Assembly: GCA_965223265.1 (NCBI GenBank)
Contig: OZ244999.1
Coordinates: forward strand, 4,128,001 to 4,192,000
DNA from: Planctomycetota bacterium
Lineage (GTDB): Bacteria > Planctomycetota > UBA8108 > SXIK01
DNA: 64,000 bases
Reading direction: 5' to 3'
Shown here: positions 1 to 64,000 of the stretch, piece by piece
Layout of the letters: each line of letters opens with the position of its first letter
Numbering within the stretch: the stretch's first letter is position 1
Position numbers and translations under genes: made by a program
The notes under the pieces: model-generated
Databases searched by the model: none
The model's input: the letters and a program-made list of their open reading frames with translations, nothing else
Told to the model about the DNA's origin: nothing

Positions 1-2
1 TC

Positions 3-230
3 CTCAACAGTCTCTTTCTCGGTCAGTCTGCCGACTGCCTGGCGGCTGGCAACGTCAACGGCGACGAAGCGATCGACCTCGCAGACGCCGTGTACTTGTT
101 GATCCACCTTTTCGACAGCGGTCCGCCGCCAAGCGCTCCTTATCCGGAGTGCGGCCCGATCCGCGACGCGAACGCCCCCGTACTCCTTGGCGAGGGCGAT
201 GTGAATTTGTGCCTGAGGAACGGGTGCTGA
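3..230 (+). CDS. 3' end of an exported protein with a C-terminal dockerin-like domain (gene starts before the window)
   Basis: Frame 3 reads LNSLFLG...CLAAGNVNGDEAIDLADAVYLLIHLF...PPSAPYPECGP...C*, the same motif as the other dockerin-like tails in the window. Confidence 0.8.
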   Translation, partial: LNSLFLGQSADCLAAGNVNGDEAIDLADAVYLLIHLFDSGPPPSAPYPECGPIRDANAPVLLGEGDVNLCLRNGC

Positions 231-276
231 GCGAGGCTTCCGAACGATCCACTGCAGCACGTGAACATGGGACAAT

Positions 277-981
277 TCAGCGCGCCGCAATCGCAGCGTC
301 GTCGAAGTCTTCGTTCTCTCGCAGACTTCGCAGTACGCGATATGAAGCGGCCTGCGTCGTCGCCACGAAGGCGGTCGCGAACGCCTTGACGATCGACCGA
401 ACTAAGATGGGAAGAGGTGAGCTCAGGTTCTTGCTCATCGCCTCGGTTGCGACGACGGAAGCCCAGAAGACGACGATCATCGTGAGTATGAAGAGGCGGA
501 AAATCTCCCGTCGATTTCCCTCAGTGAGGATCTGACTCCTCGCAAACGCCTCGCGCACACTCGTGCGCTCGACCGCCGCAACCGGAATCGCCACCCAAAG
601 AGAAGTTGCCACGACGAGACCAGGGAAGAAGAACAACGCGAAAGAGAGAATCGTCGCGGCACCGACGGAGAACCCGACAAGCACGATCCTGAGGAGTCGC
701 GAAAACCCCATGAAAGACCCAAAAGCCAATCGGCCTCGATTCCCATCCTCGTTCCGTAGAACGCCGAGGGTGATCGTGCCCATCGCGATGGGCATTAAAG
801 AGAGTCCGAGGAAGATCGCCGCTCCCCTTGGCTCGGCCGTTCCAGAGTGAACGCAATAGAGGAGAAGGAGCGTCTCCGGTAGATGGACGAGCAGCGCGAC
901 CACCATGAACGGCAAGACGTTCGCCAAGAAGGCTGCAACGGACTTGGCAAAGATGGGGACCGCTGTGAACTTTCTCATCAT
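277..981 (-). CDS. Multi-pass membrane protein of unknown function
   Basis: 234-aa ORF with several hydrophobic helices. Confidence 0.75.
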   Translation of the reverse strand: MMRKFTAVPIFAKSVAAFLANVLPFMVVALLVHLPETLLLLYCVHSGTAEPRGAAIFLGLSLMPIAMGTITLGVLRNEDGNRGRLAFGSFMGFSRLLRIVLVGFSVGAATILSFALFFFPGLVVATSLWVAIPVAAVERTSVREAFARSQILTEGNRREIFRLFILTMIVVFWASVVATEAMSKNLSSPLPILVRSIVKAFATAFVATTQAASYRVLRSLRENEDFDDAAIAAR

Positions 982-1168
982 CGCTGCTGTTCAACGAAGT
1001 GAATCGGAACGAACGGGAGATTGTTGAGCAAGCAGGAGCCGGCTCCCAACCGGAAACGACGATCGGCTTCGCGGTAGGATAAACCGTGCGTCGCCTGACC
1101 TCCATGTGGATGACAAAAAGGGGAGAGCAAGCTCTCCCCTCCTCCGGCAAACAGACTTCTACTGTCGA

Positions 1169-3277
1169 TCAAAACTGACAGCTCTTCGGCTGGGCGCCGC
1201 ACCCCATCGCATTGTCGGCCTCGAGTGTTGCGGGCCCGCACTCGGGGAATGGAGCAACCGGCTCCGCGCTGCCAGCGACGAAGAGGAACGATAACAGCGT
1301 GATCGGATCCGAGATGTCGACACCGTCGTCGCCGTTGACATTGAGCGCGGCTCGGCAACCCGGCTGCGACGGTGTGCTGGAGAAAAGAACGCTCAGCATG
1401 CAGATCGCATCGGAGATGTCAGCGACGCCGTCGTCATTACAGTCGCCACGACTGAACGCGAGTTGTGGTCGAGACTTCTCGAACTGCTGAGCAAGCTCGT
1501 CCGCCATACCGAACCAAGACTGAGCCACGTTCGGTCCCAGAATCCTTCGATCTACGGCGGACATAACCTCGTCCACGAACCGGCGCAAGGCGTCAGCTAA
1601 GCCATTATCGTCGCCCCGCTCGACGGCGAGCGCCGCGAGCTCGATTTCGCGTGCGAGAAGGCGCACGTCGTTCGGCTCGAGAAACGGCGCTGCAAGGATT
1701 TCGCGCAGGAGGGCTTGAGTGATCGAATCAAGTGTGCGCGTCTGCTTCGCCACCCAGCCGTTCGAGAAACCGAACGCACCGCTATCTGGCGTGGCCTCGA
1801 GGAGAGCCCCGCGCGTCGTCGGAAAGTTCGACGACCATGTGAACCCGCTGGCGTACGCATTCCCCGTCTCGTCAACAGAAATGCTCGTGCCGTAATCGCG
1901 CGGGCCGGCGATCAGAAACCCGCCCAGGTTCCCGCCAAGCGTCCGTGAGGAGTCCAGCGTTCGACCACTGGCGGAAACGACCGTCAGGAATGCGTCTGCT
2001 TCGCTGTCGATGAGACCGTTGTCGACGGCCAGGGTCGGGAACCCCGGCCTTCCGACGCCAGTGACGTATGCACGACCAAGACGATCGACGTCGATTTCGT
2101 AGCCGACATCAGCGTTGCCGCCGCCCAAGTAGGTCGAATATCGCAAACGGCGTGCATCGGTGGAAAGCTTCGCGACCCAGGCATCAGAGCCAGTGCCTGA
2201 GGCGCAGCCGCACTCACTCTGGTACGCGTAATCGGTGATGGGAAAGTTGGTCGAGGTCGTGGATCCGGTTGCGTAGATGTTACCGTCGCTATCAAGCGCC
2301 AAGTCATAGATGTCGTCGGAGCGCGAGCCGCCCAGGTAGGTCGAAAAGACAAGCATGTTGAGCCCGATCTTCGACGGATCGATTTTGGCGATCCAGGCGT
2401 CGCTGCCACCTGCGGACTCCTCCGCGTAGACACCGACGGTCGTCGGGAAACCACCTTGCGAACTCCCGCCGACATAGAAGAATCCGCGTTCATCCACTGC
2501 AACTCCCCTGGCGATGTCGCGCCGGTCGCCGCCGAGATAGAAGCCGCTGACCTGAGCGCCACTCTCGTGGAGCAGAGCGACGAAGGCGTCGGTATCGCCG
2601 TTGAACGTGAAGTCGTAGCCGAATTCCGTCACGGCGAAGTCTCCATCCGTGTCGCCGACGATCATGACGCGCCCTCTGGAATCCACGGCGATGTCGAACG
2701 CCTCGTCGTCCCCCGCCCCACCGAGGTACGTCGAGTAAACGATCCTCGTCGCGTCTGCGGTTAACTTGACGACGAAAGCATCACGCGGTGCCCACTCCTC
2801 AGAAGGATCCGTGGCGCCACCACCGAGCTCTGCCTGATGCGCGTTCACGGCCGGAAAATCACCTGAACGAGTCGATCCGGTCACGTAGATGCTACCGTCC
2901 AATCCGACCGCAGCACCGGAGCTCAGGTCGTGACCGCTCCCGCCGACGAAAGAGCCGCCGAGAACGTTTCGGCCGTCGGGGGTGAGGCGCAGGACGAAGA
3001 CGTCGCTCTGCCCGCAGTTTCCGAAGCCATCGCAGCCGTCACGGCCGATGGCTCCCATCAAATCCGCTGAGCTCGTGGAACCGACGACGACAACGTTGCC
3101 GTCCGGCGCCACCACGACGGCAGACACTTCGTCTCCTGCGCCACCACCGAAGTATGTACTGAACTCGATCTCCGCCGTGAGACGATGACCGGTCAATGCG
3201 ATGATCAACAGAGCTGAGAGCGCGGCGGCAAGCGGGTGACCCGGGCGGGAGGTTGCGGGCAGGCTTGAACGAAACAT
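1169..3277 (-). CDS. Exported SBBP-type beta-propeller repeat protein with a helical (FIMAH-like) domain and C-terminal dockerin-like domain
   Basis: AAGGAG before ATG at 3277; signal peptide; repeated YSTYLGG..D....IAVD..G..YVTG.T.S.FP units; FSRGDCNDDG..DISDAI tail. Confidence 0.85.
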   Translation of the reverse strand: MFRSSLPATSRPGHPLAAALSALLIIALTGHRLTAEIEFSTYFGGGAGDEVSAVVVAPDGNVVVVGSTSSADLMGAIGRDGCDGFGNCGQSDVFVLRLTPDGRNVLGGSFVGGSGHDLSSGAAVGLDGSIYVTGSTRSGDFPAVNAHQAELGGGATDPSEEWAPRDAFVVKLTADATRIVYSTYLGGAGDDEAFDIAVDSRGRVMIVGDTDGDFAVTEFGYDFTFNGDTDAFVALLHESGAQVSGFYLGGDRRDIARGVAVDERGFFYVGGSSQGGFPTTVGVYAEESAGGSDAWIAKIDPSKIGLNMLVFSTYLGGSRSDDIYDLALDSDGNIYATGSTTSTNFPITDYAYQSECGCASGTGSDAWVAKLSTDARRLRYSTYLGGGNADVGYEIDVDRLGRAYVTGVGRPGFPTLAVDNGLIDSEADAFLTVVSASGRTLDSSRTLGGNLGGFLIAGPRDYGTSISVDETGNAYASGFTWSSNFPTTRGALLEATPDSGAFGFSNGWVAKQTRTLDSITQALLREILAAPFLEPNDVRLLAREIELAALAVERGDDNGLADALRRFVDEVMSAVDRRILGPNVAQSWFGMADELAQQFEKSRPQLAFSRGDCNDDGVADISDAICMLSVLFSSTPSQPGCRAALNVNGDDGVDISDPITLLSFLFVAGSAEPVAPFPECGPATLEADNAMGCGAQPKSCQF

Positions 3278-3605
3278 GTCATTTCTCCTTGGAAGTCGTG
3301 AACCAGTGCAACGGGACGCGCCACGCGTCCTCACGCACCTGGGGGCGACAACGGCGGGTCGATTGGCTCACGGTTTTTGTGAGAATCTTGATTCCGCCTC
3401 GACCGGGGCGGCGGGCGGAGCTCCTCGTGCCGCAGGAAGATCACCTTAGCGCTTGCGGCGTAAAGACTTAGCTCCTGGGTGAGGGGGATGAAGCAGAGGC
3501 AGATACAGATCGCGCTTGGTGAGGCTTGTCGATGTGCCGTGTTCGACCAATTCGGACCATCGACCGAACTGGCGTCCGTTGGTGACCCGCGTCCTCCACG
3601 CACGC

Positions 3606-3860
3606 GCACACGGAGAGGCTGTGAAGGTTTAACACGTGCCGTCAAAACTTGCGCTCCGCACGGTCGCCTCCCGAACGGCACGAATTCTTTAACTGCTGTT
3701 GCAGCTCGCAGACATCCGGAACGGCACACGGCGTGTGCCTGCTACTATAAAGACGTCACCGATACGCTTTTCAAAGTAGCAGGCACACGCCGTGTGCCGT
3801 TCCGGAGAGTTGCGACGGCAAGTTTCGAAAACTTCACAGCCTCGGAGTGTGCCTGCTACT
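3606..3860. repeat. Cluster of GTAG-type REP-like palindromes containing a MITE-like insert (~3615-3843)
   Basis: Inverted pair of AGTAGCAGGCACACGCCGTGTGCCGT at 3721-3746 and 3775-3800; split copy at 3606-3615/3843-3860; inverted ends GAGGCTGTGAAG...CTTCACAGCCTC. Confidence 0.8.
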
Positions 3861-3985
3861 TGAGCACTCGCACACCCGCACCCACGCTCACACCCACACG
3901 CACACCGAGTCCAAGACGCCTACACGACAGAGCAGAACGTCAGACTCCGCGCTGGTTCCCGTCGACTGTGCTTTCCCCGCAAAGC

Positions 3986-6115
3986 TTAGAATTCACAGCT
4001 CTTTGGCCGCGTGGCGCAGCCGACCGCACCGTCGGCATCGAGTGTTGTCGGTCCGCACCAAGGAAACGGAGCTACCGGCGGTGCGCTGTCGGCAACGAAG
4101 AGAAAATTGAGCAGCGCGATCGGATCCGAGATATCGACGCCGGCGTCACCGTTGACGTTCAGCGCAGCCTGGCAGATCGGCTCCGAGCCAGTGTTGGTGA
4201 ACAGTGCGTTCAGCGTGCAAACCGCATCAGAGATGTCAGCGTCACCGTCGTCGTTGCAGTCGCCACGACGGAGGATGATCGCTGGCAGCGACTTCTCAAG
4301 CTGCAGCGTCATTTCGCTGAGCAAATCAAGCCAGGCCTCCGCCGCGCTTGGGGTCAACCTGCGCTCATCCACAACCGTCTCGACCGCAATTGCGAACCGC
4401 CGCAGCGCGTCGAAAAACTCGTCGAGGTCGCCGCGCTCAGCAGCCAGAACGGCGAGTTCGATCTCTCGGGCCAGGAGACGGACGTCTTCGGGTTCGAGAA
4501 AGGGTCCCGCTTCGACTTCACGCGTGAGAGCGTCGCTCACCGAGTGCAGGTCGCCGCGCGCCTGCTTCACAAGCCAACCGTCGAAGTAACCAACGGAACC
4601 ATCATCCGCAGGCTCCTCAAGAAGAGCGCCGCTCGTCGTCGGGAAGTTCGAAGACCACGAGAGTCCACCAGCGTAGACGCAGCCGCCCTCATCGACCGCG
4701 ATGCTCCTGCCGAGATCGAGCGGCTCTAAGAGGAAACCCCCGCCCTCCGCCCCTCCCAGAGTCCTCGACGACTGGAGTGTTCGCCCGGTAGCGGAGACGA
4801 CGGCGATGAACGCATCTCCCTTAATGTCGATGAAGCTATTCTCCGGGGGGACCGGAAATCCCGGTCGTGCGGCTCCGGTAACGTATGCCCTGCCAAAGCT
4901 GTCCACGTCGACTCGCTTGCCAGTGTCAGCACCGCCGCCGCCCAAATAAGACAAATAGACGAGTGCACGCCCGTTGGCGGAGATCTTTCCGACCCAGGCG
5001 TCCGCCCCACTTTCAGGAGAGAGATCGCAGCCGCACTCACGCTGAAACGCAAAGTCCGTCACGGGAAGGTCGCTCGAGGCGGTGTCGCCCGTCGCGTAGA
5101 TATTCCCATCCGGGCCGATCTCGAGACCAAAGATGTGATCCGGTCCCGTGCCGCCCAGATATGTCGAAAAGACGAGCATGTTGAGACCGATCTTCGTCGG
5201 GTCGATCTTGGCGACCCAACCGTCGACGCTGCCGATTCTGTTCTCCTCGTAGACGCCGGTCGTGGTCGGAAACCCTCCCTCGGTATCTCCACCAACGTAA
5301 AAGAAGCCCTGCGCATCTACGGCAGCGCCTTGGGCCGTATCTTCGCGATCACCGCCGAGATAGAAACCACTGTACTGGACGCCGTTTTCGAGGAACAGAG
5401 CGACGAACCCGTCGGTACGTCCACCGTTGTATGTGAAGTCGAAGCCGAATTCGGTCACTGCAAAATCGCCATCCGTTGCGCCGACAATCATGACGCGTCC
5501 CTGGGGGTTGACGGCGATGTCGAATGCCTCGTCGTTTCCCGGACCGCCGAGATAGGTCGAGTAGACGATGGTCGTCGCGTCCGCGGTCAGCTTGACGACA
5601 ACGGCGTCCCGCGGCGGTTGCTCTTGAGAAGGGTCTGTTGCCCCGTCGCCAAGCTCGCTCTGATGCGCCGCGACGGTCGGAAAGTCACCCGATCGAGTGA
5701 ATCCCGTCACGTAAATGCTGCCATCGGCACCTATGGCCACGCCCGTGGCTTCGTCGAAACTGCTGCCACCGATGCGGCTCCCGCCCTCCAAAATCTGACT
5801 TCCGTCTGGACTGACCCGTAGGACGAAGATGTCGCCCTGGCCACAGTTTCCGAAGCTGTTGCACCCCTCCTGCGTCAAGACCCCCATCACACTTTCCGAA
5901 CTGCTGGTACCGACGACAACCAAGTTGCCGTCCGGTGCCACAGCGACCGCGTTGATGGTGTCGCCGGAAGGGCCACCGAAGTAGGTACTGAAGTCGATCT
6001 CCGCGGCGACGAGGCGGAACACGCCGAGCCCAGCAGTTCCAGCCGTGAGTGTTACCAGAATGACCGCGAGCCGGCGAAAGTGAACAAGTGAGGGCATGGT
6101 TGACGCACAGAGCAT
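3986..6115 (-). CDS. Exported SBBP beta-propeller protein with dockerin-like domain; tandem paralog of 1169-3277
   Basis: AAGGAG before ATG at 6115; colinear with the downstream paralog, including the shared KIGLNMLVFSTYLGG segment. Confidence 0.85.
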   Translation of the reverse strand: MLCASTMPSLVHFRRLAVILVTLTAGTAGLGVFRLVAAEIDFSTYFGGPSGDTINAVAVAPDGNLVVVGTSSSESVMGVLTQEGCNSFGNCGQGDIFVLRVSPDGSQILEGGSRIGGSSFDEATGVAIGADGSIYVTGFTRSGDFPTVAAHQSELGDGATDPSQEQPPRDAVVVKLTADATTIVYSTYLGGPGNDEAFDIAVNPQGRVMIVGATDGDFAVTEFGFDFTYNGGRTDGFVALFLENGVQYSGFYLGGDREDTAQGAAVDAQGFFYVGGDTEGGFPTTTGVYEENRIGSVDGWVAKIDPTKIGLNMLVFSTYLGGTGPDHIFGLEIGPDGNIYATGDTASSDLPVTDFAFQRECGCDLSPESGADAWVGKISANGRALVYLSYLGGGGADTGKRVDVDSFGRAYVTGAARPGFPVPPENSFIDIKGDAFIAVVSATGRTLQSSRTLGGAEGGGFLLEPLDLGRSIAVDEGGCVYAGGLSWSSNFPTTSGALLEEPADDGSVGYFDGWLVKQARGDLHSVSDALTREVEAGPFLEPEDVRLLAREIELAVLAAERGDLDEFFDALRRFAIAVETVVDERRLTPSAAEAWLDLLSEMTLQLEKSLPAIILRRGDCNDDGDADISDAVCTLNALFTNTGSEPICQAALNVNGDAGVDISDPIALLNFLFVADSAPPVAPFPWCGPTTLDADGAVGCATRPKSCEF

Positions 6116-6621
6116 GTGGTTCTCCTTGGCGGGTAGCAGACCGCTAGACAGGAATGCACTCCGCGTGCCTCGCTCTTGACGAGTCAACGAGTCGCGCATT
6201 CGCTCCTGGCCTTGCTGCACAAACACGTGAGTAGAAATCAAATGGCCTAAGCGCATCCCCCTCCGCACGCCGCTCGATCCTTGCAGCATTCTGCCATAAA
6301 ACGTGAGCGCACGGGCCCAAGAACCGGGGCGACCGCCTGTCTGATGACGACGGAGAGTAATCCGCGGCGGCCGAGCGAGCTCCGTTCCTCTTTCTGATGG
6401 ACCGTCGCGACCTGTCTGTATCGCGAGCGCGAACTCGTCATGACTCAACGCACGTCCTGCTACCGCAGCGGGTGCCAGCGTCTGACCACCGCGGACGCAT
6501 CAACCACTGCCGCAACAGAGTCCGGGCTTCACGACAGCGTGCAAGAGAACGCGTGGGACGATGTCGATCCACCATCGAAGGCCGACGTGAGTCCGCCCCT
6601 GCCCTTGCGCTCGAGCTCAAC

Positions 6622-6665
6622 AAAAAAGACTCGAACCCGAAGAGTTCGGGTTCGAGTCTTTTCTT
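6622..6665. terminator. Intrinsic terminator, possibly bidirectional, downstream of the porin gene
   Basis: AAAAGACTCGAACCCGA...TCGGGTTCGAGTCTTTT stem flanked by A/T tracts. Confidence 0.8.
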
Positions 6666-6765
6666 CGCCTTTGAGGCCGAGCTTCGCAGCTTGCTGCGAC
6701 GTCACCTGGAGCGACAGCGCGGAGCCCCGTGTGGACTCAACGCCAGTTCGCGCCAACGCCAAAGT

Positions 6766-8121
6766 TCAGAACTTCAACTCTGCCTGCAACCAGTAACGCT
6801 GAATATCGCCGCCAGCGAGTACCGACTCGCCTTCAAACACGGCGAGCTTGGCAAGTACGGCAAGATTCTTCGTAATCGCTTTGCGCAGCGCTGCATCAAA
6901 TTCGACACCGAAATCTCGGCTCCTGTCTTCAGAGAAGAACATGTGAAAAACCGCCTGGAACTTCATGTCCCAGGGAAGCGGCGCTCTGACGTACGCGTAG
7001 AGATCTTCCAGTCCGTCGGGAGGCGTGACCAAAAACTTGTCGGCCCAACCGTTGAACTTGTGCAGCGTGGCCAGTGGGGTACTGAAGGACGCGGCGCCCC
7101 CATCGCTGCTCAGCACCTCGTAGCCAACGCCAAACGTGCCAACGCCTTTGACTCCGACGTTCCCTTCGAGAAGAAGATAGTGAGCCTTGTAGTCGTTCGG
7201 ATTGTCCCCCGCGTCGACCTGATAGGCGTAGGACAGTATGTAGCCGAAGCTCAGTTTCTCCTCTTGAAACTTCTGCGTTCCGTTCAGGCGGAGACCGACA
7301 GTGTTCGAAGAGTTCACGTCAGAATTGGGAAGGTCGATCAAGTAGCCAAAGCCAGTCAACGTCCCTACCGGGAGGCCGGAGTAGGACGCGCGGATCAAAT
7401 GCGAGTCTGATTTGAAATCGCGACCGGCGTCAGGCCCAAAGATCCGGTTCACTTCGTCAATGTACCCATAGTAAAGCGACAGATCTTCGACCCAATCAGA
7501 TTGGATCGTGAGGGCGTCATAGGTCTGTTCATTCTGGCGCCACCCGACGTTGCCGACGAACCTGGCGTCGTCGAGAATGATGCGTTGCCGTCCAATCTTT
7601 CCGGTGAAGAAGTCGTGATCGTAGCGAATAAAGGCACGGTTTAGCTCCGTGTTCTCCGGGTCAGCGATCACAGTCTTTCCGGGTTCACCGTTGAGACCCG
7701 CGGCGTTGTAGAGGTCCTCGTCCGCCGAACGCGTATCTTCGAACTCCAAGAAGCCCGAGAATCCATAGAACGGTTTCGTCCCGTATCCGAGACGAAGCCG
7801 TTCCGTGTACGCTTGTGAAGTGTCGAGTCCTTCTTGTTCAGCGATCTCCACACGAGCTCGGAGGTCGAAACTCAGCTTTCCATTGATGATGGAATCCATA
7901 AATGAGTGCCAGACGCTCGCCTCTTCGCCACCAGAAGCGGGCCCCGCCACCTCTCCCGGTGCCGTTTCTTGAGGTGCTTGCCCTTGCAGCGAAGCGGCTT
8001 CCACACGCGGTGGCACGCTAGCTGCCTGGTCGCTGGGTTCAGCAACCACCGGACCGAGCGCCCAGAAAAGAAGGACTAAGGAAACAATCTGAAAGATTGG
8101 GTTGGAAATCGTCTTTTTCAT
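6766..8121 (-). CDS. Outer-membrane beta-barrel, alginate-export (AlgE-like) porin family
   Basis: Signal peptide; GRQRIILDDARFVGNVGWRQNEQTYDA and TPLATLHKFNGWAD motifs; C-terminal ...LQAELKF. Confidence 0.8.
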   Translation of the reverse strand: MKKTISNPIFQIVSLVLLFWALGPVVAEPSDQAASVPPRVEAASLQGQAPQETAPGEVAGPASGGEEASVWHSFMDSIINGKLSFDLRARVEIAEQEGLDTSQAYTERLRLGYGTKPFYGFSGFLEFEDTRSADEDLYNAAGLNGEPGKTVIADPENTELNRAFIRYDHDFFTGKIGRQRIILDDARFVGNVGWRQNEQTYDALTIQSDWVEDLSLYYGYIDEVNRIFGPDAGRDFKSDSHLIRASYSGLPVGTLTGFGYLIDLPNSDVNSSNTVGLRLNGTQKFQEEKLSFGYILSYAYQVDAGDNPNDYKAHYLLLEGNVGVKGVGTFGVGYEVLSSDGGAASFSTPLATLHKFNGWADKFLVTPPDGLEDLYAYVRAPLPWDMKFQAVFHMFFSEDRSRDFGVEFDAALRKAITKNLAVLAKLAVFEGESVLAGGDIQRYWLQAELKF

Positions 8122-8129
8122 GATTTCGC

Positions 8130-9263
8130 CTAGCCTTTCCTGCCAAGCACCTTGTTCAGGCGTTTGGTGAGCTCCGCGAAACGCCCTTCCAGCGTCGAGC
8201 AGTGCACCGCTGCTTCCTCGGCAACCATGGCGCTGTCCTCGGCGCGGCGGGAGATGGCGTCGAAAGCCTGAGCGCGCTTTCTCGACAGACGTCGTTCCTC
8301 ATGTGGGTCGATGACGCTCTCGCCGTCTGCAGTGACGGCCTGTTTCGCCATGACGACGTCGGCTGACGATCTGCACGTCTCGAGCTGACCTTCGGCACCA
8401 CTGAGGAGCTTACGACTACAACCGACCACTTCGTCGATCGTCTCTGAGAAAGCGGTGATCTCTTCGGCTGACTTCTGAACCGGGTTGATGACCGATCTAC
8501 CCAAGATGAAGAAGAGCAACGTGAAACCGATCACAAACGTGGCTGCAAGGCCGAGGAGGAGATTGGTCTTGCCGGACGCGGCGAGAGCCTGAACCTTCTT
8601 CAGAGGCACGTTGACTTCGATCGCTCCCATGAGCTGATGAAGCTCCCACTGCTTCCCCGGCGTGACTCCAGCTTTGGACCGCATCGCCATGATCTCAGGC
8701 TTCTTCTCCCAATCGTTGTGGCAACTTACACACGCTGCCGCAGACGCTGGGTCGGCTCTCATGTAGCGCAGAACGTCTTGTCCGTTCACGCTCTCGACTC
8801 GATAGGCAGGAAGCCACTCGTGACCTTTCGCTCCAGGGTTGCCTGTATGGCTCTCGTCCTGCTTGACCAACTCTTCCCACGCCCACTGCTGGAAGTCGTC
8901 TTTCAGGCCTTGATCTTGGTTAAGATTCCATTGACTCACCAGACCATATGAATAGAGCCCTTTTGCCTGCTCCGCGACGCGCATCGAGACGAATCTCACG
9001 AACTGAGCAGGAAGCTCCACGAAGCCCTTCTTCCCAAAGTCGTTGCGTGCTGCCCCGAAACCATCGCGCTTGAGTTTGCCAACGACGTTTTCGGTGTACT
9101 CGGCGCGGTCCGCTACAACCTGATTGGAGACGACTTCTGCGACTCGGAGAGCCTCCTCCTGGATGAGCTGATTGTTAGACCGCTCGACGATCAGATTGGT
9201 CGCTATCATCACGGCGGCCGCGATGCCTACGATCGATAGCACGAATTTTGCTCGAATACCCAT
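8130..9263 (-). CDS. Membrane sensor with periplasmic Tll0287/DUF3365-like c-type heme domain and a short cytoplasmic coiled coil
   Basis: Two TM helices flanking a domain with LPAQF, LRYMRAD..CVSCH and LMGAIEVNVP; no kinase, cyclase or complete MCP domain visible. Confidence 0.75.
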   Translation of the reverse strand: MGIRAKFVLSIVGIAAAVMIATNLIVERSNNQLIQEEALRVAEVVSNQVVADRAEYTENVVGKLKRDGFGAARNDFGKKGFVELPAQFVRFVSMRVAEQAKGLYSYGLVSQWNLNQDQGLKDDFQQWAWEELVKQDESHTGNPGAKGHEWLPAYRVESVNGQDVLRYMRADPASAAACVSCHNDWEKKPEIMAMRSKAGVTPGKQWELHQLMGAIEVNVPLKKVQALAASGKTNLLLGLAATFVIGFTLLFFILGRSVINPVQKSAEEITAFSETIDEVVGCSRKLLSGAEGQLETCRSSADVVMAKQAVTADGESVIDPHEERRLSRKRAQAFDAISRRAEDSAMVAEEAAVHCSTLEGRFAELTKRLNKVLGRKG

Positions 9264-9283
9264 GGTCTACGTTCTCCTAGGAT

Positions 9284-9517
9284 TCACAGAATCTTGTCGA
9301 TCTCCGAGTTCAACCGTTCTTGATCAGGCTTTCTCGGGACATTGAGAGTGATCGATCCAGCAAGGAAGGGCCGGATCGTTCGAAAATCGTCTGCCGTAAC
9401 GTTACTTGGGGTCTTGCCGCAGCGCTTAAGCTGCCGTTCGAGCGCAAGACTCGCCTTGTCCCGGTCCATGTACTGCGTCATGGCCTCAAAGACAGCGGTG
9501 TAAACGGTGCTTTCCAT
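9284..9517 (-). CDS. Small hypothetical protein (77 aa)
   Basis: GGAGG RBS; co-oriented and tightly spaced with the heme sensor gene. Confidence 0.7.
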   Translation of the reverse strand: MESTVYTAVFEAMTQYMDRDKASLALERQLKRCGKTPSNVTADDFRTIRPFLAGSITLNVPRKPDQERLNSEIDKIL

Positions 9518-9785
9518 GTTCCTCCACCTGATGCTTCTCGTGGAAAGGGTTTGAGTTCGAAGGATCGTCGAGGTGCTCCAGCTATCGGTGGGAAACTCAC
9601 AAAAGTTCGCAACTAGATGCCTCTACGCCTGTTTTTTTCCTTTTCGGAACGTCTGTGAGCCGAGCGGTAGGTGCCCAAGGCGCTTTTTTCGTCAACCCTC
9701 TTCCACGCTTTCGGGTAGACCTATCGTGTGGGCTACGAAGCCCACCCTCAGCACGCGCACGGCGCATGCAAGCATCTGGGGAGTC

Positions 9786-10852
9786 ATGTCAAAGAACCGC
9801 TCGAACCGCCCTGAACTCCGTGCCAGCCACAATCTGGCGGTCGCGTCGCTCTGCCTACTGGCATGCGTTCACGCTAAACCAGAGACGCGCGTCGTCATCG
9901 CTGCACCACCTGCCGTCCCCGCCGCATTGACACGGTGGATGGAACCGCAGCGATGGGTGCGAGACCGAAGCGCACCGGTTCTTGCTCTGGGCGCCAGCGG
10001 GTCGTTCGACGACATGCACATCTTCGCCCCTTGCGTCAATTTCGAGCAGGGTCGCTATCAGATGTACTACTGCGGATCGCGACACGAGGTCGCCAAGCGT
10101 CTGTTTCGCCTTGGGCGTGCAGAGAGTCATGATGGACGCTACTTCGTCAGGACCGGCGACAGTTCGGTCTTTGAGTTCGGAGATGGCGAACATTCCGTGC
10201 TAACCCCGGCACTTCTTCGTCGCCCGGATGGTTCAGTCTTGCGCGAAGACGGCAAACTGCGTCTTTGGTTTAGCGCCACCCGCTTTGCGGCTGCGAGCAA
10301 CCTTCACACACTCCATGAAACGTCGAGCGAGGACGGTATTCATTGGCGAGAGCCGTCACCACCGTTGGCTGAGAACGTCTACGCCCCATCCGTTCTGAAA
10401 GATGGCGGTGCGTATAAGATGTGGTATGTCGACGTTGCCGCCGAACCGTGGATCCTGCGCTACGCGGAAAGCCGCGACGGACGACGCTGGGACGTCGAAT
10501 CGAAACCAGTCCTCACGCTGTCGCAGAGTTGGGAGAAAAACCGGCTCTTTTACCCGACCGTTCGACGTGTCGACGGCGCCTACTTGATGTGGTACGGCAG
10601 CTACAACCCGCCAAGACGGCTCTTGGCTTTGCCGCCAGCTCGGACGGGAAGACGTGGTACAAGAACCCTCACAATCCAGTGCTTCGTCCCGATCCGATGC
10701 GAGCTTGGGAGTCGCACTACACAACCAGTCAGTCACTGATACGCTTCAGCGACGGAACCTGGCGCGCCTGGTTCGCGACGCGAAAAGCGCCGCCGTTCAA
10801 GAACAAGTACTTCGCCATTTCGACAGCCTGCTGGTCAGGACCGAAAAGGTAG
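9786..10852 (+). pseudogene. Five-bladed beta-propeller glycoside-hydrolase-like protein, frameshifted near 10605-10612
   Basis: Repeated P.V....G.Y.MWY / S.DG..W blades; reading breaks after WYGSY and continues as KTALGFAASSDGKTW in the -1 frame to the stop at 10852. Confidence 0.7.
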
Positions 10853-10939
10853 CACGGGCGGACGATGGAACCCCAGGAGACGCTCTGAGAGGCGTCGACC
10901 TTTGCACGCCCGAGACGACACAGATGAGAGGAGCTTCGC

Positions 10940-11509
10940 ATGAAGTTCGACGACGCGCGCCGACTGATGGAGGAATGGACGGAGAGCCCCGCTCTGCGAG
11001 TTCATATGGAGTGTGTCGCGCTCTGCATGCGAGCCTACGCCAAGCACTTCGCTCCTGACGAAGAGGAGCGCTGGTCGGTCACCGGCATTCTCCACGACTT
11101 CGACTACGAAAAGCACCCATCCGTGGAGGAGCACCCTCTCGTCGGAGTAACACACCTGCGCGGGCTCGGCGTCGACGAAGGCATCTGCACGGCGATTCTC
11201 GGCCACGCCGAGTACACCGGGACGCCGCGGGAAACGCCAATGGCTAAGACGCTCTTCGCTGTGGATGAACTCGCCGGATTCATCGTTGCGTGCGCGAAGG
11301 TGCGACCGCAAGGTATCGCAGACCTTCAGAGCAAGTCCGTCAAGAAGAAGCTCAAGGACAAATCCTTCGCTGCCGCAGTCAATCGCAACGATATTCGCGT
11401 CGGCACTGAAGAGCTTGGAGTCGACCCAGCGGCTCACATCCAAACGTGTATCGACGCGATACGCGTCGATGGAGAAAAGCTTGGGCTGCTGCCACCCACC
11501 TCAGCGTGA
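10940..11509 (+). CDS. HD-domain metal-dependent phosphohydrolase
   Basis: H...GILHDFDYEKHP...HP...AILGH...LFAVDELAGFI motifs; GAGGAG RBS. Confidence 0.9.
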   Translation: MKFDDARRLMEEWTESPALRVHMECVALCMRAYAKHFAPDEEERWSVTGILHDFDYEKHPSVEEHPLVGVTHLRGLGVDEGICTAILGHAEYTGTPRETPMAKTLFAVDELAGFIVACAKVRPQGIADLQSKSVKKKLKDKSFAAAVNRNDIRVGTEELGVDPAAHIQTCIDAIRVDGEKLGLLPPTSA

Positions 11510-11560
11510 GTCGCAGACCGCCGAGGCGCTCACACACTGGCAACGAGTACGCCACAGTCC

Positions 11561-14500
11561 TCAATCGCACGGCGCGTATGACGCGCAATCGAGCGCATCC
11601 GCGGTGAGATCGCGACCGCAAAACGGAAACGGGGGCGCGATTCCAGCTTCGCCGCCGAAGAGATGCAGCAGGACCCTGATCGGATCGGAGACGGTCAAAC
11701 GCCCGTCATCGTCAACGTCTGTGGACTTGAGACAACTCGGGATGAGGCCATCGCGAAAAAGGAACTCGAGCGCGTAAATCGCATCGGCGAGTTGTATGTC
11801 GCCATCAGCGTTGGCGTCGCTGCGGCGAAATCGGACATCTATCGCAGTGTCCGTGAGCCGCTGAAACGCGTTCACTTCAACCGCCGCGATGACCTGAAAG
11901 TCGCTGTCGAGATAGGCCGCGGCCGGGTTCGGCATGATCGGCGGCTCGGGTGCGGCGAGTTCAATTGCCCGCACCGGTCGTTCAACGAGCGCCAAATCGA
12001 TCGGCGGATCAAAGACGATGAGATACTTCACGAAAGTATTGTGACGAAATGACGCATAGACGAGATTCCAGTAGTCCGCCACACGCAGATACGCTGATTC
12101 CGCAGCGACTTCGGCGGCGACCAAGCTTGCCGGTCCGGTGCGACTTGGGTCTGGGCTAGGGATCGAGCGCTCTCGCAACCTCAGGCTCGTGCCATCCGCG
12201 AGTTCGGCCTCGATCGCCCAGAGGTCGAGAAGTTCGTAGGTGCACGACGAATACGCCACGCGCAGTGCGGCATCGCCGTCCGAGAATCCGGTCATGAAAA
12301 GCTCGTCGGTGATGAACTCTTCGTCAAGGATGACCTCACCGCGCTGCGGAACGCCGCCGGCAGCGCTAAACTCGACGTCGTCCAGGGTCACGACGAATGT
12401 TTCCCCGGCCGTACCTGGCAAGCTGAAGCGCTGCTCGTAGGTAAAACGATAAAGTGTCTCGCCGCCCGCACCGGGCCGTTTCGTCGCGCGCATTCGCCCG
12501 CGGCCGAGCGGCGTCGCTGTCACCTGCGCAGGCCCAATCAGCACTTCGTCGATCAGGTCTAAACTGATCGATCCGGTCCGCCCGGCAAGCTCGAAGGTAC
12601 CTGCACGCAGTCGTACGCGGCTCTTCGACGCCAGTCCGACCAAAGGGTCTTCTTCCGGAGCATTGACGTCGAGGACACCGCAGACGCTCGTCTCAGCGGG
12701 AATCTCCAGGACAAACATCGGCGTCGGTTGCCGCTCGGAGGTCAAGAGGAATGGCCGCACCTGCTTGACCGCCAGATCGCCGCTTGCTTCGATCTTGAAC
12801 TCAAGGTCGAGCAAGACGTCGTCACGATCATGTTCGCCAAGAACGACGGGGAAATTCTGGTCCATGTGCCACATGACGGCGCCGAGCTCGCGGAGCGCCG
12901 CGTCGGTCATGACCAACGCATCGCTCTCCACGAGCGTCGAACGCGTGGCGCGGATGATCTCCACGACCTCGCCGTCGACCACGTCGAGGAGCGTTTTCTC
13001 CGGCAACACGCCGGGTTCGGGACTGACGACACTCTCCTCGCCAACTTGTGCTGTGACGACAAAGCGCCGGTCGTCAGGGTTCGCCGGGTCGCCAGTGAAC
13101 GCGACGCCGTTGACCCGCTCGTCGAGGAAGGCGCGATTGACCAGAATGCCCATCGCGGCACTCGCCTGGGGAATCTGAAAAAAGGCGCGCTCTTCGTGGG
13201 CACGAAAAGTCCACAGGCTTGTCCACACCTTCTTGAGCGCACGCTCAAGCGTACGCTCGTTCGATTTGCTCGCGTCACAAAGCGATGGTCCCTCGTCATC
13301 ACCGTCGAGCTGATCGGCTAGGCACGCTCCCGTGGACTCGTAGAGGCCAGCGCCGTTGAACTCGAGTAGGTCCTCGACGTTCGACGACGAGCGAAAACGG
13401 ATCGATGTAGTCGCAGAAAAAACTTCTTCGATACGGCTCCGCAGCAAAGCCAGAAGCTCGGGTGAAACCACGCCGGTGTCGCGCGCGACGTCGCGAAACG
13501 CCTGCAGCGCTTCAAAGCGCCGTCGTGAATCCGTTTGAAAATCCTCGAGCGTTGCGAGCTCGGTAAGAAACTCCTCGTACGAGACCTGACGGCCCGGATC
13601 GACCGGCGATGCCGTCCGGTTCCCCCGCATGAACTCCGTGTAGTAGCGTACGGGGATCGCGAAGCCTTTCTCGCGGTAGTCGGCAAACACTCCATCGAGA
13701 ATCGTCTGCAGACGCGCGAGATTGCTCGCCTTGCCGCCAAAGCGGGACTCCGGCAAGCCGCCCAGATCGAAGTCGGTGAGACGGTCCAGCGCTGCGTAGT
13801 TCGCGTCGAACGGCGGCAGGGCTGGCAACTGCGGTCGGTTCTCCTGCCAAAACGCCTCGGCGTCGGACAAATCCGCCGGGCTGACCTCGAACGAACTCTC
13901 GGTCACCTCGAGGCGGATCAACTGATCGTCGAAAGGCGAGAAGCGTGCGCGCGCGTCCGCGACGAACGCGTTTGGCGTTCGTCGGCGCGCGGTGCGTACG
14001 GCAACGTGGCTCAAGGTTCCTTGTCGAGAACCGGTGATGACGCCGCCGACCACTCCCTCGATGTCACGAGGTGCTTCGTCGATGACGAGGACATCCTGAA
14101 ACGTGAAAGCACCCGCTGCGTTCGCCGCCTCGAACTCCTCGAGCGTCAGCACCCTCACGCGCCCGAAACCGACTCCCGTCGTGTAAGCCTCAAAGTCGAC
14201 AGCAGGGCCGGTATCGATGTCCAGAAGCACCTCAAATCCTGGATTCAACCAGCTTTCGGCGGTCTCTCGCGCAATCGGCGTATCCGGTAGATACGCAAGC
14301 GGCTGCAAGCTGATCGACTCGCGCAGGCGGTCGTACACATCCTTGACCTCAGCGACACCCAGCGCTTCGGACGCGCCGCTCCCGGTGTCAGCAACGACAG
14401 TAAAGGCATACACAAATGCGCCATCCGAGCGCAGTCGCTTGAGCGAACCGACATAGTAGTCGCGCGTCGCTCGGAGGCCAACCAATCGGTTGTACTCGGC

Positions 14501-16981
14501 TGGCCCCAGCGCCGGGAAGCGTTCAGGAAACACGCTAGCGAGGAAATCCTGATGCAGCTGGAAACGATGCGTGTTTTGGAAGGCCGTCGTCAGCAGCGCA
14601 GCATCGTCTCGCGCCGGAAGCACGAACTTCGTTTCGCGCTCGCCCACAGCGCGTCGACGAGACGGGACGGCGACGCTGCGAAAATCGTTTTGCGTGCAGA
14701 GGCGAGGCAGGAAGTCGACAGTCGCAGGAAACTCCGTCGCGTTGTGCGACACGATGAGTTGGTTGTCCTGTCGATTCATGACGAGAAGATCGATCTTGCC
14801 GTCCTGATCGATGTCTTCGGAGACAGCGTACCGCGGCCCACTGCTGACCGCGCTGATCTGAACGGCTTCGACGAACGCATGAAGCGGTTCGGCAAACGTG
14901 CCATCGCCCCGGTTGACGAAAAGCGCCAGGCCGAGCGAGATTTCGTTCGACGTGACGAGGTCAAGGTGCCCATCTCCGTTGTAGTCTCCGGAGGTCATGG
15001 AGTACGGCAACTGCCGCACCGGATAGGTCCGCACAGTCTCGAATCGCAGCCCGCCGCGATTCTCCACCACCGCCATTTCTTGTTCGTTTTGGTTCGATGC
15101 CGCCAGGTCGTCGTCACCGTCGCCGTCCCAATCGCCCGCGACGACGAAGCTCGTACGCCCGAACGTCTCAATCGAACCAACGTGCTCGAAGGACGCGGAA
15201 CCGTCGTTCGCCAGGATCTCCAGTTTGCCGGCTCCATTCGCGGCGACGAGGTCAAGGTCATGGTCGGCATCAAAGTCGCGTGCAACGACGCCCAGGAAGC
15301 GCCCCGGGATTCTGATGATGTCGACGCGCGGAAACGTGCCATCGCCGGCGTTGTGCAAAATCGTCACCGACGCGCCGCTGTCGGCGGTGATCACTTCGGG
15401 CCGTTCGTCACCGTTTAAATCGGCAGCGATGGCGTAAAACGGATCCACCCCACCAATGTAGTAGGCGCTCGATTCAAAGGTGCCGTCCGCATAGTTCAGC
15501 ATGATCTCGGTGCGCCTGTCGTTCAAAAACGGCGACGCCACGTCGATGCTCCCGTTGCCGTCGAAATCGGCGGTCACGATAGAATTCGGATAGCCGTCGG
15601 CCGGTCGCGTCGCAGCCACCGAAAAAGCGCCTCTCCCGTCGTTGAGCAAGTAACAGGTAATGAACGCCCCGCCATGCCCGAACACGACGTCGAGGTCGCC
15701 GTCCTGATCGAGGTCGGCCAGCGATGGCGGCGAGTGCGGACGACTACCGCCTTCGTAAATGCGACTCACAAAACTTAACGCGCGGCCGTTCATCAGCATG
15801 CCGATCGAATCCGGGACTCGCTTCGCGACGCCAACGTCGATCGCCCCGTCGCCGTTCAGGTCGCCCGTTGCCACCCAGACCGCTTCTCCCTCCACGGCCA
15901 CGTCGCGGCGCGCTTGAAAGCTGCCGTCGCCGCGGTTGACGAGCACGGCGACGGAGCGCGGTTCAGTTCCCACGATGACGTCCGTCGAACGATCGGAGTT
16001 GATATCGCCGACGCCGATGCAGCGGCCTTGAATCGCGAACGTTGCGTGCTCCTCCAAACGCCGTTCGGAACGGCTCGCGGTGAGCACGACCACGCCTTCC
16101 GCTGCCATCAAGGCGATGTCGTCGACCGAGTCGCCCGACACGTCCGCAACGGCAAACGTACGTGGATTCCCAACCGCCACAGACGCCGCGGTCTCTTCAA
16201 ACCCGGCGTCTTCGCTTCCCCAAAGGACCGTGACGCCTGACGGCAGCAGGGCGGCGACGTCCTGCAGGCCATCCGCATCAAAGTCGCCACACGCGAGCGC
16301 CGCGATGTCCCCCACCATGTCGCGGGCCGCTAGCGGCGGTTCGAAAGTGCGTCCTTCGACGCCGCGAGCGACAAACAGCGCCTCGGATCCAAACCGCGCC
16401 AAGAGAAGGTCCTTGATGCCGTCGCGATCAACATCCGTGACCGCCACGGTCCGGGCGCCCTCAAAAGCGAACGAATCTGGCGTCCGTGGAAAGCTGCGTT
16501 CGCCGTCGTTCCACAAAATGAACACCGCGTTCGGTTCCACATTGACGACGTCGAGAAACCCGTTGCCGTCGAGGTCGGCGACAACGAGGTCGATCGTGTC
16601 GGCACCGAGGCGACGGTAGGTCGGAGTTCCGACCACACCGTCCTCGTCTTGAAAAAAAATCCCGATCGTCGAACCCGCAGGACCGAGCGCGGCACTCATG
16701 AGATCGCTACGGCCGTCGCCGTCGAAGTCATGAACTGCGACGCGACGCGGGATGCCGCGCTGCTTCAGTCCGGGCACCGTCAAACCGAGCTCGAGCATGC
16801 CGAGCTCGCACTCGTCGGGTACGCCGTCACCGTTACAGTCCTCGCTCGCGCTCGTGGCAAGGTCCATAGCGTCGTCGACACGGTTGCCGTTACAGTCAAC
16901 GGCAGTCACAAACTCGACAGAGGCGAAAACGAACGTCGCCACAAGGACGTGGAGCGCCGCACAACGCGCTGATTCTTGCAT
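11561..16981 (-). CDS. Large exported protein: FG-GAP/VCBS repeats, PEP/pyruvate-binding (PPDK N-terminal ATP-grasp-like) domain and dockerin-like domain
   Basis: Signal peptide; many D.DGDG..D repeats; FGGKASNL, GFAIP, RFRSSSNVED..FNGAGLYES, KKVWTSLW and DLEFK motifs; FRRSDANADG tail. Confidence 0.85.
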   Translation of the reverse strand: MQESARCAALHVLVATFVFASVEFVTAVDCNGNRVDDAMDLATSASEDCNGDGVPDECELGMLELGLTVPGLKQRGIPRRVAVHDFDGDGRSDLMSAALGPAGSTIGIFFQDEDGVVGTPTYRRLGADTIDLVVADLDGNGFLDVVNVEPNAVFILWNDGERSFPRTPDSFAFEGARTVAVTDVDRDGIKDLLLARFGSEALFVARGVEGRTFEPPLAARDMVGDIAALACGDFDADGLQDVAALLPSGVTVLWGSEDAGFEETAASVAVGNPRTFAVADVSGDSVDDIALMAAEGVVVLTASRSERRLEEHATFAIQGRCIGVGDINSDRSTDVIVGTEPRSVAVLVNRGDGSFQARRDVAVEGEAVWVATGDLNGDGAIDVGVAKRVPDSIGMLMNGRALSFVSRIYEGGSRPHSPPSLADLDQDGDLDVVFGHGGAFITCYLLNDGRGAFSVAATRPADGYPNSIVTADFDGNGSIDVASPFLNDRRTEIMLNYADGTFESSAYYIGGVDPFYAIAADLNGDERPEVITADSGASVTILHNAGDGTFPRVDIIRIPGRFLGVVARDFDADHDLDLVAANGAGKLEILANDGSASFEHVGSIETFGRTSFVVAGDWDGDGDDDLAASNQNEQEMAVVENRGGLRFETVRTYPVRQLPYSMTSGDYNGDGHLDLVTSNEISLGLALFVNRGDGTFAEPLHAFVEAVQISAVSSGPRYAVSEDIDQDGKIDLLVMNRQDNQLIVSHNATEFPATVDFLPRLCTQNDFRSVAVPSRRRAVGERETKFVLPARDDAALLTTAFQNTHRFQLHQDFLASVFPERFPALGPAEYNRLVGLRATRDYYVGSLKRLRSDGAFVYAFTVVADTGSGASEALGVAEVKDVYDRLRESISLQPLAYLPDTPIARETAESWLNPGFEVLLDIDTGPAVDFEAYTTGVGFGRVRVLTLEEFEAANAAGAFTFQDVLVIDEAPRDIEGVVGGVITGSRQGTLSHVAVRTARRRTPNAFVADARARFSPFDDQLIRLEVTESSFEVSPADLSDAEAFWQENRPQLPALPPFDANYAALDRLTDFDLGGLPESRFGGKASNLARLQTILDGVFADYREKGFAIPVRYYTEFMRGNRTASPVDPGRQVSYEEFLTELATLEDFQTDSRRRFEALQAFRDVARDTGVVSPELLALLRSRIEEVFSATTSIRFRSSSNVEDLLEFNGAGLYESTGACLADQLDGDDEGPSLCDASKSNERTLERALKKVWTSLWTFRAHEERAFFQIPQASAAMGILVNRAFLDERVNGVAFTGDPANPDDRRFVVTAQVGEESVVSPEPGVLPEKTLLDVVDGEVVEIIRATRSTLVESDALVMTDAALRELGAVMWHMDQNFPVVLGEHDRDDVLLDLEFKIEASGDLAVKQVRPFLLTSERQPTPMFVLEIPAETSVCGVLDVNAPEEDPLVGLASKSRVRLRAGTFELAGRTGSISLDLIDEVLIGPAQVTATPLGRGRMRATKRPGAGGETLYRFTYEQRFSLPGTAGETFVVTLDDVEFSAAGGVPQRGEVILDEEFITDELFMTGFSDGDAALRVAYSSCTYELLDLWAIEAELADGTSLRLRERSIPSPDPSRTGPASLVAAEVAAESAYLRVADYWNLVYASFRHNTFVKYLIVFDPPIDLALVERPVRAIELAAPEPPIMPNPAAAYLDSDFQVIAAVEVNAFQRLTDTAIDVRFRRSDANADGDIQLADAIYALEFLFRDGLIPSCLKSTDVDDDGRLTVSDPIRVLLHLFGGEAGIAPPFPFCGRDLTADALDCASYAPCD

Positions 16982-17245
16982 ACTCACTCCGCGAACAACC
17001 TCGGCTAGTCTCACCGCACACAATTGTAACGGACGCCTCGGCGATTCAGCTCACTGTTCGTCGAGAAACATCGACGTACGCAGCCGAACGTTCCGTCTCC
17101 ACCTGAAGGAGACTGGGAGACACCGTACACCTCAGTCGCGATCAAAGATTATTCGATCGTCCGAAGTCCTCGCTTCCCGTAGCATGAAGGCGAAGCGCTC
17201 GCGAGCCATCAGCGCTCGGAACACTCGAGTCTATCAGGTAGCTCC

Positions 17246-18007
17246 ATGACATTTAGCAAACGCCTCGCGCAGGAGTACGCCGAGGACGGCTTCGTCACAG
17301 CCGTCGAGGTCTTCCCTGAGGATGAGATTCGCGAGTATCGCCGCGCCTTCGACGCGCTCGAGGCGCGGGAAGGCAAGGAGCGCTGCCAAATTGGCATCAT
17401 GGGACGCCACTTTGAGGAGGAGTTTATTTGGCGCATGGCCACGCAGCGGCGGCTCCTCGACCTCATGGAGGCGCTTGTCGGCGAGGATCTGGTCCTGCTG
17501 TCGACCCACTTCTTCTGTAAGTACCCTGACAAGGAGGCGACGAAGTTCGTCGCTTGGCACCAAGACGTCACCTACTGGGGCCTCGAACCGCCGACGGCGC
17601 ACACCGCGTGGATCGCCATCGACGACGCTGACGAGGAAAACGGCTGCATGTTGGTTCTCCCGGGTTCGCACAAGCGAGGAATCGTCCAGCATGGCACGTC
17701 GGCGCGCAGTGGCAACCTCCTCAGCATCAACCAGGAAATTCCGGCCGCTGAGATCGACGAGCGGCAAGCGGTCTGCCTCCCACTCAAGGCCGGGCAAGCG
17801 TCGGTCCACGACGGGCAGCTCTTTCACGCCAGTCGACCGAACCGCTCCACACGCCGGCGCTGCGGCATGACGGTTCGATTCATTCCACCGAACGCGCGCC
17901 AAGTGAGCCCTAACTCCGTTGGTGAGCCGTGGCGTCCGATTCTCGTTCGCGGCAGGGACCGTTACGGCTATCACGGCACGGTGGAGCCTCCGTTCCTACT
18001 GTCATAG
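17246..18007 (+). CDS. Phytanoyl-CoA dioxygenase (PhyH) family Fe(II)/2-oxoglutarate oxygenase
   Basis: WHQD, WIAIDDADEENGCMLVLPGSH, H..FHAS.PN.S..RR motifs. Confidence 0.9.
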   Translation: MTFSKRLAQEYAEDGFVTAVEVFPEDEIREYRRAFDALEAREGKERCQIGIMGRHFEEEFIWRMATQRRLLDLMEALVGEDLVLLSTHFFCKYPDKEATKFVAWHQDVTYWGLEPPTAHTAWIAIDDADEENGCMLVLPGSHKRGIVQHGTSARSGNLLSINQEIPAAEIDERQAVCLPLKAGQASVHDGQLFHASRPNRSTRRRCGMTVRFIPPNARQVSPNSVGEPWRPILVRGRDRYGYHGTVEPPFLLS

Positions 18008-18035
18008 CACGGTCACTGCGCCACGTCCCAGCCCC

Positions 18036-18071
18036 AAAAAAACGCAGGGTGTACCGTCAAGCACACCCTGC
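18036..18071 (-). terminator. Intrinsic terminator of the 18102-18965 gene
   Basis: GCAGGGTGT...ACACCCTGC stem next to an A7 tract (T-tail on the minus strand). Confidence 0.65.
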
Positions 18072-18101
18072 TGCCTCACGTCAAACCTCGTTCATTTAGC
18101 G

Positions 18102-18965
18102 TCAGTTACAACCTTGGTGCGCATCTTCCGAGATTTCGTTGGGGCCGATCGACGCGCTCCAGGGTCCAGCGTCAGCGCACTGGTCGTTGTCGGGATTGCC
18201 ATCGATGAAGATGTCTGGGTCCAGTGACAGCACGGCGCGGAAAGAGACTGACGGCGGCGCTTCGTACAGCGGCCACGATCTGTCGTAAGAAACCTGTAGA
18301 CTCGCGCCCACGTCTAACTCCGTGAAGTCGAGACGTGCGACCTCCCGCGGACTTGAACCCGACACCTCTTCGTAAAGTATGAAACTCTGCTGCCCAGGGC
18401 GCGAACGAAACGGTGCGGCACCAATGTTGAGTAAGTCCGCGGTGACGCGGATCGCGGCGAAGTCGGCGAAGCATTGAGTGCTGCGGACGATGATTCCACT
18501 GACTTCGAGCGCCGGACATCCCGCGGGACCGCATTCACTCTCGAGCGCACAGGTGAGTCCATCCGGGGTGGGGTCGAATCCGCAATCACCCACTGGGGGT
18601 GGTAAGACCGGTGAACCGAGAAACAGAAAGCCGAGCAAAGCGAGCGGGTCGGAGATGTCGAGGATACCGTCGTCATTGGCGTCGGCCGCATCGAAACAGC
18701 CGCGGGCGGGGGAACCCGCTACGAAGAGAAAATTGAGCGTGAAGAGCGCGTCCGACACATCGGCGTCGCCGTCACGGTTAGCGTCGCCGCGCTCAAAGGA
18801 ATGATTCAGCAGTCCACCATCGGGGAGAGGCCCGATGTCTGGAATTTCGATTGGCGGCTCGAAAATGCCAGGATCGAAGATCTGCGCACTCAGTGACGGG
18901 AACACGAAAGCAGCGAAGAGAAGAACGGCGGCGAGGAAACGCGGGTGCGAGGGGGAGTGACGCAT
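18102..18965 (-). CDS. Exported protein with an N-proximal dockerin-like domain and an Ig-like (CARDB-like) C-terminal domain
   Basis: Signal peptide; FERGDANRDGDADVSDA...DANDDGILDISDP...CG.DPTPD.L.C; then LLNIG...DPD...DGNPDND. Confidence 0.75.
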   Translation of the reverse strand: MRHSPSHPRFLAAVLLFAAFVFPSLSAQIFDPGIFEPPIEIPDIGPLPDGGLLNHSFERGDANRDGDADVSDALFTLNFLFVAGSPARGCFDAADANDDGILDISDPLALLGFLFLGSPVLPPPVGDCGFDPTPDGLTCALESECGPAGCPALEVSGIIVRSTQCFADFAAIRVTADLLNIGAAPFRSRPGQQSFILYEEVSGSSPREVARLDFTELDVGASLQVSYDRSWPLYEAPPSVSFRAVLSLDPDIFIDGNPDNDQCADAGPWSASIGPNEISEDAHQGCN

Positions 18966-19268
18966 GAGCTGTGTCCTTTCCGTCTGGTTGGGTTTTCCTG
19001 ACACGTCGCCGCTGCGACGTTCACTCCTCCAGGGACACGGGGCGGCGCATCTGTAACGCGGTTTCTTTGTTTTTCCGTCGCGGCCGCGGCAAACGCTACA
19101 GTCGGAACGCTGCATTCGATGGCACAACGACTTACGCCGTCCACCTGGGGGCGAGCAGGCACGCCCGTGCCAGCTCACCGCAGCCTCGAAGGCCGCCGCC
19201 CCTGCCGCGAGGCTGCGTCAAGCCGCCCTGGAGTGGGTGAGGCGGAGGTCCTTGTCTGTCAGCCTCGA

Positions 19269-20540
19269 TCACTCTCCCGCAGGCCGCTTCACGCCAAGCT
19301 CAGCGAGAAGCTGGATCGCGGCTTCGTAGTCGCCGTCGAGCTTGAGTGCCTCTTGGGCATGCACGATCGCCTTCTGCTTGCGGTCGCCGAGAAGCGAGTA
19401 GGCCCAGGCTAGAAAGTAGTGATTGCGGGCGTCGGTCGAGTCGATCTCGACCGCTTGTTCGAGGAGCGAAGTCGCCTTCTCGTAGCGTTGACGCGCCTCG
19501 TCGCCGTCGCCACCAGCAAGGATCAGGGTGCGCGCGTACGTGCGAAGAACGCGATCGCGGCGTGACGACTGACGCGGCGTTTTCTCGAGCACTTTTTCGA
19601 ACAGCACCTCGGCCTCGTCGCCGTAGCCGCGCTGTGAGAGGTGCTCAGCGTGCCCAGTCATGGCGATGGTGCCGCAGGGATCTGCGGCGACGACGCGGTC
19701 GAACGCCCTCCGAGCCGCCGCGGGCTTCTCCGTCCTGCTGATGACCAGCGCCATGTAGAGGTTGGCGTCCGGAGCCGCCGGGTCGATCTCTAGTGCTCGC
19801 TCAAGATATTGACTGGCGCGCTCAAAACGTTCACTTTTGACTTCGACGTCGACGCCGCCGTATGTCAATCGTCCGAGCGCCTCCAAGCTACGGGCGTGAT
19901 GTGGATAGAGACGTACGGCGCGACGATAGGCGGCGTGTGCGGCGTGCGCATCACCACCGCGCTCGAACTCCTGTCCTGCGTTGAACTCCTCTTCAGCGTC
20001 GACCCAACCGCCGCGAAGCTCTCTGGTCTCTTCCTTCGACGCGGGCCGATGGGCCACGTCGGCATGGCCGCAGGGAGAACTCCACAACTGCTCACGTCGC
20101 TCGCGCGCGAAGGCGGACGCGTGAGCCGCTGACGCATAGTGGTGACGCGACGAAGCCGCGTCAGGCCTCAGGACCTGAAGGTGGCCCAGTTCCTGCAGGA
20201 ATACGCCGTAGAGCATAAAACGACGCACCGCACTCGCTGGCCAATTACGGCCGGCGAGTGCGCCAAAGGACTCTGCCTCCTGATCGGACGCAAGATACGG
20301 TGTCAGGTCAAGACGGTGCGGCAAAGCGCAGAGATGAACTTCCGTCCGCTCCGGCCCGGTCGCCAGACCGAGACGCCGGTCGTCGCCGATTTGCCGCCGG
20401 AGAACCACCCGTTTGAGACGTTCCCAATCCGACGCGTGAAGGCGCGAGAGGACGACACGGAGGTCGGCCTCCTCGACGAAATGCCGGAGGTGACCGTCGG
20501 TCGGCTCGCGAACAAAATCGATGCGGTCGATGTTCTGCAT
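19269..20540 (-). CDS. Tetratricopeptide-repeat protein
   Basis: Repeated A..Y..A..LDP/IDS helical units; the N-terminal part has a degenerate QELGH motif; start uncertain (ORF extends to 20777). Confidence 0.7.
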   Translation of the reverse strand: MQNIDRIDFVREPTDGHLRHFVEEADLRVVLSRLHASDWERLKRVVLRRQIGDDRRLGLATGPERTEVHLCALPHRLDLTPYLASDQEAESFGALAGRNWPASAVRRFMLYGVFLQELGHLQVLRPDAASSRHHYASAAHASAFARERREQLWSSPCGHADVAHRPASKEETRELRGGWVDAEEEFNAGQEFERGGDAHAAHAAYRRAVRLYPHHARSLEALGRLTYGGVDVEVKSERFERASQYLERALEIDPAAPDANLYMALVISRTEKPAAARRAFDRVVAADPCGTIAMTGHAEHLSQRGYGDEAEVLFEKVLEKTPRQSSRRDRVLRTYARTLILAGGDGDEARQRYEKATSLLEQAVEIDSTDARNHYFLAWAYSLLGDRKQKAIVHAQEALKLDGDYEAAIQLLAELGVKRPAGE

Positions 20541-20878
20541 CGAGCGTAATCCATGCCACCGTGGAGAACGTGATGAAAACGAGCGTAACGCATCTGAGAG
20601 GGCACCGCAAACACGCCCCCAAGAGAGAAATAGAGTAAGATCGTGTCGCCTTCTCAGCCCTTGGGATGGCAAGAGCGGCAGAACCGGCCGCGGTGCGGCG
20701 TTCGATCGGTGCGGGTGACCGTGCACATGAATTGAGTTGTTTTCTCTCGCGGCGGCTAAGTAGGATGACTCTCCCAATTGAATCGACGGTTCTGCAGAGA
20801 TAGCAGCGGCCGAATCGGCTTCGCGTCGTCGACGCGACAGACGACTTGCGCAGCCTCACGACACACAGGAGGTGGGTG

Positions 20879-22063
20879 ATGAAACGACGCTCGTTCCTCA
20901 AACAAACGCTTGCTGCGACCGCAACCGCCGCGATCGCGAGCCCGCTACGTGCGGCAGCGGGCAAGAAGAAACTCAGCGTGGGCATCATCGGCTGTGGTCG
21001 CATGGGCCAATACTACGCCGAGGTCTATCGCAGCATGCCGAACACCGAACTCGTCGCGATCGCTGAGTGGAACGACGAGCGCCGCGGTGTCGTGGGCGAG
21101 CGCTTCGGCGTCAAAGCGCTCTACAAACATGCCAGCGCGATGCTGAGCGAGGTCGTACCAGACATCTGCGCGGTCATCACACCGACGAAGTTCATGAAAG
21201 ACGCGGTGATCGCGTGTGCCAAGGCCGGCGTCAAGGGCGTGTCGACGGACAAACCGATCGCAGCTCGTCTCTCCGACGCCGACGCCATGGTCGAGGCGTG
21301 CGCCAAGCGAAACGTCATTTTCGCAGGCGGCAACCTTCAGTGCGCGAAGTGGGCCGTCCAGCATGCGGCGAAACGACTGCGATCTGGCGAGCTCGGAAGA
21401 ATCCGCGGCGCCGCGGTGCACCGTTTTAGCGGCGAGATCTCCGGCGGTGGCTGCCAGCACTGCTGCGTGCTGCGTCTTCTCACCGGCGCGGAGGTTGCGG
21501 AGGTGACGGCTTGGGGTGCTCCAGCCGAAGCGCTCGCGAGCGACGTCGACTCAGGTCTGTCGATCGATGGTCGATTCCGCATGACTTCAGGTCTCGAGGT
21601 GAACGTGTTCTCCGCTGAGACGCCGTACCGCGGCGTCGACGTCTGGACGGACGACGCGCTCGTGCGCTGGGATTGGGCCGACCCACAGTTCTTCAGAGGC
21701 GCCGACAGCAGCGGTGCGCGGCAAGAGGTCGATTCCGGTTGTCCGCCATACCCATGGTCGAAGATTCTGAACGAAACGCCCGGGCTGCGCCCGAGTGATG
21801 ACTATCTCGTCAGCTCGATCAGCACGTTTGTCGACGCGGTCGCAAGCGGCCGCGAACTATTCGTTTCGGGTCACGACCTTCGACAGGCGCTGGAGATCGC
21901 GATCGCAAGCAAGCTGTCGGCACAGCTGGGCAACCAGACGGTCCGGCTGCCACTGAAGGACCGCTCGCTGATACTCTATCCTTCCAAGTACCGGTGGCTC
22001 GGCGGTGACGCGTCCGGCCGTCCGCAATCGGCGAAAGATGCGTCTGGAGAAGAGAAGTCGTAG
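20879..22063 (+). CDS. Tat-exported Gfo/Idh/MocA family oxidoreductase
   Basis: AGGAGG RBS; MKRRSFLK twin-arginine motif; VGIIGCGRMG Rossmann motif; DKPIA. Confidence 0.9.
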   Translation: MKRRSFLKQTLAATATAAIASPLRAAAGKKKLSVGIIGCGRMGQYYAEVYRSMPNTELVAIAEWNDERRGVVGERFGVKALYKHASAMLSEVVPDICAVITPTKFMKDAVIACAKAGVKGVSTDKPIAARLSDADAMVEACAKRNVIFAGGNLQCAKWAVQHAAKRLRSGELGRIRGAAVHRFSGEISGGGCQHCCVLRLLTGAEVAEVTAWGAPAEALASDVDSGLSIDGRFRMTSGLEVNVFSAETPYRGVDVWTDDALVRWDWADPQFFRGADSSGARQEVDSGCPPYPWSKILNETPGLRPSDDYLVSSISTFVDAVASGRELFVSGHDLRQALEIAIASKLSAQLGNQTVRLPLKDRSLILYPSKYRWLGGDASGRPQSAKDASGEEKS

Positions 22064-22139
22064 CCGACACGCGACTCGATAGGACGTTGCTCCACGTCAG
22101 TCACCTTCCACACACTAGCACCTTAGGGGAGAAACGAGC

Positions 22140-23021
22140 ATGGCTCTGATCTGTGCCCTCAAACAACAGGGTTTGCTCGCCACCGCGGTGGCGATTTGTT
22201 GCGTCAGCGCAGCGCCGGTCTCAGCACGTGATTTCCCACATCGCGCCGAGGTCATCAAAATCGAGGATCTCAACCACAACATCCGTCGAGTGACGCTGAA
22301 ACCGCAGTCACCTGAATTCAAGTTTGCGGCCGGACAATACATCTACCTGCGCGCCCCAGATGCCTACATCGATGCCTTCAACGAGAAGCACAAGACAGAT
22401 CATGGTGAGATCTCTCGGCCCTATTCCTTCGCCTCGAGTCCTGAAAATCGCGACACCTTCGCACTCATCATCAAGCACTACGGCCCCCCACGCGGTAAGG
22501 AAGCCCCTCCCGGTGTGGTCTCGACCTATGTCCACAAGCACCTAAAAATCGGCGACAAAGTCGAGCTGAGCACGCCGCGCGGCCGCCTCTACACGCCGGA
22601 CGACTCAGACCGCCCGATCGTCCTCCTCGCCGGCGGAGTAGGGATCTCGCCATTCGTCGGACTCTTGACCTATTTCTTCGAGAACAAGGTCAATGAGGAT
22701 CGGGAGATCTATCTCTTCTGCGGCGTCCGTAGCCGGCAAGATCTCGTCCTCGATGCGCACTTCAAAGAGTGGGCGAAGACGAAAAAGAACTTTCACTACA
22801 TCCCAGCCCTCTCACATCCAGCTGAAGGCGACGCATGGAAGGGTAAGACAGGATATATCAATCTCGTCTTCGATGCGCACTTCCCACAAAAGTATGACGC
22901 CGACGCCTACATCGCGGGCTCGCCGATCATGGTGCGCGAGACGATCAAGGTGCTGAAGAAAAAAGGCATCCCAACGGAGCAGATTCACCGCGATCGCATC
23001 AAGGTCGGCGAAGACGACTGA
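22140..23021 (+). CDS. FAD/NAD(P)-binding ferredoxin-reductase-type oxidoreductase with a predicted signal peptide
   Basis: AGQY, RPYS, GVVSTY and LLAGGVGISPF motifs; N-terminal hydrophobic stretch ending VSA. Confidence 0.85.
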   Translation: MALICALKQQGLLATAVAICCVSAAPVSARDFPHRAEVIKIEDLNHNIRRVTLKPQSPEFKFAAGQYIYLRAPDAYIDAFNEKHKTDHGEISRPYSFASSPENRDTFALIIKHYGPPRGKEAPPGVVSTYVHKHLKIGDKVELSTPRGRLYTPDDSDRPIVLLAGGVGISPFVGLLTYFFENKVNEDREIYLFCGVRSRQDLVLDAHFKEWAKTKKNFHYIPALSHPAEGDAWKGKTGYINLVFDAHFPQKYDADAYIAGSPIMVRETIKVLKKKGIPTEQIHRDRIKVGEDD

Positions 23022-23117
23022 CCGAGACGTCGTCGTTGAGTTGACGTTTGATGCTTGGCTGCTTCAGTGCAGGTGCGGCTTGAACGAGACGGACCTCTGA
23101 GAAGGAGACGCTGATCG

Positions 23118-24812
23118 ATGATTCGACGTGAGTTTCTCAAGGGTGCGCTCGCGGGCGCGCTCGTCGGTTCGCCTGTGGCAGCAGACGCGGCTGCGGGCGC
23201 AGACGCACGCCAAGAAGCACAGGCACGACCGCGCAAGCCGCGCATCATGTTCTACCATGACGGTCGGCACCCGCTCATCTACATGTACGAGCCACCGATG
23301 CAGAAGGTCGAATTCGAAGCCGGCGTCGACGAACTAGTCGGCACGCCGGTCGAGGCGATCACCTTTGCGCTGGGCGATGGACGTACGGTCCTGCACGACA
23401 CCAAGGTCGGGGAGCTGTGGGGACACAACGTCAAGCGCTGGCCGCACCTCATCTTTCGGCGCGCCCACCAAAATGCCGTCGACCTGATCGAGTCCGGCAA
23501 CGACCCGCTGCGCATCATCTGCGACCGCGCGCACGCCAAAGGAATTCTTTTCTATCCGACGCTGCTCGTGCAGCAGGGCACCCGCAAGCGCGGCGAGGAC
23601 GTGCGCGCGTCAGACTTTTGCCTCAACAACCCACAGCTCCGCATCGGCGCTCAAGGTGGAGTCGACCCCGATCACCGCTCAGCGACGTGCCTCGACTTCA
23701 AGCACAAGGAAGTGCGCGACGAGCGCTTTGCTTTGATCGAAGAGACGCTGCAGCGCTACCCGGTCGACGGCTTCGAGTTGCAGATGGACTACGTGCCACA
23801 CTATTTCCATCCGCGCGAGATCGACGCCGGCCGCGACATCATGACCAGCTGGATCGAGCGCGTGTACCGCGCCGTGAAGGCTAGCGGCGCCGAGCGAGAG
23901 CTCGTGATCCGCGTTCCTTCGAGCATCGAAGGTTGTTACTCGGTCGGCATGGATGTGCGGGAATGGATCCGCCGCGGTATTGCGGACGTCCTCGTCGGCC
24001 AGAACTTCTCGGGCCCGGAGCTCGTCGACCACAACGCGGACTTCCGCCCACTCGTGGCGGCAGCGAAAGGTACGAGCTGCCGAATCCACGCCGCAGTTCA
24101 CAGCCATGTCGACTCCGACCGCCTGGCAGAAGCGACGATCGAAATGGTGCGCGGCGCTGCCTGCAACTACTGGGATCAAGGCGTCGACGGCCTCTACTTG
24201 GCGCATTGGTTCGGCAACTGGCCCTACGATGCATCTTTTTACGAGAAACTGCGCGAGTTACCCGATCCAGAGGTGATGGCGCCGAAGGACAAGTTTTACT
24301 ACATTCCGACATCGACCGGGCGCTACCCGCGCCCGAGCGTCGAGCCGGGAATGAGCTTACAACTGCCGGCTGATTTGACCGTTGGCAAGCCCACAGAGGT
24401 TGAGCTCGCCGTCAGCGATGATCTACCACGCTGGGCGCGCGACGGACGCGTTCACGAGGTACTCCTGCGCCTTCGAATCAACAACACGACCGAGCTTGAC
24501 GAGCTGCGGTTTCGCTTCAACGGCAAGCGACTGCCAGACTCAATGCTCCGCAAGATCAATGAGATGTACCGCATGAGCGCGCCGCGCTATCGTACTGGCT
24601 CAGCGTATTGGTTCATTTTCCGGCTCGACGAAAAAAATTGGCCACGCCGTGGGAGCAACACGATCGAAGTGACGCTGGCGAAGCGGGATCCCGCCGCTAT
24701 GCCGCAAGTTTTTATCCGTGATGTCGAACTCGAGACCAAGTATCTCATGGGAAAGAACTTTCATCGCGGCCAGGACGTCGATCTAGGGGCGTACAAAGGC
24801 AGCGGCATTTAA
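23118..24812 (+). CDS. Tat-exported putative glycoside hydrolase-like TIM-barrel protein
   Basis: MIRREFLK; CLDF.H.EVRD.....IEE...RYPVDGFELQ; GVDGLY. Confidence 0.7.
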   Translation: MIRREFLKGALAGALVGSPVAADAAAGADARQEAQARPRKPRIMFYHDGRHPLIYMYEPPMQKVEFEAGVDELVGTPVEAITFALGDGRTVLHDTKVGELWGHNVKRWPHLIFRRAHQNAVDLIESGNDPLRIICDRAHAKGILFYPTLLVQQGTRKRGEDVRASDFCLNNPQLRIGAQGGVDPDHRSATCLDFKHKEVRDERFALIEETLQRYPVDGFELQMDYVPHYFHPREIDAGRDIMTSWIERVYRAVKASGAERELVIRVPSSIEGCYSVGMDVREWIRRGIADVLVGQNFSGPELVDHNADFRPLVAAAKGTSCRIHAAVHSHVDSDRLAEATIEMVRGAACNYWDQGVDGLYLAHWFGNWPYDASFYEKLRELPDPEVMAPKDKFYYIPTSTGRYPRPSVEPGMSLQLPADLTVGKPTEVELAVSDDLPRWARDGRVHEVLLRLRINNTTELDELRFRFNGKRLPDSMLRKINEMYRMSAPRYRTGSAYWFIFRLDEKNWPRRGSNTIEVTLAKRDPAAMPQVFIRDVELETKYLMGKNFHRGQDVDLGAYKGSGI

Positions 24813-24895
24813 CGTTAACGGACTCCCCGCTGGCGATGACTTTCAACACCGCGCGATCTCGCGGGTTTTCTTTCAGTTTTTGAGGATTTCTTTTC

Positions 24896-26812
24896 ATGTT
24901 GGCGAAATCATCGTTCGTCTCTGTCATGGTCGCGGTCGTTGCAACTTTCACGGTCATCTCCTGTGGGCATCTCAGGAGTAGCCGCGTGGTCGACTCTGAT
25001 GCGTCATGGTTCCAAAAGAACGCCGCCGTCGTCGAGTCGTTCGACCTCAAGACCCGCGACCGCCGGCTCCCTGCGCTCGACGTCCCAGAGGGCATTCAGG
25101 CCGGCAACGTGTACGAGCTTGGCGAGTTGCCCCAGGTTGAGCTCGCGCCCGGTGTCTCGGCAACCATCTCTTGGGGACGCGGCGCTCTACTCGAGCTCGT
25201 CGAAGTCGAGCCGCAGGCGATTTACCCGACGCAAGTGTTGAACGAAGAGCTCATCACCTACGTCGAGGCGGGCTCTGGTTCGTGCGAGACCGCCAGTGAG
25301 AAGCTCGACCTCGAGGCAGGTTCGCTCCTCTATCTGACGCCGGGCATGCAGCGCACGCTACGCGCAGGTGCGAACGGGCTGAAGCTCATCGAAGTCTTCT
25401 CTCCAGTTCGGCCAAATCACATCAGGCTCACCGGCATCGACGTACCGCAAGACGCAAAGCTCGACTTTCCCGACCAAGGCGTGACACCCTCCATCGAAGC
25501 TGGTCGCCTCTACAATCTGAACAACATCCAGCTGACTGGTTTGACGCCGCCGCTTGAGGGGAATTCCTACAAGCGGAGTACAGCGCAGGCGCGTCTCGTC
25601 TGGGGACGCAATGCCATGCTGAGCTTTATCCGTATGGATCCTGGCTCCTCGTTCCCGTGGCATATCCATCCGGAAGATCAGCACATGATCGCGCTCCGCG
25701 GTGCCCTCGAAGAAGGCATCATGGGCGACTACCTCACCATGAACGGCGACAAACGCCACGTCGTTTTTCAGCCAGGCGGCATGGCGCACTCAGCGAATCT
25801 GAGCGAATTCGGCGCTGACGCTCTGGACGTCTTCTGGCCGGTCCGCCCAGACTACATGGAAAAAGCTGCCGCGCAGCAGGAACGCCTCGATGAAGTCATC
25901 GAGCCGGGCACCATCGCCACCAAACTGACGGAAGGCTTCATCTTCGCCGAAGGCGGCGTATGGATCGACGACGCGTTCTTCTTCACCGACATGTACTTCG
26001 AGGCCGACTGGACCGGAGACCCCGAGCGCAGCGCGCTGATCAAAATGGACGTCGACGGAACCTGGTCGCGGTTCGTCAAGGGCATGCAGATGAACGGCAC
26101 CATTCGCTCCAAGACCGGCAACCTCATCGTCTGCGACATGTTCGGCCACCGCGTCGTCGAGATCGATTCGAAGAGCGGAGAGGTCGTCAGGACACTGCTC
26201 TCGGAGGTCAACGGCAAGCCCATCGATGGCCCGAACGATCTCGTCATGGACTCTGCAGGCGGAATCTACGTCAGCGATCCACAGTTCACCCCTGAGGCGA
26301 AGAAGAGTCAGCCGGGAAAACAGGTTTACTACATACCGCCAGAGGGCGCCCCCCGCGTAGTGATTCCTGCCGGCGAGCTCGCGTTCCCCAACGGGGTCGC
26401 GATCTCGCCGGATGGAAACACGTTCTATGTCAACAACACCTGGTACGCTCCGGGCGAGAACTACGTCTGGGCGTACGACATCGAAGCCGATGGCTCGCTC
26501 TCGGGGAAACGCCAGTTCGCCAAGCTCAACCTCACGGGCGACGTCCTCAGCCATCCGGATCCGGCGCAGCGTGTTGACGCGCGCGCCGACGGCATGGCCA
26601 TCGACACGGACGGTAGACTCTACGTGACGACGCTCTCCGGCGTGCAAATCTTCGATCAAGACGGCAACTACGTCGGCACGATATGGTGCCCGCAGAATCC
26701 GGCGAACTGCGCTTTCGGCGGGCCAAACAACGACATTCTCTTCATGGTCGGAGGTTCGTCTGCGTGGGCGGTCCAAACAAAGGTGAAGGGGTTCGCGCAT
26801 CCGAGGTCATAG
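24896..26812 (+). CDS. Probable lipoprotein: two cupin domains plus SMP-30/gluconolactonase beta-propeller
   Basis: Lipobox-like VISC; HIHPEDQ...H cupin motif; FAEGGVW, GPNDL, FPNG and ADGMAID.DGRLY motifs. Confidence 0.85.
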   Translation: MLAKSSFVSVMVAVVATFTVISCGHLRSSRVVDSDASWFQKNAAVVESFDLKTRDRRLPALDVPEGIQAGNVYELGELPQVELAPGVSATISWGRGALLELVEVEPQAIYPTQVLNEELITYVEAGSGSCETASEKLDLEAGSLLYLTPGMQRTLRAGANGLKLIEVFSPVRPNHIRLTGIDVPQDAKLDFPDQGVTPSIEAGRLYNLNNIQLTGLTPPLEGNSYKRSTAQARLVWGRNAMLSFIRMDPGSSFPWHIHPEDQHMIALRGALEEGIMGDYLTMNGDKRHVVFQPGGMAHSANLSEFGADALDVFWPVRPDYMEKAAAQQERLDEVIEPGTIATKLTEGFIFAEGGVWIDDAFFFTDMYFEADWTGDPERSALIKMDVDGTWSRFVKGMQMNGTIRSKTGNLIVCDMFGHRVVEIDSKSGEVVRTLLSEVNGKPIDGPNDLVMDSAGGIYVSDPQFTPEAKKSQPGKQVYYIPPEGAPRVVIPAGELAFPNGVAISPDGNTFYVNNTWYAPGENYVWAYDIEADGSLSGKRQFAKLNLTGDVLSHPDPAQRVDARADGMAIDTDGRLYVTTLSGVQIFDQDGNYVGTIWCPQNPANCAFGGPNNDILFMVGGSSAWAVQTKVKGFAHPRS

Positions 26813-26815
26813 ATC

Positions 26816-29800
26816 ATGCCGATCCGCGGACGTTTGGGGCGCCGGGGAGGTGGCATCAAGAGTGGCATCGAGAAGAGACGTAGCATCAAGAAATGCTTGA
26901 TCGTCCGGTGTATCGCGTTACGCGTCTTGGTCAGCTGCACCTTGGCGATGCTCCTCTATTCTCCGTCGCGTCAACAGCTCCAAGCCGATGAGTGGCAGTG
27001 GCATGCCAAGAGTGTTCTCGAATCGCAGCGCCCCCAGTTTCAGCAAACGTCGAACGCTCAACGACCGTCGTCTCTTGAGTCCCTGATCATCACAACAAGT
27101 GAGGACGGTCAGGCGGGCTGGTGGGAAGCCACCATTCCGATTGACGGCGGCGCCTACTACCGCTTTCAAGCACGCCTTCGTACGCAGAACATTCAGTTCC
27201 AACGGCGGACAGCGTATCCGCGCCTCCTGTGGCTTTCAGATACCGGAAAGCCGGTCCTTCTCGACCGTGCTGCTATCGGGCCCTACCACCCGCCCGGAGA
27301 ACCTGCCCTCGCCACGCCGGATCTACCGCGCGAGGCACGCGGCGACGCTGACGGCTCCGTATGGTTTGACGGTGTTTACCGGGTGCCCACGGCTGCACGA
27401 CGTGCGCGGGTCCAGCTCCATCTGCAATGGGCGAAAGACGCGCGCGCGGAGTGGTCCGACGTTCGTCTCGAGAAAACCGCTGCACCTAGGCCGCGCAAGG
27501 TTCGCCTCGCAGCGATTCACCAGCGCCCCACCGGAAAGTCACCGCAAGAGAACTGTCGAGAGTTTGCGCCTCTGATCGCGCAGGCTGCGAAGGAACGCGC
27601 GGACTTGATCGTTCTCCCCGAGACGTTGACTTTTTTCGGTGTGGGCAAGAGCTACGCGGAGTGCGCCGAGCCGATTCCGGGACCTTCCACGGATTACTTC
27701 GGTGGCCTCGCGACGAACCATGGCGTCCATCTCGTCGCCGGCCTGCTCGAACGCGAGGGCACGAAGGTATACAACGTTGCCGTTCTGATTGGCCCGAGCG
27801 GGAAGGTCGTCGGCAAGTACCGCAAGGTCTGCCTTCCCCGCGGCGAAGCGCACGCGGGAATCAGCCCCGGCGATGCCTACCCGGTGTTCGACACACCGAT
27901 CGGTCGCATCGGCATGATGATCTGCTACGACGGCTTCTTTCCGGAGGTGGCGCGCAACCTCACAGAAGCCGGCGCCGAGATCATTGCCTTCCCGGTGTGG
28001 GGCTGCAACCCTGTCCTCGTTCGTGCGCGGGCCTGCGAAAACCACGTCTACGTGATCAGTAGCACCTACACTGACGTGAAGCGAGACTGGATGACGTCCG
28101 CGATCTTTGGACATGATGGATCCACTCTTTCAGTAGCCAAAAAATGGGGTGAAGTTGCAGTCGCCGAGGTGGATCTCGCGCGGCCGACGATCTGGGCCGG
28201 AATCGGCGACTTCGCCGCAGAGATGCATCGCAACCGGCCGCCGTCCGCGCTGGAATACGCGCGCGCCGGAATCCTCCCCAACGTCGTGTCGTCTCCTAAG
28301 AACACCGATTCGACGGCGGCGGCCCCACCCTCGGCGACGCACCATCGACAAGCCACATCGGAGACGTCGATGCGCATCCCACCCATGGACCTCGCCGCAG
28401 CGCAAAAGGCGTTTCGCGCACGGGATGGATTCCAAATGCAGCTCATCGCCGCCGAGCCGCTCGTCGTCGATCCCGTGGCGATGGTGTACGACGAATGGGG
28501 GCACGCCTACGTCGCCGAGATGCGCGACTACCCCTACACAGACAAGTCGAGCGACAAACCGTTCGTCGAGCGCACGACCGACGCGCCGCTCGGCCGCGTT
28601 CGTCGCCTCGAAGATACCGACAACGACGGCAGCTTCGATACGAGCACCATTTTCGCAGCCGACCTGTCGTGGCCCACGGGATTGGCGCTTTGGCGAGGAG
28701 GTGTTTTTGTCACCGCGACGCCGGACATCTGGTACCTGCGCGACGACGATGGCGACGGCGTGGCCGACACGCGCCGTCGCGTCTTCACTGGCTTTCGCAA
28801 GTTCAACGTGCAGGCGGTCATGAACAACCTGCGCTGGGGCTTAGACCACCGTCTCTACGCCGCCGGCTCGAGCAACGGCGGTCGTGTCACCCGAGATGAC
28901 AATTCCGCGGCGATCGCCGTCCAGCTCGCCACCAACGACTTCCGCTGGGATCCACGCAGCGGCAAGCTCGAAGTACTTTCAGGTGGCGGGCGATTCGGCC
29001 AGACGTTCGACGATTTCGGCAACCGCTTTATCTGCAACATTCGTAACCCGATTCGCCATGCTGTCTTTCCCGATAGCGCCATCAAGCGCAATCAGGCGGC
29101 GCTCTTCGCAGCTGCGATCCACGACGTCGCCGTCAGTGGAGACACCGTCGCGGTGTACCGCACAAGCGCCCCAGAACCGTGGCGCATCGCCAACGCGACC
29201 CGACTTGCTTCCGATGCGCTGAGCCTGAGCCCGCGGAGCGAAAAGGTTCCCGCCGGCTACCTCACGTCTGCCGCTGGGCTGACGCTGTACCGGGGCGACG
29301 CCTACCCTCCGGGATACTACGGTCAGGCATTCTTGGGCGAGGTCGCCGGCAACCTGATCCACCGTCAGCGACTGAAAGCGCGCGGTGTCACGTTCAGCTC
29401 CGAGCGGATCGATGAACGCAGCGAATTCATCACGTCGGACGACAATTGGTTTCGGCCGGTGAATTTCGTCAATGCGCCCGACGGTACACTTCACGTGCTC
29501 GACATGCACCGCGAAACCATCGAGCACCCATGGTCGATCCCCGATGACATCAAGCAGCACCTCGACCTCGAAAGTGGTCGTGATCGCGGCCGCATCTACC
29601 GTCTCGCGCCACCAGGATTTGAGTTTCGCCCCACGCCGCGTCTCGGAGATCTGGGCGCCGCCGAACTGACGCAGTTCCTCACGCATCCGAACGCATGGCA
29701 TCGGGACACGGCTCACCGCCTTCTCTTCGAGCGCCAAGATCAATCTGCGGTTGCCCCCCTGCGGGGGCTTCTTGACCGCAAATCTGCGGCGACGAATTCC

Positions 29801-31345
29801 ACGCTCGACAAACGCGCCGCGCCGGCAACTCCCCCGCGTCAAGCCGCTCAAGACTTTGATGCCATCGGGCGCGTGCTAGCTCTCTGGTCTCTCCGGGGTT
29901 TGGACCACTTGCACGAGGATGATCTCCGTTCGGCCCTTGTCGACACCGCGGCTCCGGTCCGAGCGCACGCCGTCCGGTTGGCAGCGCCTCGCATAAGATC
30001 AGGTCTCCGTTCGCTCCTCCTCGACCGTACAAGCGATCACGACGCTCGCGTTCGGTTCCAAACCGCGCTCGCGATCGCCCACCTGTCGGGCGCCGAACGC
30101 GACGCCGCCCTTCTCGCCTTCGCGCTTGACGGCGGTCTCGACCGCTGGCTCACAGCCGCCTTGATCAGCTCCGCCGCCAACCGGGAAGCATGGCTTCTCG
30201 AGCAACTTCTCGACCACTCGGCGCGATTAGATCCGCCGCTTGCGCAGCAGCTGGCGGAACTCGTTGCCGTGCGCGGCGCGGCGGAGGACATGACAGCACT
30301 TCTGCAAAGCCTTCGCCGAGCCGGGGGCGACGGAAGGGAAACCTCGCTCGTCCGCGACGCCGTGCTGCAGGGTCTCGCCCGCGGAGCAGCACGTCGCGGC
30401 AAACGTTTGGATTCGCTGACGCAATCGCCGCGACTTCAGGCCTGGCTTCGAGACCGCATCGCGAGCGCGACTCGCGACGCTATCGCAAACGACCTCGAAC
30501 TCTCTCGCCGCCTCGCCGCCGTCGAGCTCATCGCACAGCTCGAGTGGTCGGCCGCTCAGCCGATAGCGTCCGCCCTTCTCCTGACCCACGAGCCGCCGGA
30601 GTTGCAGTTGGCGGCGGCGAGATCGGTACTACGTTTCGACGCGGCCGCAGCGCCGGCCCTACTCGTCGATCGCTACCGCGCACTCGGACCGGATGTGCGA
30701 GCCGAGATTCTCCAGGGGCTTGCGTCGAGGCCTCGTTCCGCCGCGACGCTTCTTGACGCGATCGAGAGCGGCACCGTCGCGTGGAAAGATCTTTCGCGTG
30801 GTCAGAAATCGATGCTTCTTCGCAGCAGGAGCGAGGAGGTCAAAGCGCGGGCGACCACGCTGGCATGGGCGCAAGCACAAGGCGAAGCGACACGCCGCGA
30901 AGTGCTCGATCAATACTCCGTGGCCTTGGACAAGGCCTCGGATCTCACGAGTGGCGAAGCGACCTATCGGCGCGTGTGCGCGAACTGCCATCGCTACCGC
31001 GGCTTTGGTGTCGACGTCGGCCCAGCTTTCGAAACCGTACTCAACCGGTCCGCCAAAGAGCTCCTTCTTCACATTCTCGATCCGAGCCGCGACGTCCTGC
31101 CGAGTTACCAGGACTACGTCGTCGTGATGAAGGATGGAACGGTGCTCAGCGGGATGATCGTTGAGGAGAACGCGAACTCCATCACGTTGAAGCGCGCCGG
31201 AGGCTCTACAGAGAGTGTCGCTCGCGAGCTCGTCGCGGAGCTCGTCGCCAGCGGCAGGTCCCTTATGCCCGAGGGGCTCGAGAAAGAGATCAGCGTCGAA
31301 CAGATGGCTGACTTGATCGGCTATCTCAAACAGCCGCGCTCGTAA
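26816..31345 (+). CDS. Fusion of a carbon-nitrogen hydrolase (nitrilase family) and a PVC-type heme-binding dehydrogenase-domain protein
   Basis: LPET / YRKV / MICYD (E-K-C triad); F...LIAAEP...DPVAM..DEWG..YVAEM; WFRPVNF..APDG.L...DM; C-terminal CANCH and SLMPEGLE; true start may lie downstream. Confidence 0.85.
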   Translation: MPIRGRLGRRGGGIKSGIEKRRSIKKCLIVRCIALRVLVSCTLAMLLYSPSRQQLQADEWQWHAKSVLESQRPQFQQTSNAQRPSSLESLIITTSEDGQAGWWEATIPIDGGAYYRFQARLRTQNIQFQRRTAYPRLLWLSDTGKPVLLDRAAIGPYHPPGEPALATPDLPREARGDADGSVWFDGVYRVPTAARRARVQLHLQWAKDARAEWSDVRLEKTAAPRPRKVRLAAIHQRPTGKSPQENCREFAPLIAQAAKERADLIVLPETLTFFGVGKSYAECAEPIPGPSTDYFGGLATNHGVHLVAGLLEREGTKVYNVAVLIGPSGKVVGKYRKVCLPRGEAHAGISPGDAYPVFDTPIGRIGMMICYDGFFPEVARNLTEAGAEIIAFPVWGCNPVLVRARACENHVYVISSTYTDVKRDWMTSAIFGHDGSTLSVAKKWGEVAVAEVDLARPTIWAGIGDFAAEMHRNRPPSALEYARAGILPNVVSSPKNTDSTAAAPPSATHHRQATSETSMRIPPMDLAAAQKAFRARDGFQMQLIAAEPLVVDPVAMVYDEWGHAYVAEMRDYPYTDKSSDKPFVERTTDAPLGRVRRLEDTDNDGSFDTSTIFAADLSWPTGLALWRGGVFVTATPDIWYLRDDDGDGVADTRRRVFTGFRKFNVQAVMNNLRWGLDHRLYAAGSSNGGRVTRDDNSAAIAVQLATNDFRWDPRSGKLEVLSGGGRFGQTFDDFGNRFICNIRNPIRHAVFPDSAIKRNQAALFAAAIHDVAVSGDTVAVYRTSAPEPWRIANATRLASDALSLSPRSEKVPAGYLTSAAGLTLYRGDAYPPGYYGQAFLGEVAGNLIHRQRLKARGVTFSSERIDERSEFITSDDNWFRPVNFVNAPDGTLHVLDMHRETIEHPWSIPDDIKQHLDLESGRDRGRIYRLAPPGFEFRPTPRLGDLGAAELTQFLTHPNAWHRDTAHRLLFERQDQSAVAPLRGLLDRKSAATNSTLDKRAAPATPPRQAAQDFDAIGRVLALWSLRGLDHLHEDDLRSALVDTAAPVRAHAVRLAAPRIRSGLRSLLLDRTSDHDARVRFQTALAIAHLSGAERDAALLAFALDGGLDRWLTAALISSAANREAWLLEQLLDHSARLDPPLAQQLAELVAVRGAAEDMTALLQSLRRAGGDGRETSLVRDAVLQGLARGAARRGKRLDSLTQSPRLQAWLRDRIASATRDAIANDLELSRRLAAVELIAQLEWSAAQPIASALLLTHEPPELQLAAARSVLRFDAAAAPALLVDRYRALGPDVRAEILQGLASRPRSAATLLDAIESGTVAWKDLSRGQKSMLLRSRSEEVKARATTLAWAQAQGEATRREVLDQYSVALDKASDLTSGEATYRRVCANCHRYRGFGVDVGPAFETVLNRSAKELLLHILDPSRDVLPSYQDYVVVMKDGTVLSGMIVEENANSITLKRAGGSTESVARELVAELVASGRSLMPEGLEKEISVEQMADLIGYLKQPRS

Positions 31346-31405
31346 CCGAACCGTCGCCAACGTCGTCCTTGTTGAGATCAAGAGCATCCAATAGAGCAGC
31401 GCAGC

Positions 31406-32227
31406 ATGGCTCGAGCCTACCGCATTTGGGATCTCCACTGTCACCTTAGCGGCGTGCCCGGTCGTACGCCCATCGAGCGCATGACCCGTCTCGTCGAGTC
31501 CGCCGATCGCATGGGCATCGAACGCATCTGCGTGTTCATGGGCATGCGCTTTTCGTATCGCCCGTCCCCCGACGAACTCCGCCGTCAAAATGACGAAGTG
31601 CTGGAAGCGCTCGCTCACTATCATGATCGCGCTTTCGGTTTTTGCTACGTCAGCGGCGAGCACGTCGACGCCAGCCTCGCAGAGATCGAGCGCTGCGTTG
31701 CCGAGGGTCCCATGGTCGGAATCAAGTTGTGGGTGGCGCGACGCTGTTCCGATCCTGCGCTCGACGCGATCGTCGCACGTGCTGCCGAACTGCACGCGGT
31801 CGTCTTTCAACACACTTGGATCAAAACCGACGGCACGCAGCTGCCTGGCGAGTCGACTCCAGACGACCTGGTCACGCTGGCGCGACGCCATCCCAAGACG
31901 ACACTGGTGTGTGGCCATAGCGGCGGTCTGTGGGAGTGGGGAATCCGCGCAGTGCGCAGTGCGCGGAATGTCGTCATCGGCACCGGCGGCGGCGACCCCA
32001 CGTGTGGCTTCGTCGAAATGGCCGTGCGCGAGCTGGGAGCGCGGCGCGTTCTCTTCGGCAGCGACGCTGGCGGGCGAAGCTTCGGATCGCAGCTGGCAAA
32101 AGTCACGGGCGCGGCGGTCGACGACGACGCCAAGCGCGCTATCTTGGGCGACAACCTGCGCCGCTTGCTGGAGCCAATCCTGCGGGCCAAGGGGCGCGCC
32201 GTCGACGATCAACCCGAACCCAAATGA
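31406..32227 (+). CDS. Amidohydrolase family protein
   Basis: DLHCH, GIKL, H..GH and RVLFGSD motifs. Confidence 0.9.
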   Translation: MARAYRIWDLHCHLSGVPGRTPIERMTRLVESADRMGIERICVFMGMRFSYRPSPDELRRQNDEVLEALAHYHDRAFGFCYVSGEHVDASLAEIERCVAEGPMVGIKLWVARRCSDPALDAIVARAAELHAVVFQHTWIKTDGTQLPGESTPDDLVTLARRHPKTTLVCGHSGGLWEWGIRAVRSARNVVIGTGGGDPTCGFVEMAVRELGARRVLFGSDAGGRSFGSQLAKVTGAAVDDDAKRAILGDNLRRLLEPILRAKGRAVDDQPEPK

Positions 32228-32273
32228 ATCGTTCAGCACCCGCCGCGAAATCGTCTTCTGAGTCTCGCTGCAG

Positions 32274-33047
32274 ATGACTATCGACGTCAACGTTCTCATG
32301 CCCCCGTGGCCGTTTCGGCACACTCCAGTGAACGACGCCACAGAGCTCTCGCGCGCACTGGCTGAGCGCGGCATCGTCGCCGCGTGGGTCGGCAGCGCCG
32401 AAAGTTGTTTCGACCGTGACGTCGCAGGAGCCAACCGGCGACTCACACGCGCTTGCCATGAAGCACGAGAAGCGAAGCTAATCCCTTGGGGAACGGTCAA
32501 TCCGCTCGCGCCCGATTGGCGCGACGACATCCGCCGCTGCCACGAGCAGCACGGTATGCCAGGGCTGCGCTTGACACCGGCGTGCCATGGTTACGGTCTC
32601 GATGACGCGCGTCTCACAGAAGCGCTGAATCTCGCGGGCGAACGCGGCATGATCGTTAGCATCATCCTCGACTTTGAGGACGTGCGTACGCAGCATCCTG
32701 TGTTTCGGATTCCGCGCCTTTCAGGCGCGCCGCTAGCGAGCTTGATCCAGGCGCAGCCGACCACCAAGATCGTCCTGCTGAACGCGTGGCGATCGATCTC
32801 GCTCGAGGACGCCGGCAAGCTGGTTGCCGCAGGAGACGTCTACTTCGACCTCGCCATGCTCGAAGGCGTTGACCGTCTTACGCAGCTGGTGGAGCACGTC
32901 GGCTCCGAGCGTGTGCTCTTCGGTTCTTGGTATCCTCTCTTCTACGTCGAGTCCGCGCTCTTGAAACTGCGCGAAAGCCAAATTGCGTCGGATGTCCTCG
33001 AGAGGATTCACCGCAAGAACGCGGCACGCCTTATTGGCAGCGAGTGA
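32274..33047 (+). CDS. Amidohydrolase-like protein (second of a pair, degenerate metal site)
   Basis: IDVN...WPFR; GLRL.P..HGY; RVLFGS..P. Confidence 0.85.
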   Translation: MTIDVNVLMPPWPFRHTPVNDATELSRALAERGIVAAWVGSAESCFDRDVAGANRRLTRACHEAREAKLIPWGTVNPLAPDWRDDIRRCHEQHGMPGLRLTPACHGYGLDDARLTEALNLAGERGMIVSIILDFEDVRTQHPVFRIPRLSGAPLASLIQAQPTTKIVLLNAWRSISLEDAGKLVAAGDVYFDLAMLEGVDRLTQLVEHVGSERVLFGSWYPLFYVESALLKLRESQIASDVLERIHRKNAARLIGSE

Positions 33048-33361
33048 GCTCACGCGGGCGATCGTCCGCATCGATCTTCGCAGGTGGAGTCAGCGAATCG
33101 CGAAGCCTGCGTCGAGCGCGAACTATTTCGCAAGAATAAGGAGCCGAGATTTTACGCACACTCATCGTGCGTGCTTTCGGCGAAAACTTTCTCGTGTCCG
33201 CGGATTTCTTCGTCATCCGAAGCTCGCCAAGGTCGCTAGCTGCAGCCGTTTGTGCACGCGTGGCGACCACTTTCGCAATGAGGTCGCTTCACGTCGGCGA
33301 TGGAATACGATTTGCACGCGACGCTCGTGGACGAGGAGAGTGGTCGGTACAGGTTTCTTAG

Positions 33362-33520
33362 CAGCCTGTTGAAAAAGTGCTTCGAGCCGAAAACTGGTCT
33401 CTTCGCGTCCAGATCGGCCGCGGCAAACGCAGGTAATCTCCGAGATTTTCGAGTATTGACGCGGTCGAGCTGGGCGTGAAGAGGCCGGTTTCTCGGCCGA
33501 ATGACTTTTTCAACGGGCTG
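33362..33520. mobile_element. 159-bp MITE with IS5/IS1182-like ends and TTAG direct flanks
   Basis: Terminal inverted repeats CAGCCTGTTGAAAAAGT / ACTTTTTCAACGGGCTG (16 of 17 match); TTAG at 33358-33361 and 33521-33524. Confidence 0.8.
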
Positions 33521-33556
33521 TTAGAGTACTGGGTCACTCTACGGGAGGACGCAGAC

Positions 33557-36500
33557 ATGGGACGCACACAACGACTCTCGACGTGTCTCTTGGCGTTTCT
33601 TGTGGGCAGCTCAGCGGTAGTACTTCTTGCAGGGGCACCCCCGCCGCAGTGTCCGGACGATCCAGTGAAGTGGTCGCAGCGTCCAGGCGATTCCTGGTTC
33701 CTTCCATCGAGCATCGATTGGTCTGACCAGGAGCCCAACACGGTCGCCGCAGACGACTTCATCTCAGATGGACGCCCCATCACGGGGGTCAGGTTTTGGG
33801 GATCCAACATGCCGCCGGAGGATCCCTTTGGCGATATCGACGGCTGGCTGATCAGCTTTCACGCCGACGACGGCGGTGATCGACCGACAGAGCTCCTCGG
33901 GCTCTACTTTTGTCCGGTGGACAAAGTTTCAGTGCAGCCGGCCGCGGTCGGCAGCTGCTTCGGCACACGCACCATTCAAGAGTACTGCGTGCAGCTGGCG
34001 GACTGCTGCCCCGTTCACATCGACCGCCCCGATCCGCGCGATGGCAGCACACCGGCACGGCGGAAGTTCTTTGCCGAGGTGAACCAAATGCGCTATTGGA
34101 TCGACATCCAGGCTGTGACTGGGCACACCTATGATGAGAACTGCGAAATCGTGACGACAGGGCACGAGACGAGCGAGGTGTTCTGGGCCTGGCACAAGGG
34201 GCCAGGCCTGACTCTCTCGCCCCCGGCCTTCGGTCAGGTGGAAATGGATGGTGAGGATTGGGTCTACAGCTGGGGTCTCGACTTCCCGGCGTTTTGCACT
34301 CAAGACGGCAACATGGCCTTCGAGCTCCTGGCGGGTGGGCCGCCAAAAGAGTGCCGCGGGCCGAGAGTCCAGTTGGACTTCGAAGATCTACCGCTCGGCA
34401 TGGTCTACAACTCGGGCGACACGTTCGTGACGGGCGGCGCGGTAGTCTCCGTGGGCGACTTCGCCTTTAGTCCGGGTGCCTGCACCGGCGGTACGACTAG
34501 CGGTGCGGCAGAAGTTGTCAGCGGCGGTGCGGCGTGCGGCGCTGGAAAGGAGTTGGGAATCAACAACGTTACCCTAGAGTTTGATTTTGGCAGGCGAGTC
34601 GAAGACATGTCGCTTCGCTACGGCGAGTTCGGCGGCACGGTGAGTCTCGAAATCAACGGCGTGTGCCGCGTGGCGCAGAACTTCGCGGACTTCGATGGCA
34701 CCACTCTCGGCGGCGTTGTGATCTCCGCGCTGGATTTCGGCACGCCAGGTCAGAGCTGTGGCTGGCTCAGATTCGCCGGCGACTTCAACTCTTTCACCAT
34801 TGGCGGCCAGGAACTTTGGATCGATGAGGTCTGCGGCTGCGAAGTCCCGAACAAGTGTCCAGAACGACGAGCCCAAGCTGACTTTGAGGACTTGGCTCCG
34901 TCCACTGTGTACACCGCCGGTGAGAGTTTCTTGACGGACGGCGCCGCAGTCACCGTCGGTGAGTTTCACTTTGCGCCTGGTGCCTGCACGGGCGGCACGA
35001 CCAGCGGCTTCGCCGAAGTGGAAACCGGGGGACTGGCGTGCGGTTCAGGCAACGAGCTCCAGGTCAACAACGTCACGCTCGATTTCGACTTCGGAAGCGC
35101 GGTGGAAAACCTCGGGCTGCTCTACGGCGAGTACGGCGGCACCGTCAGTCTCGAGATCAACGGTGACTGCCGCGTCGTCGCCAATTTCGCTGACCTCGAC
35201 GGCGCGACGCTCGGCGGCGTCGTGGTCTCAGCCGTTGACTTCGGCGCTGCTGGACAAAGCTGTGGCCGACTCTCTTTCGCCGGCACCGTGGACTCGTTCG
35301 TCATCGGTGGTCAGGAACTTTGGATCGACGAAGTGTGTGCCTGTCCTCGACCGAAGTGTCCTGACGTGAACCAGACGGACTTCGAGGATCTGGCGCTCGG
35401 CATGACGTACAACTCTGGCGATTCCTTTGTGACCGATGGCGCCACGGTGTCCGTCACCGACTTTTTCTTCAACCTCGGCGTCTGCGGCGGTGCAACGACG
35501 AGTGGTTTCACCGAGGTAGAAAACGGCGGCGTCGCCTGCGGTGCGGGCAACGAACTCCAGGTCAACAACGTCACTCTGAATTTCGACTATGGCACGCCGG
35601 TGGACAACGTTTCGCTGCGCTTTCGCTGGCTTGGCGGTGAGACCAGCCTCGAAGTCAACGGCGACTGTCTCGTCGTGCCAAACTTTGACGCGCTCGATAC
35701 AGTCATTCTTGGCGGTGTCGTCGTCTCCGTGAAGGGCACGCCAGGTCTTTGCCAGCGTCTGTCGCTTTCCGGTACGGTGAGTTCCTTCGGCATCGGGGGT
35801 CAAGAGCTCTGGATCGATGATGTCTGCACGTGCCCGGTTCCAGCGCTCTGCCCGGACTTGTCGGTGAAATGGTCCCAACCTCCCGGGGAGGCGTCGTGGC
35901 TGTCGCCGTCGAGTCTCGACTGGCTCGATATGGAGCCGAACATCGTTACGGCGGACGACTTCATCTCCGACGGGCGTCCGATAGCAGGAGTCCGTTTTTG
36001 GGGATCCAACTTGCCGCCCGGGGACCCGTTCGCGGACATCGATGGCTGGCTCGTCAGCTTCCACGCTGCCGACGAGTCCGATGCACCGACGGAGCTGCTA
36101 GGGCTTTACTTCTGTCCAAAGGAACGCGTGACGATCAGGCCAACGAACATCGGCAGCTGTTTCGGCAGTCGTGTCGTTCACGAGTACTGCGTTCTTCTCG
36201 CCGACTGCTGTCCCGTTCACATCGAACGCCCGGATCCGCGCAACGGAGTCGCACCCGCGTGGGCTGATCTGTTCACAGAGGTCGAGGGGTTTCGCTATTG
36301 GCTCGACATTCAAGCTGTCACGGGACACACCTACGATCCGGACAGCTGTGAGCTTGTGATCACCGACAAAGCAGCCGACGAGGTCTTTTGGGGCTGGCAC
36401 CGGAGTCCGGGGCTCGACCTCGACCCACCGGCGTTCGGCCAGGTTCACATGGACGGGGAGGACTGGGCTTACTCATGGGACCTCGACTTCCCGCAGTTCT

Positions 36501-37135
36501 GCGAGCAGGACCGCAACCAAGCGTTCGAGCTCTTCGTCGGGGAACCACCTGAGCCTGTCTTCAAACGCGGTGACGTCACCTGCGACGGCTGTGTGACCGT
36601 GTACGATGCGTCACGTCTCGCCGAAGCACTCTTCATCGGGTCGACAACGTTTTGCTGCGAGGACGCGGCGGACGCCAACGACGATGGCATAGTGAACATC
36701 ACTGACACGGTAGAGATCTTGAACTACATTGCGACCGGGAGTCCCGTGCCACCGGCGCCGGGCCCGACCGTCTGCGGCCCTGATCCGAGTGCCGACAGTC
36801 TGGGCTGCACGAGTTACCCACAACAGGCGTGCAAAGCCGTCTGCCGGCTGCGCCGACCCTGCGATTGTAACGAAGACGGTCTGCTCGACATCGCTGATCC
36901 CGTTTGCTTGTTGAACCACTTGTTCGTGAACCTGCCGCCGACGCTGCCGTGTGGACCGCTCGGGAGTCTCAACCTCTTCGACGCCAACGCCGATGGAGCG
37001 ATCGACATCTCGGATGCGGTGTGGAAGCTCAACTGGATGTTCGTCGGTACGCAGACGCCGCTCATGTGCCGCGACGGCAGCTGCATCGAGTGCATTCTGG
37101 TGCCGGACTGCCCGGAGTTGTGTACTACGCCGTAG
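33557..37135 (+). CDS. Large cysteine-rich exported repeat protein with two C-terminal dockerin-like domains
   Basis: GGAGG RBS; signal peptide; two KWSQ.P...ADDFISDGRPI.GVRFWGS units flanking three DFEDL...IGGQELWID units. Confidence 0.85.
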   Translation: MGRTQRLSTCLLAFLVGSSAVVLLAGAPPPQCPDDPVKWSQRPGDSWFLPSSIDWSDQEPNTVAADDFISDGRPITGVRFWGSNMPPEDPFGDIDGWLISFHADDGGDRPTELLGLYFCPVDKVSVQPAAVGSCFGTRTIQEYCVQLADCCPVHIDRPDPRDGSTPARRKFFAEVNQMRYWIDIQAVTGHTYDENCEIVTTGHETSEVFWAWHKGPGLTLSPPAFGQVEMDGEDWVYSWGLDFPAFCTQDGNMAFELLAGGPPKECRGPRVQLDFEDLPLGMVYNSGDTFVTGGAVVSVGDFAFSPGACTGGTTSGAAEVVSGGAACGAGKELGINNVTLEFDFGRRVEDMSLRYGEFGGTVSLEINGVCRVAQNFADFDGTTLGGVVISALDFGTPGQSCGWLRFAGDFNSFTIGGQELWIDEVCGCEVPNKCPERRAQADFEDLAPSTVYTAGESFLTDGAAVTVGEFHFAPGACTGGTTSGFAEVETGGLACGSGNELQVNNVTLDFDFGSAVENLGLLYGEYGGTVSLEINGDCRVVANFADLDGATLGGVVVSAVDFGAAGQSCGRLSFAGTVDSFVIGGQELWIDEVCACPRPKCPDVNQTDFEDLALGMTYNSGDSFVTDGATVSVTDFFFNLGVCGGATTSGFTEVENGGVACGAGNELQVNNVTLNFDYGTPVDNVSLRFRWLGGETSLEVNGDCLVVPNFDALDTVILGGVVVSVKGTPGLCQRLSLSGTVSSFGIGGQELWIDDVCTCPVPALCPDLSVKWSQPPGEASWLSPSSLDWLDMEPNIVTADDFISDGRPIAGVRFWGSNLPPGDPFADIDGWLVSFHAADESDAPTELLGLYFCPKERVTIRPTNIGSCFGSRVVHEYCVLLADCCPVHIERPDPRNGVAPAWADLFTEVEGFRYWLDIQAVTGHTYDPDSCELVITDKAADEVFWGWHRSPGLDLDPPAFGQVHMDGEDWAYSWDLDFPQFCEQDRNQAFELFVGEPPEPVFKRGDVTCDGCVTVYDASRLAEALFIGSTTFCCEDAADANDDGIVNITDTVEILNYIATGSPVPPAPGPTVCGPDPSADSLGCTSYPQQACKAVCRLRRPCDCNEDGLLDIADPVCLLNHLFVNLPPTLPCGPLGSLNLFDANADGAIDISDAVWKLNWMFVGTQTPLMCRDGSCIECILVPDCPELCTTP

Positions 37136-37245
37136 TGATCATTTTTTGCTGACTCAACGTGTGGGCTGAGCAGCGCCCCTCGATGGCTTGGTGTCGCAGC
37201 GGACACTCGGCCTTCGAGGGGCGTGTGCTGGACGAACAGCCAGCA

Positions 37246-38103
37246 TCACTCCTTGCCGCCGCCGCGACGTCTGAGCGCTCGGAAAACACTCCTCCGATCG
37301 AGATCGAACGGCTCCCCTTTGAGCTCAGCCAGCTTGCTTTGTTGTTCCTCCGAGAGCACGACGAGCGCTGCAGCGTTCGCCTCGGCGCCAGCGGCTTCCG
37401 CGACCTCACGCAGCTTTTGCCACCCGCCACGCCCGGCCGAATCTCGGTCCTTCTTTGGACGATCTTCTCCGCCACGGCGAGCTGCGCGCCGCAGCTCGTG
37501 CGCCGACTCACGCACTTTCTCGTTGCGCTCTTTGATCACCTCTCGAAGCTTTGAGACCTGTTCGTCGCTCAGCTGCAGTGCGGTAACGACTCGCCCCGCC
37601 ACCAGCCCATTCACCCCTTGAACCTGTAAAACAATCTCGTCGATGCGCCGAAGCTGCTCTGGGTTGAGGACTGCATCGATCTTTGCGTCAGTCTCTTTGT
37701 TTAGTGCTTCGTGCTTCGCCTTCAGCTCAGCACGGGCAGCCTGACGATCCTCGGAACCACGATCACGATCGCGACCACGACCCTGGGCACGATCGCGCCC
37801 GCCAGCATGATCACGTCCGCCGGCGCGATCGCGACCACGACCTCGGCGTCGCGGTGCGAATTCCTCTCGGGCTTCGCGGTGTTCGGAGAGGATTCGATCG
37901 AGCTCCTGAGCCTGCTCGTCGGTGATCTTCAGCTCCTGCTGCACTTGGTCGGAAGCAACAATCTGATTCTTCTTGAGCGGCCCCCAAAGTCTCGCATCGC
38001 GTGGACCACGGCCTCGGCCATCCCGAGCCTGGGCGAAAGTCAACGACGGCATCGACACAACAGCGAGGCAGAGAGCAGAGAGTAGGACTTGGTATCGTTG
38101 CAT
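37246..38103 (-). CDS. Exported Spy/CpxP-like (LTxxQ-type) helical protein with an R/G/D-rich repeat
   Basis: Signal peptide; ELKITDEQ, VLNPEQ, LQLSDEQ and VLSEEQ motifs; GRDRAGG repeats. Confidence 0.7.
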   Translation of the reverse strand: MQRYQVLLSALCLAVVSMPSLTFAQARDGRGRGPRDARLWGPLKKNQIVASDQVQQELKITDEQAQELDRILSEHREAREEFAPRRRGRGRDRAGGRDHAGGRDRAQGRGRDRDRGSEDRQAARAELKAKHEALNKETDAKIDAVLNPEQLRRIDEIVLQVQGVNGLVAGRVVTALQLSDEQVSKLREVIKERNEKVRESAHELRRAARRGGEDRPKKDRDSAGRGGWQKLREVAEAAGAEANAAALVVLSEEQQSKLAELKGEPFDLDRRSVFRALRRRGGGKE

Positions 38104-38346
38104 GGCACTTCTCCTGGGTTAGTATCTGACTGAACACGCGAACACAAATCGTGGCTCGCGCGAACGCTGAATAGCCCGTTGAACCCCGTTGGTGGACGGA
38201 TGGCACGCCGTTTCTTTCAGAAAGCGCGATCGTCACGAGCTTGCGGGGGGAGCCGTAGGCCAAGTCAGGTGATTTTTTTCCGTCAGCCACGGTGCACCGG
38301 ACAGCGCGGAGAATCGCCGCGACAGCCCTGGTGATACCCTGGCGGC

Positions 38347-39426
38347 TCAGCCTCGAAACATCGCCTCGTCGATCCACCCGGGCCGCAGCGGCCGTGCCGC
38401 CCAATCGACCGGTACGCTCGCAACCGCAACAGGTGCTCCGCCGCGCTCAAGGTGGGAGTAATAGCCGGCGAGGAAGAGCTGTGTCTTCTTGCGGATGACG
38501 TCAAACGATTGAAACGGAATGCCGCTGAACGCGCGCTGCATGTCAAAGAGCTGCGGTGAGAAGTATTGATACAGTGTCTCGTGGCGCTCAGGGCTACGGT
38601 TGACCATCGTGCTCTCTTCCCCACGTTCGCCGACAACCCGAAGCGACAGGTACGGAACCTCGGTCCCTGCATGGAGTGCGGCGAGGAACGGCGGCTGCTC
38701 GCCGCTACCGCGAAAGCGCATGGTTTCCTGCAGGTACGTGCAAGCAGCGTCGTTGTCGGTGATGACGGAGACTTGGTCGACGTCGTAACCGAGGACACGC
38801 AAGACGAACCATTGAAGGTGAAAGTGCCCGGCGTACTCGCGGCTGTTGCCGATGCCGTGCACCGATTTGATCGTGCCGACGTTCTCGAGTCGCCGCTTCA
38901 GATCTGACGACTGCAAAAAGTGCTCTCCGACGCTGCTCGCCATAAGCGGCGTGTTGTGTTTGGCGGCAAGCTCAAGAATCATGTCGATGTCGCGGAGGCG
39001 ATAGCTAAAGGGGCGACTCAAGTAGGTCGGCACGCCAGACTCGACGTACGGCCTCGCGAGAAGGTGTTGCCACGGCACCTCATACATGCCGCCAAACGCG
39101 ATGGCGTCGACCTTACCGAGCATGCCGTCGTAGTTGGTGACCGCTTCGCACCCATACTTGGCGGCGAATTTCTGCGCTTGCTCCGGTTTGACGTCCCAAC
39201 AGTGCGTCAACTCCATGTTGAACATCGGCGTGCCGAGAGGCCCCTGCGCGGCGAGCAGATCGGCCCAGATGCCCCAGAACGTGAACTCGCCCACGTTGAA
39301 GGCACCGATGCGGATCTTTCGATTCTCCTGAGTGGCGTCCGGGCTCGCCGCTGGCGAAGCGGCAGCGAAGGGTGCAGCGAGGGTCGTTCCGGCGAGCGAC
39401 GTCAAGAAGGTGCGTCGATCTGGCAT
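38347..39426 (-). CDS. Tat-exported Gfo/Idh/MocA-like protein
   Basis: GGAG RBS; MPDRRTFL; KIRIG...CWD...A..FA.KYG...DGMLGKVDA...ARPY.E.GVP. Confidence 0.75.
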   Translation of the reverse strand: MPDRRTFLTSLAGTTLAAPFAAASPAASPDATQENRKIRIGAFNVGEFTFWGIWADLLAAQGPLGTPMFNMELTHCWDVKPEQAQKFAAKYGCEAVTNYDGMLGKVDAIAFGGMYEVPWQHLLARPYVESGVPTYLSRPFSYRLRDIDMILELAAKHNTPLMASSVGEHFLQSSDLKRRLENVGTIKSVHGIGNSREYAGHFHLQWFVLRVLGYDVDQVSVITDNDAACTYLQETMRFRGSGEQPPFLAALHAGTEVPYLSLRVVGERGEESTMVNRSPERHETLYQYFSPQLFDMQRAFSGIPFQSFDVIRKKTQLFLAGYYSHLERGGAPVAVASVPVDWAARPLRPGWIDEAMFRG

Positions 39427-39574
39427 AGTTGTCTCCATTCTCCAGCGTCGACAACCTCGAGTTCGGCCATCTCTCGGCGGCCTGGCTCGACGAATTTGCC
39501 GGGATTCAAGACTTTGGATTCTTTCTACCCTGAAAAGAAAACGATGTGCACGTTCAAAAACTCTTGTCCGCAAA

Positions 39575-39934
39575 AGTAGCAGGCACACTCCGTGTGCCGT
39601 GGCCTGAGAAAAGAATGGGCGGCACACGGAGAGGCTGTGAAACTTTTAGAACTTGCCGTCGCAACGCACGGTCACGGTCCACGGTCACGGTCACGGCCGG
39701 ACGGCACACGGAGTCTGCCTACTACTTTGGAGACGCTCACGCTCACGAGAACGGACGCTCACGGTCCGGACGGCACACGGAGTCTGCCTACTACTTTGAA
39801 AATCGTCTTGGTGGAGGTTCGTGTCTATAGTAGCAGGCACACGCCGTGTGCCGTTCTGGAGGTGAGCGCGAAGCGTGACCGTGAGTTCCGCTAGCACGCT
39901 CGAAAAACTTCACAGCCAGTGTGCCTACTACTTT
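39575..39934. repeat. Second GTAG-type REP cluster containing the same MITE family (~39631-39917)
   Basis: REP copies at 39575-39600, 39701-39726, 39770-39795, 39829-39854 and a split copy at 39620-39630/39918-39932; ends GAGGCTGTGAAA...CTTCACAGCC. Confidence 0.8.
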
Positions 39935-40046
39935 GGTGCGCCGAATGGCCAAACTCGAGATAACAGACCGTTCAAAAAACCCGCCGCCTCACCTCACCGC
40001 GGTAAGACGGTGGCGAAGCTTCGCGGTCTCGATCGAAGTCCGTGCT

Positions 40047-41795
40047 TCACCGATTCCGGCGCGGTAGAAAATCCACAGTCTCTACGTCATTGGTCAGCGG
40101 CTTTCCCGGTCGGCTGCGCCCGCTTCGGATCACTTCCTCAAGGTGTGCAACCATGGCGTCGATGCGCTCCGGGTGTGCGCCCGCCAGGTTCGTCGCCTCG
40201 CCCGGATCGGCGTCGAGATCAAAGAGCTGGACGAACGGCGCCCGCGTCAGGTCAGCCTGGGTTGGCTCACGCCCGATGGCCGCAACCGCCGCAGTCCACG
40301 CCTCCTCGGCGCCGGGACGGTTTCCGTGTCGTCCGATGGACCCACTTCCGGGGCAAAGGGCCAACTTCCAGTTCGCACTGCGAACGACGAAGCTGCGCGG
40401 CGAGTTCAGGATGATGCTCCGACGCGGCGATCCGCCGGCAGGATTCTTCAGAAGTGGCAGAAAGCTGATCGAGTCGGGCGCCTGATCGTCGGCGAGCTCG
40501 ACGCCTGCGACCTCCGCCAGGGTCCCCATCAGGTCGTTGAGCCCGATGAGCCCAGACGACTCCGAATCTGACGGAACGACAGCGGGCCAGCGCGCAACGA
40601 ACGGCACTCGAAGTCCACCTTCGTAGATGGAAAACTTGTAACCGCGGTACGGTCCAGACGGGTAATGGCCGATCTTTTCGAGCTCACGGATCTGACCGGA
40701 GATCGCCTTGCGCTGCGGTCCTGCGTACGAAGCCGGGCCATGATCAGACGTCGCCATGATCAACGTGTTCGCCGCAAGCCCATGCGCATCGAGCGCTCGG
40801 AGGACGCGGCCGACGCAGTCGTCCGTCTCCATGATAAAATCGCCGTACGGCCCAATCTCACTCTGCTTTTGAAACTCCGCGCGCGGACTCACGGGAGTGT
40901 GAGGCGACGTCAGCGCGAGGTAGAGAAAAAACGGCCTACCACGTTTCGCCGCGCGGGCGTTCTCAGCGATGAAACGCTCAGCTTCGGTCGAAAACGTATC
41001 CAAGACCTTGTGGTCTTCGAAGTCGACCGCCGCCGGACCAACGCGGTTGAACGCACTCCATCCCTTCTGCGCTGTCACCTCACCGAGCCAGTGATTGTTG
41101 CGCAAGAACGCATACGGATACATGTCGAGCGAGCCAGGAAGGATAAAACTATCGTCAAACCCCAGCTGCGGTGGTCCCATGAGAAGCGGCTTCGTGAAAT
41201 CGATGTTGTCCTTGCCCTGCGTCTTGCCATCGGTCGTTTGCATGCGCGTGCCGAGATGCCACTTGCCGACGTAACCCGTGCGATATCCTGCCGCGCGGAG
41301 CATGCTGCCGAGAGTGAACTGGCTGGTCGCAAGGTGTGGCTGAAGAAAGCCCATGCGCCCTCGCGGCGATGGCTCTTTGAAGCGCCAGGCGTAGCGCCCC
41401 GTCATGATGGAAACGCGCGACGGAACACACACGGAGTAGATCGAGTGCGCGTCGGTGAATCGGACTCCTTCCGCTGCCAGGCGGTCGAAGTTCGGTGTGG
41501 CGACGCGGCAGCGATCCTTGCCGAAGCACTTGATGTCGCCGAAGCCGAGATCGTCCGCCATGATGTAGACGATGTTCGGTCGCGGGACACCGGTAGCAGC
41601 GGCAGCGTTGGAGGGCTTGGCATCTGAAACCGACGCGGGTTCGGCCCACAGGGAAACGTCGATACAGGAGACGAGCAGGACGGCCGCAGTCAACACGGAG
41701 GATGCCCAGTGGGTAAATGCTGTCATCGAGCTTCGCAATACGGTCGATGCCCCATGTGGCCGACCTTCTTTAAGCAAAAAACCATGTACTCGCAT
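40047..41795 (-). CDS. Exported arylsulfatase (formylglycine-dependent, Cys-type)
   Basis: PNIVYIMADDLG, CVPSR..IMTGRY, GKWHLG, TSDHG and YEGGLRVP motifs; start may be at 41726. Confidence 0.92.
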   Translation of the reverse strand: MRVHGFLLKEGRPHGASTVLRSSMTAFTHWASSVLTAAVLLVSCIDVSLWAEPASVSDAKPSNAAAATGVPRPNIVYIMADDLGFGDIKCFGKDRCRVATPNFDRLAAEGVRFTDAHSIYSVCVPSRVSIMTGRYAWRFKEPSPRGRMGFLQPHLATSQFTLGSMLRAAGYRTGYVGKWHLGTRMQTTDGKTQGKDNIDFTKPLLMGPPQLGFDDSFILPGSLDMYPYAFLRNNHWLGEVTAQKGWSAFNRVGPAAVDFEDHKVLDTFSTEAERFIAENARAAKRGRPFFLYLALTSPHTPVSPRAEFQKQSEIGPYGDFIMETDDCVGRVLRALDAHGLAANTLIMATSDHGPASYAGPQRKAISGQIRELEKIGHYPSGPYRGYKFSIYEGGLRVPFVARWPAVVPSDSESSGLIGLNDLMGTLAEVAGVELADDQAPDSISFLPLLKNPAGGSPRRSIILNSPRSFVVRSANWKLALCPGSGSIGRHGNRPGAEEAWTAAVAAIGREPTQADLTRAPFVQLFDLDADPGEATNLAGAHPERIDAMVAHLEEVIRSGRSRPGKPLTNDVETVDFLPRRNR

Positions 41796-41941
41796 GGAGA
41801 CCTTTCATGACCGAGACGTTGTTCTTGGTTCCTGGTTCAATAGTCGTGTAATGTCATCCAGCCACGCAGCCGCACGCTGCACCGAAGCGCTGTGGCGAGC
41901 CGACTCATTCTACACACTCAAACGATCAGCGTAGCGGCGAC

Positions 41942-43978
41942 TCACTCCGAGATTCTTCGTCCGCGTCGCATCTGAAACGGAACAGACTTCGAGATCTCCA
42001 AGACCAGCTGCGAAAAACGATAGTCGGCGCTTTCAACGCCTGCCACGATGCGCTCGAGGGCGCAGTAGTCGTAGTACTCAAGACCGCGCCCAAGCGCATA
42101 GGTCAACATCTTCTCGGCAAGCGCCCGGGCGAAATCACGCGGTCGCTGCGTCAACAAAGCCTTGAGGTCACGAGGGCCGTTGACGAACGCCCCATCCGGG
42201 AGCGTCCCCGACGCATCGATCGGGAACTTCCCATCGCGCTCGCGCCACACTCCGACGGCATCGAAATTCTCGAGCGCGAATCCAAGGGGATCCATCTGCT
42301 CGTGACAGGACGCGCAAGCCGGATCAGCGCGGTGCTGCTCGAGCCGCTCTCGAAGCGTCGCCGCGGCGACAGCATCATCGTCTTCGTCGAGCTCTTTAAC
42401 CAACGGCGGCGGTGGTGGCGGCGGCGTGCCAAGGATCTGCTCCAGGATCCACTTGCCACGCTTGACGGGTGACGTCCGTGTCGGGTTCGACGTCAACGTC
42501 AAAACGCTGGCATGTGTGATCAGTCCACCACGAACCGTGCCAGCAAGACGCACACGACGAAACGCTTCTCCGTCGACGCCGTCGACACCATAGTGCGCAG
42601 CCAACTTGGCGTTGACGAAGGAAAAGTCGGAGTCGAGTAGATCGAGGAGTGTGCCACCGCCGCGCGCGATCGCATCGAAAAAGAGCTCAGTCTCTCGACG
42701 CATGTCGCGGCGCAGTGCTGCGTCGACAGCGGGAAACCGAGTTGGATCGGGCCGAAGACTTTCAAGGCGCCGCAACTGCAACCACTGTGCAGCGAAGTTC
42801 TCTGCCAACGCGAGCGCACGGTCGTCGTGGAGCAAGCGCAGGACTTGAGCTTCGAGGATCGTGGGGTCACGAAGGCCGCCGGTACCGGCGATTTCGAAGA
42901 GCTCATCGTCGGGCGGCCGACTCCAGAGGAAGAACGCCAGACGCGATGCGAGCTCGAAGCCGTTGAGAGGCTCGACGGGAAATCCTTGATCTGTTTTCTG
43001 GCGATCATCTCGCTTCGTCTCTGGCCTGGCCGTCGTGATGGGAGGGTCCTCGACGACGTGAAAAAGGAAATAGGGTGAAATGAGGATCGCCTGCAGGGCC
43101 ACCTGAACCGCATCTTCAAAGGAGCGCCCCTCGCCACCTGCGATCACAACCATGTCCAGGAGCCGCCGCAGCTCGGGTTTTCGCAGAGGGCGCCGAAACG
43201 CGCGACTGCCGACCGCGACAAGAATGTCTTGCGCGTTCGTCTCCCAGGCCTCATCCGAACTTGGCCGCTTGAGCAGCGCGTCCCTCACCGAAGCGTACTG
43301 TGAACGCGGCTGAGCGGCTGGATCCGACGGTAGAGCTCGGCGGGTGATTTTCTCGGCAGCGTCGAGATACTTCTCGAAAAGAAGCGGTGAAAGCGACAGC
43401 ACGTCGCCGATATTGTCGAAGCCGTAACCGACGTCGTCGGCGGGAAACTCGCCAGCCGCTTCGTAGCGAAACCCAAACAGGTCTTCGACGGCGTTCTGAT
43501 ACTCGGTGCGGTTGAGGCGCCGTAGCGTCACCCGGCCGGGATCGACCTCGCCGCGGCAGGTGGCGTCCAGTGCCGTGGCGATGATGTGTCGCACACGCTC
43601 ACGTTCTGCGTCGGTGGGCTGCGGCTGACTGGCGGGCGGCATCTGCTGGCGCGCCAGCATGCCGAGAGCGCGTTCCCAAGTGCGATGGTTGCGTAAGACA
43701 CGCGCTCGGTCGGAGGCAGCTGAAAGAAAATCGATGCCGGCGCTCGGTTCGTCACCGCTGTGGCAATCGCCGCAGTAGCGACCCAAAAACGGCACCAACG
43801 TCTGCTCCCACGGATCGTTCGCAGCACGGGCGACGGCGTGAACGCTCACGAGAATCACGACCAGGCAGATCCACCGCCTGCGCGTCAGGGAAACGTCGTC
43901 TCGTGGCTGCAAATTCGTGCGCCGCCCGTCAACCACTGCCCGAAACCTTGACCCGTCGATGCGGTAACGCTCGTTCAT
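41942..43978 (-). CDS. Planctomycete cytochrome c / DUF1587-1595-1592-1588-1585 protein
   Basis: CGDCH; RRLNRTEY; AFRRPL; ELASRLAFFLW..PDDEL; RTSPVKRGKW; CASCH..MDPLGFALENFD. Confidence 0.9.
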   Translation of the reverse strand: MNERYRIDGSRFRAVVDGRRTNLQPRDDVSLTRRRWICLVVILVSVHAVARAANDPWEQTLVPFLGRYCGDCHSGDEPSAGIDFLSAASDRARVLRNHRTWERALGMLARQQMPPASQPQPTDAERERVRHIIATALDATCRGEVDPGRVTLRRLNRTEYQNAVEDLFGFRYEAAGEFPADDVGYGFDNIGDVLSLSPLLFEKYLDAAEKITRRALPSDPAAQPRSQYASVRDALLKRPSSDEAWETNAQDILVAVGSRAFRRPLRKPELRRLLDMVVIAGGEGRSFEDAVQVALQAILISPYFLFHVVEDPPITTARPETKRDDRQKTDQGFPVEPLNGFELASRLAFFLWSRPPDDELFEIAGTGGLRDPTILEAQVLRLLHDDRALALAENFAAQWLQLRRLESLRPDPTRFPAVDAALRRDMRRETELFFDAIARGGGTLLDLLDSDFSFVNAKLAAHYGVDGVDGEAFRRVRLAGTVRGGLITHASVLTLTSNPTRTSPVKRGKWILEQILGTPPPPPPPLVKELDEDDDAVAAATLRERLEQHRADPACASCHEQMDPLGFALENFDAVGVWRERDGKFPIDASGTLPDGAFVNGPRDLKALLTQRPRDFARALAEKMLTYALGRGLEYYDYCALERIVAGVESADYRFSQLVLEISKSVPFQMRRGRRISE

Positions 43979-44227
43979 GTTGATCGATGATGCGGTGTGG
44001 CTCGTTGGCTGTCAAAGCAGAACCGATTGAAGCGGCGATGCGCGGTCGGGTGCGGCACGGTGCTCTACTTGGGACGGTCCCTTTCTCGTGCGATCCTCAG
44101 CCCCAAAACAGGTCTGAAGGAATAGCGCTCCCGAAGATTTCTTGCGTGTGGCGCATGAACAGGGTGAAGAAAGCGATGGGTTTGGTTTATGATGCGCGAC
44201 CTCTCGGCGTACAAGTAGGAGAACGAA

Positions 44228-44839
44228 ATGAACGCGCGAAATGATCGAAGTCGTTGGATCGGCGGTGGAGTGGTGATCGTCGCCGCGGTCGCCGTGACCG
44301 TTTTTGTCGTCAACAGTTTTTGGTTGGGTGCTATGCAGGCTGATAGCCAACAAGTCTCGGCGGAAAAGCGAGTCCAAGAACTCGGGCTCAAGCTACCAAC
44401 TCCGACTCCCCCATCGAACCCGTATGTGTCGGCGGTTCGCGTCGGCAACCTGCTCTACCTTTCGGGCATGGGGCCGCGGCGCGAGGACGGAACGTTCATC
44501 AAGGGGAAGGTTGCGGTGCGTACGACGAGCACAGGAGACTTCTTAACGACAGATCAAGGCAAAGCGGCGGCCCGGCGAGTCGGCATCACCATGCTTGGCG
44601 TGGTGCGTTCGCACCTCGGCAGTCTCGACAAAGTCAAACGACTCGTGAAAGTGCTCGGCATGGTGAATTCGACGCCGGAATTCACGGCACACCCGGCGGT
44701 GATCAACGGATTCAGTGAGCTCATGGTCGAGGTGTTTGGCGAGGAGGCCGGCAAGGGCGCGCGGAGCGCGGTTGGCATGGGATCGCTGCCGGGAAACATT
44801 CCCGTCGAGATCGAAGCGATCTTCGAGGTAAGCGACTGA
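44228..44839 (+). CDS. RidA/YjgF family protein with an N-terminal membrane or signal segment
   Basis: LYLSG, VKVLGMVNS, VINGFSEL..EVFG...ARSAVGMGSLP.NIPVEIE. Confidence 0.9.
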   Translation: MNARNDRSRWIGGGVVIVAAVAVTVFVVNSFWLGAMQADSQQVSAEKRVQELGLKLPTPTPPSNPYVSAVRVGNLLYLSGMGPRREDGTFIKGKVAVRTTSTGDFLTTDQGKAAARRVGITMLGVVRSHLGSLDKVKRLVKVLGMVNSTPEFTAHPAVINGFSELMVEVFGEEAGKGARSAVGMGSLPGNIPVEIEAIFEVSD

Positions 44840-45062
44840 GGCGAGAGCAAGCGATGACCGCGGAGCGGGACGTGGTCGGACGACGGTTCAGTAGTAGCGG
44901 TGAAAGAGCGAAAAGCAGCGCACACTTCAGAGCATCGTGCGGTCGTCAATCATTGAGGAGTGTCGCGACCGTGGCCGACGTGGGTCGATCCATCTGGATC
45001 GGGTCAAAGTCCCGCGTCTGAGAGAGTGACCAAGATCCTCCGTACAGTCGCCTGACGCGCGC

Positions 45063-45091
45063 TTGACGCCCGTCAGGCCCGGTGCTACGCT
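45063..45091 (+). promoter_or_regulatory. Sigma70-type promoter of tRNA-Pro
   Basis: TTGACG-17 bp-TACGCT with an upstream TG, 11 bp before the tRNA. Confidence 0.65.
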
Positions 45092-45102
45092 CGCAACACT
45101 CT

Positions 45103-45179
45103 CGGGGTGTGGCGCAGTTTGGTAGCGCGTCTGACTGGGGGTCAGAAGGTCGTAGGTTCAAGTCCTATCACCCCGACCA
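45103..45179 (+). tRNA. tRNA-Pro(GGG); likely island attachment site
   Basis: CGGGGTG/CACCCCG acceptor stem; TCTGA-CTGGGGG-TCAGA anticodon arm; GGTTCAAGTCC T arm; encoded CCA. Confidence 0.95.
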
Positions 45180-45284
45180 CTTTTAACTCCCGCCGAATCC
45201 CATAGTTGGGATACCTTCCCCGCCCTTCAGGGGGCGGGGAGGAGCGGCCTCCAAGTCTATACAAGTCTATACGGAGGTCGCCCC

Positions 45285-46505
45285 ATGGAGCGCAGGAGGG
45301 CGAGTCAACGGAATAAGAGCGCGAGGAAGCGGACACCGCGCTACTGCCGGCAAAAGAGGACGGGGCGGCCAGACCTCGCCTATGTCGAATTCGCCGGGTC
45401 GCGGTGCTACCTCGGTGAGTACGGCTCGAAGGAGAGCCGGGCCGAGTATCGCCGGCTGGTTGCTGAGTGGTCGGGAGCGAGTGGACGCGCGCCTGAACGT
45501 CTGAACGACCAGCTAACGGTCGTCGAGGTGATCGCAAGGTTTTGGGAGCACGCGCAGGTCTACTATCGACGAGCCGACGGCACGCCGACGAGCGAGGTGG
45601 CAAACTTCAAGACCGCGCTGCGGACGCTGAAGGAGCTCTATGGTCACACAAAGGCGGGTGACTTCGGACCGCGGTCACTGAAAGCGATTCGCTCGCACCT
45701 CGTCAAAAGGGGACTGGCACGCACGACCGTAAACGCCATGACAAAACGTATCCGATCGGTGTTCAAGTGGGCCGTCTCGGAGGAGTTGGTGCCGCCCTCG
45801 GTGCATCACGGCCTGCAGGCGGTCTCAGGTCTGAAGCGCGGACGTTCGGAGGCGCGCGAGACAAGCCGCGTTCTACCGGTGCCCGAGGAGTTCGTCGAGG
45901 CCGTCAGGCCATACGTCTCGAGGCAAGTGTGGACGCTGATTCAGCTGCAGAAGCTCTCCGGGGCGCGTTCGGGGGAAATTTTGGGGCTCCGGCCGCGTGA
46001 CATCGATACATCGGGAGAGGTCTGGAGCTACTCACCTCCGAAACACAAGACAGCTCACCACGATCATTCGCGGGAGCTCTTCTTCGGCCCCAAGGCGCAG
46101 GCTTTGCTCCGGCAGTGGATGGAGTCGCGTCCGCTCGCTGCGTCGCTCTTTTCGCCGGCGGACGCCGAGACCGAACGACGAGCGCAGCAGCACGCGGAGC
46201 GAAAGACGCCTCTTCGCTACGGCAATCGCCCAGGCACGAACCGGAAAGAGTCTCCAAGACGAACGCCGCGCGACTGCTACACCGTGGACAGCTACGGACG
46301 GGCTATTCGCCGCGCGTGTGAAAAAGCAGGGATTCCCCCATGGCATCCCCACCAGCTGCGCCACAATGCGGGCACGGAGATCCGAAAGCAGTTCGGTATC
46401 GAGACGACACGGATCGTCCTCGGACACCAGTCCGTGGTCGTCTCCGAGCTCTACGCCGAGCGCGACCGAGCGATCGCTATCGACGTGATGGGGAAGTTGG
46501 GGTAG
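45285..46505 (+). CDS. Tyrosine integrase 1
   Basis: GGAGG RBS; N-terminal arm-binding-like region; GARSGE, KHKT, HQLRH, LGH and ELYA catalytic motifs. Confidence 0.93.
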   Translation: MERRRASQRNKSARKRTPRYCRQKRTGRPDLAYVEFAGSRCYLGEYGSKESRAEYRRLVAEWSGASGRAPERLNDQLTVVEVIARFWEHAQVYYRRADGTPTSEVANFKTALRTLKELYGHTKAGDFGPRSLKAIRSHLVKRGLARTTVNAMTKRIRSVFKWAVSEELVPPSVHHGLQAVSGLKRGRSEARETSRVLPVPEEFVEAVRPYVSRQVWTLIQLQKLSGARSGEILGLRPRDIDTSGEVWSYSPPKHKTAHHDHSRELFFGPKAQALLRQWMESRPLAASLFSPADAETERRAQQHAERKTPLRYGNRPGTNRKESPRRTPRDCYTVDSYGRAIRRACEKAGIPPWHPHQLRHNAGTEIRKQFGIETTRIVLGHQSVVVSELYAERDRAIAIDVMGKLG

Positions 46506-46545
46506 AGGGGTAAAGCAATGAAGCAATAGAGCAGCGCGGAGTCGC

Positions 46546-46591
46546 CTCGACAAGCTGGGGGTCACTGGTTCAAGTCCAGTAACGCCCACCA
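46546..46591 (+). other. 3' half of a tRNA (Val GAC-like); att core
   Basis: CTCGACAAGCTGGGGGTCACTGGTTCAAGTCCAGTAACGCCCACCA gives anticodon loop, T arm, acceptor 3' strand and CCA; no matching 5' half upstream. Confidence 0.8.
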
Positions 46592-46697
46592 TTTTAAACC
46601 TCGCTGAATCCTTGTGTTAGGGATACCTGCTCGGTAAGAGCAGCGCGACCGTAGCCTGAAACAGACGTATCCGCGGATACGCTTTCAGGAGGTCAGA

Positions 46698-47921
46698 GTG
46701 CCCGAAAACACAGGAAGCAGTCCGAGAAACGCGCGGCGCCGCCGCATGGCGCCGCGCTATCGGCGGCAGCGACACAGCTTGCGGGCGGACCGCGCCTTCG
46801 TCGAGCTCTCCGGGCAACGAATCTACCTCGGCGAGTTCGGCTCCGAAGGCAGCTGGGAGATGTATCACCGCGTCGTGGCGGAGTGGGCTGCGAGTGGTCG
46901 ACGACCGAGAGAGGGGACGACGGACATCACCGTGAACGAGATCATCGTTCAATTCTCCCTCTACGCCGATTCGTACTACCGACGCGCTGACGGATCCCCC
47001 ACCGGCGAGTTCGACAACTTCAAGCAAGCCATGCGGCCGCTGCGGCGGCTTTATGGACGAACGCCGGCAGCAGAGTTCGGCCCGATGGCGCTGAAGGCGG
47101 TGCGGCAAACTCTCATCGACGACGGTCTTGCGAGAACCACGGTGAATGCTTCGACACGGCGGCTGCGTCAAGTCTTCAAGTGGGCAGTGTCGGAGGAGCT
47201 TTTGCCGGCAGACGTGCTCCACGCCTTGCAATCAGTTCCGCCGCTCAAGCGCGGCAGGACGGAAGCGCGCGAGCCCAATCCGATACGGCCAGTACCCCGC
47301 CAGGACGTTGAGGCGGTGAGGCCACATGTGTCGCGGCAGGTGTGGACGCTGATCCAAGTCCAACTCCTCACGGGGGCGCGCAGCGGCGAGCTCTTGCCGA
47401 TGCGGGCGGTCGATCTGGACACAACCGGGAGTGTGTGGGTGTACAAGCCGCAGTCGCACAAGAACGACTATCGCGACCAGGAGCGCCAGATCTATCTAGG
47501 GCCGCGTGCGCAGGATCTGATCCGAGGTTTCCTTGTGAATCGTTCGCTCACCGCACCGCTCTTTTCACCCAGGGAAGCTGAGGCAGAGAGATCCATAACG
47601 AGACACGCCGATCGTAGGACGCCGCCCGGCCGCGGCAACATGCCCGGATCCCACCTCAGCTCCGAAGCAAGAAGGAGATCGCCCGGCGAGATGTACGATA
47701 CGCGCAGCTACGCACGAGCGATTCGTCGCGCTTGCGAGCAAGCTATGATTGCGGTGTGGAGCCCGCACCGTCTTAGGCACACCCGTGCCACGGAGATCCG
47801 CCGCGAGTATGGCCTCGAGGTCTCGAGGGTGATCTGTGGCCACAGGTCCACAGCGGCAACGGAGATCTACGCGGAGGTCGACCACCAGCGAGCGATCGAG
47901 CTGATGGGGAAGATAGGTTGA
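46698..47921 (+). CDS. Tyrosine integrase 2, paralog of integrase 1
   Basis: AGGAGG RBS with GTG start; GARSGE, SHKN, HRLRH, CGH and EIYA; colinear with integrase 1, both ending MGK(L/I)G. Confidence 0.93.
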   Translation: MPENTGSSPRNARRRRMAPRYRRQRHSLRADRAFVELSGQRIYLGEFGSEGSWEMYHRVVAEWAASGRRPREGTTDITVNEIIVQFSLYADSYYRRADGSPTGEFDNFKQAMRPLRRLYGRTPAAEFGPMALKAVRQTLIDDGLARTTVNASTRRLRQVFKWAVSEELLPADVLHALQSVPPLKRGRTEAREPNPIRPVPRQDVEAVRPHVSRQVWTLIQVQLLTGARSGELLPMRAVDLDTTGSVWVYKPQSHKNDYRDQERQIYLGPRAQDLIRGFLVNRSLTAPLFSPREAEAERSITRHADRRTPPGRGNMPGSHLSSEARRRSPGEMYDTRSYARAIRRACEQAMIAVWSPHRLRHTRATEIRREYGLEVSRVICGHRSTAATEIYAEVDHQRAIELMGKIG

Positions 47922-48272
47922 CGGGAGGGACACACTCTACAGCACATATAGTCAAAACTGTGGCGAACGTCGGACAAACTGGGAACCAAGTCGTCGTCGC
48001 GAGTCCAACGTTCGGAAAACGCGTCAGAGAGCGCCTTGGTCCTTTCTTCAACTAAAAATTGACAACCATTCTGTCGCCATTAAGCTCGAAGTATCGGAGT
48101 CGAGCATTCCTCCCGAAACGCCAGACGACGTTTCGTGGAGATCTCAATCTGGCAGGCGGGACTGTGGAGTACGGGTTCAGTTGACACGCTGCTACTCACC
48201 TGAGTCAGCGGTGACTGCGAGAGGCCGAGTCTTCGTCTCTCGGGTCGAACGTATGTCTTGGAGGGCAAATCT

Positions 48273-48468
48273 GTGAAGATGGTTCGAGACGTCTGCGTTC
48301 CCACGAATGTGTTTGTCGGTGTCTTTGCGATGTCCTTGTTCACATCCGTCGCAAACGGACAGAACAACATCTACGAGTCGGACTACGTGATCAAGCCGCA
48401 GCCGGATCTGCGCGCAGAGTTCCGGCTCAGCGGTGATCCGGAGGAGATCGCCAGGGCGCGCCTGCGCG
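48273..48468 (+). pseudogene. M36 protease gene, fragment 1 (signal peptide and start of propeptide)
   Basis: GGAGGG RBS; hydrophobic signal ending VANG; runs into the RIT left end. Confidence 0.7.
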
Positions 48469-48616
48469 GCAACACATGGGGAGTTCGGAGTTATGTGGAG
48501 TAGCGGAGTGAAGTCGTTGCTTTACAACACGTTCCAGTTCTCGCTCTCCCCATAAACCGGTAGCGTCGGTCTCCTCAGCACCCGCGGTGGGTGCCCCTCA
48601 AATCGGGAGATCGACC

Positions 48617-49876
48617 ATGATCGAAAAAGCTGAATCGTTCCCAGGCAGATCGTCACTCAGCGGCCTCGTCGCCGCTGCTCTTCGCCACCTCGAAGGTCTC
48701 GGCTACAGCCGACGAACTGTCGGGTACTATCGGAATTCGTGGAACAAGCTTCTCGAGTTCGCTCGAGAGTCGAAGCGGCGCGCGTTCTCGTCCGAACTCG
48801 TCTGTCGGTTCTTGGCTCACCACGGGATCAGCTCCGACGCTGATCAGGGGAAGCTACGCTGGCGTGAGGTCGAGCTGCTCAAGGCGCTGCGGATCCTCAC
48901 GGAGTTCGCCGAAGGCGGCAGCTTTCGGCCGTACCGCAAGCGGCTTCCCGAGCCGGTCTTCGCCAAGACGATCGCGGCCGAGCTACTGGCCTACGAGGCC
49001 TTCTGCCGTGAGCACCTCGGACATCGCCCCTGCACCGTCGCGCAGCGCCGAAGAGTGGTCGTCCAGTTCTTTCAGTTCCTCAACCCTCGAGGCATCTCCG
49101 CCTTGCGAGGACTGAGGACGCGCGACTTCTGCGATTTTCTCGACTCTCTCACGCAGTTGAGTCCTCCGTCGCTCGCCGCCGTATCAGGAGCGCTCAAGTC
49201 CTTTGTCCGCTACCTGTGCATGCGTGGGATCGTCGAACCGAAGGTGGCGGATGAATGGGTTCCCATCCGCTTCGCGAAGGAGAGTCGGCTTCCGTCCGTC
49301 TGGCCGGCAAGCGCGGTAAAGGAACTCCTCGCCGCTGTGGATCGTAGCACCACACAGGGCAAACGAGATTACGCCATCCTTCTCCTCGCTTGCCGCTTCG
49401 GCCTTCGAGCCAGCGACATTCGGACGTTGCGTCTCGACGACATCCGTTGGTCGAACGGTCGCATTGACCTTCGTCAGTCGAAGACAGGTCAGCCGTTGAC
49501 GCTCCCCCTCGAGGACGACGTCGCCGACGCACTCATCGATTACCTCCAACACGGCCGGCCGGCGACGAGCTATCGCCAGGTGTTTCTGAAGACCCGTGCT
49601 CCGGTGGCACCTCTCGGGGAGCGAAACAATCTCGTCACCATCGTGTCTTCTCACCTCAGCGGCCTGAAGACGCCTCTGCCTGCGGAGACCCGACGCGGCC
49701 TCCATGCTCTTCGTCACACTCTAGCCACACGTCTCCTCCGGGCTGGCGAACCGCTCGAGACGATTGCGGCGATCCTCGGACACACCTCGGTCGAGTCGAC
49801 CAGGCTCTATACGAGTCTCGACCTGGAAGCTCTGCATTGCGTCGCTCTCGACCCCGAGGAGGTGCTCCATGGGTAG
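48617..49876 (+). CDS. ritA: RIT tyrosine recombinase A
   Basis: RDYAILLL..GLRASDI, QSKT, GLHALRH, ILGH and TRLY. Confidence 0.88.
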   Translation: MIEKAESFPGRSSLSGLVAAALRHLEGLGYSRRTVGYYRNSWNKLLEFARESKRRAFSSELVCRFLAHHGISSDADQGKLRWREVELLKALRILTEFAEGGSFRPYRKRLPEPVFAKTIAAELLAYEAFCREHLGHRPCTVAQRRRVVVQFFQFLNPRGISALRGLRTRDFCDFLDSLTQLSPPSLAAVSGALKSFVRYLCMRGIVEPKVADEWVPIRFAKESRLPSVWPASAVKELLAAVDRSTTQGKRDYAILLLACRFGLRASDIRTLRLDDIRWSNGRIDLRQSKTGQPLTLPLEDDVADALIDYLQHGRPATSYRQVFLKTRAPVAPLGERNNLVTIVSSHLSGLKTPLPAETRRGLHALRHTLATRLLRAGEPLETIAAILGHTSVESTRLYTSLDLEALHCVALDPEEVLHG

Positions 49877-50849
49877 CGAACAGTCAGCGTTTCGCAGTCC
49901 CGTGCGAGATCTGATGGTGAAGTTCCTCGAGGAGAAGCGCGGCTGTGGATACCGCTATGAGAGGGAGGAGTACCTTCTGCGAGCGTTGGACAGCTTCCTC
50001 GTTGCTCGAGGGCTTCAACGCCGGGAGCTGCCGAGAGTCCTCGTACAGGACTGGACCGCCGCGCGCGCCGATGAACGTCCCAGGACGCAGCGCATGCGGC
50101 TGACGATCGTTCGTCAACTGGCGATCTTCCTCTGTCGGCAAGGCTGCTCGGCCTACGTTACGCCCCTGAATCCAAGGCGCGGTACACGTCGTGAATTCAC
50201 GGCGCGCATCTTCAGCCGGGAGGAAATCGCAAAGATCCTTCAGGCAGCTGACGACCTCGCCCCCTGTCGATGGTCGCCTCTCTATCATCTCGTGATCCCG
50301 GAACTCTTCCGCGTGCTCTACGGCTGCGGTCTTCGCCGAGGAGAGGCTCTTCGCTTGACAGTCGGAGACGTCGATCTCGTGGACGGAGTCCTTCGAATTC
50401 GCGAAGGCAAGTTTCGCAAGGACCGCCTTGTTCCCATCGCTCCCGGCTTGACTGAGCGGCTTCGTAGGTACGCCGAAGCACTCGACCCCCGCGAGCCTGG
50501 ACAGCCGTTCTTCCCGTCCCCGCGCGGCGGCGCGTATTCCTCCGGGCGCGTGTACACGATTTTCCGCAAGCTCTTGGGAGCCGCTGGCATTCCACACCAC
50601 GGTCGCGGACGCGGCCCTCGTCTCCACGAGATTCGCCATTCCTTTGCCGTACATCGGCTCGAGAACTGGTATGCGGAGGGTGTGGATTTGAACGCGAAGC
50701 TGCCGCTGCTCTCGTCGTACATGGGCCACCGCTGCATGCACGGTACCCAGGTCTACCTCCAGATGACCGAGAGCCTGTTCACCAACGTCACGGAACGGCT
50801 CGAAGCCGTCTGCGGTCATGCCATTCCGAGCGGGAGCAGAACCTCATGA
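49869..50849 (+). CDS. ritB: RIT tyrosine recombinase B
   Basis: GCGLRRGEAL, GKFRKDRLVP, PRLHEIRHSFAV, LSSYMGH and TQVY; overlaps A and C. Confidence 0.88.
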   Translation: MGSEQSAFRSPVRDLMVKFLEEKRGCGYRYEREEYLLRALDSFLVARGLQRRELPRVLVQDWTAARADERPRTQRMRLTIVRQLAIFLCRQGCSAYVTPLNPRRGTRREFTARIFSREEIAKILQAADDLAPCRWSPLYHLVIPELFRVLYGCGLRRGEALRLTVGDVDLVDGVLRIREGKFRKDRLVPIAPGLTERLRRYAEALDPREPGQPFFPSPRGGAYSSGRVYTIFRKLLGAAGIPHHGRGRGPRLHEIRHSFAVHRLENWYAEGVDLNAKLPLLSSYMGHRCMHGTQVYLQMTESLFTNVTERLEAVCGHAIPSGSRTS

Positions 50850-51865
50850 CGATCGCGAAACCCACCGACTTCGCCTGTCGACTCACTTCTTTCCTGACCG
50901 AGTACCTCCCATCCCAGCGAGGTCTCAGTCCGAACACGATCAAGAGCTACCGCGATGCGTTCGTGTTGCTGCTGCGCTACTGCCGTGAGGTCTGCGAGAT
51001 GCGCATCGAGCGCCTGTCGCTGGAAGCGATCGACGCGTCTCTCATCGTGAAGTTTCTCGGGCATCTCGAGAAGGAGCGCGGCTCTTCAACCCGAACTCGA
51101 AACCATCGCCTCGCCGCATTCCACTCTTTCTTCAAGTACGTCCAAGTCGAGGAGCCGGATCGGATTCAACACTGCCAACGCATTCTCGCGATCCCGCTTC
51201 GGCGCATAGCGCAGACTGAACCCACCTACCTGTCAGTCGAAGAACTGGCCGCGATCCTGAGACAACCAGACTCAACGACGCCTCAGGGACGCCGGGACGC
51301 TCTCATGTTGAGTCTGCTTTACGACACAGGAGCTCGCGTGCAGGAGTTGATCGATCTCTCGATCGCGGACCTTCGTCTCGCCTCCCCTCCGCAGGTGCGC
51401 TTGACTGGAAAGGGGCGAAAGATCCGCGTCGTCCCGCTCATGAAAGGAACGGCTGCCAACCTCGGCGAGTACGTCAAGGAGCACGCTCTCGATCGTCCCG
51501 AACAGGCGAACGAACCGCTCTTCGTGAACCGGGCGGGTAACCGTCTCTCCCGATGGGGAATACGACATCTTCTGTCCAAGTACAGCGAGGCCGCTCGAGT
51601 CGAGTGCCCGACGCTACCGCAGAAGATCACTCCTCATACCTTACGCCACACGAAGGCGATGCACCTCTTGCAGAGCGGCAACCCCGCCGTCGTAATCCGC
51701 GACTTCCTCGGTCATTCGGACATCCAGAGCACCCAGATCTACGCGAAGGCCGACCTGGACATGAAGCGGCGCGCCCTCGAGAAGGCCAATCAGCTTCCGG
51801 AGAGCAAGAAGGACCGATCGTGGCAACGCGATCCGGACCTTCTCACGTGGCTCGGATCGCTGTAG
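50846..51865 (+). CDS. ritC: RIT tyrosine recombinase C
   Basis: S.NTIKSYRD, YDTGARVQE, GKGRK, TPHTLRH.KAMHLL, FLGH and TQIYA. Confidence 0.88.
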   Translation: MTIAKPTDFACRLTSFLTEYLPSQRGLSPNTIKSYRDAFVLLLRYCREVCEMRIERLSLEAIDASLIVKFLGHLEKERGSSTRTRNHRLAAFHSFFKYVQVEEPDRIQHCQRILAIPLRRIAQTEPTYLSVEELAAILRQPDSTTPQGRRDALMLSLLYDTGARVQELIDLSIADLRLASPPQVRLTGKGRKIRVVPLMKGTAANLGEYVKEHALDRPEQANEPLFVNRAGNRLSRWGIRHLLSKYSEAARVECPTLPQKITPHTLRHTKAMHLLQSGNPAVVIRDFLGHSDIQSTQIYAKADLDMKRRALEKANQLPESKKDRSWQRDPDLLTWLGSL

Positions 51866-51986
51866 ACGCGCGGCCGATTTATGGAGAGTCCCAACGCGCC
51901 GAAGCGCCTCCGGTCGAGACAGGCGTCCGCTACTCCACATAACTCCGAACTCCCCATGTGATGAGTGATGTGGAGCTCCACATCAC

Positions 51987-52669
51987 CGCACAAGGAGCAG
52001 CTACGGGTGGTAGATTCAGACATCGACGACCTCGAAGTCGTCCGCAGCTACCGCGATGAGCACAATGGAATCACCCATGTGTACTTTCGCCAAACGGTGC
52101 AGGGGATCGAGGTGCTCGACGGCACGGCTGCCGCCCACATCCGAGGCGTCCGCGACGTCGTCGCCATCAGCTCGCACGTTGTCCCGCGCGCTCGGGAGCG
52201 GGTGAACACGTTCGAACCCACGCTGTCGCAGGAGGACGCACTCTGGATCTGTACCGTAGACTGCGATCTTGGAAACGCGCCAGCCAGCCCGAAGGTAACG
52301 GAGGAGGCAGACGATGCCAGCCTCAGAAAAACTTTCGACCTACCTGCGATCGCCCGAGGTCCGGTCCCCGTGCAGCTCAAGTTCGCTCCGCTGGGCGAAG
52401 AGCTCAGGCTGTGCTGGAGCGTGAAGATCTCTCGGCGCGACGGCGCCGATTCCTTCGAGAGGCTTTACGATGCGGTAGACGGCGAGGAGCTCAGTTACAG
52501 GAGTTTCGTCGCGCATGCCACGCCGGAATTCAAGGTGTTTCCGCTGGCGGACTATGGCAATCCGACGATGCCGCCGGTGGAGAGTCCGGCGCATGGGAGT
52601 CAAACGCGCGTAATAGATGGATCCGACCCGACCTTCGTTCTTCCTAGCACTATTCCAACGCCCAGCCCA
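51987..52669 (+). pseudogene. M36 protease gene, fragment 2 (FTP/PepSY-like propeptide and start of the mature domain)
   Basis: DIDDL.V..Y.D..NGITHVYFRQTVQGIEV; LCWSV; YDAVDGE.L; FKVFP...ESP. Confidence 0.8.
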
Positions 52670-54151
52670 CATGCGTGATCGGTTAGCCGTAAGCTCCATC
52701 GTAGTCATCGCTTACGACTCGAGCGATTCGTGCGTATAGAAAAAGAGGCCAAAATCTCGGACACTTCGTGACTCACCAAAGAAACGGAGTGAAGAGATCA
52801 TGGCCACAAGGAAGTGTATCGAACTACGATCCTGTCTCAAGAGCCTCTTTCCCGACAAGTTGATCCGCGATGAGTCTCGAGCGAGTGGTTTTGTGCTCCG
52901 GGAGCGAAAGATCAGGGCGGTTCCGTTCTTTTGGACATTGGTCCTGGGCTTTGGGGTTGGATCGGAGCGGACGATCTCTGCGCTGCGTCGAGCCTACGAA
53001 CGCTCGACGTCGTCGACCGTTGTTCCGTCCTCGTTCTACGATCGTTTCGACGCCAGTCTTGTGCGCTTTCTGAAAGCTGCGGTGAAGCGATCGTTGGCAA
53101 CCTTTCAGGCATCGTGGACTGAAATCGAGGAGCGCGTCGGAAAGTTTACGGACTTGATCATCGTTGACTCCACAGTGATGAAGCTTCACGAAAAGCTCAG
53201 AGGATCGTTCCCAGGGTGCCGAACGAACTCAGCGCCGGCTGCGGCGAAACTTCATGCAGTCCTCAGTGTGCGCGGCAAAGGAGGCTCGACGGTCGCTCTC
53301 ACTTCGGAGCGAAGTGCGGACCTGCGAAAACTTCGCACAGGTCCGTGGGTTCGAGACCGCCTTCTCCTCTTCGATCTCGGCTACTTCAAGTGGCAGCTCT
53401 TCCATCGCATCAGGAAAAACGGTGGCTTCTTCCTGACTCGATTGAAGCAAAACGCCAACCCGACAATTACCAAAATCCATCGCAGTGTTCGCGGCAACTC
53501 GATCCCCCTCGTGGGGGAGAGACTTCAAGACGTCCTACCTCGATTGAAAAGAGAAACTCTCGACGTTGAGATCGAAGCCTCGTTTGCAACCCGCAAGCAC
53601 CGAGGCCGAGCGCGTCGCGCTCACGAGCGTTTTCGACTTGTCGCCATCCGCAACGAAGACGACGGCCAGTATCACCTCTACGTCACCAACGTCGAACACG
53701 ACGATCTCATCGCCGAGGAGATCGCCAACGTCTACCGCTATCGCTGGGAAATCGAACTCATCTTCAAGGAGCTAAAGTCCGGCTACCGAATGGACCAGCT
53801 GACGAGCCGGCGCCCCCACGTGGTGGAAGCGATGATCTACTGTGCAATTCTGACACTTGTCGTCAGCCGAGAGCTTCTACGCCACCTTGCCTCACGAGTC
53901 CGCAGCGGTGCCGAGCGAGTCGCTGCGGGGCGTTGGTGGAAGCTTCTGGCGAACTACGCTCAGGAGCTTCAACTCCTCGTCGTTCGACCACGCCGAGACG
54001 CTCACCTCGCCGCTGGACTCGTCGACACCTTCCTGCACGAAATTGTCGACCCTCATACTGACAGACGCCCACTCTTGAGTCAGGTGTTTCGTTGATGTGG
54101 CGCCGTAAGTTTCATCTCTACAGAGCTTTGCGCGTTATCCGATGCCGCATG
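52670..54151 (+). mobile_element. IS4-family insertion sequence, 1482 bp
   Basis: Imperfect inverted ends CATGCGTGATCGG / CCGATGCCGCATG; 10-bp target duplication GCCCAGCCCA at 52660-52669 and 54152-54161. Confidence 0.92.
52800..54095 (+). CDS. IS4-family DDE transposase
   Basis: IVDST, LFDLGY and YRYRWEIELIFKELK (YREK signature). Confidence 0.93.
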   Translation: MATRKCIELRSCLKSLFPDKLIRDESRASGFVLRERKIRAVPFFWTLVLGFGVGSERTISALRRAYERSTSSTVVPSSFYDRFDASLVRFLKAAVKRSLATFQASWTEIEERVGKFTDLIIVDSTVMKLHEKLRGSFPGCRTNSAPAAAKLHAVLSVRGKGGSTVALTSERSADLRKLRTGPWVRDRLLLFDLGYFKWQLFHRIRKNGGFFLTRLKQNANPTITKIHRSVRGNSIPLVGERLQDVLPRLKRETLDVEIEASFATRKHRGRARRAHERFRLVAIRNEDDGQYHLYVTNVEHDDLIAEEIANVYRYRWEIELIFKELKSGYRMDQLTSRRPHVVEAMIYCAILTLVVSRELLRHLASRVRSGAERVAAGRWWKLLANYAQELQLLVVRPRRDAHLAAGLVDTFLHEIVDPHTDRRPLLSQVFR

Positions 54152-54161
54152 GCCCAGCCCA

Positions 54162-56337
54162 TGGGTATACGACCTGGGGGGCGAAGCGTGCACGACAGAG
54201 GGCAATAACATCAAGGCCTTCGCTGTTGACAATACTTCAGAGTACCAGCCAACAACGAGCAACTGCCTATTCGTTTTCGAAGAACTCACACTCCAGAATC
54301 TCAGTGACCCAACAGACCCGGATGGTTTTGCTTCTGATCCTTCGCTCTATCTCGACGCCACCATCGCAAATGCCTTTTACAACACCAATGTCCTGCACGA
54401 CATCTTATATCGATACGGGTTCAATGAAGCAGCTGGAAACTGGCAAAACGACAACTTCAGCCGGGGTGGATCTCCGGGAGATCCCTTACACGTACAATAC
54501 ACTCCGGATATCGCATCCAGCAATTTCTTTTCGTCCTCTCAAGATGGTCTAATATCGACCCTCGATCTTGGCATCAATGCAATCATATCAATCGGTCGTT
54601 CAACGATCCCCCTTCCCCCAGATGCAGTCAGCCCCATCGCGGCTACCATAGCCGACTTTAGTCAAGATCAAGACGACAAACTCGATCTTGTGATCGCAAA
54701 TCATCTCTCTGGAAATGTAACTCTCTTTCTCAATGACGGAAACGGGGGGTTCATTCCCGAGCCGAGTTATTCCACCTTCGGAGTGTCTCCAACCGACATT
54801 GTCGCTGGGGTTCTCGACAGTGACGTCTACGTTGATCTCGCGGTAACGCATGCAACCTCCAACTCCGTCACAATTCTCCTAAACGACGGAAACTCCCCGC
54901 CTGGATTCTCCGCGACGGTCTATGTCCTTCCGGGATCTGACTATCCTGTTTCACTCGCTACGATTGACCTGGATGGAGACAGCGACCTTGATTTGATCGT
55001 CGCAAACCGCGATTCTCAAAACGTGACGCTACTGGAAAATGTCGGGTCGTCGTTTTCGATCCATGCGCCCATAGATATACCGGGGAGCCCAACGAGCGTT
55101 TGCGCAGCAGACGTTGACGGAGATGCGGACAACGACGGCATTTTGGCAATCCAAGACGTCGTCGGAAGCAGCGTCTGCGGCGCGACGCCGGCAGACGCTG
55201 TCGTTGTACTCGAGAATTCTGGGGGTTGGATTTTTTCTGTGGGAAGTGTAACGTGCATCGAGCCCGATAGAGACCCCAGTTCAGTAAGTGTCGCTAATTT
55301 TGACGGATACGAAGACGGAGACGAAGACGTCGACATAGTTGTCGCGCAAAGCGGAACTGAATTCGTCGACATATTCGACAACGACGGGGACGGCCAATTT
55401 TCTCTTCTCAGCTCAGTCTTCCTAGGGGGAACGGCGGTTGCAGCCACTTCGGTCGCCCACACGCCGACCGGAGCCCATGAGGAACTTAATCTAAGCTCTG
55501 AGACTAGACCCACCGACGAGCTGCCGGATGTGAGCGCTGTTTCATCAGCCCCAGGAACGTTGGCCAGCCGTATTAACCGAAGCACTAGTAAGAAGCGCGG
55601 ATTATTTGCTAGAGTTACTCAAGAAAGCCTTAACGCCCAAAGTGATTTTGAGTTGACAGATCTGGGAACAATTCACGACGTAGTTGCGGGGAACCTGGCG
55701 GGGGGAGCAGACCCCGATGTTGTCGTTATTTCGCAGCAAGGGTGCGAAGTTTTTACAAATGACGGTATTGGTTCGTTTACTGCTCCCGGGATTCATTCCT
55801 TCAGAAGCGGAGCTTTGGATCTCTCAGTCATTGCACATGAGCTCAGCCACGGCGTAGTTTCCCGCCTGACCGGAGGAATATTCAGGCCCGGAGGCGGAGC
55901 TTCTCAAGCGTCTGGCCTAGTCGAAGGCTGGGCAGACGCCATGAGCCTCCAATTGACGGGGCCACGCGACGGCGACAGCCCTCGAGGTATGTTCACGTTT
56001 TGGAGCGGCCATTTGCCTTCGGGATCCGGAGTTCGCATCCTCCCGTACAGCAACGATCAATCTGTAAACCTGTGGACGTTCGGAGATCATGAACTCCTAA
56101 TTAGCGAGGACCACGCTGGGCCGTTCGGCACTGGGCATGCAGCTGGAGAGATCTGGGCAGTCACGCTTTGGGATCTCTACTGGCTTCTCATCGGTCTCTA
56201 CGGCCAGAGCGGCGATCTATACGCGGCGTTTGGCTCAACGCTCGGCGGAGAAAACGTGTCACTTAAGCTGGCCATCGACGCACTAAAGTTTGCGCCCGGA
56301 AACCCCGCTACTTATGTGACACATCGGAATGCCTACC
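54162..56337 (+). pseudogene. M36 protease gene, fragment 3 (catalytic domain with inserted FG-GAP repeats)
   Basis: Open frame from 54162; FYNTNVLHDILYRYGFNEAAGNWQNDN..RGG; D.DGD.D.D repeats; HELSH...EGWAD; GEIW..LWD. Confidence 0.88.
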
Positions 56338-56578
56338 TGCTGAGTCCCACAAACTCTGGCTCGTGAGCAGCGACGAGTCTCAGATTCACTGACCCGGAAA
56401 CGCCCCGGCATACCCCGCCGAACCGACCGTCCGATCATACCCCGCCTACCCCGCGCCCCCCGTTCGACGCTGCGCCCTGGACCTTCGCTCGACTCCTCGC
56501 CTCACCTCGAGTAAAGAGGGGAGCGGAGAGACCGGTGTTGGTGCACTTCTCTCCGCAAGTCCCCGTACGGAGAGAGCG

Positions 56579-57247
56579 ATGCTACCCCATTTGGTCAACG
56601 CGATACAGAGCTATGGCGAAGCTGTTCGCCGCCGTGAGATCCAGCCGACCTGTAACCGCTGCCCGAATTGCAGCGGGGAGCCAGATCGGTTCCGCTACCG
56701 CGGTCACCGAGAGCGCGTGTTCCTCGTTATCGTCAGGCGTCTGGTCGAACCTGTCCTGTCGCTTCTGAGTCGCTGGAAGTGTCCTCTGTGTAAGCGCTCC
56801 TTCACGCTCTACCCGCCCTTCGCGCTGCCGGGGAAACGCTACGTTCGCGACTGCGTTTTCGATCACGCTCGGCGCTACCTCCAGATCGACGAGCTTTCGT
56901 ATCGCGAAGCCGTCAAGGTCGAACACATGCCCGTCTTCCACGAGGGTGACGACAGGGGAGCGATCGACGAGCGCAGCCTCGCGCACTCAACACTTCATCG
57001 TTGGCTTTCGTTCTTTCGCTCTCTCAACGCCACGCTCCTGGAGGCTCTCCGCCTCATCCGAGAGCGCTCGGCGAGGTCCGACATCTTCCGCAAGGTCTTC
57101 GCCGTCCGTCCAGCCAAGTACCGAAGCGAATCACGGCGGGACACTCTCGTCGCGGCACTTCGAGCTCTCTCGATCGACCAGGTGTTCCGTTCCCTCTTCG
57201 GCCGATCGATCTTCCCCGACTTGGCAACCTCCGCAGCCTGGGCGTGA
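56579..57247 (+). CDS. Transposon accessory zinc-ribbon/HTH protein (DUF6431-like)
   Basis: CPNC...RWKCPLCKRSFTLYP.F..P.KRY; C-terminal STLHRW. Confidence 0.7.
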   Translation: MLPHLVNAIQSYGEAVRRREIQPTCNRCPNCSGEPDRFRYRGHRERVFLVIVRRLVEPVLSLLSRWKCPLCKRSFTLYPPFALPGKRYVRDCVFDHARRYLQIDELSYREAVKVEHMPVFHEGDDRGAIDERSLAHSTLHRWLSFFRSLNATLLEALRLIRERSARSDIFRKVFAVRPAKYRSESRRDTLVAALRALSIDQVFRSLFGRSIFPDLATSAAWA

Positions 57248-57287
57248 GCGAGAATCACGCCTCGCTCGCCCCATGCGAGGTGTGATC

Positions 57288-58850
57288 ATGAAAGCGAAAG
57301 ATCTCGATTGGGCTATCTTCTGGGCGGCTCTTCTCCAGCCCGTCGTCATCGGCGAGGTGCCGGAGGAGGAAGCCGCGCGATTTCTCCGCGAGCTCGCCAA
57401 AGAAGAGCGCATCTTTCCCGACGGATCGCGACGCAAGCCGGCTCTTTCGACCCTGAGGCGGAAGCTTCGCATCTATCGCGAGGAGGGCTTCGAGGGTCTT
57501 GCCCGCAGGCCGCGAAGCGATCGCGGGAAACCGCGTGCCCACGGCAAAGAGCTCGTCGAGAAAGCCGTCGAGCTGAAGCGTGATCAGCCACTGCGCTCCC
57601 ACTTCGCCATCAACAAGTTCCTCCAGGCTCAGCACGGAAAGACCATTCCGCGTTCGACCCTCTTCCGCTACCTCAAGATCGCCGGCGCGACGCGGCTGAA
57701 GCTCGGTGTCGAGAGGAGGAAAGTCCGGAAACGCTGGACTCGTGACTCCACCCATGCCCTCTGGGTCGGCGACTTCGCCGATGGACCCTACGTGCTGCAC
57801 GACGGCGAAGTCGTCCCCACCTTCCTCTGTGTTCTCATCGACTGCTACAGCCGCTCGCTCGTCGAGGGGCGCTACTACCTTCGGCAAAATCTCGAGGTCT
57901 TGATCGACTGCTTGCTGCGGGCGTGGGCCAAGCACGGTGCTTCGGACGAGCTCTATGTCGATCAGGCGAAGGTCTATATCTCCAAAGCGCTCAAGGCGGC
58001 ATGCCTTGCCGTTGTCACCCGGCTCATCCATCGCGGCAAGGGCGATCCGCCACCGGGTGGTCTCGTCGAACGACTCATCGAGACGATACAGGGCCAGTTC
58101 GAGGCCGAGGTCAGAGCCGGCGAGATCCTCACTCTCGACTCGCTCAACGGAAGCTTCGATTCCTGGAAGACCGTGGCCTACCACCGCCAGGTCAACACCG
58201 AGACCGGCGAAACACCCGAGGCACGAGCCGAGGCCGGCCTCAAACGGCCTATCCGACACGTCGACATTCAGCGCGTCACCGAGTTCTTCATGTGCCGCGA
58301 GACGCGGCGCGTTCACCCGGACTTCTCCGACGTCCAGCTCGATCGCCGCTTCTATCGCGTCGACAAGAGTCTGCGCGGTGACAAGGTCGAAGTCCGCTAC
58401 GATCCCTTCTCCGCGCCCGACACGGTTCTCATCTACTCCAGCAACGAAGAGTACCTCGGAAAGGGCGTCCTTCACGAGCGCGAAGAGGGCGAGGACGCCG
58501 GTGCTCCCGCCCCTCCCGCCAAAGCGAAGCACAACTATCTGGAGCTTCTTCGCCGTGAGCACGACGAGGAGCTCAAGAAGCGCGCCCAGGGGATCGACTA
58601 CCGTCGTGTCATCGCCTCTCGCCAGTGGCCCTTCACCGACTTCGCATGCCTTCTCGGCCGGCTCATGGGGCGCAAGGGCGCCCTCTCGAGCTTCACCGCC
58701 GAGGAGCTCGAGGAACTCAAGAAGTTCTACAACCGTACTCCCAGCCTCACCGAAGTCCTCTTGCTGAGGGCCTTCGAGAAGGCTCCGGAGAAATCCATTC
58801 CCTACATCGCCTACGAGCTTCAACGACTCGCAGGCAGAAAGGAGGACTGA
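57288..58850 (+). CDS. DDE integrase-type transposase with Mu-like C-terminal domain
   Basis: HTH (STLRRK..YREEG.EGL..PRSD.GK); LWVGD, IDCYSR, LYVDQ and G.VER; KVEVRYDP. Confidence 0.9.
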   Translation: MKAKDLDWAIFWAALLQPVVIGEVPEEEAARFLRELAKEERIFPDGSRRKPALSTLRRKLRIYREEGFEGLARRPRSDRGKPRAHGKELVEKAVELKRDQPLRSHFAINKFLQAQHGKTIPRSTLFRYLKIAGATRLKLGVERRKVRKRWTRDSTHALWVGDFADGPYVLHDGEVVPTFLCVLIDCYSRSLVEGRYYLRQNLEVLIDCLLRAWAKHGASDELYVDQAKVYISKALKAACLAVVTRLIHRGKGDPPPGGLVERLIETIQGQFEAEVRAGEILTLDSLNGSFDSWKTVAYHRQVNTETGETPEARAEAGLKRPIRHVDIQRVTEFFMCRETRRVHPDFSDVQLDRRFYRVDKSLRGDKVEVRYDPFSAPDTVLIYSSNEEYLGKGVLHEREEGEDAGAPAPPAKAKHNYLELLRREHDEELKKRAQGIDYRRVIASRQWPFTDFACLLGRLMGRKGALSSFTAEELEELKKFYNRTPSLTEVLLLRAFEKAPEKSIPYIAYELQRLAGRKED

Positions 58851-59641
58851 TGTTCACCACCCATTTCAAGATGACGACGCAGCCCTTTCTCGAGCGCGCG
58901 CCCGTCGAGCAGATTCTTTCCGACGAGCGCATCACCCAGGGACTCGCTCGACTGGAGTACCTCGCCAAGTCGGGCTCGATCGGCCTGGTGACCGGACTCA
59001 CCGGGGTGGGGAAGTCGTCTCTGGTGAAGCTCTTCGTGCGCTCGCTGAGCCGCAACCTCTACGACCCGATCTATCTCTCGCTGACCTACGTCGGGGCAAA
59101 CGGCATTCTGAAGCTCCTGGTTTCCAGCCTCGGCGAGCAGCCCCGCCGTGGCAAGGAGCGGCTCTTCCTCCAGATCCTGGATCGCGTCGGGGCGAACGAG
59201 CACACGACAATCCTCGTCATCGATGAAGCGCACCTGCTTCCTTCGGAGTCGCTCACCGATCTGAGACTTCTGGTCAGCTCCGGACTCGAGGACGGCCCGC
59301 CATTGAAGATCCTCCTCAGCGGACAAGAGACCCTGAGAAAGGAGCTTACCCGAGCGCGCCACGCCGATCTCACGCATCGGCTCAGCGTGCGCTACCACGT
59401 GCCGCCGCTCAGCAAGGAGCAGACGGTCGAGTACATCGACTTTCAGATGCGCGCAGCCGGCGCCTCGCAGAAAGTCTTCGAGCCTGAAGCGAAGTCGCTC
59501 ATCCACGACTACTCAAGCGGCGTGCCGCGGCGCATCAACAACATCGCCACCGCCTGCCTCATTCAGGCCGCGAGCAAGAACGTCCAGAAGATCTCCGAGG
59601 CGCTCGTCAACGACACCGCCCCCGAGTTCCATCTGCCCTGA
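58850..59641 (+). CDS. ExeA/TniB-like AAA+ ATPase (transposition helper)
   Basis: Walker A GLTGVGKS; Walker B LVIDEAH; LLSGQ; GVPRRIN; TGATG stop-start overlap with the transposase. Confidence 0.9.
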   Translation: MFTTHFKMTTQPFLERAPVEQILSDERITQGLARLEYLAKSGSIGLVTGLTGVGKSSLVKLFVRSLSRNLYDPIYLSLTYVGANGILKLLVSSLGEQPRRGKERLFLQILDRVGANEHTTILVIDEAHLLPSESLTDLRLLVSSGLEDGPPLKILLSGQETLRKELTRARHADLTHRLSVRYHVPPLSKEQTVEYIDFQMRAAGASQKVFEPEAKSLIHDYSSGVPRRINNIATACLIQAASKNVQKISEALVNDTAPEFHLP

Positions 59642-59660
59642 GAACGGAGACTGACGCGCC

Positions 59661-59954
59661 ATGTTCCACAAGACCCTGATGCCTCGAGTCAACGACTTCG
59701 CCGAGTATCCTGAGCTCGCCGTTTTGATGACCCTCGCGACGAACCTCGAGATCGCCCTGTTCGCTCTGAACGCCGCGTACCCCGATCTCGACTTCGACTA
59801 CACGCAACGCTCCTCCTACACCGAGCAAGACGCCTATCTCGCCGCCTTGGGCGCTCAGCTGCGAGCGCTCCAGATCGTCCTCGAAGAGTATCTCGAGAGC
59901 CTGCAACGAATCCGATATTTGAAGGCGCCGAGCGGTGGAGGTGGCGTCGCATGA
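59661..59954 (+). CDS. Small helical hypothetical protein of the transposon
   Basis: GGAG RBS; 97 aa; ATGA overlap with the next gene. Confidence 0.65.
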   Translation: MFHKTLMPRVNDFAEYPELAVLMTLATNLEIALFALNAAYPDLDFDYTQRSSYTEQDAYLAALGAQLRALQIVLEEYLESLQRIRYLKAPSGGGGVA

Positions 59955-60268
59955 CAGGACGATTCTCCGGCAAGCTCCTGCGGTCGTTGAGAAACGATAT
60001 ACCGATCGCGTGGCTCCTCGATCTGCTCGGCGTCCCCGCGAAAATCTCCGAGGGCTACGTGCGCTTCCTCTGTCCGCGGTGTCGCGAATTCAACACCGCG
60101 ACGAAGGCGTCCACCAACCTCGCGCGTTGCTTTCGCTGCGAGACGAACTTCAACCCGATCGACCTGGTCATGATCGTCAAGCGGCTGAATTTCGTCGACG
60201 CCGTCGAGTTCCTCGCCGAGCTCCGCGATCGTCGCGGTGACGCTCGCGCCACGCCTCGCCCTTCGTGA
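59951..60268 (+). CDS. Primase-type (CHC2-like) zinc-finger protein
   Basis: FLCPRC...NLARCFRCETNFNPIDLVM....NFVDAVEFL; followed by a hairpin at ~60274-60308. Confidence 0.8.
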   Translation: MTGRFSGKLLRSLRNDIPIAWLLDLLGVPAKISEGYVRFLCPRCREFNTATKASTNLARCFRCETNFNPIDLVMIVKRLNFVDAVEFLAELRDRRGDARATPRPS

Positions 60269-60408
60269 TTCCCCGGGTCGTCGTGCCGTCCGGGACACGA
60301 CGACCCGCGCCTTCTCGCCTCGCAAATCGCATCTCGCACCCGCGAATCAGCACCATGCCATTTAATCTGGGATTTCCGCGCCAGATACTGTGGGACTTAG
60401 CACCTACC

Positions 60409-61949
60409 TGATCGCAGACAGCCTGACTTTTTCGGGATCGCATCTCACCCTCATCTGGGAAGCATTCGCCGGTCGAGGCCTTGGACACGGAGCATGTGAC
60501 AACTGGGACGTCAATTCGAGTCAATGCAACCCACATGATCCTGCTGGTCAAGTCCTGGAGGACTTTTCCCTCCCCCCTCCTGGAACCATCCGCGGAAAAG
60601 TATGGGAGGCAGAGGACTGCGACCTGAACCCACTCGGCACTCTTTCGGGTTGGGTTGTGTACCTCGACCTCAACAAGAATAATTCTCTAGATCCTGGAGA
60701 ACCGACGGATTCCACAGATGCATCTGGGCAGTATGAGTTTTCCGGCCTAGGCCTTGATTCTTATTGGGTCGGACTTGAGATGCAAACAGGCTGGAATTTG
60801 GTGGCCCCAATCCCCGAATTTGGGCCGCCAACTCGGATATGGAGAGACCCAGATCCGAGCATTTTCTACACCGACGTCTGGGCTGTTGGGGATATAGCTC
60901 TCGTTGGTCACAGCGAAAACAAAGGCGTAAGCATAATAGATCTAACGAAAATCTATCAAGGACACATCGATCATGCGCTGATCACTCGATGGGCAGACGT
61001 AGACTCCTCCGGACAAAACACCAACACAAATACGATAAAGGACGTAAAAGCAGAAGGCAACATCGCTTTCTTTGCCAGCGACAACGGTGGCGGCGTCTAC
61101 ATCATAGACATCTCCAACCCCATGAACCCCAAAAAAATCTCGCAGGTGACATCACAAAATGGGGCTTTCGACAAGGTGCACAACGTCTCAATCGACGATA
61201 GTTTTCTTTATCTAGCTAGCGATTTGACAAGTACCGTTCCGATCTTTGACATCAGGGATCCGAACATTCCAGTCTTACTCCATACGATTGACACAAATGG
61301 AGGAGTGGTCCACGACATTACTGCCCTGGACGATCGACTTTATGTTTGTGATCGAGAGACCCCTGGAAATCCAGGAGTATCTGGAAAAATCCACATATAC
61401 GATATTGCACGGAATGCGGTTGGAGACTTTGTGTCCGCCACGTTCGTGACTTCATTCACCGCCGGAGACCAAACTCATTCTTGCTGGCCGACAAAGAACG
61501 GAGATTATCTCGTCGTCTGTAAAGAGGACCTAACTAATTCGGTCGAGGGGAACAAGGTCGATATTTGGAGAATTGATATCTCTCCTCCACAGAAGAAAGC
61601 GACAATTACTCGACACCCGAACTCAGCCACCACCGCGCACAATCCGGTAGTCGAGGATGATACCCTGTATATTTCTTGGTACGAAGCCGGATATTTTAGC
61701 TATGACATCTCGAATCCGGAGGCGCCGAGATTTCTCGGTTTAGTGGATACGTTCCCACAGGGAGCTACGGCACAGACCGGTGTTGGTTGCTGGGGAGTCT
61801 ACCCTTTCATTGATCAGGGCTGGACCATCGCGACAGATACAGTTTTCGGACTTCATGCAAATCGTAGTGATACTCGGCATTTTGTCCCGAACACACAGGG
61901 AGGTCTCCATGAAAACCATGATTTTTATGTTTCTCAAGATTGTCCGTAG
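60409..61949 (+). pseudogene. M36 protease gene, fragment 4 (end of M36 domain, SdrD-B-like domain, LVIVD-type propeller)
   Basis: LIAD...H..LIWEAFAGRGLG; GWVVYLDLN.N..LDPGEP...TDASGQYEFSGL; IIDISNPMNP, IFDIRDP and YDISNPEAP repeats. Confidence 0.85.
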
Positions 61950-62284
61950 TACAGACTATCTATTGCATGAAAGTAGGAAACCTTCGAAGACTACATGATG
62001 TATCATCCTCCAAAACAGGTCTCTAAAATCACAACGAGCCACAATCGCTTGACAGCCTATAGACGCCCATCCTGCCCACATCTTGGTTGCGCCCGAGGGC
62101 CTGTCAGACTCGTCTGCTATTGAATTTGCTCAGAAGACTCGGTCTTTGCAGCAAGGCACCGTCGAGCGCACGGTCTTGGAGATTCGCCCACACGGAATTG
62201 AACCCGTAATCCTCACACACAGTAGTCGCTACGACGATCGAATCGATGTTGACGTGTCTCGAGTAAGAAAACCCGGAGTTGATC

Positions 62285-63205
62285 ATGAAAGTCACAAGAT
62301 TATCGATCCTGGCGCTGACAATGATCATTGACATCCTATTCGATCTACGATGCACGCATGCGAATTCCACGGATCAACGCTGGTGGCCCCTCGAGCCGGG
62401 AGCCGCGTGGTGTCTATTTGACGGGCGAGAAGGCTGGGAGGTCTTGATTCTTGGGCGGGAAGACGATGTCTTTCTCGTGCGATACCAGTTCGTAGCGTCC
62501 TTTGGCGACGGTCCTCTCGTAGTGCTTGATTCTCTTGACCTCCGCTTGCGAGAGCAGGGATCTGAGATCGACATCGAGATACAACCGGGAGAGTTTCACC
62601 CGTACGTACGTTTCGATCGAGAGTCATTTACGAGGCGTGATGCTGACTTCTGCTGGGACGATGTCGAGATCGCAGTTGACACCGTAGATTCGATTGAGGT
62701 ACCAGCGGGGCGATTCTCTCAGTGTCGACAGCTCTTTCTTGTCGGTCCCCAGAAGTGCTTTGACAATGGGACTGAAACTCAGGTCTTCTGCCCTGACATA
62801 GGGTTGGTTCATTGGTCATCGATCATCCCCACTGGTGTCGAAAGGAGCGATCTTCGTTCGGCGACCCAGATCGACTGGCCGTTCCGCCGCGGCGACGTCA
62901 ACGCCGACGCTGAAGTCGACATCTCAGATGCCGTTTTGACGTTGAATTTTCTCTTCGACCCCAACATCGACCCGGACGTCGTGCAGTGTCGCGATGCCGC
63001 CGATGTCAACGACGATGGCACCGTCGATATCTCGGACCCGATTTACTCCCTGAACTACCTGTTCGTCGACGGCCCCGGGATTCCGACGCCTACCGAGGAG
63101 TGCGGCGACGACCCGACCGAGGACGATCTCCGCTGCCTTTCGCATCTGCCGTGCGTCGATACTCGCGAGCCCGGGACAATACCAATCGAAGGCGAGTCCA
63201 ACTGA
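62285..63205 (+). CDS. Exported protein with a WWPL..G..W / VPAG.F N-terminal domain and C-terminal dockerin-like domain
   Basis: GGAG RBS; signal-like N-terminus; FRRGDVNAD..VDISDAV...DVNDDG..DISDPI...CGDDPTEDDL.C. Confidence 0.8.
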   Translation: MKVTRLSILALTMIIDILFDLRCTHANSTDQRWWPLEPGAAWCLFDGREGWEVLILGREDDVFLVRYQFVASFGDGPLVVLDSLDLRLREQGSEIDIEIQPGEFHPYVRFDRESFTRRDADFCWDDVEIAVDTVDSIEVPAGRFSQCRQLFLVGPQKCFDNGTETQVFCPDIGLVHWSSIIPTGVERSDLRSATQIDWPFRRGDVNADAEVDISDAVLTLNFLFDPNIDPDVVQCRDAADVNDDGTVDISDPIYSLNYLFVDGPGIPTPTEECGDDPTEDDLRCLSHLPCVDTREPGTIPIEGESN

Positions 63206-63427
63206 TGCACACGGGATTACTCGTCACACCACCTCACCGCCGGAGGAGGAAGCTGCAACGGAGTTGGAACCGTCGCCAACTCGCTCACACGACACTCGCA
63301 CGCTTTGCCGGTCCGTCCCCTCTGCGCATCCTTGGCCCGGCGGACGGGAATACGATGGCGCGCAATCCCGACAGCGGCGACCGAGCCCAGCAGGAGGCCG
63401 AAAGTGCAGCCCGGCTCCAGGTCTCTC

Positions 63428-63783
63428 ATGTCAACGAAGAGAGCAGTCTCGATTACCGTCATCGCCCTCGTCGTCACATCCTACGTATCGGGACAATCCT
63501 CAGAGGACCAGCGCTGGTGGCCTCTTGACCCAGGAAACGCATGGTCCCTTGCTGCGAGTGAAGCGGCCGGCTGGGAAATCCTCGTTCTGGCCCGTACGAA
63601 CGACGTTTCGACGGTTAGGTTTCAACGATGGGCAGCGTTCGGAGGCCCTCCCGAGCTGGTGGGTCCGCCGCTCGATGTACGACTGAGAGAGCAGGGTTCG
63701 GAGATTGACATCGAGCTGTCGCCTGGAGAGTTCCACCCGTGTCTCCGATTCGACGAAGAGACTTTTCTGCGGCGTGACTTTGA
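63428..63783 (+). pseudogene. Paralog of 62285-63205 truncated by an insertion
   Basis: Shares DQRWWPL.PG.AW, GWE.L.L and LD.RLREQGSEIDIE..PGEFHP; similarity stops at RRDFD. Confidence 0.75.
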
Positions 63784-63802
63784 CCCCGTACGGTCAAAAA
63801 AC

Positions 63803-64000
63803 TCATGCAGCCTCTCGATGGTAAAACTTCAGAAGCCCACCGAGTCGCTCGCGACGGCAAACGGAACCGTCGTTCGACGAGTCCTCCTTTGACGGGAAGA
63901 GAATGACGTTGCCCTTCCCCTGATGGTTTCGTTCGCCGTGGTGATGAGCGACGTACTCCTGAAGCGCTCGTCGTAGCGACGCTTCCCCGAAGAGGATCAA
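63803..64000 (-). CDS. 3' end of an integrase-core (rve-type) transposase; the element continues beyond the window
   Basis: LRRAL.EYV.HH..ERNHQG.GN...RRERLGGLLKFY; element end about 20 bp past the stop (~63784). Confidence 0.8.
   Translation of the reverse strand: MILFGEASLRRALQEYVAHHHGERNHQGKGNVILFPSKEDSSNDGSVCRRERLGGLLKFYHREAA

Follow-up and report, generated by a model that had tools for sequence, protein, structure and literature searches.

A tRNA-Val half between two tyrosine integrases at a planctomycete tRNA-Pro gene, most likely a remnant of tRNA-targeting elements

Organization of the locus

The window is a stretch of 64,000 nucleotides from contig OZ244999.1 of a Planctomycetota bacterium. 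The only tRNA called in it by ARAGORN is tRNA-Pro(GGG) at 45103..45179 on the plus strand (Rfam tRNA, 66.4 bits), which ARAGORN also finds to be the single gene for this isoacceptor in the genome and which occupies the attL position of a first unit. Behind it on the same strand lie a leader (arm 1, 45180..45284), int1 (45285..46505), which encodes an intact tyrosine integrase of 406 amino acids, a 40-bp non-tRNA spacer (46506..46545), the 3' half of a tRNA-Val(GAC) (46546..46591), a second leader (arm 2, 46592..46697) and int2 (46698..47921), which encodes an intact tyrosine integrase of 407 amino acids and starts with a GTG codon preceded by AGGAGG. The integrase genes are co-directional, head to tail and 192 nt apart. 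The initial annotation had reported this order, and the analysis bears it out.

The sequence that follows does not resemble the body of an island. The 336 nt at 47922..48257 contain no recognised or supported gene and no significant remnant of a Pro or Val core. A gene for an M36 metallopeptidase begins 337 nt past int2 (48258..48469, plus strand) with a probable signal-peptide-like start and is interrupted by three transposable elements; its later pieces (51966-52665 and 54152-56337) were assigned to it by frame arithmetic from the coordinates. The interrupting elements, all on the plus strand, are an RIT-type element (48470..51965) with three consecutive tyrosine recombinase genes and 38-nt terminal inverted repeats, present in three identical copies genome-wide, an IS4-family insertion sequence (52666..54151) and a 4065-bp transposon (56338..60402) encoding an rve/Mu-C transposase and an AAA ATPase. 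The transposon has ten near-identical copies in the genome, one of which splits int5, a paralog of int1 and int2.

Assembly support and genome context

The initial annotation had allowed for a mis-assembly between 46505 and 46546. In all four public runs examined, which represent two samples of one study and are probably the source of the assembly, a contig crosses this junction: it is 1426 nt long and matches positions 45150-46575 (int1, the spacer and 30 nt of the Val half) with no mismatch. None of the short-read contigs spans the whole Val half into int2. They break at the Val half because this half-tRNA is present three times in the genome, and the link to int2 is provided by a 12-nt contig overlap and by the finished, single-contig genome. 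The run data are assembled contigs, which lose rare variants. When the contigs were examined for an empty site or circles, ends that diverge past tRNA-Pro or past the 3' end of tRNA-Val proved to be absent from the host genome and to stem from other organisms sampled. The contigs also contain two short "skip" joints, whose sides measure 21-23 nt.

An artefact at the repeated Val half is highly improbable. A repeat of 45-75 nt occurring three times, at which short-read contigs stop, is a place where assemblies can fail. Against this, one contig in each of the four runs carries int1 and the spacer together with the opening 30 nt of that half, a swap of partners at the 75-nt repeat would still put a Val half behind int1, and the genome is a single finished contig.

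The GC skew of the chromosome is clean, with its minimum at 7.94 Mb and its maximum at 3.54 Mb. An inversion of the segment from 2.8 to 4.17 Mb would be nearly symmetric and therefore invisible in the skew. The nearest compared genome, from another genus of the same family, has an identical, unoccupied tRNA-Pro, and the neighbours of that gene are scattered over the host genome; synteny is too scrambled to speak for or against an inversion.

The integrases and their family

Int1 and Int2 are 54% identical over 385 amino acids (E 9e-150) and both match Pfam PF00589 (Phage_integrase) with scores of 43.6 and 42.4 bits (cut-off 27.1). R228, K255, H357, R360, H382 and Y391 (Int2 numbering) are unchanged in Int1, Int2 and the paralog Int3, and we take them to be the catalytic set of tyrosine recombinases (R-K-H-R-H/W-Y). 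The two proteins are thus tyrosine recombinases by domain and residues, and the earlier description of them as paralogs with their catalytic residues intact is upheld. No NCBIfam model matches either integrase at its cut-off, and the closest solved structure is XerA (5hxy, E 2.8e-5). The five paralogs in the genome are 50-60% identical to each other in a star-like pattern, and a small tree of N-terminal sequences clusters Int2 with a metagenome sequence (support 81). Therefore, int1 and int2 are not a local duplicate. No relative turned up in a viral contig collection, and a viral origin was rejected.

Judged by sequence, Int1 and Int2 belong to an uncharacterised family of Planctomycetota tyrosine integrases that target tRNA genes. 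The family is defined here as relatives of the two proteins encoded behind a tRNA or half-tRNA with a leader, and five to six of its units are present in the host genome. The definition asks for a distance of 100-250 nt from the tRNA or half-tRNA to the integrase and for a two-hairpin leader in this interval, and both integrases of this locus conform to it. Members occur in 39 of 250 other Planctomycetota genomes, 13 of which have at least two copies. A full tRNA stands upstream of the integrase in 104 of 131 informative related loci, and about one in nine (15 of ~131) have the layout seen at int2, with non-tRNA sequence, a half-tRNA and an integrase. The same layout recurs twice more in the host genome as the ordinary product of tandem arrays. 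Among 23 relative elements that were scanned, four carry DUF1580/HTH_17 proteins and three a primase-helicase, 1-4 kb behind the integrase.

A co-directional cassette of two integrases with att cores from two different tRNAs was found neither in 160 related loci nor in the 250 genomes. Two family integrases occur together at one of the 160 loci, 5.4 kb apart and with one shared tRNA, and the only close pair in the 250 genomes is divergent and 774 nt apart. The initial annotation had named a failure of the two integrases to co-occur elsewhere as grounds for refutation; the cassette did not recur in this test, which is weak because the public loci retrieved contain no relative closer than about 50% identity.

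The structured leader

The sequence between tRNA and integrase is itself a conserved feature. Across the family it consists of two covarying hairpins and a helix over the ribosome-binding site, and it has no Rfam entry. In arm 1 the two-hairpin element is joined by a helix that pairs a GCGGC box with the ribosome-binding site; the predicted fold has a free energy of -50.9 kcal/mol (z -4.55) and is backed by covariation in the family alignment. The pairs of the model are 86.7% paired compared to 65.5% in shuffled sequences, none of 500 shuffles being as high. The covariance model (R1) matches arm 1 at 44 bits and arm 2 at 45 bits, the latter within the range of the four other copies (38-49 bits), and it recovers all five loci left out of its building. 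By these models the leader is a conserved, RNA-like element across the family. Since it places hairpins and a ribosome-binding-site helix between the tRNA and the integrase gene, int is probably transcribed by read-through from the tRNA promoter and throttled by the leader.

Over its first 30-36 nt the leader follows the type of tRNA in front of it: leaders behind Pro resemble each other, as do those behind Val (30/30) and those behind Arg, whereas the remaining leader and the integrase cluster differently, int3 with int4 (support 89).

The Val half-tRNA and its crossover point

The segment at 46546-46591 corresponds to positions 32-77 of tRNA-Val(GAC), from the anticodon loop to the CCA end, and lacks the 5' half of the tRNA. 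The suggested comparison with the host gene gave an exact match (46/46). That gene is the only one for tRNA-Val(GAC), is intact and lies on the minus strand at genome positions 2827461-2827537, so that the fragment stands in inverted orientation to it and 1.35 Mb away. By BLAST there are only three Val cores in the genome.

Displaced or attR tRNA copies in relatives of the family are 44 nt long from position 32 (L030), 48 from 31 (L039), 45 from 31 (L072) and 25 from 31 (L080), and those in the host genome are 48 nt from position 31 for tRNA-Pro(TGG) and 45 from 33 for tRNA-Arg(CCG). In every case tRNA identity begins at position 31-33. The Val half begins at 32, and from this family-typical start the joint is the work of an integrase-type crossover, as opposed to breakage or mis-assembly. 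Because the half starts where att cores of the family start, and an intact leader of the family type and then int2 come next, it is, on comparison with the family, the att core cognate to int2.

Over its first 30 nt, arm 2 matches the arm of the int5 unit (genome 2789268-2789297) at 100% identity, and the identity between the two units spans 75 nt and stops within a conserved stem-1 motif. Gene conversion of an earlier Pro half into the Val half was considered and rejected, since no homology that could anchor it lies to the left of the core and the whole 46 nt are Val. Crossover by Int1 or Int2 at the 10-mer CTGGGGGTCA shared by tRNA-Pro(GGG) and tRNA-Val(GAC) was also rejected, as Val identity reaches 9 nt further left and tRNA-Pro is not a hybrid.

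The spacer as a candidate P arm

The 40-bp spacer shares only words shorter than 8 nt with arm 1. With arm 2 it shares an 11-mer, AGAGCAGCGCG, found at 46528-46538 and identically at 46637-46647. Words of this length are shared with arm 2 at a random genome rate of 0.0013 per 40-nt stretch and 0.0066 per 160-nt stretch (shuffle p = 0.002), for a word that was noticed post hoc. It is the single 11-nt word in 72 comparisons of flanks with arms, two non-cognate pairs reaching 10 nt. Both strands together (18.4 Mb) contain 78 copies of the consensus box GAGCAGNGCGG. At the edge of the core, 46538-46546 (the last spacer nucleotides and the first base of the Val half) reads GGAGTCGCC, as does the ribosome-binding-site region of the tRNA-Arg unit. 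The shared 11-mer weakly favours a preserved attP-type module, in which the spacer would be an attP-like left flank and the cognate P arm of int2. Against that reading of the spacer, the box is not consistent between bona fide P arms of relatives.

Missing island body and distal sites

The initial annotation had expected distal Pro and Val att copies, and these were not located. The genome was searched by BLAST with tRNA-Pro(GGG), tRNA-Val(GAC), tRNA-Pro(TGG) and tRNA-Arg(CCG); no Pro(GGG) 3' half exists elsewhere in it and no distal Val repeat lies near the locus. A search at low stringency over the 60 kb downstream found no Pro(GGG) half, the longest matches being 9-11 nt, and degenerate Pro and Val cores after int2 score no better than shuffled sequence (p 0.67 and 0.50; genome control 0.61). 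Arm-like words of 10-14 nt occur at window coordinates 75196 and 75670; these fall within patatin and Mpo1-like genes, lack a tRNA-like core and were judged to be chance matches.

A Pfam scan of 15 hand-picked open reading frames (48080-63892) found recombinases, transposases, the peptidase and repeat proteins only, with no excisionase-like, primase, transfer, replication, recombination directionality factor (RDF) or cargo genes behind int1 and int2. Comparison of the pieces behind int2 with other units by tblastx, as a search for shared cargo, returned only a common C-terminal domain with 270 tblastn matches genome-wide. What stands at the locus is a pair of integrases with two different tRNA cores, adjacent to one another and lacking element ends. 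Arrays with the same kind of joint occur elsewhere in the genome at tRNA-Val (38 kb, with an unrelated integrase), tRNA-Pro(TGG) (83 kb) and tRNA-Arg(CCG) (15 kb), and in each of these the members carry fragments of the same tRNA.

Interpretation

We tentatively favour the view, somewhat short of an even chance, that an attP-type site, consisting of a P arm, the Val core, a P' arm and int2, is preserved at the junction as a remnant of two stripped units; this reading is put foremost because the spacer resembles a P-side arm of int2. The anatomy of the family suggests that an element would carry a copy of its target tRNA from the anticodon loop to CCA. With the crossover falling on the 5' edge of that loop, integration would rebuild the tRNA and place the integrase directly behind it. 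Unit 1 (arm 1 and int1) would then be in its normal position at tRNA-Pro(GGG), and unit 2 would be a complete att-int module for tRNA-Val(GAC). The attP-type site may have come to lie behind int1 by fusion of two elements or by composite travel, the remaining element or elements and the right-hand att sites may have been lost later, and the region would then have been hit by the three transposable elements. This order of events is our reconstruction. Several points weigh against a preserved attP: a composite that entered through tRNA-Pro is expected to have a Pro(GGG) half-tRNA at its end, and the genome has none; a second example of the cassette was not found in the 160 loci and 250 genomes; and with attP, attB and an active Int2 together, the integrative reaction should by now have taken place. 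The initial annotation had derived an unused attP from the layout. The layout alone is no proof since it recurs in host arrays and in 15 related loci, and the part of the idea that stands is carried by the Val core at the family start, the intact leader and the attP-like spacer.

A Val-specific element, or Int2 itself, may instead have recombined at a non-tRNA pseudo-site behind int1, leaving an attL-like junction (Val core, arm 2 and int2) whose right end was later deleted with the rest of unit 1. This is possible, though on the unlikely side. A crossover at the left edge of the core yields what is seen, a full match to the tRNA on the right side and foreign sequence on the left. Secondary-site integration is known from other integrative elements such as SGI1 (PMC2297512), and the best match to the Val core in the 379 nt past int2 falls at the crossover end of the core (GACAAACTGGG, window 47972-47982). 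That candidate right joint is not significant against shuffles (p 0.50), however. The genome has its primary site, tRNA-Val, in intact form, only 3 of the 10 nt to the left of the joint agree with the left half-site of tRNA-Val (compared by hand), and the 11-mer shared with arm 2 would be chance. An unlikely alternative places both integrases in a former stack at tRNA-Val, from which a crossover within the leader with a tRNA-Pro(GGG) element (now the int5 element) would have inverted a segment of about 1.35 Mb that spans the terminus, bringing tRNA-Pro ahead of int1; the Val half would be an ordinary array joint. The arrays with the same joint at three host tRNAs, the leader starts of 30-36 nt that track tRNA type when the remainder and the integrase do not, and the 75-nt identity of the int2 and int5 units ending in the stem-1 motif are all in keeping with it. 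So is the position of the two loci, which are in inverted orientation and flank the skew maximum (3.54 Mb) at distances of 0.72 and 0.63 Mb. Similarity at that point of the leader is nevertheless too low for ordinary homologous recombination, the Pro(GGG) half that this reading calls for at the distal end of the int5 element is missing, as is a further Val half beyond int2, an extra deletion would be needed to shrink unit 1 to int1 and 40 bp, and the scrambled synteny with the nearest compared genome gives no inversion signal either way.

The initial annotation had instead proposed an island that chooses between two tRNA targets or recombines with tRNA-Val to invert or split the island. Such a working composite would enter via tRNA-Pro and keep a live attP(Val)-int2 module, with which it could re-target to tRNA-Val or, in the manner of multipartite ICEs, invert and split the chromosome; we regard it as improbable. 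Both integrases and both leaders are intact, the perfect Val core faces an intact, inverted attB nearly symmetric about the terminus, no terminator-like site lies on the plus strand from tRNA-Pro to the end of int2, and elements with several integrase/att pairs are known to rearrange the chromosome, as does ICE3 of Mesorhizobium (PMC5882170). A perfect core is no sign of use, however, because four other half-tRNAs at array joints in the genome are equally perfect. The cassette was found at none of the 160 loci and in none of the 250 genomes, and the locus has no right end, RDF, transfer, replication or cargo genes. The choice between two targets finds no support in a locus with no distal repeats, no excisionase-like or primase gene and a peptidase gene 337 nt past int2. 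Most likely the locus is at present a remnant and not a mobile island. Inversion of the chromosome by recombination with tRNA-Val is possible.

The larger claim, that the locus is a live int1/attP(Val)/int2 unit or a target-switch intermediate caught in the act and that its leader is a new cis-regulatory RNA, is a doubtful one, and its consequences are correspondingly conditional. If the module is live, Int2 expressed from the tRNA-Pro promoter could recombine the Val core with tRNA-Val or with the Val half linked to int5, which would invert about 1.35 Mb with the replication terminus nearly at its centre. The module would then be a very compact, cargo-free second att-int pair kept unrecombined, an arrangement on which the multipartite ICEs are built, and would predict a switchable megabase inversion. 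If it is an intermediate, the family may change targets by swapping, at a conserved hairpin, a module of tRNA core plus the initial ~30 nt of leader, and a cis-regulatory leader would tie integrase expression to the host tRNA promoter. If the locus is a scar only, it is a warning for island-finding software, since the closest tRNA is not necessarily the one from which a half-tRNA beside an integrase derives. On firmer ground, the locus gives access to a little-studied family of Planctomycetota integrases, and the presence of close relatives at different tRNAs makes this family useful for the question of how integrases change targets.

Comparison with known systems

In the Islander database (PMC4383910), which covers tRNA-gene islands with an attP centred on the anticodon loop, an island is delimited by an integrase, a full tDNA and a displaced fragment that is cognate to this tDNA and shares its orientation, and every member of a tandem array repeats one tRNA end. 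The present locus is like these islands in that a tyrosine integrase adjoins a tRNA gene, the element bears the 3' part of a tRNA with identity from the anticodon loop, and displaced half-tRNAs precede older integrases. It differs in that neither unit is closed by a cognate displaced fragment. The half-tRNA behind the tRNA-Pro unit comes from tRNA-Val, so that tRNA-Pro precedes int1 and a Val fragment precedes int2, unlike the members of an array; the Islander orientation filter would reject a Val fragment inverted and 1.35 Mb from its tRNA.

The tripartite ICE3 of Mesorhizobium (PMC5882170) has IntS, IntG and IntM with three sets of att sites, three RDFs, conjugation genes, a large cargo and experimentally demonstrated recombination states. 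If its two integrase/att pairs belong to one element, the present locus would resemble ICE3 in having more than one such pair and in holding, while integrated, an unrecombined attP for a second target; in ICE3, recombination with a distant attB rearranges the chromosome. Unlike ICE3, it consists here of two integrases 192 nt apart with no RDF, transfer (conjugation) genes or cargo, and the contigs hold no evidence of alternative states. The locus is also similar to secondary-site and tandem integration of integrative mobilisable elements such as SGI1 (PMC2297512), in that an element-borne att half is joined to DNA other than the primary target. With SGI1 the element and both junctions are present, whereas only the left junction is recognisable at this locus.

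Organization of the tandem integrase locus

The window spans positions 4128001-4192000 of the source contig, a single 9.18-Mb sequence (61% G+C) with planctomycete-type gene content, including PSCyt/PSD families, DUF1501 and numerous sulfatases. ARAGORN calls one tRNA in the window, tRNA-Pro(GGG) (45103-45179), and no other gene among the 60 tRNA genes of the genome has a GGG anticodon. This tRNA is followed by the integrase gene int1 (45285-46505), a 40-bp spacer (46506-46545), the 3' half of a tRNA-Val (46546-46591) and a second integrase gene, int2 (46698-47921), which starts 106 nt past the Val half. The two proteins are 54% identical, match Pfam Phage_integrase and retain R, K, H-x-x-R, H and Y. 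The initial annotation had called the tRNA fragment Val(GAC)-like; all of its 46 nucleotides are identical to positions 32-77 of the only tRNA-Val(GAC) gene in the genome, which lies on the opposite strand (genome 2827461-2827537). The arrangement it described is borne out by ARAGORN, Pfam, the tRNA alignment and the presence of int1, the spacer and 30 nt of the Val half on one contig in four of four public runs, all from one study that is probably the source of the assembly. The juxtaposition of int1, Val half and int2 is thus real, and it is unusual.

The anticodon loop of tRNA-Val(GAC) is TCGACAA (window 46546-46552), given a perfect 5-bp anticodon stem (CCAGC/GCTGG), and position 33 is C instead of the near-universal U. 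Several related genomes have the same 3' half, conserved at 96-100%. The 10-mer CTGGGGGTCA is common to tRNA-Pro(GGG) (45135-45144), where it covers anticodon loop and stem, and to the Val half (46555-46564), where it covers stem and variable loop, an offset of nine tRNA positions. This shared word does not account for the joint between spacer and Val half, but could be relevant to cross-recognition by related integrases.

The integrase family and its tRNA targets

The family was compared across 160 related loci (31-53% identity), all from Planctomycetota or metagenomes. A full same-strand tRNA gene lies just upstream in 104 loci, the upstream DNA is too short in 29, and 27 are without a full tRNA. 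Fifteen of these 27 have a bare 3' half-tRNA, and the Rfam tRNA model found no match in nine loci tested. The target tRNAs are diverse (Arg, Val, Pro, Ala, His, Lys, Asn, Gly, Met, Thr and others), and closely related integrases occupy different tRNAs. The N-terminal tree places int2 beside a metagenome integrase at tRNA-Pro(TGG); int5, a paralog elsewhere in this genome, groups weakly (support 53) with an integrase at tRNA-Ala(CGC). Wherever displaced tRNA copies could be compared, identity starts at tRNA position 31-33.

Several loci have features of their own. In another genome (L090), 32 tRNA genes lie just behind a family integrase fragment, and a run of 27 of these spans 2.8 kb. Five tRNA-Val(CAC) units (L116, L117, L118, L122 and L167) carry at the integrase gene start an inverted 18-20-nt copy of tRNA positions 40-59, possibly an arm-type site or an RNA pairing partner. 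Locus L181 (G240:C3) has a 61-nt copy of the integrase 3' end (92%; 2547-2607 and 7064-7124) 4.5 kb downstream of an intact integrase at tRNA-Arg(CCG), which is what remains of a second, co-oriented unit.

Searches with tblastn located three more paralogous units in this genome. The int3 gene lies behind a 48-nt tRNA-Pro(TGG) half, with the full tRNA-Pro(TGG) 83 kb upstream. Truncated int4 follows a full tRNA-Arg(CCG); 15 kb beyond this unit is a 45-nt tRNA-Arg half and behind it the remnant of a sixth unit. The int5 gene, split by a transposon, follows a 45-nt Val half; tRNA-Val itself lies 38 kb upstream. The intervening 38-kb element (genome 2789343-2827460) occupies tRNA-Val(GAC) as its integration site and uses the same 45-nt tRNA sublocation as the int1/int2 family. 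At its far end it encodes an unrelated tyrosine integrase (L011:9499-10707); its other products include a primase-like DUF3854/DUF927 protein, an RHS-repeat protein, and an ECF sigma factor accompanied by a Ser/Thr kinase-WD40 pair. Elsewhere, nine tRNA genes (Glu x2, Leu x2, Ser x2, Arg, Gln and Trp) within 1.35 kb (genome 5388119-5389466) duplicate isoacceptors present in the rest of the genome and resemble a mobile-element tRNA array.

A structured leader between tRNA and integrase

The leader between tRNA and integrase has a family-wide architecture: a TAA...GCCGAA stretch, hairpin 1, TACC, hairpin 2 and a GCGGC box. The hairpin 1 stem shows compensating changes (GAATCC/GGATAC, GAACGC/GCGTAC, GAATGC/GCATAC), and hairpin 2 also covaries. 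Across 91 aligned leaders, pairing holds in 86.7% of cells, compared with 65.5% in shuffles (none of 500 reaches 86.7%) and 31-47% with the partners slid; 10 of 11 pairs have changes on both sides. The many G-U pairs favour the integrase-sense strand as the one that folds. The GCGGC box is able to pair with the ribosome-binding site, and does so in the fold of the int1 leader (arm 1).

A covariance model matched five of five leaders from loci outside its building set and exactly five leaders in this genome: arm 1 (window 45180-45284), the int2 leader (arm 2; window 46592-46697) and genome 2789231-2789300, 3285630-3285711 and 6067735-6067816. Both window units therefore keep intact regulatory arms. 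The leader is conserved across 104 related loci and has no corresponding family in Rfam. A second leader, near-identical to that of int4, lies past the displaced tRNA-Arg half (genome 3300951-3301290; L015:17951-18290); it is split within stem 1 by a MITE-like insertion of ~190 bp with inverted ends, and only the first codons of an integrase come after it.

No terminator-like site was found on the plus strand from tRNA-Pro to the end of int2, and the integrases may be transcribed by read-through from the tRNA promoter. The leader is a candidate cis-regulatory RNA that would couple the integrase to this promoter. As a new observation, the family-wide structured leader is more robust than the juxtaposition of int1, Val half and int2.

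The missing island body and downstream insertions

Among 23 scanned elements of relatives, four have DUF1580/HTH_17 proteins, which appear excisionase-like, and three have primase-helicase proteins (DUF3987, DUF3854+DUF5906, D5_N) 1-4 kb behind the integrase. Here, int1 leads directly into the spacer and Val half, and the 336 nt after int2 contain no supported gene. The distal Pro and Val attachment copies envisaged in the initial annotation did not emerge: the genome contains no second Pro(GGG) half and no fourth Val half, and no significant Pro or Val core remnant is present in the 379 nt that follow int2.

The 336 nt are followed by the apparent start of a large, secreted M36 (fungalysin-type) metallopeptidase gene (48258-56366, perhaps to 61949) with an FTP propeptide, FG-GAP repeats and 47-57% G+C, compared with 61% for the genome. 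Three mobile elements interrupt it. The RIT-type element (48470-51965) has three tyrosine recombinase genes in a row and 38-nt inverted ends (97%), and is one of three 100% identical copies (others at genome 2473658-2477151 and 3318733-3322246); judged from coordinates, the peptidase pieces on either side share one reading frame. An IS4-family element occupies 52666-54151. The third, a 4065-bp transposon (56338-60402) encoding a DUF6431 protein, an rve/Mu-C transposase and an AAA_22 ATPase, has ten genome copies at 99.9-100% identity, which indicates a recent burst; one copy splits int5 (genome 2784391-2788455).

Origin of the joint between spacer and Val half

The Val half starts at position 32 and family copies at 31-33, and the joint therefore bears the signature of integrase crossover. 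Our tentative preference is for a preserved attP-type site, in which the int2 module would have the spacer as its P-side arm. The spacer shares the 11-mer AGAGCAGCGCG with arm 2, where it forms the 3' half of stem 2 and the box, and shares no word of 8 nt or more with arm 1. The chance of such a match is 0.0013 for a random 40-nt genome stretch (shuffle p 0.002), for a match noticed post hoc and with non-cognate flank/arm pairs reaching 10-mers. The spacer ends in GGAGTCGCC, which also occurs around the ribosome-binding site of the Arg unit. However, a composite that had entered through Pro would be expected to have a Pro half at its end, and this is missing. The alternative raised in the initial annotation, a secondary-site event behind int1, fits the clean left edge of the Val core, but it turns the 11-mer into a coincidence, and the primary site, tRNA-Val, is intact in the genome; we consider it somewhat unlikely.

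It is rather improbable that an ordinary tRNA-Val tandem array exchanged its left end with a tRNA-Pro unit through a leader crossover that inverted ~1.35 Mb. In its favour, the two loci are mutually inverted and flank the skew maximum at distances of 0.72 and 0.63 Mb, and the leaders cluster according to tRNA type over their first ~30 nt but with the integrase over the remainder. In addition, the 75 identical nt shared by the int2 and int5 units stop inside the conserved stem-1 motif. The homology at the crossover point is short, however, and the genome lacks the reciprocal Pro half that such an exchange predicts. It is very unlikely that the element currently works on two targets, and mis-assembly is extremely improbable.

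The search for an integrase-att-integrase cassette in other genomes returned no second example in the 160 loci or in 250 other Planctomycetota genomes. Only one of the 160 loci (L030), a normal array, has two family integrases; they are 5.4 kb apart and separated by a half copy of the same tRNA-Asn. Upstream of 23 half-tRNA or tRNA-less loci, no tyrosine integrase was present among 38 scanned ORFs (of 55 found). The family occurs in 39 of the 250 genomes, with at least two copies in 13; the sole pair within 10 kb is divergent, 774 nt apart, with a tRNA-Asn half before one member. The four integrases with the top scores in this genome scan (521, 525, 519 and 516 bits, compared with ~790 for the int1 and int2 self-matches) include one from the same taxonomic family; in all four, tRNA, leader and integrase follow one another in the plain layout. 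Since no close relative of int1/int2 is available, uniqueness of the cassette among the loci and genomes searched is weak evidence against a long-lived composite. Most likely, the locus is what is left after elements fused or were shuffled in a transposable-element-rich genome, with a small chance that it is a live inversion or re-targeting module.

Comparison with known systems

In the Mesorhizobium tripartite ICEs (PMC5882170), an integrated element can retain an attP for a second target in unrecombined form; these ICEs have RDFs, transfer genes, cargo and demonstrated states. In contrast, RDFs, transfer genes and cargo of the kind described there were not seen at the int1/int2 locus. An island is defined by a cognate displaced tRNA fragment, and arrays need the same tRNA (PMC4383910); the int1/int2 locus is without such a fragment and differs from the arrays in its tRNAs. 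Individually, the units of the family operate in the manner of tRNA-integrating islands of the anticodon-loop class and of tandem arrays of such islands (PMC4383910).

Follow-up and report, generated by a model that had tools for sequence, protein, structure and literature searches.

The window analysed here, a 64,000-nucleotide stretch of contig OZ244999.1 from a Planctomycetota bacterium (assembly GCA_965223265.1; genome size 9.18 Mb, genome GC 0.6085), contains a tRNA-Pro gene and two tandem integrase genes and, directly downstream of these, four separated segments of a protease gene on the same strand. The segments are interrupted by three mobile elements, all of which lie on the strand of the protease gene, so that the locus is organized as follows:

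45103..45179, + strand: tRNA-Pro (GGG), found with ARAGORN
45285..46505, + strand: first of the two phage-type integrase genes (406 aa; 43.6 bits for Pfam Phage_integrase, cut-off 27.1)
46698..47921, + strand: second phage-type integrase gene of the tandem pair (407 aa; 42.4 bits for Pfam Phage_integrase)
48273..48468, + strand: protease piece 1 (codons 1-65 plus one base, from translation), with the start, a signal-peptide-like N-terminus and the beginning of the propeptide region
about 48474..51985, + strand: RIT element (body plus palindrome), with three Phage_integrase matches and inverted repeats, present in 3 copies
51987..52669, + strand: protease piece 2 (codons about 66-293), which carries the FTP propeptide motif and in which the M36 domain begins
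52670..54151, + strand: IS4-family insertion sequence, 1,482 bp, ends CATGCG...CGCATG
54162..56337, + strand: protease piece 3 (codons 294-1018), with the M36 catalytic domain, in which an FG-GAP block is nested ahead of the HELSH zinc site
56338..60402, + strand: transposase-plus-ATPase transposon of 4,065 bp, bounded by TG...CA; its 26-nt inverted repeats are imperfect
60409..61949, + strand: protease piece 4, with the end of the M36 domain, an SdrD-B-like region, a C-terminal domain of LVIVD repeats and the stop; codons 1019-1531

Joining of the four pieces (48273-48468, 51987-52669, 54162-56337 and 60409-61949) generates a sequence of 4,596 bases that is read as a single frame of 1,531 codons, in which the sole stop codon is the terminal one and the joints read RARLRA/HKEQL, PTPSP/WVYD and RNAY/LIAD at residues 65, 293 and 1018. 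The sequence-only reading had proposed one frame of approximately 1,530 codons with these joints, free of stops and frameshifts and with an intact HExxH...E site, and each of these elements was reproduced, the zinc site being represented by HELSH at residue 852 followed downstream by LVEGWAD. Pfam matches are distributed across pieces 2 to 4: FTP (PF07504) in piece 2 at 47.7 bits (cut-off 21), indicating an N-terminal FTP propeptide; Peptidase_M36 (PF02128) in piece 3 at 184.3 bits (cut-off 23.3), covering profile positions 42-342 of 368, together with FG-GAP_3 at 93.7 bits; and LVIVD in piece 4 at 25.1 bits. The four pieces are parts of one gene, predicted on these matches to encode a large secreted zinc protease of the fungalysin type (M36).

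A search for full-length homologs, which had been suggested as the test of whether the pieces belong together, supports their unity. Residues 26-1505 of the joined product align with residues 73-1592 of P0125, an intact metagenome protein of 1,615 residues, in a single BLASTP stretch (33% identity, E reported as 0) that is co-linear through all three joints, with piece 1 aligning from residue 26, and P0125 carries the identical domains in the same order (FTP, Peptidase_M36, FG-GAP_3, LVIVD). A second protein, P0025, matches residues 305-1530 of the joined product with its residues 6-1276 (E 3e-152), thereby covering the third joint; piece 4 is co-linear with P0125 and, up to its last residues, with P0025. 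Piece 2 by itself is matched by 1,114 library proteins at an E value of 0.001 or below.

With the solved fungalysins (peptidase family M36; Aspergillus Mep, PDB 4k90 and 7qp3) the product shares the FTP propeptide, the M36 profile, HExxH and an EGWxD-like motif, the zinc site HELSHGVVSRLTGG...LVEGWAD aligning with HEYTHGVSNRLTGG...MGEGWGD of chain 7qp3_A. The match of piece 3 to these structures comes in two parts: where the solved fungalysin has approximately 25 residues (chain 146-172), the present protein has a stretch of approximately 430 residues (120-547 of piece 3) made up of FG-GAP repeats, and it differs further by its additional C-terminal SdrD-B-like and LVIVD domains. P0125 and P0025 are the only two other proteins with this FG-GAP-nested build in this analysis, and the gene is a member of a rare fungalysin build in which a repeat block lies inside the catalytic domain. 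Neither the M36 part nor the C-terminal parts have a paralog elsewhere in the genome, the gene being single-copy, and a search of 40 relatives retrieved no ortholog, the matches being restricted to the FG-GAP block.

The three interrupting sequences were confirmed to be unrelated mobile elements, namely a trio of tyrosine recombinases, an IS4-family element and a transposon with a transposase and an AAA ATPase. The second interruption is associated with the following features:

52800-54095, + strand: IS4 transposase (NCBIfam transpos_IS4_1, NF033592, 238.9 bits, cut-off 115; Pfam DDE_Tnp_1)
52660-52669 and 54152-54161: 10-bp target duplication GCCCAGCCCA

Judged by its model match, terminal inverted repeats and target duplication, the 1,482-bp element belongs to the IS4 family. 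It is represented in the genome by 3 full copies (100, 99.93 and 97.6% identity), two of which are flanked by a 10-bp duplication.

The third interruption carries the following features:

56579-57247: transposon gene 1, weak DUF6431 match
within 56946-58850: DDE transposase (Pfam Mu-transpos_C, rve, HTH_32)
within 58625-59641: ATPase (Pfam AAA_22)
59661-59954 and 59951-60268: small frames
56332-56337 and 60403-60408: 6-bp duplication CCTACC

Mu-transpos_C scores 32.4 (cut-off 21.7) and AAA_22 63.7 (cut-off 27), while rve, at 30.7, is slightly below its cut-off of 32.6; profile searches recognised no resolvase gene, TniQ-like gene or cargo. Ten copies of this transposon, at least 99.93% identical, are present in the genome, each flanked by a 6-bp duplication (10/10), and these duplications have no common motif. 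A transposase that combines an HTH, an rve-like core and a Mu C-terminal domain precedes the AAA_22 ATPase, and this order, like the TG...CA ends, resembles the Mu/Tn7/Tn5053/Tn552 group. Target duplications are 5 bp for Mu, Tn7 and Tn5053 and 6-7 bp for Tn552. Since the present transposon duplicates 6 bp and differs in this from Mu, Tn7 and Tn5053, it is described as working like this group and is not placed in a named family.

The first interruption, the RIT element, carries the following features:

48468..48473, no strand: left 6-bp exchange segment, GGCAAC, immediately after the flank motif CTGCGC
about 48474-48507 and 51926-51959: inverted repeats, 38-nt arms, 97%
48587-49876, + strand: ritA, Phage_integrase
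within 49764-50849, + strand: ritB, Phage_integrase
50846-51865, + strand: ritC, Phage_integrase
51960-51965: internal 6-bp segment, GATGAG
51966-51985: perfect 20-bp palindrome, present at the 3 RIT copies and nowhere else
51986..51991, no strand: right 6-bp exchange segment, CCGCAC

The three recombinase genes (96.5, 73.0 and 115.8 bits) are adjacent and on the same strand, the last two frames overlapping by 4 bases. RitA gives two SAM-like N-terminal matches (residues 30-78 and 145-213), one at 17 bits against a cut-off of 27 and the other at 23.6 against 22.3; two N-terminal core-binding domains are attributed to RitA in PMC8138268. The three genomic copies are 100% identical over a conserved length of 3,514 bp, and 3/3 share the order CTGCGC, 6 bp, then ACATGGGGAG, within a full layout of CTGCGC plus a 6-bp segment, the body with its inverted repeats, a 6-bp segment, the 20-bp palindrome and a 6-bp segment, the palindrome lying on either side of the body depending on the copy. 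Insertion of the element adds 3,518 bases to the gene and produces no target duplication. The true end of piece 1 in the gene lies between 48467 and 48473 according to the analysis of the 6-bp segments, and two codons at this joint are ambiguous: RLR-AH-KEQ, which had been the earlier reading, RLR-GN-KEQ and RLR-PH-KEQ all yield 879 bases that are stop-free up to the IS4 site. The removal of 3,518 bases as originally proposed is correct, but the identity of those two residues is not fixed. At RIT copies 1 and 2, frames of 318 and 671 codons return only if the deletion comprises the conserved 3,514 bp and 1, 4 or 7 further bases.

The RIT archetype is from Cupriavidus metallidurans CH34 (PMC3414803). 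The RIT literature gives a size of about 3,500 bp and repeats of 28-34 bp. The present element resembles the archetype in its three adjacent tyrosine recombinase genes, its size of approximately 3.5 kb, its terminal inverted repeats and the occurrence of identical copies within one genome; it differs in that its ends are resolved here to the base: 6-bp segments bracket a 20-bp palindrome, which can lie on either side of the body, and a CTGCGC flank adjoins the element. We know of no demonstration of the mechanism of RIT transposition. Tyrosine-recombinase transposons of the Tn916 and Tn554 type carry variable ‘coupling’ sequences and generate no target duplication, and the RIT element is similar in that its short end segments vary between copies and no duplication is formed. 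For Tn554, the lack of a target duplication is cited in PMC10214605. The right segment of the present copy, CCGCAC, recurs between palindrome and inverted repeat in RIT copy 3, as if it had been brought from an earlier site in the manner of Tn916 or Tn554, from which the RIT element would be distinguished by its three predicted recombinases and an apparent palindrome-centred double site.

The identity among sibling copies (RIT 100%, transposon at least 99.93%, IS4 100/99.93/97.6%) supports the proposal that the gene was hit recently, and all four pieces are free of decay. At other loci in the genome, copies of these elements interrupt six or more further long frames (411-961 codons). If three of the 16 element copies were to fall within one given 4.6-kb stretch, the chance would be 8.5e-8, or 1.7e-4 genome-wide. 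Repeats as a whole also cluster in this genome (4 triples within 14 kb versus 0.70 expected, P=0.007), a test based on all 88 repeated intervals of at least 600 bp which, because gene paralogs are included, overstates the clustering of mobile elements. When all 88 intervals are taken as insertions, rough arithmetic puts the probability of a triple hit anywhere in the genome near 0.03.

As regards the genomic setting, the tRNA-Pro (GGG) gene is probably the integration site of an island carrying the protease gene. The gene had been described as AT-richer, which applies to pieces 3 and 4 (GC 0.535 and 0.498) and not to pieces 1 and 2 (0.592 and 0.618); for 2-kb windows of the genome, the 1st percentile of GC is 0.546. 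The gene is not simply ‘foreign’, because its first approximately 270 codons, with a GC3 of 0.77, have a host-like composition.

The reading that we favour, with a probability of about 0.8, is that the protease gene is a pseudogene created by three independent recent insertions and situated in dispensable DNA that gathers further neutral hits. The RIT element would have entered at codon 66 through a tyrosine-recombinase exchange in the 6-bp segment beside CTGCGC, the IS4 element at codon 293/294 through DDE transposition with its 10-bp duplication, and the transposase-plus-ATPase transposon at codon 1018/1019 with its 6-bp duplication. The gene would have occupied dispensable, partly foreign DNA beside the tRNA and integrase genes, where later insertions may have persisted because they were free of cost after the first hit, and the pieces would be free of stops and frameshifts only because the hits are recent. 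With three interruptions, the gene is not expected to yield an intact product. The earlier suggestion of a ‘safe haven’ is partly supported, being consistent with the single-copy status of the gene, the absence of an ortholog in the relatives and the tRNA and integrase neighbours. Against the favoured reading, the 40 relatives and the contigs of four public runs yielded neither a close ortholog nor an empty-site allele, so that this lineage has provided no uninterrupted version of the gene. Neutral decay is not separable from selection for loss of the protease. Such selection, by which knockout of a costly secreted enzyme would have been favoured (for example by habitat or enrichment) and the first insertion would have swept with the others following, accommodates the size of the product (1,531 aa, secreted, no paralog) and the recency of all three insertions. 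A single insertion nevertheless kills the gene, leaving three unexplained, and the breakage of other long frames by the same elements suggests transposons active across the genome and not a loss aimed at this gene, so that we consider this explanation improbable. That the DNA of the gene itself, through low GC, structure or motifs, draws transposition regardless of any need for the gene is likewise unlikely, notwithstanding that pieces 3 and 4 are well under the genome GC, that 8/10 transposon copies have flanks of lower GC than the genome mean, 0.608 (all ten span 0.518-0.612, with one above the mean and one, at 0.607, approximately equal to it) and that those of the 3 IS4 copies have a GC of 0.551-0.593. 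The RIT element resides where the GC of the gene is normal, and its copies have flank GC values of 0.593, 0.640 and 0.608; the three sites are 0.7-2.2 kb apart within the gene; and three different mechanisms use three unrelated target sequences, RIT copies abutting CTGCGC plus a 6-bp segment in 3/3 cases and the duplications of the other two elements being varied, motif-free in the case of the transposon. The insertion hotspot put forward by the sequence-only reading is therefore not upheld.

The same reading had also raised a reversible switch, in which excision by the RIT recombinases would reactivate the gene. The fixed insertion of 3,518 bases lacking a duplication is compatible with this, and since removal of the element restores the frame both here and in the 671-codon frame at RIT copy 2, a precise excision would be frame-neutral. 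Loss of the RIT element alone, however, leaves the gene interrupted by the IS4 element and the transposon, and DDE elements usually do not leave precisely. No contig of the four public runs (one study, two samples) joins 48468/51987, 52669/54162 or 56337/60409, which is weak evidence against a switch because contigs drop rare variants. Such a switch is unsupported and highly improbable. A speculative and unlikely variant is that any gene hit by a RIT alone could be turned off and on by the element's own recombinases, and that the protease gene was a reversible knock-out of this sort until the IS4 element and the transposon locked it. The layout shared by the three RIT copies provides a testable model for the RIT transposon family. 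We regard it as extremely improbable that the assembler misplaced repeats inside an intact gene. Misjoins usually arise at repeats, and each of the three elements is present in several copies, but exact 10-bp and 6-bp duplications flank the IS4 element and the transposon as they do at sibling copies, and the RIT flank motif and 6-bp layout are the same as at its siblings. Each gene-element border is, in addition, present in contigs of the public runs, though these reach just 24-33 letters into the elements and all but one case falls below the bridging rule of 31 letters, so that the independent support for the joints is weak.

The case is a neat if unremarkable instance of gene inactivation by transposons and leaves the understanding of such systems unchanged. 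It resembles known IS-inactivated genes in dispensable islands of transposon-rich genomes in its simple insertions with target duplications, its near-identical sibling copies and the annotation of its fragments as small proteins, and it is unlike the usual case in that three elements with three unrelated mechanisms occupy one gene on the same strand with the pieces undecayed. One gene records three active element types of a single genome with base-exact limits, and for the RIT copy the empty site can be deduced from the reading frame. As had been anticipated for automated annotation, gene callers miss this gene of 1,531 codons; because they report only fragments, the protease and domain inventories of the genome are slightly wrong, and piece 2 is publicly available, in the source annotation, as a separate protein of 223 residues.

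When joined, the four protease pieces (window 48273-48468, 51987-52669, 54162-56337 and 60409-61949, all on the + strand) amount to 4,596 bases and translate as a single frame of 1,531 codons, in which the only stop is the terminal one, while no internal stop was found upon translation of each of the four pieces in its own frame. The joints in the translated product read RARLRA/HKEQL, PTPSP/WVYD and RNAY/LIAD (slash indicating the joint), and a HELSH motif is located at residue 852. Pfam searches assigned an FTP propeptide motif to piece 2, the M36 fungalysin profile to piece 3 (profile positions 42-342 of 368, the match being interrupted by FG-GAP repeats) and LVIVD repeats to piece 4. An exhaustive HMMER search using piece 2 as query retrieved 1,114 proteins at E≤0.001, including P0125, an intact metagenome homolog of 1,615 residues. 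In the search for full-length homologs proposed by the sequence-only reading, residues 26-1505 of the joined product align to residues 73-1592 of P0125 in a single stretch (33% identity, E reported as 0), which crosses all three joints (residues 65, 293 and 1018), being gapless at joints 1 and 3 and showing, at joint 2, no more than small gaps within a variable loop. P0125 also displays the same domain order as the joined product (FTP, split M36, FG-GAP, SdrD_B, LVIVD), and a second homolog, P0025 (1,277 residues), aligns to joined residues 305-1530 up to its own last residues (E 3e-152). Judged from the open frame and this continuous homology, the four pieces are one gene, in agreement with the sequence-only reading. 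Piece 2 is present in the public protein collection as a separate 223-residue protein, assigned to a contig of 9,179,496 bases, indicating that gene callers split the gene.

The intact gene is predicted to have encoded a fungalysin-family zinc metalloprotease that was secreted. Residues 58-120 and 547-724 of piece 3 match residues 84-146 and 172-341, respectively, of chain 7qp3_A, and this two-part match to solved fungalysins implies that approximately 430 residues of FG-GAP repeats take the place of a loop of some 25 residues immediately preceding the helix that binds zinc. The position of this block is as follows.

54520-55800, + strand: FG-GAP block nested in the M36 catalytic domain (piece 3 residues about 120-547)

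The nesting is common to P0125 and P0025 and absent from other M36 matches such as the homolog P0222. A pattern scan with P0125 as query, covering one genome per species, identified no close full-length relative, the only matches being two weak loci in genome bins of a Saprospiraceae and a Phycisphaerales member, which argues that the FG-GAP-nested build is rare. FG-GAP proteins dominate the homolog search performed with piece 3, M36 being present among the 120 matches listed only in P0025 and a further homolog, P0113; when piece 3 was used as query against 40 relatives and the own genome, no ortholog was found, the FG-GAP block alone being matched. P0025 and P0124 (398 aa) are encoded on the same 12,269-base JGI contig. 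Together they span residues 16-280 and 305-1530 of the joined product, and may represent a homolog called in two frames, broken near the position occupied here by IS4. In a metagenome scan for this contig, the 80 loci listed were all FG-GAP relatives and did not include it.

The gene lies downstream of a tRNA gene and two integrase genes:

45103-45179: tRNA-Pro (GGG) gene
Within 45103-47921: two tandem phage-type integrase genes (406 and 407 residues), following tRNA-Pro and directly upstream of the protease gene

A search of the following 300 kb for repeats of at least 14 bases from the 3' half of tRNA-Pro, which would mark the far border of the putative island, gave only self-hits produced by the search design. 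The GC content of pieces 3 and 4 (0.535 and 0.498) lies well below that of the genome (0.6085), the 1st percentile of 2-kb windows being 0.546. The first ~270 codons are host-like: GC3 falls from 0.77 to 0.53 across a broad change point around codon 267, and this within-gene change is possibly an old recombination joint. The change extends over codons about 240-340 (window about 52500-54300); its change point lies close to the IS4 site (codon 293) without coinciding with it. The own genome contains no paralog of either the M36 part or the C-terminal part. Immediately downstream of the protease gene, the frame at window 62279-63205 matches a type I dockerin domain (24.5 bits against a cut-off of 22.9).

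Element copies were retrieved by blastn on the 9.18-Mb single-contig genome, and each of the three interrupters proved to be complete and to have near-identical copies at other sites, so that the description of three unrelated elements (a tyrosine recombinase trio, termed RIT, an IS4 and a transposon encoding a transposase and an AAA_22 ATPase) and of recent hits (RIT copies at 100%, transposon copies at 99.93% identity or more) was borne out. The interrupters are located as follows.

48462-48483 and 51950-51997: ends of the RIT, at base resolution
52670-54151: IS4, 1,482 bp; transposase scoring 238.9 bits on the IS4 model (cut-off 115)
56338-60402: transposon, 4,065 bp, with TG...CA ends

IS4 is present in the genome as three full copies and two fragments, two of the full copies, including that in the window, being flanked by a 10-bp duplication. 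The copy without target duplication is C1:2456672-2458153 (own genome coordinates; 99.93% identical), and this lack points to a subsequent rearrangement between IS4 copies. RIT copy 3 is located 15 kb from this IS4 copy, with another repeated interval between them. The transposon occurs in ten copies, each bordered by a 6-bp duplication, and its transposase contains HTH, rve-like and Mu-transposase C-terminal domains, the AAA_22 ATPase being a second protein. Mu/Tn7/Tn5053-like transposons generate 5-bp duplications, from which the 6 bp observed here differ. Domain profile searches recognized no cargo or resistance gene in the transposon; its first frame has a weak match to DUF6431 and a small frame a weak match to a CHC2 zinc finger. 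The removal of one duplication copy, as performed in the sequence-only reading, was exact for both IS4 and the transposon.

The presence of three insertions in one gene was evaluated with a chance model in which the 16 full copies of the three elements are placed at random, where at least three copies within a given 4.6-kb stretch have a probability of 8.5e-8 (1.7e-4 genome-wide). Repeated intervals are themselves clustered in this genome: among 88 such intervals (at least 600 bp and at least 95% identity, not all being mobile elements), four triples fall within 14 kb where 0.70 are expected (P=0.007), and the protease locus is the sole triple within 8 kb. The sequence-only reading had offered either an insertion hotspot or a safe haven following a first knockout. 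A common sequence hotspot that drew all three elements is unlikely, since the three target sites are unrelated in sequence, are 0.7-2.2 kb apart and were used by three different mechanisms. Of the two proposals, the safe haven is preferred. The same elements break other long frames (recovered by removal of the element and, for the transposon and IS4, one duplication), namely at four of the nine other transposon copies (411-905 codons), one of the two other IS4 copies (961 codons) and RIT copy 2 (671 codons):

C1:1112753: transposon copy in a frame of 905 codons
C1:600413: transposon copy in a frame of 636 codons
C1:5140254: transposon copy in a frame of 547 codons
C1:2784391: transposon copy in a frame of 411 codons
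C1:2379358: IS4 copy in a frame of 961 codons
C1:3318733-3322246: RIT copy 2, interrupting a frame of 671 codons and hence a second gene split by a RIT

Transposition into genes is thus common in this genome, and the frames at the other transposon and IS4 copies represent further hidden split genes. The simplest account is that of a dispensable, island-borne gene in which a first insertion would have been tolerated and, once the gene was dead, two further ones as well. Selection may also have favoured loss of the protease. The identities of the siblings (100% for the RIT and the transposon, 99.93% for the nearest IS4 sibling) do not separate the three hits in time. Overall, the split protease gene neatly illustrates a phenomenon that is already known.

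The more speculative suggestion that RIT excision acts as a reversible switch turning the protease gene back on found no support and is considered highly improbable: removal of the RIT would keep the frame, but the gene would remain interrupted by IS4 and the transposon, both of which are DDE elements. No joint skipping any element was observed in contigs assembled from four runs of public data (one study, two samples), but contigs drop rare variants, so that this does not argue against the existence of such alleles. These contigs reach just 24-33 letters into the elements, and only the left RIT border (33 letters) attains the 31 letters of the bridging rule, doing so only with the border at 48468. 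In run X4 (second sample), one contig connects position 52668 with position 54099 of the other strand (depth 21, 55 letters on the shorter side); IS4 may be arranged differently there, or the connection may be an artefact of repeats.

A useful by-product of the current work is a base-resolution end structure for RIT elements. The RIT comprises three tyrosine recombinase genes between 38-nt inverted repeats and is present in three genome copies of 100% identity, the ends of the other two being located as follows.

C1:2473624-2473669 and 2477136-2477163: ends of one further RIT copy
C1:3318724-3318769 and 3322236-3322263: ends of RIT copy 2

All three copies share the same layout, i.e. the flank CTGCGC, a 6-bp segment (GGCAAC, TTTCTC or CTCATC), the body within the inverted repeats, 6 bp, a 20-bp palindrome, 6 bp and the flank. 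The palindrome is perfect and found nowhere else in the genome. In copy 3 it is located at the other inverted repeat, so that either the body is inverted relative to the palindrome and flanks, or the element entered via the other of two equivalent sites. CCGCAC, the right-hand segment of the window copy, recurs inside copy 3 and has therefore probably travelled with the element, making GGCAAC the likelier original target sequence. Retaining either segment, or using the cut of the sequence-only reading, gives a joint of equal length in an open frame, two residues differing (GN, PH or AH). At copies 1 and 2, open frames of 318 and 671 codons, respectively, run across the emptied site only upon removal of the 3,514 conserved bp together with 1, 4 or 7 bases, consistent with a net gain of 3,518 bases at insertion.

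The mobility of RIT elements has, according to PMC3414803, yet to be demonstrated experimentally, and PMC5737581 describes their mechanism as undeduced. RitC relatives were retrieved from 80 loci in many phyla (L018-L097), of which a crude scan could score the 33 with a detectable inverted repeat and enough flank (no repeat being seen in 43, and the flanks being short in four). A single TTATG...CATAA-type palindrome is present just outside one repeat in 21 of these 33 loci (11 left, 10 right, none at both), and palindromes with arms of at least 10 occur in 20 of 66 flanks as compared to 65 of 4,950 random 48-nt segments from the same loci. The palindrome is on different sides in different copies in two other multi-copy genomes (loci L062/L063 and L030-L032). 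Such one-sided palindromes agree with two features that PMC3414803 mentions but does not explain, an ‘overlapping palindromic sequence’ and ‘sequence variation at the ends’. About ten of the RitC loci are whole contigs of 3.4-3.6 kb, i.e. the element alone.
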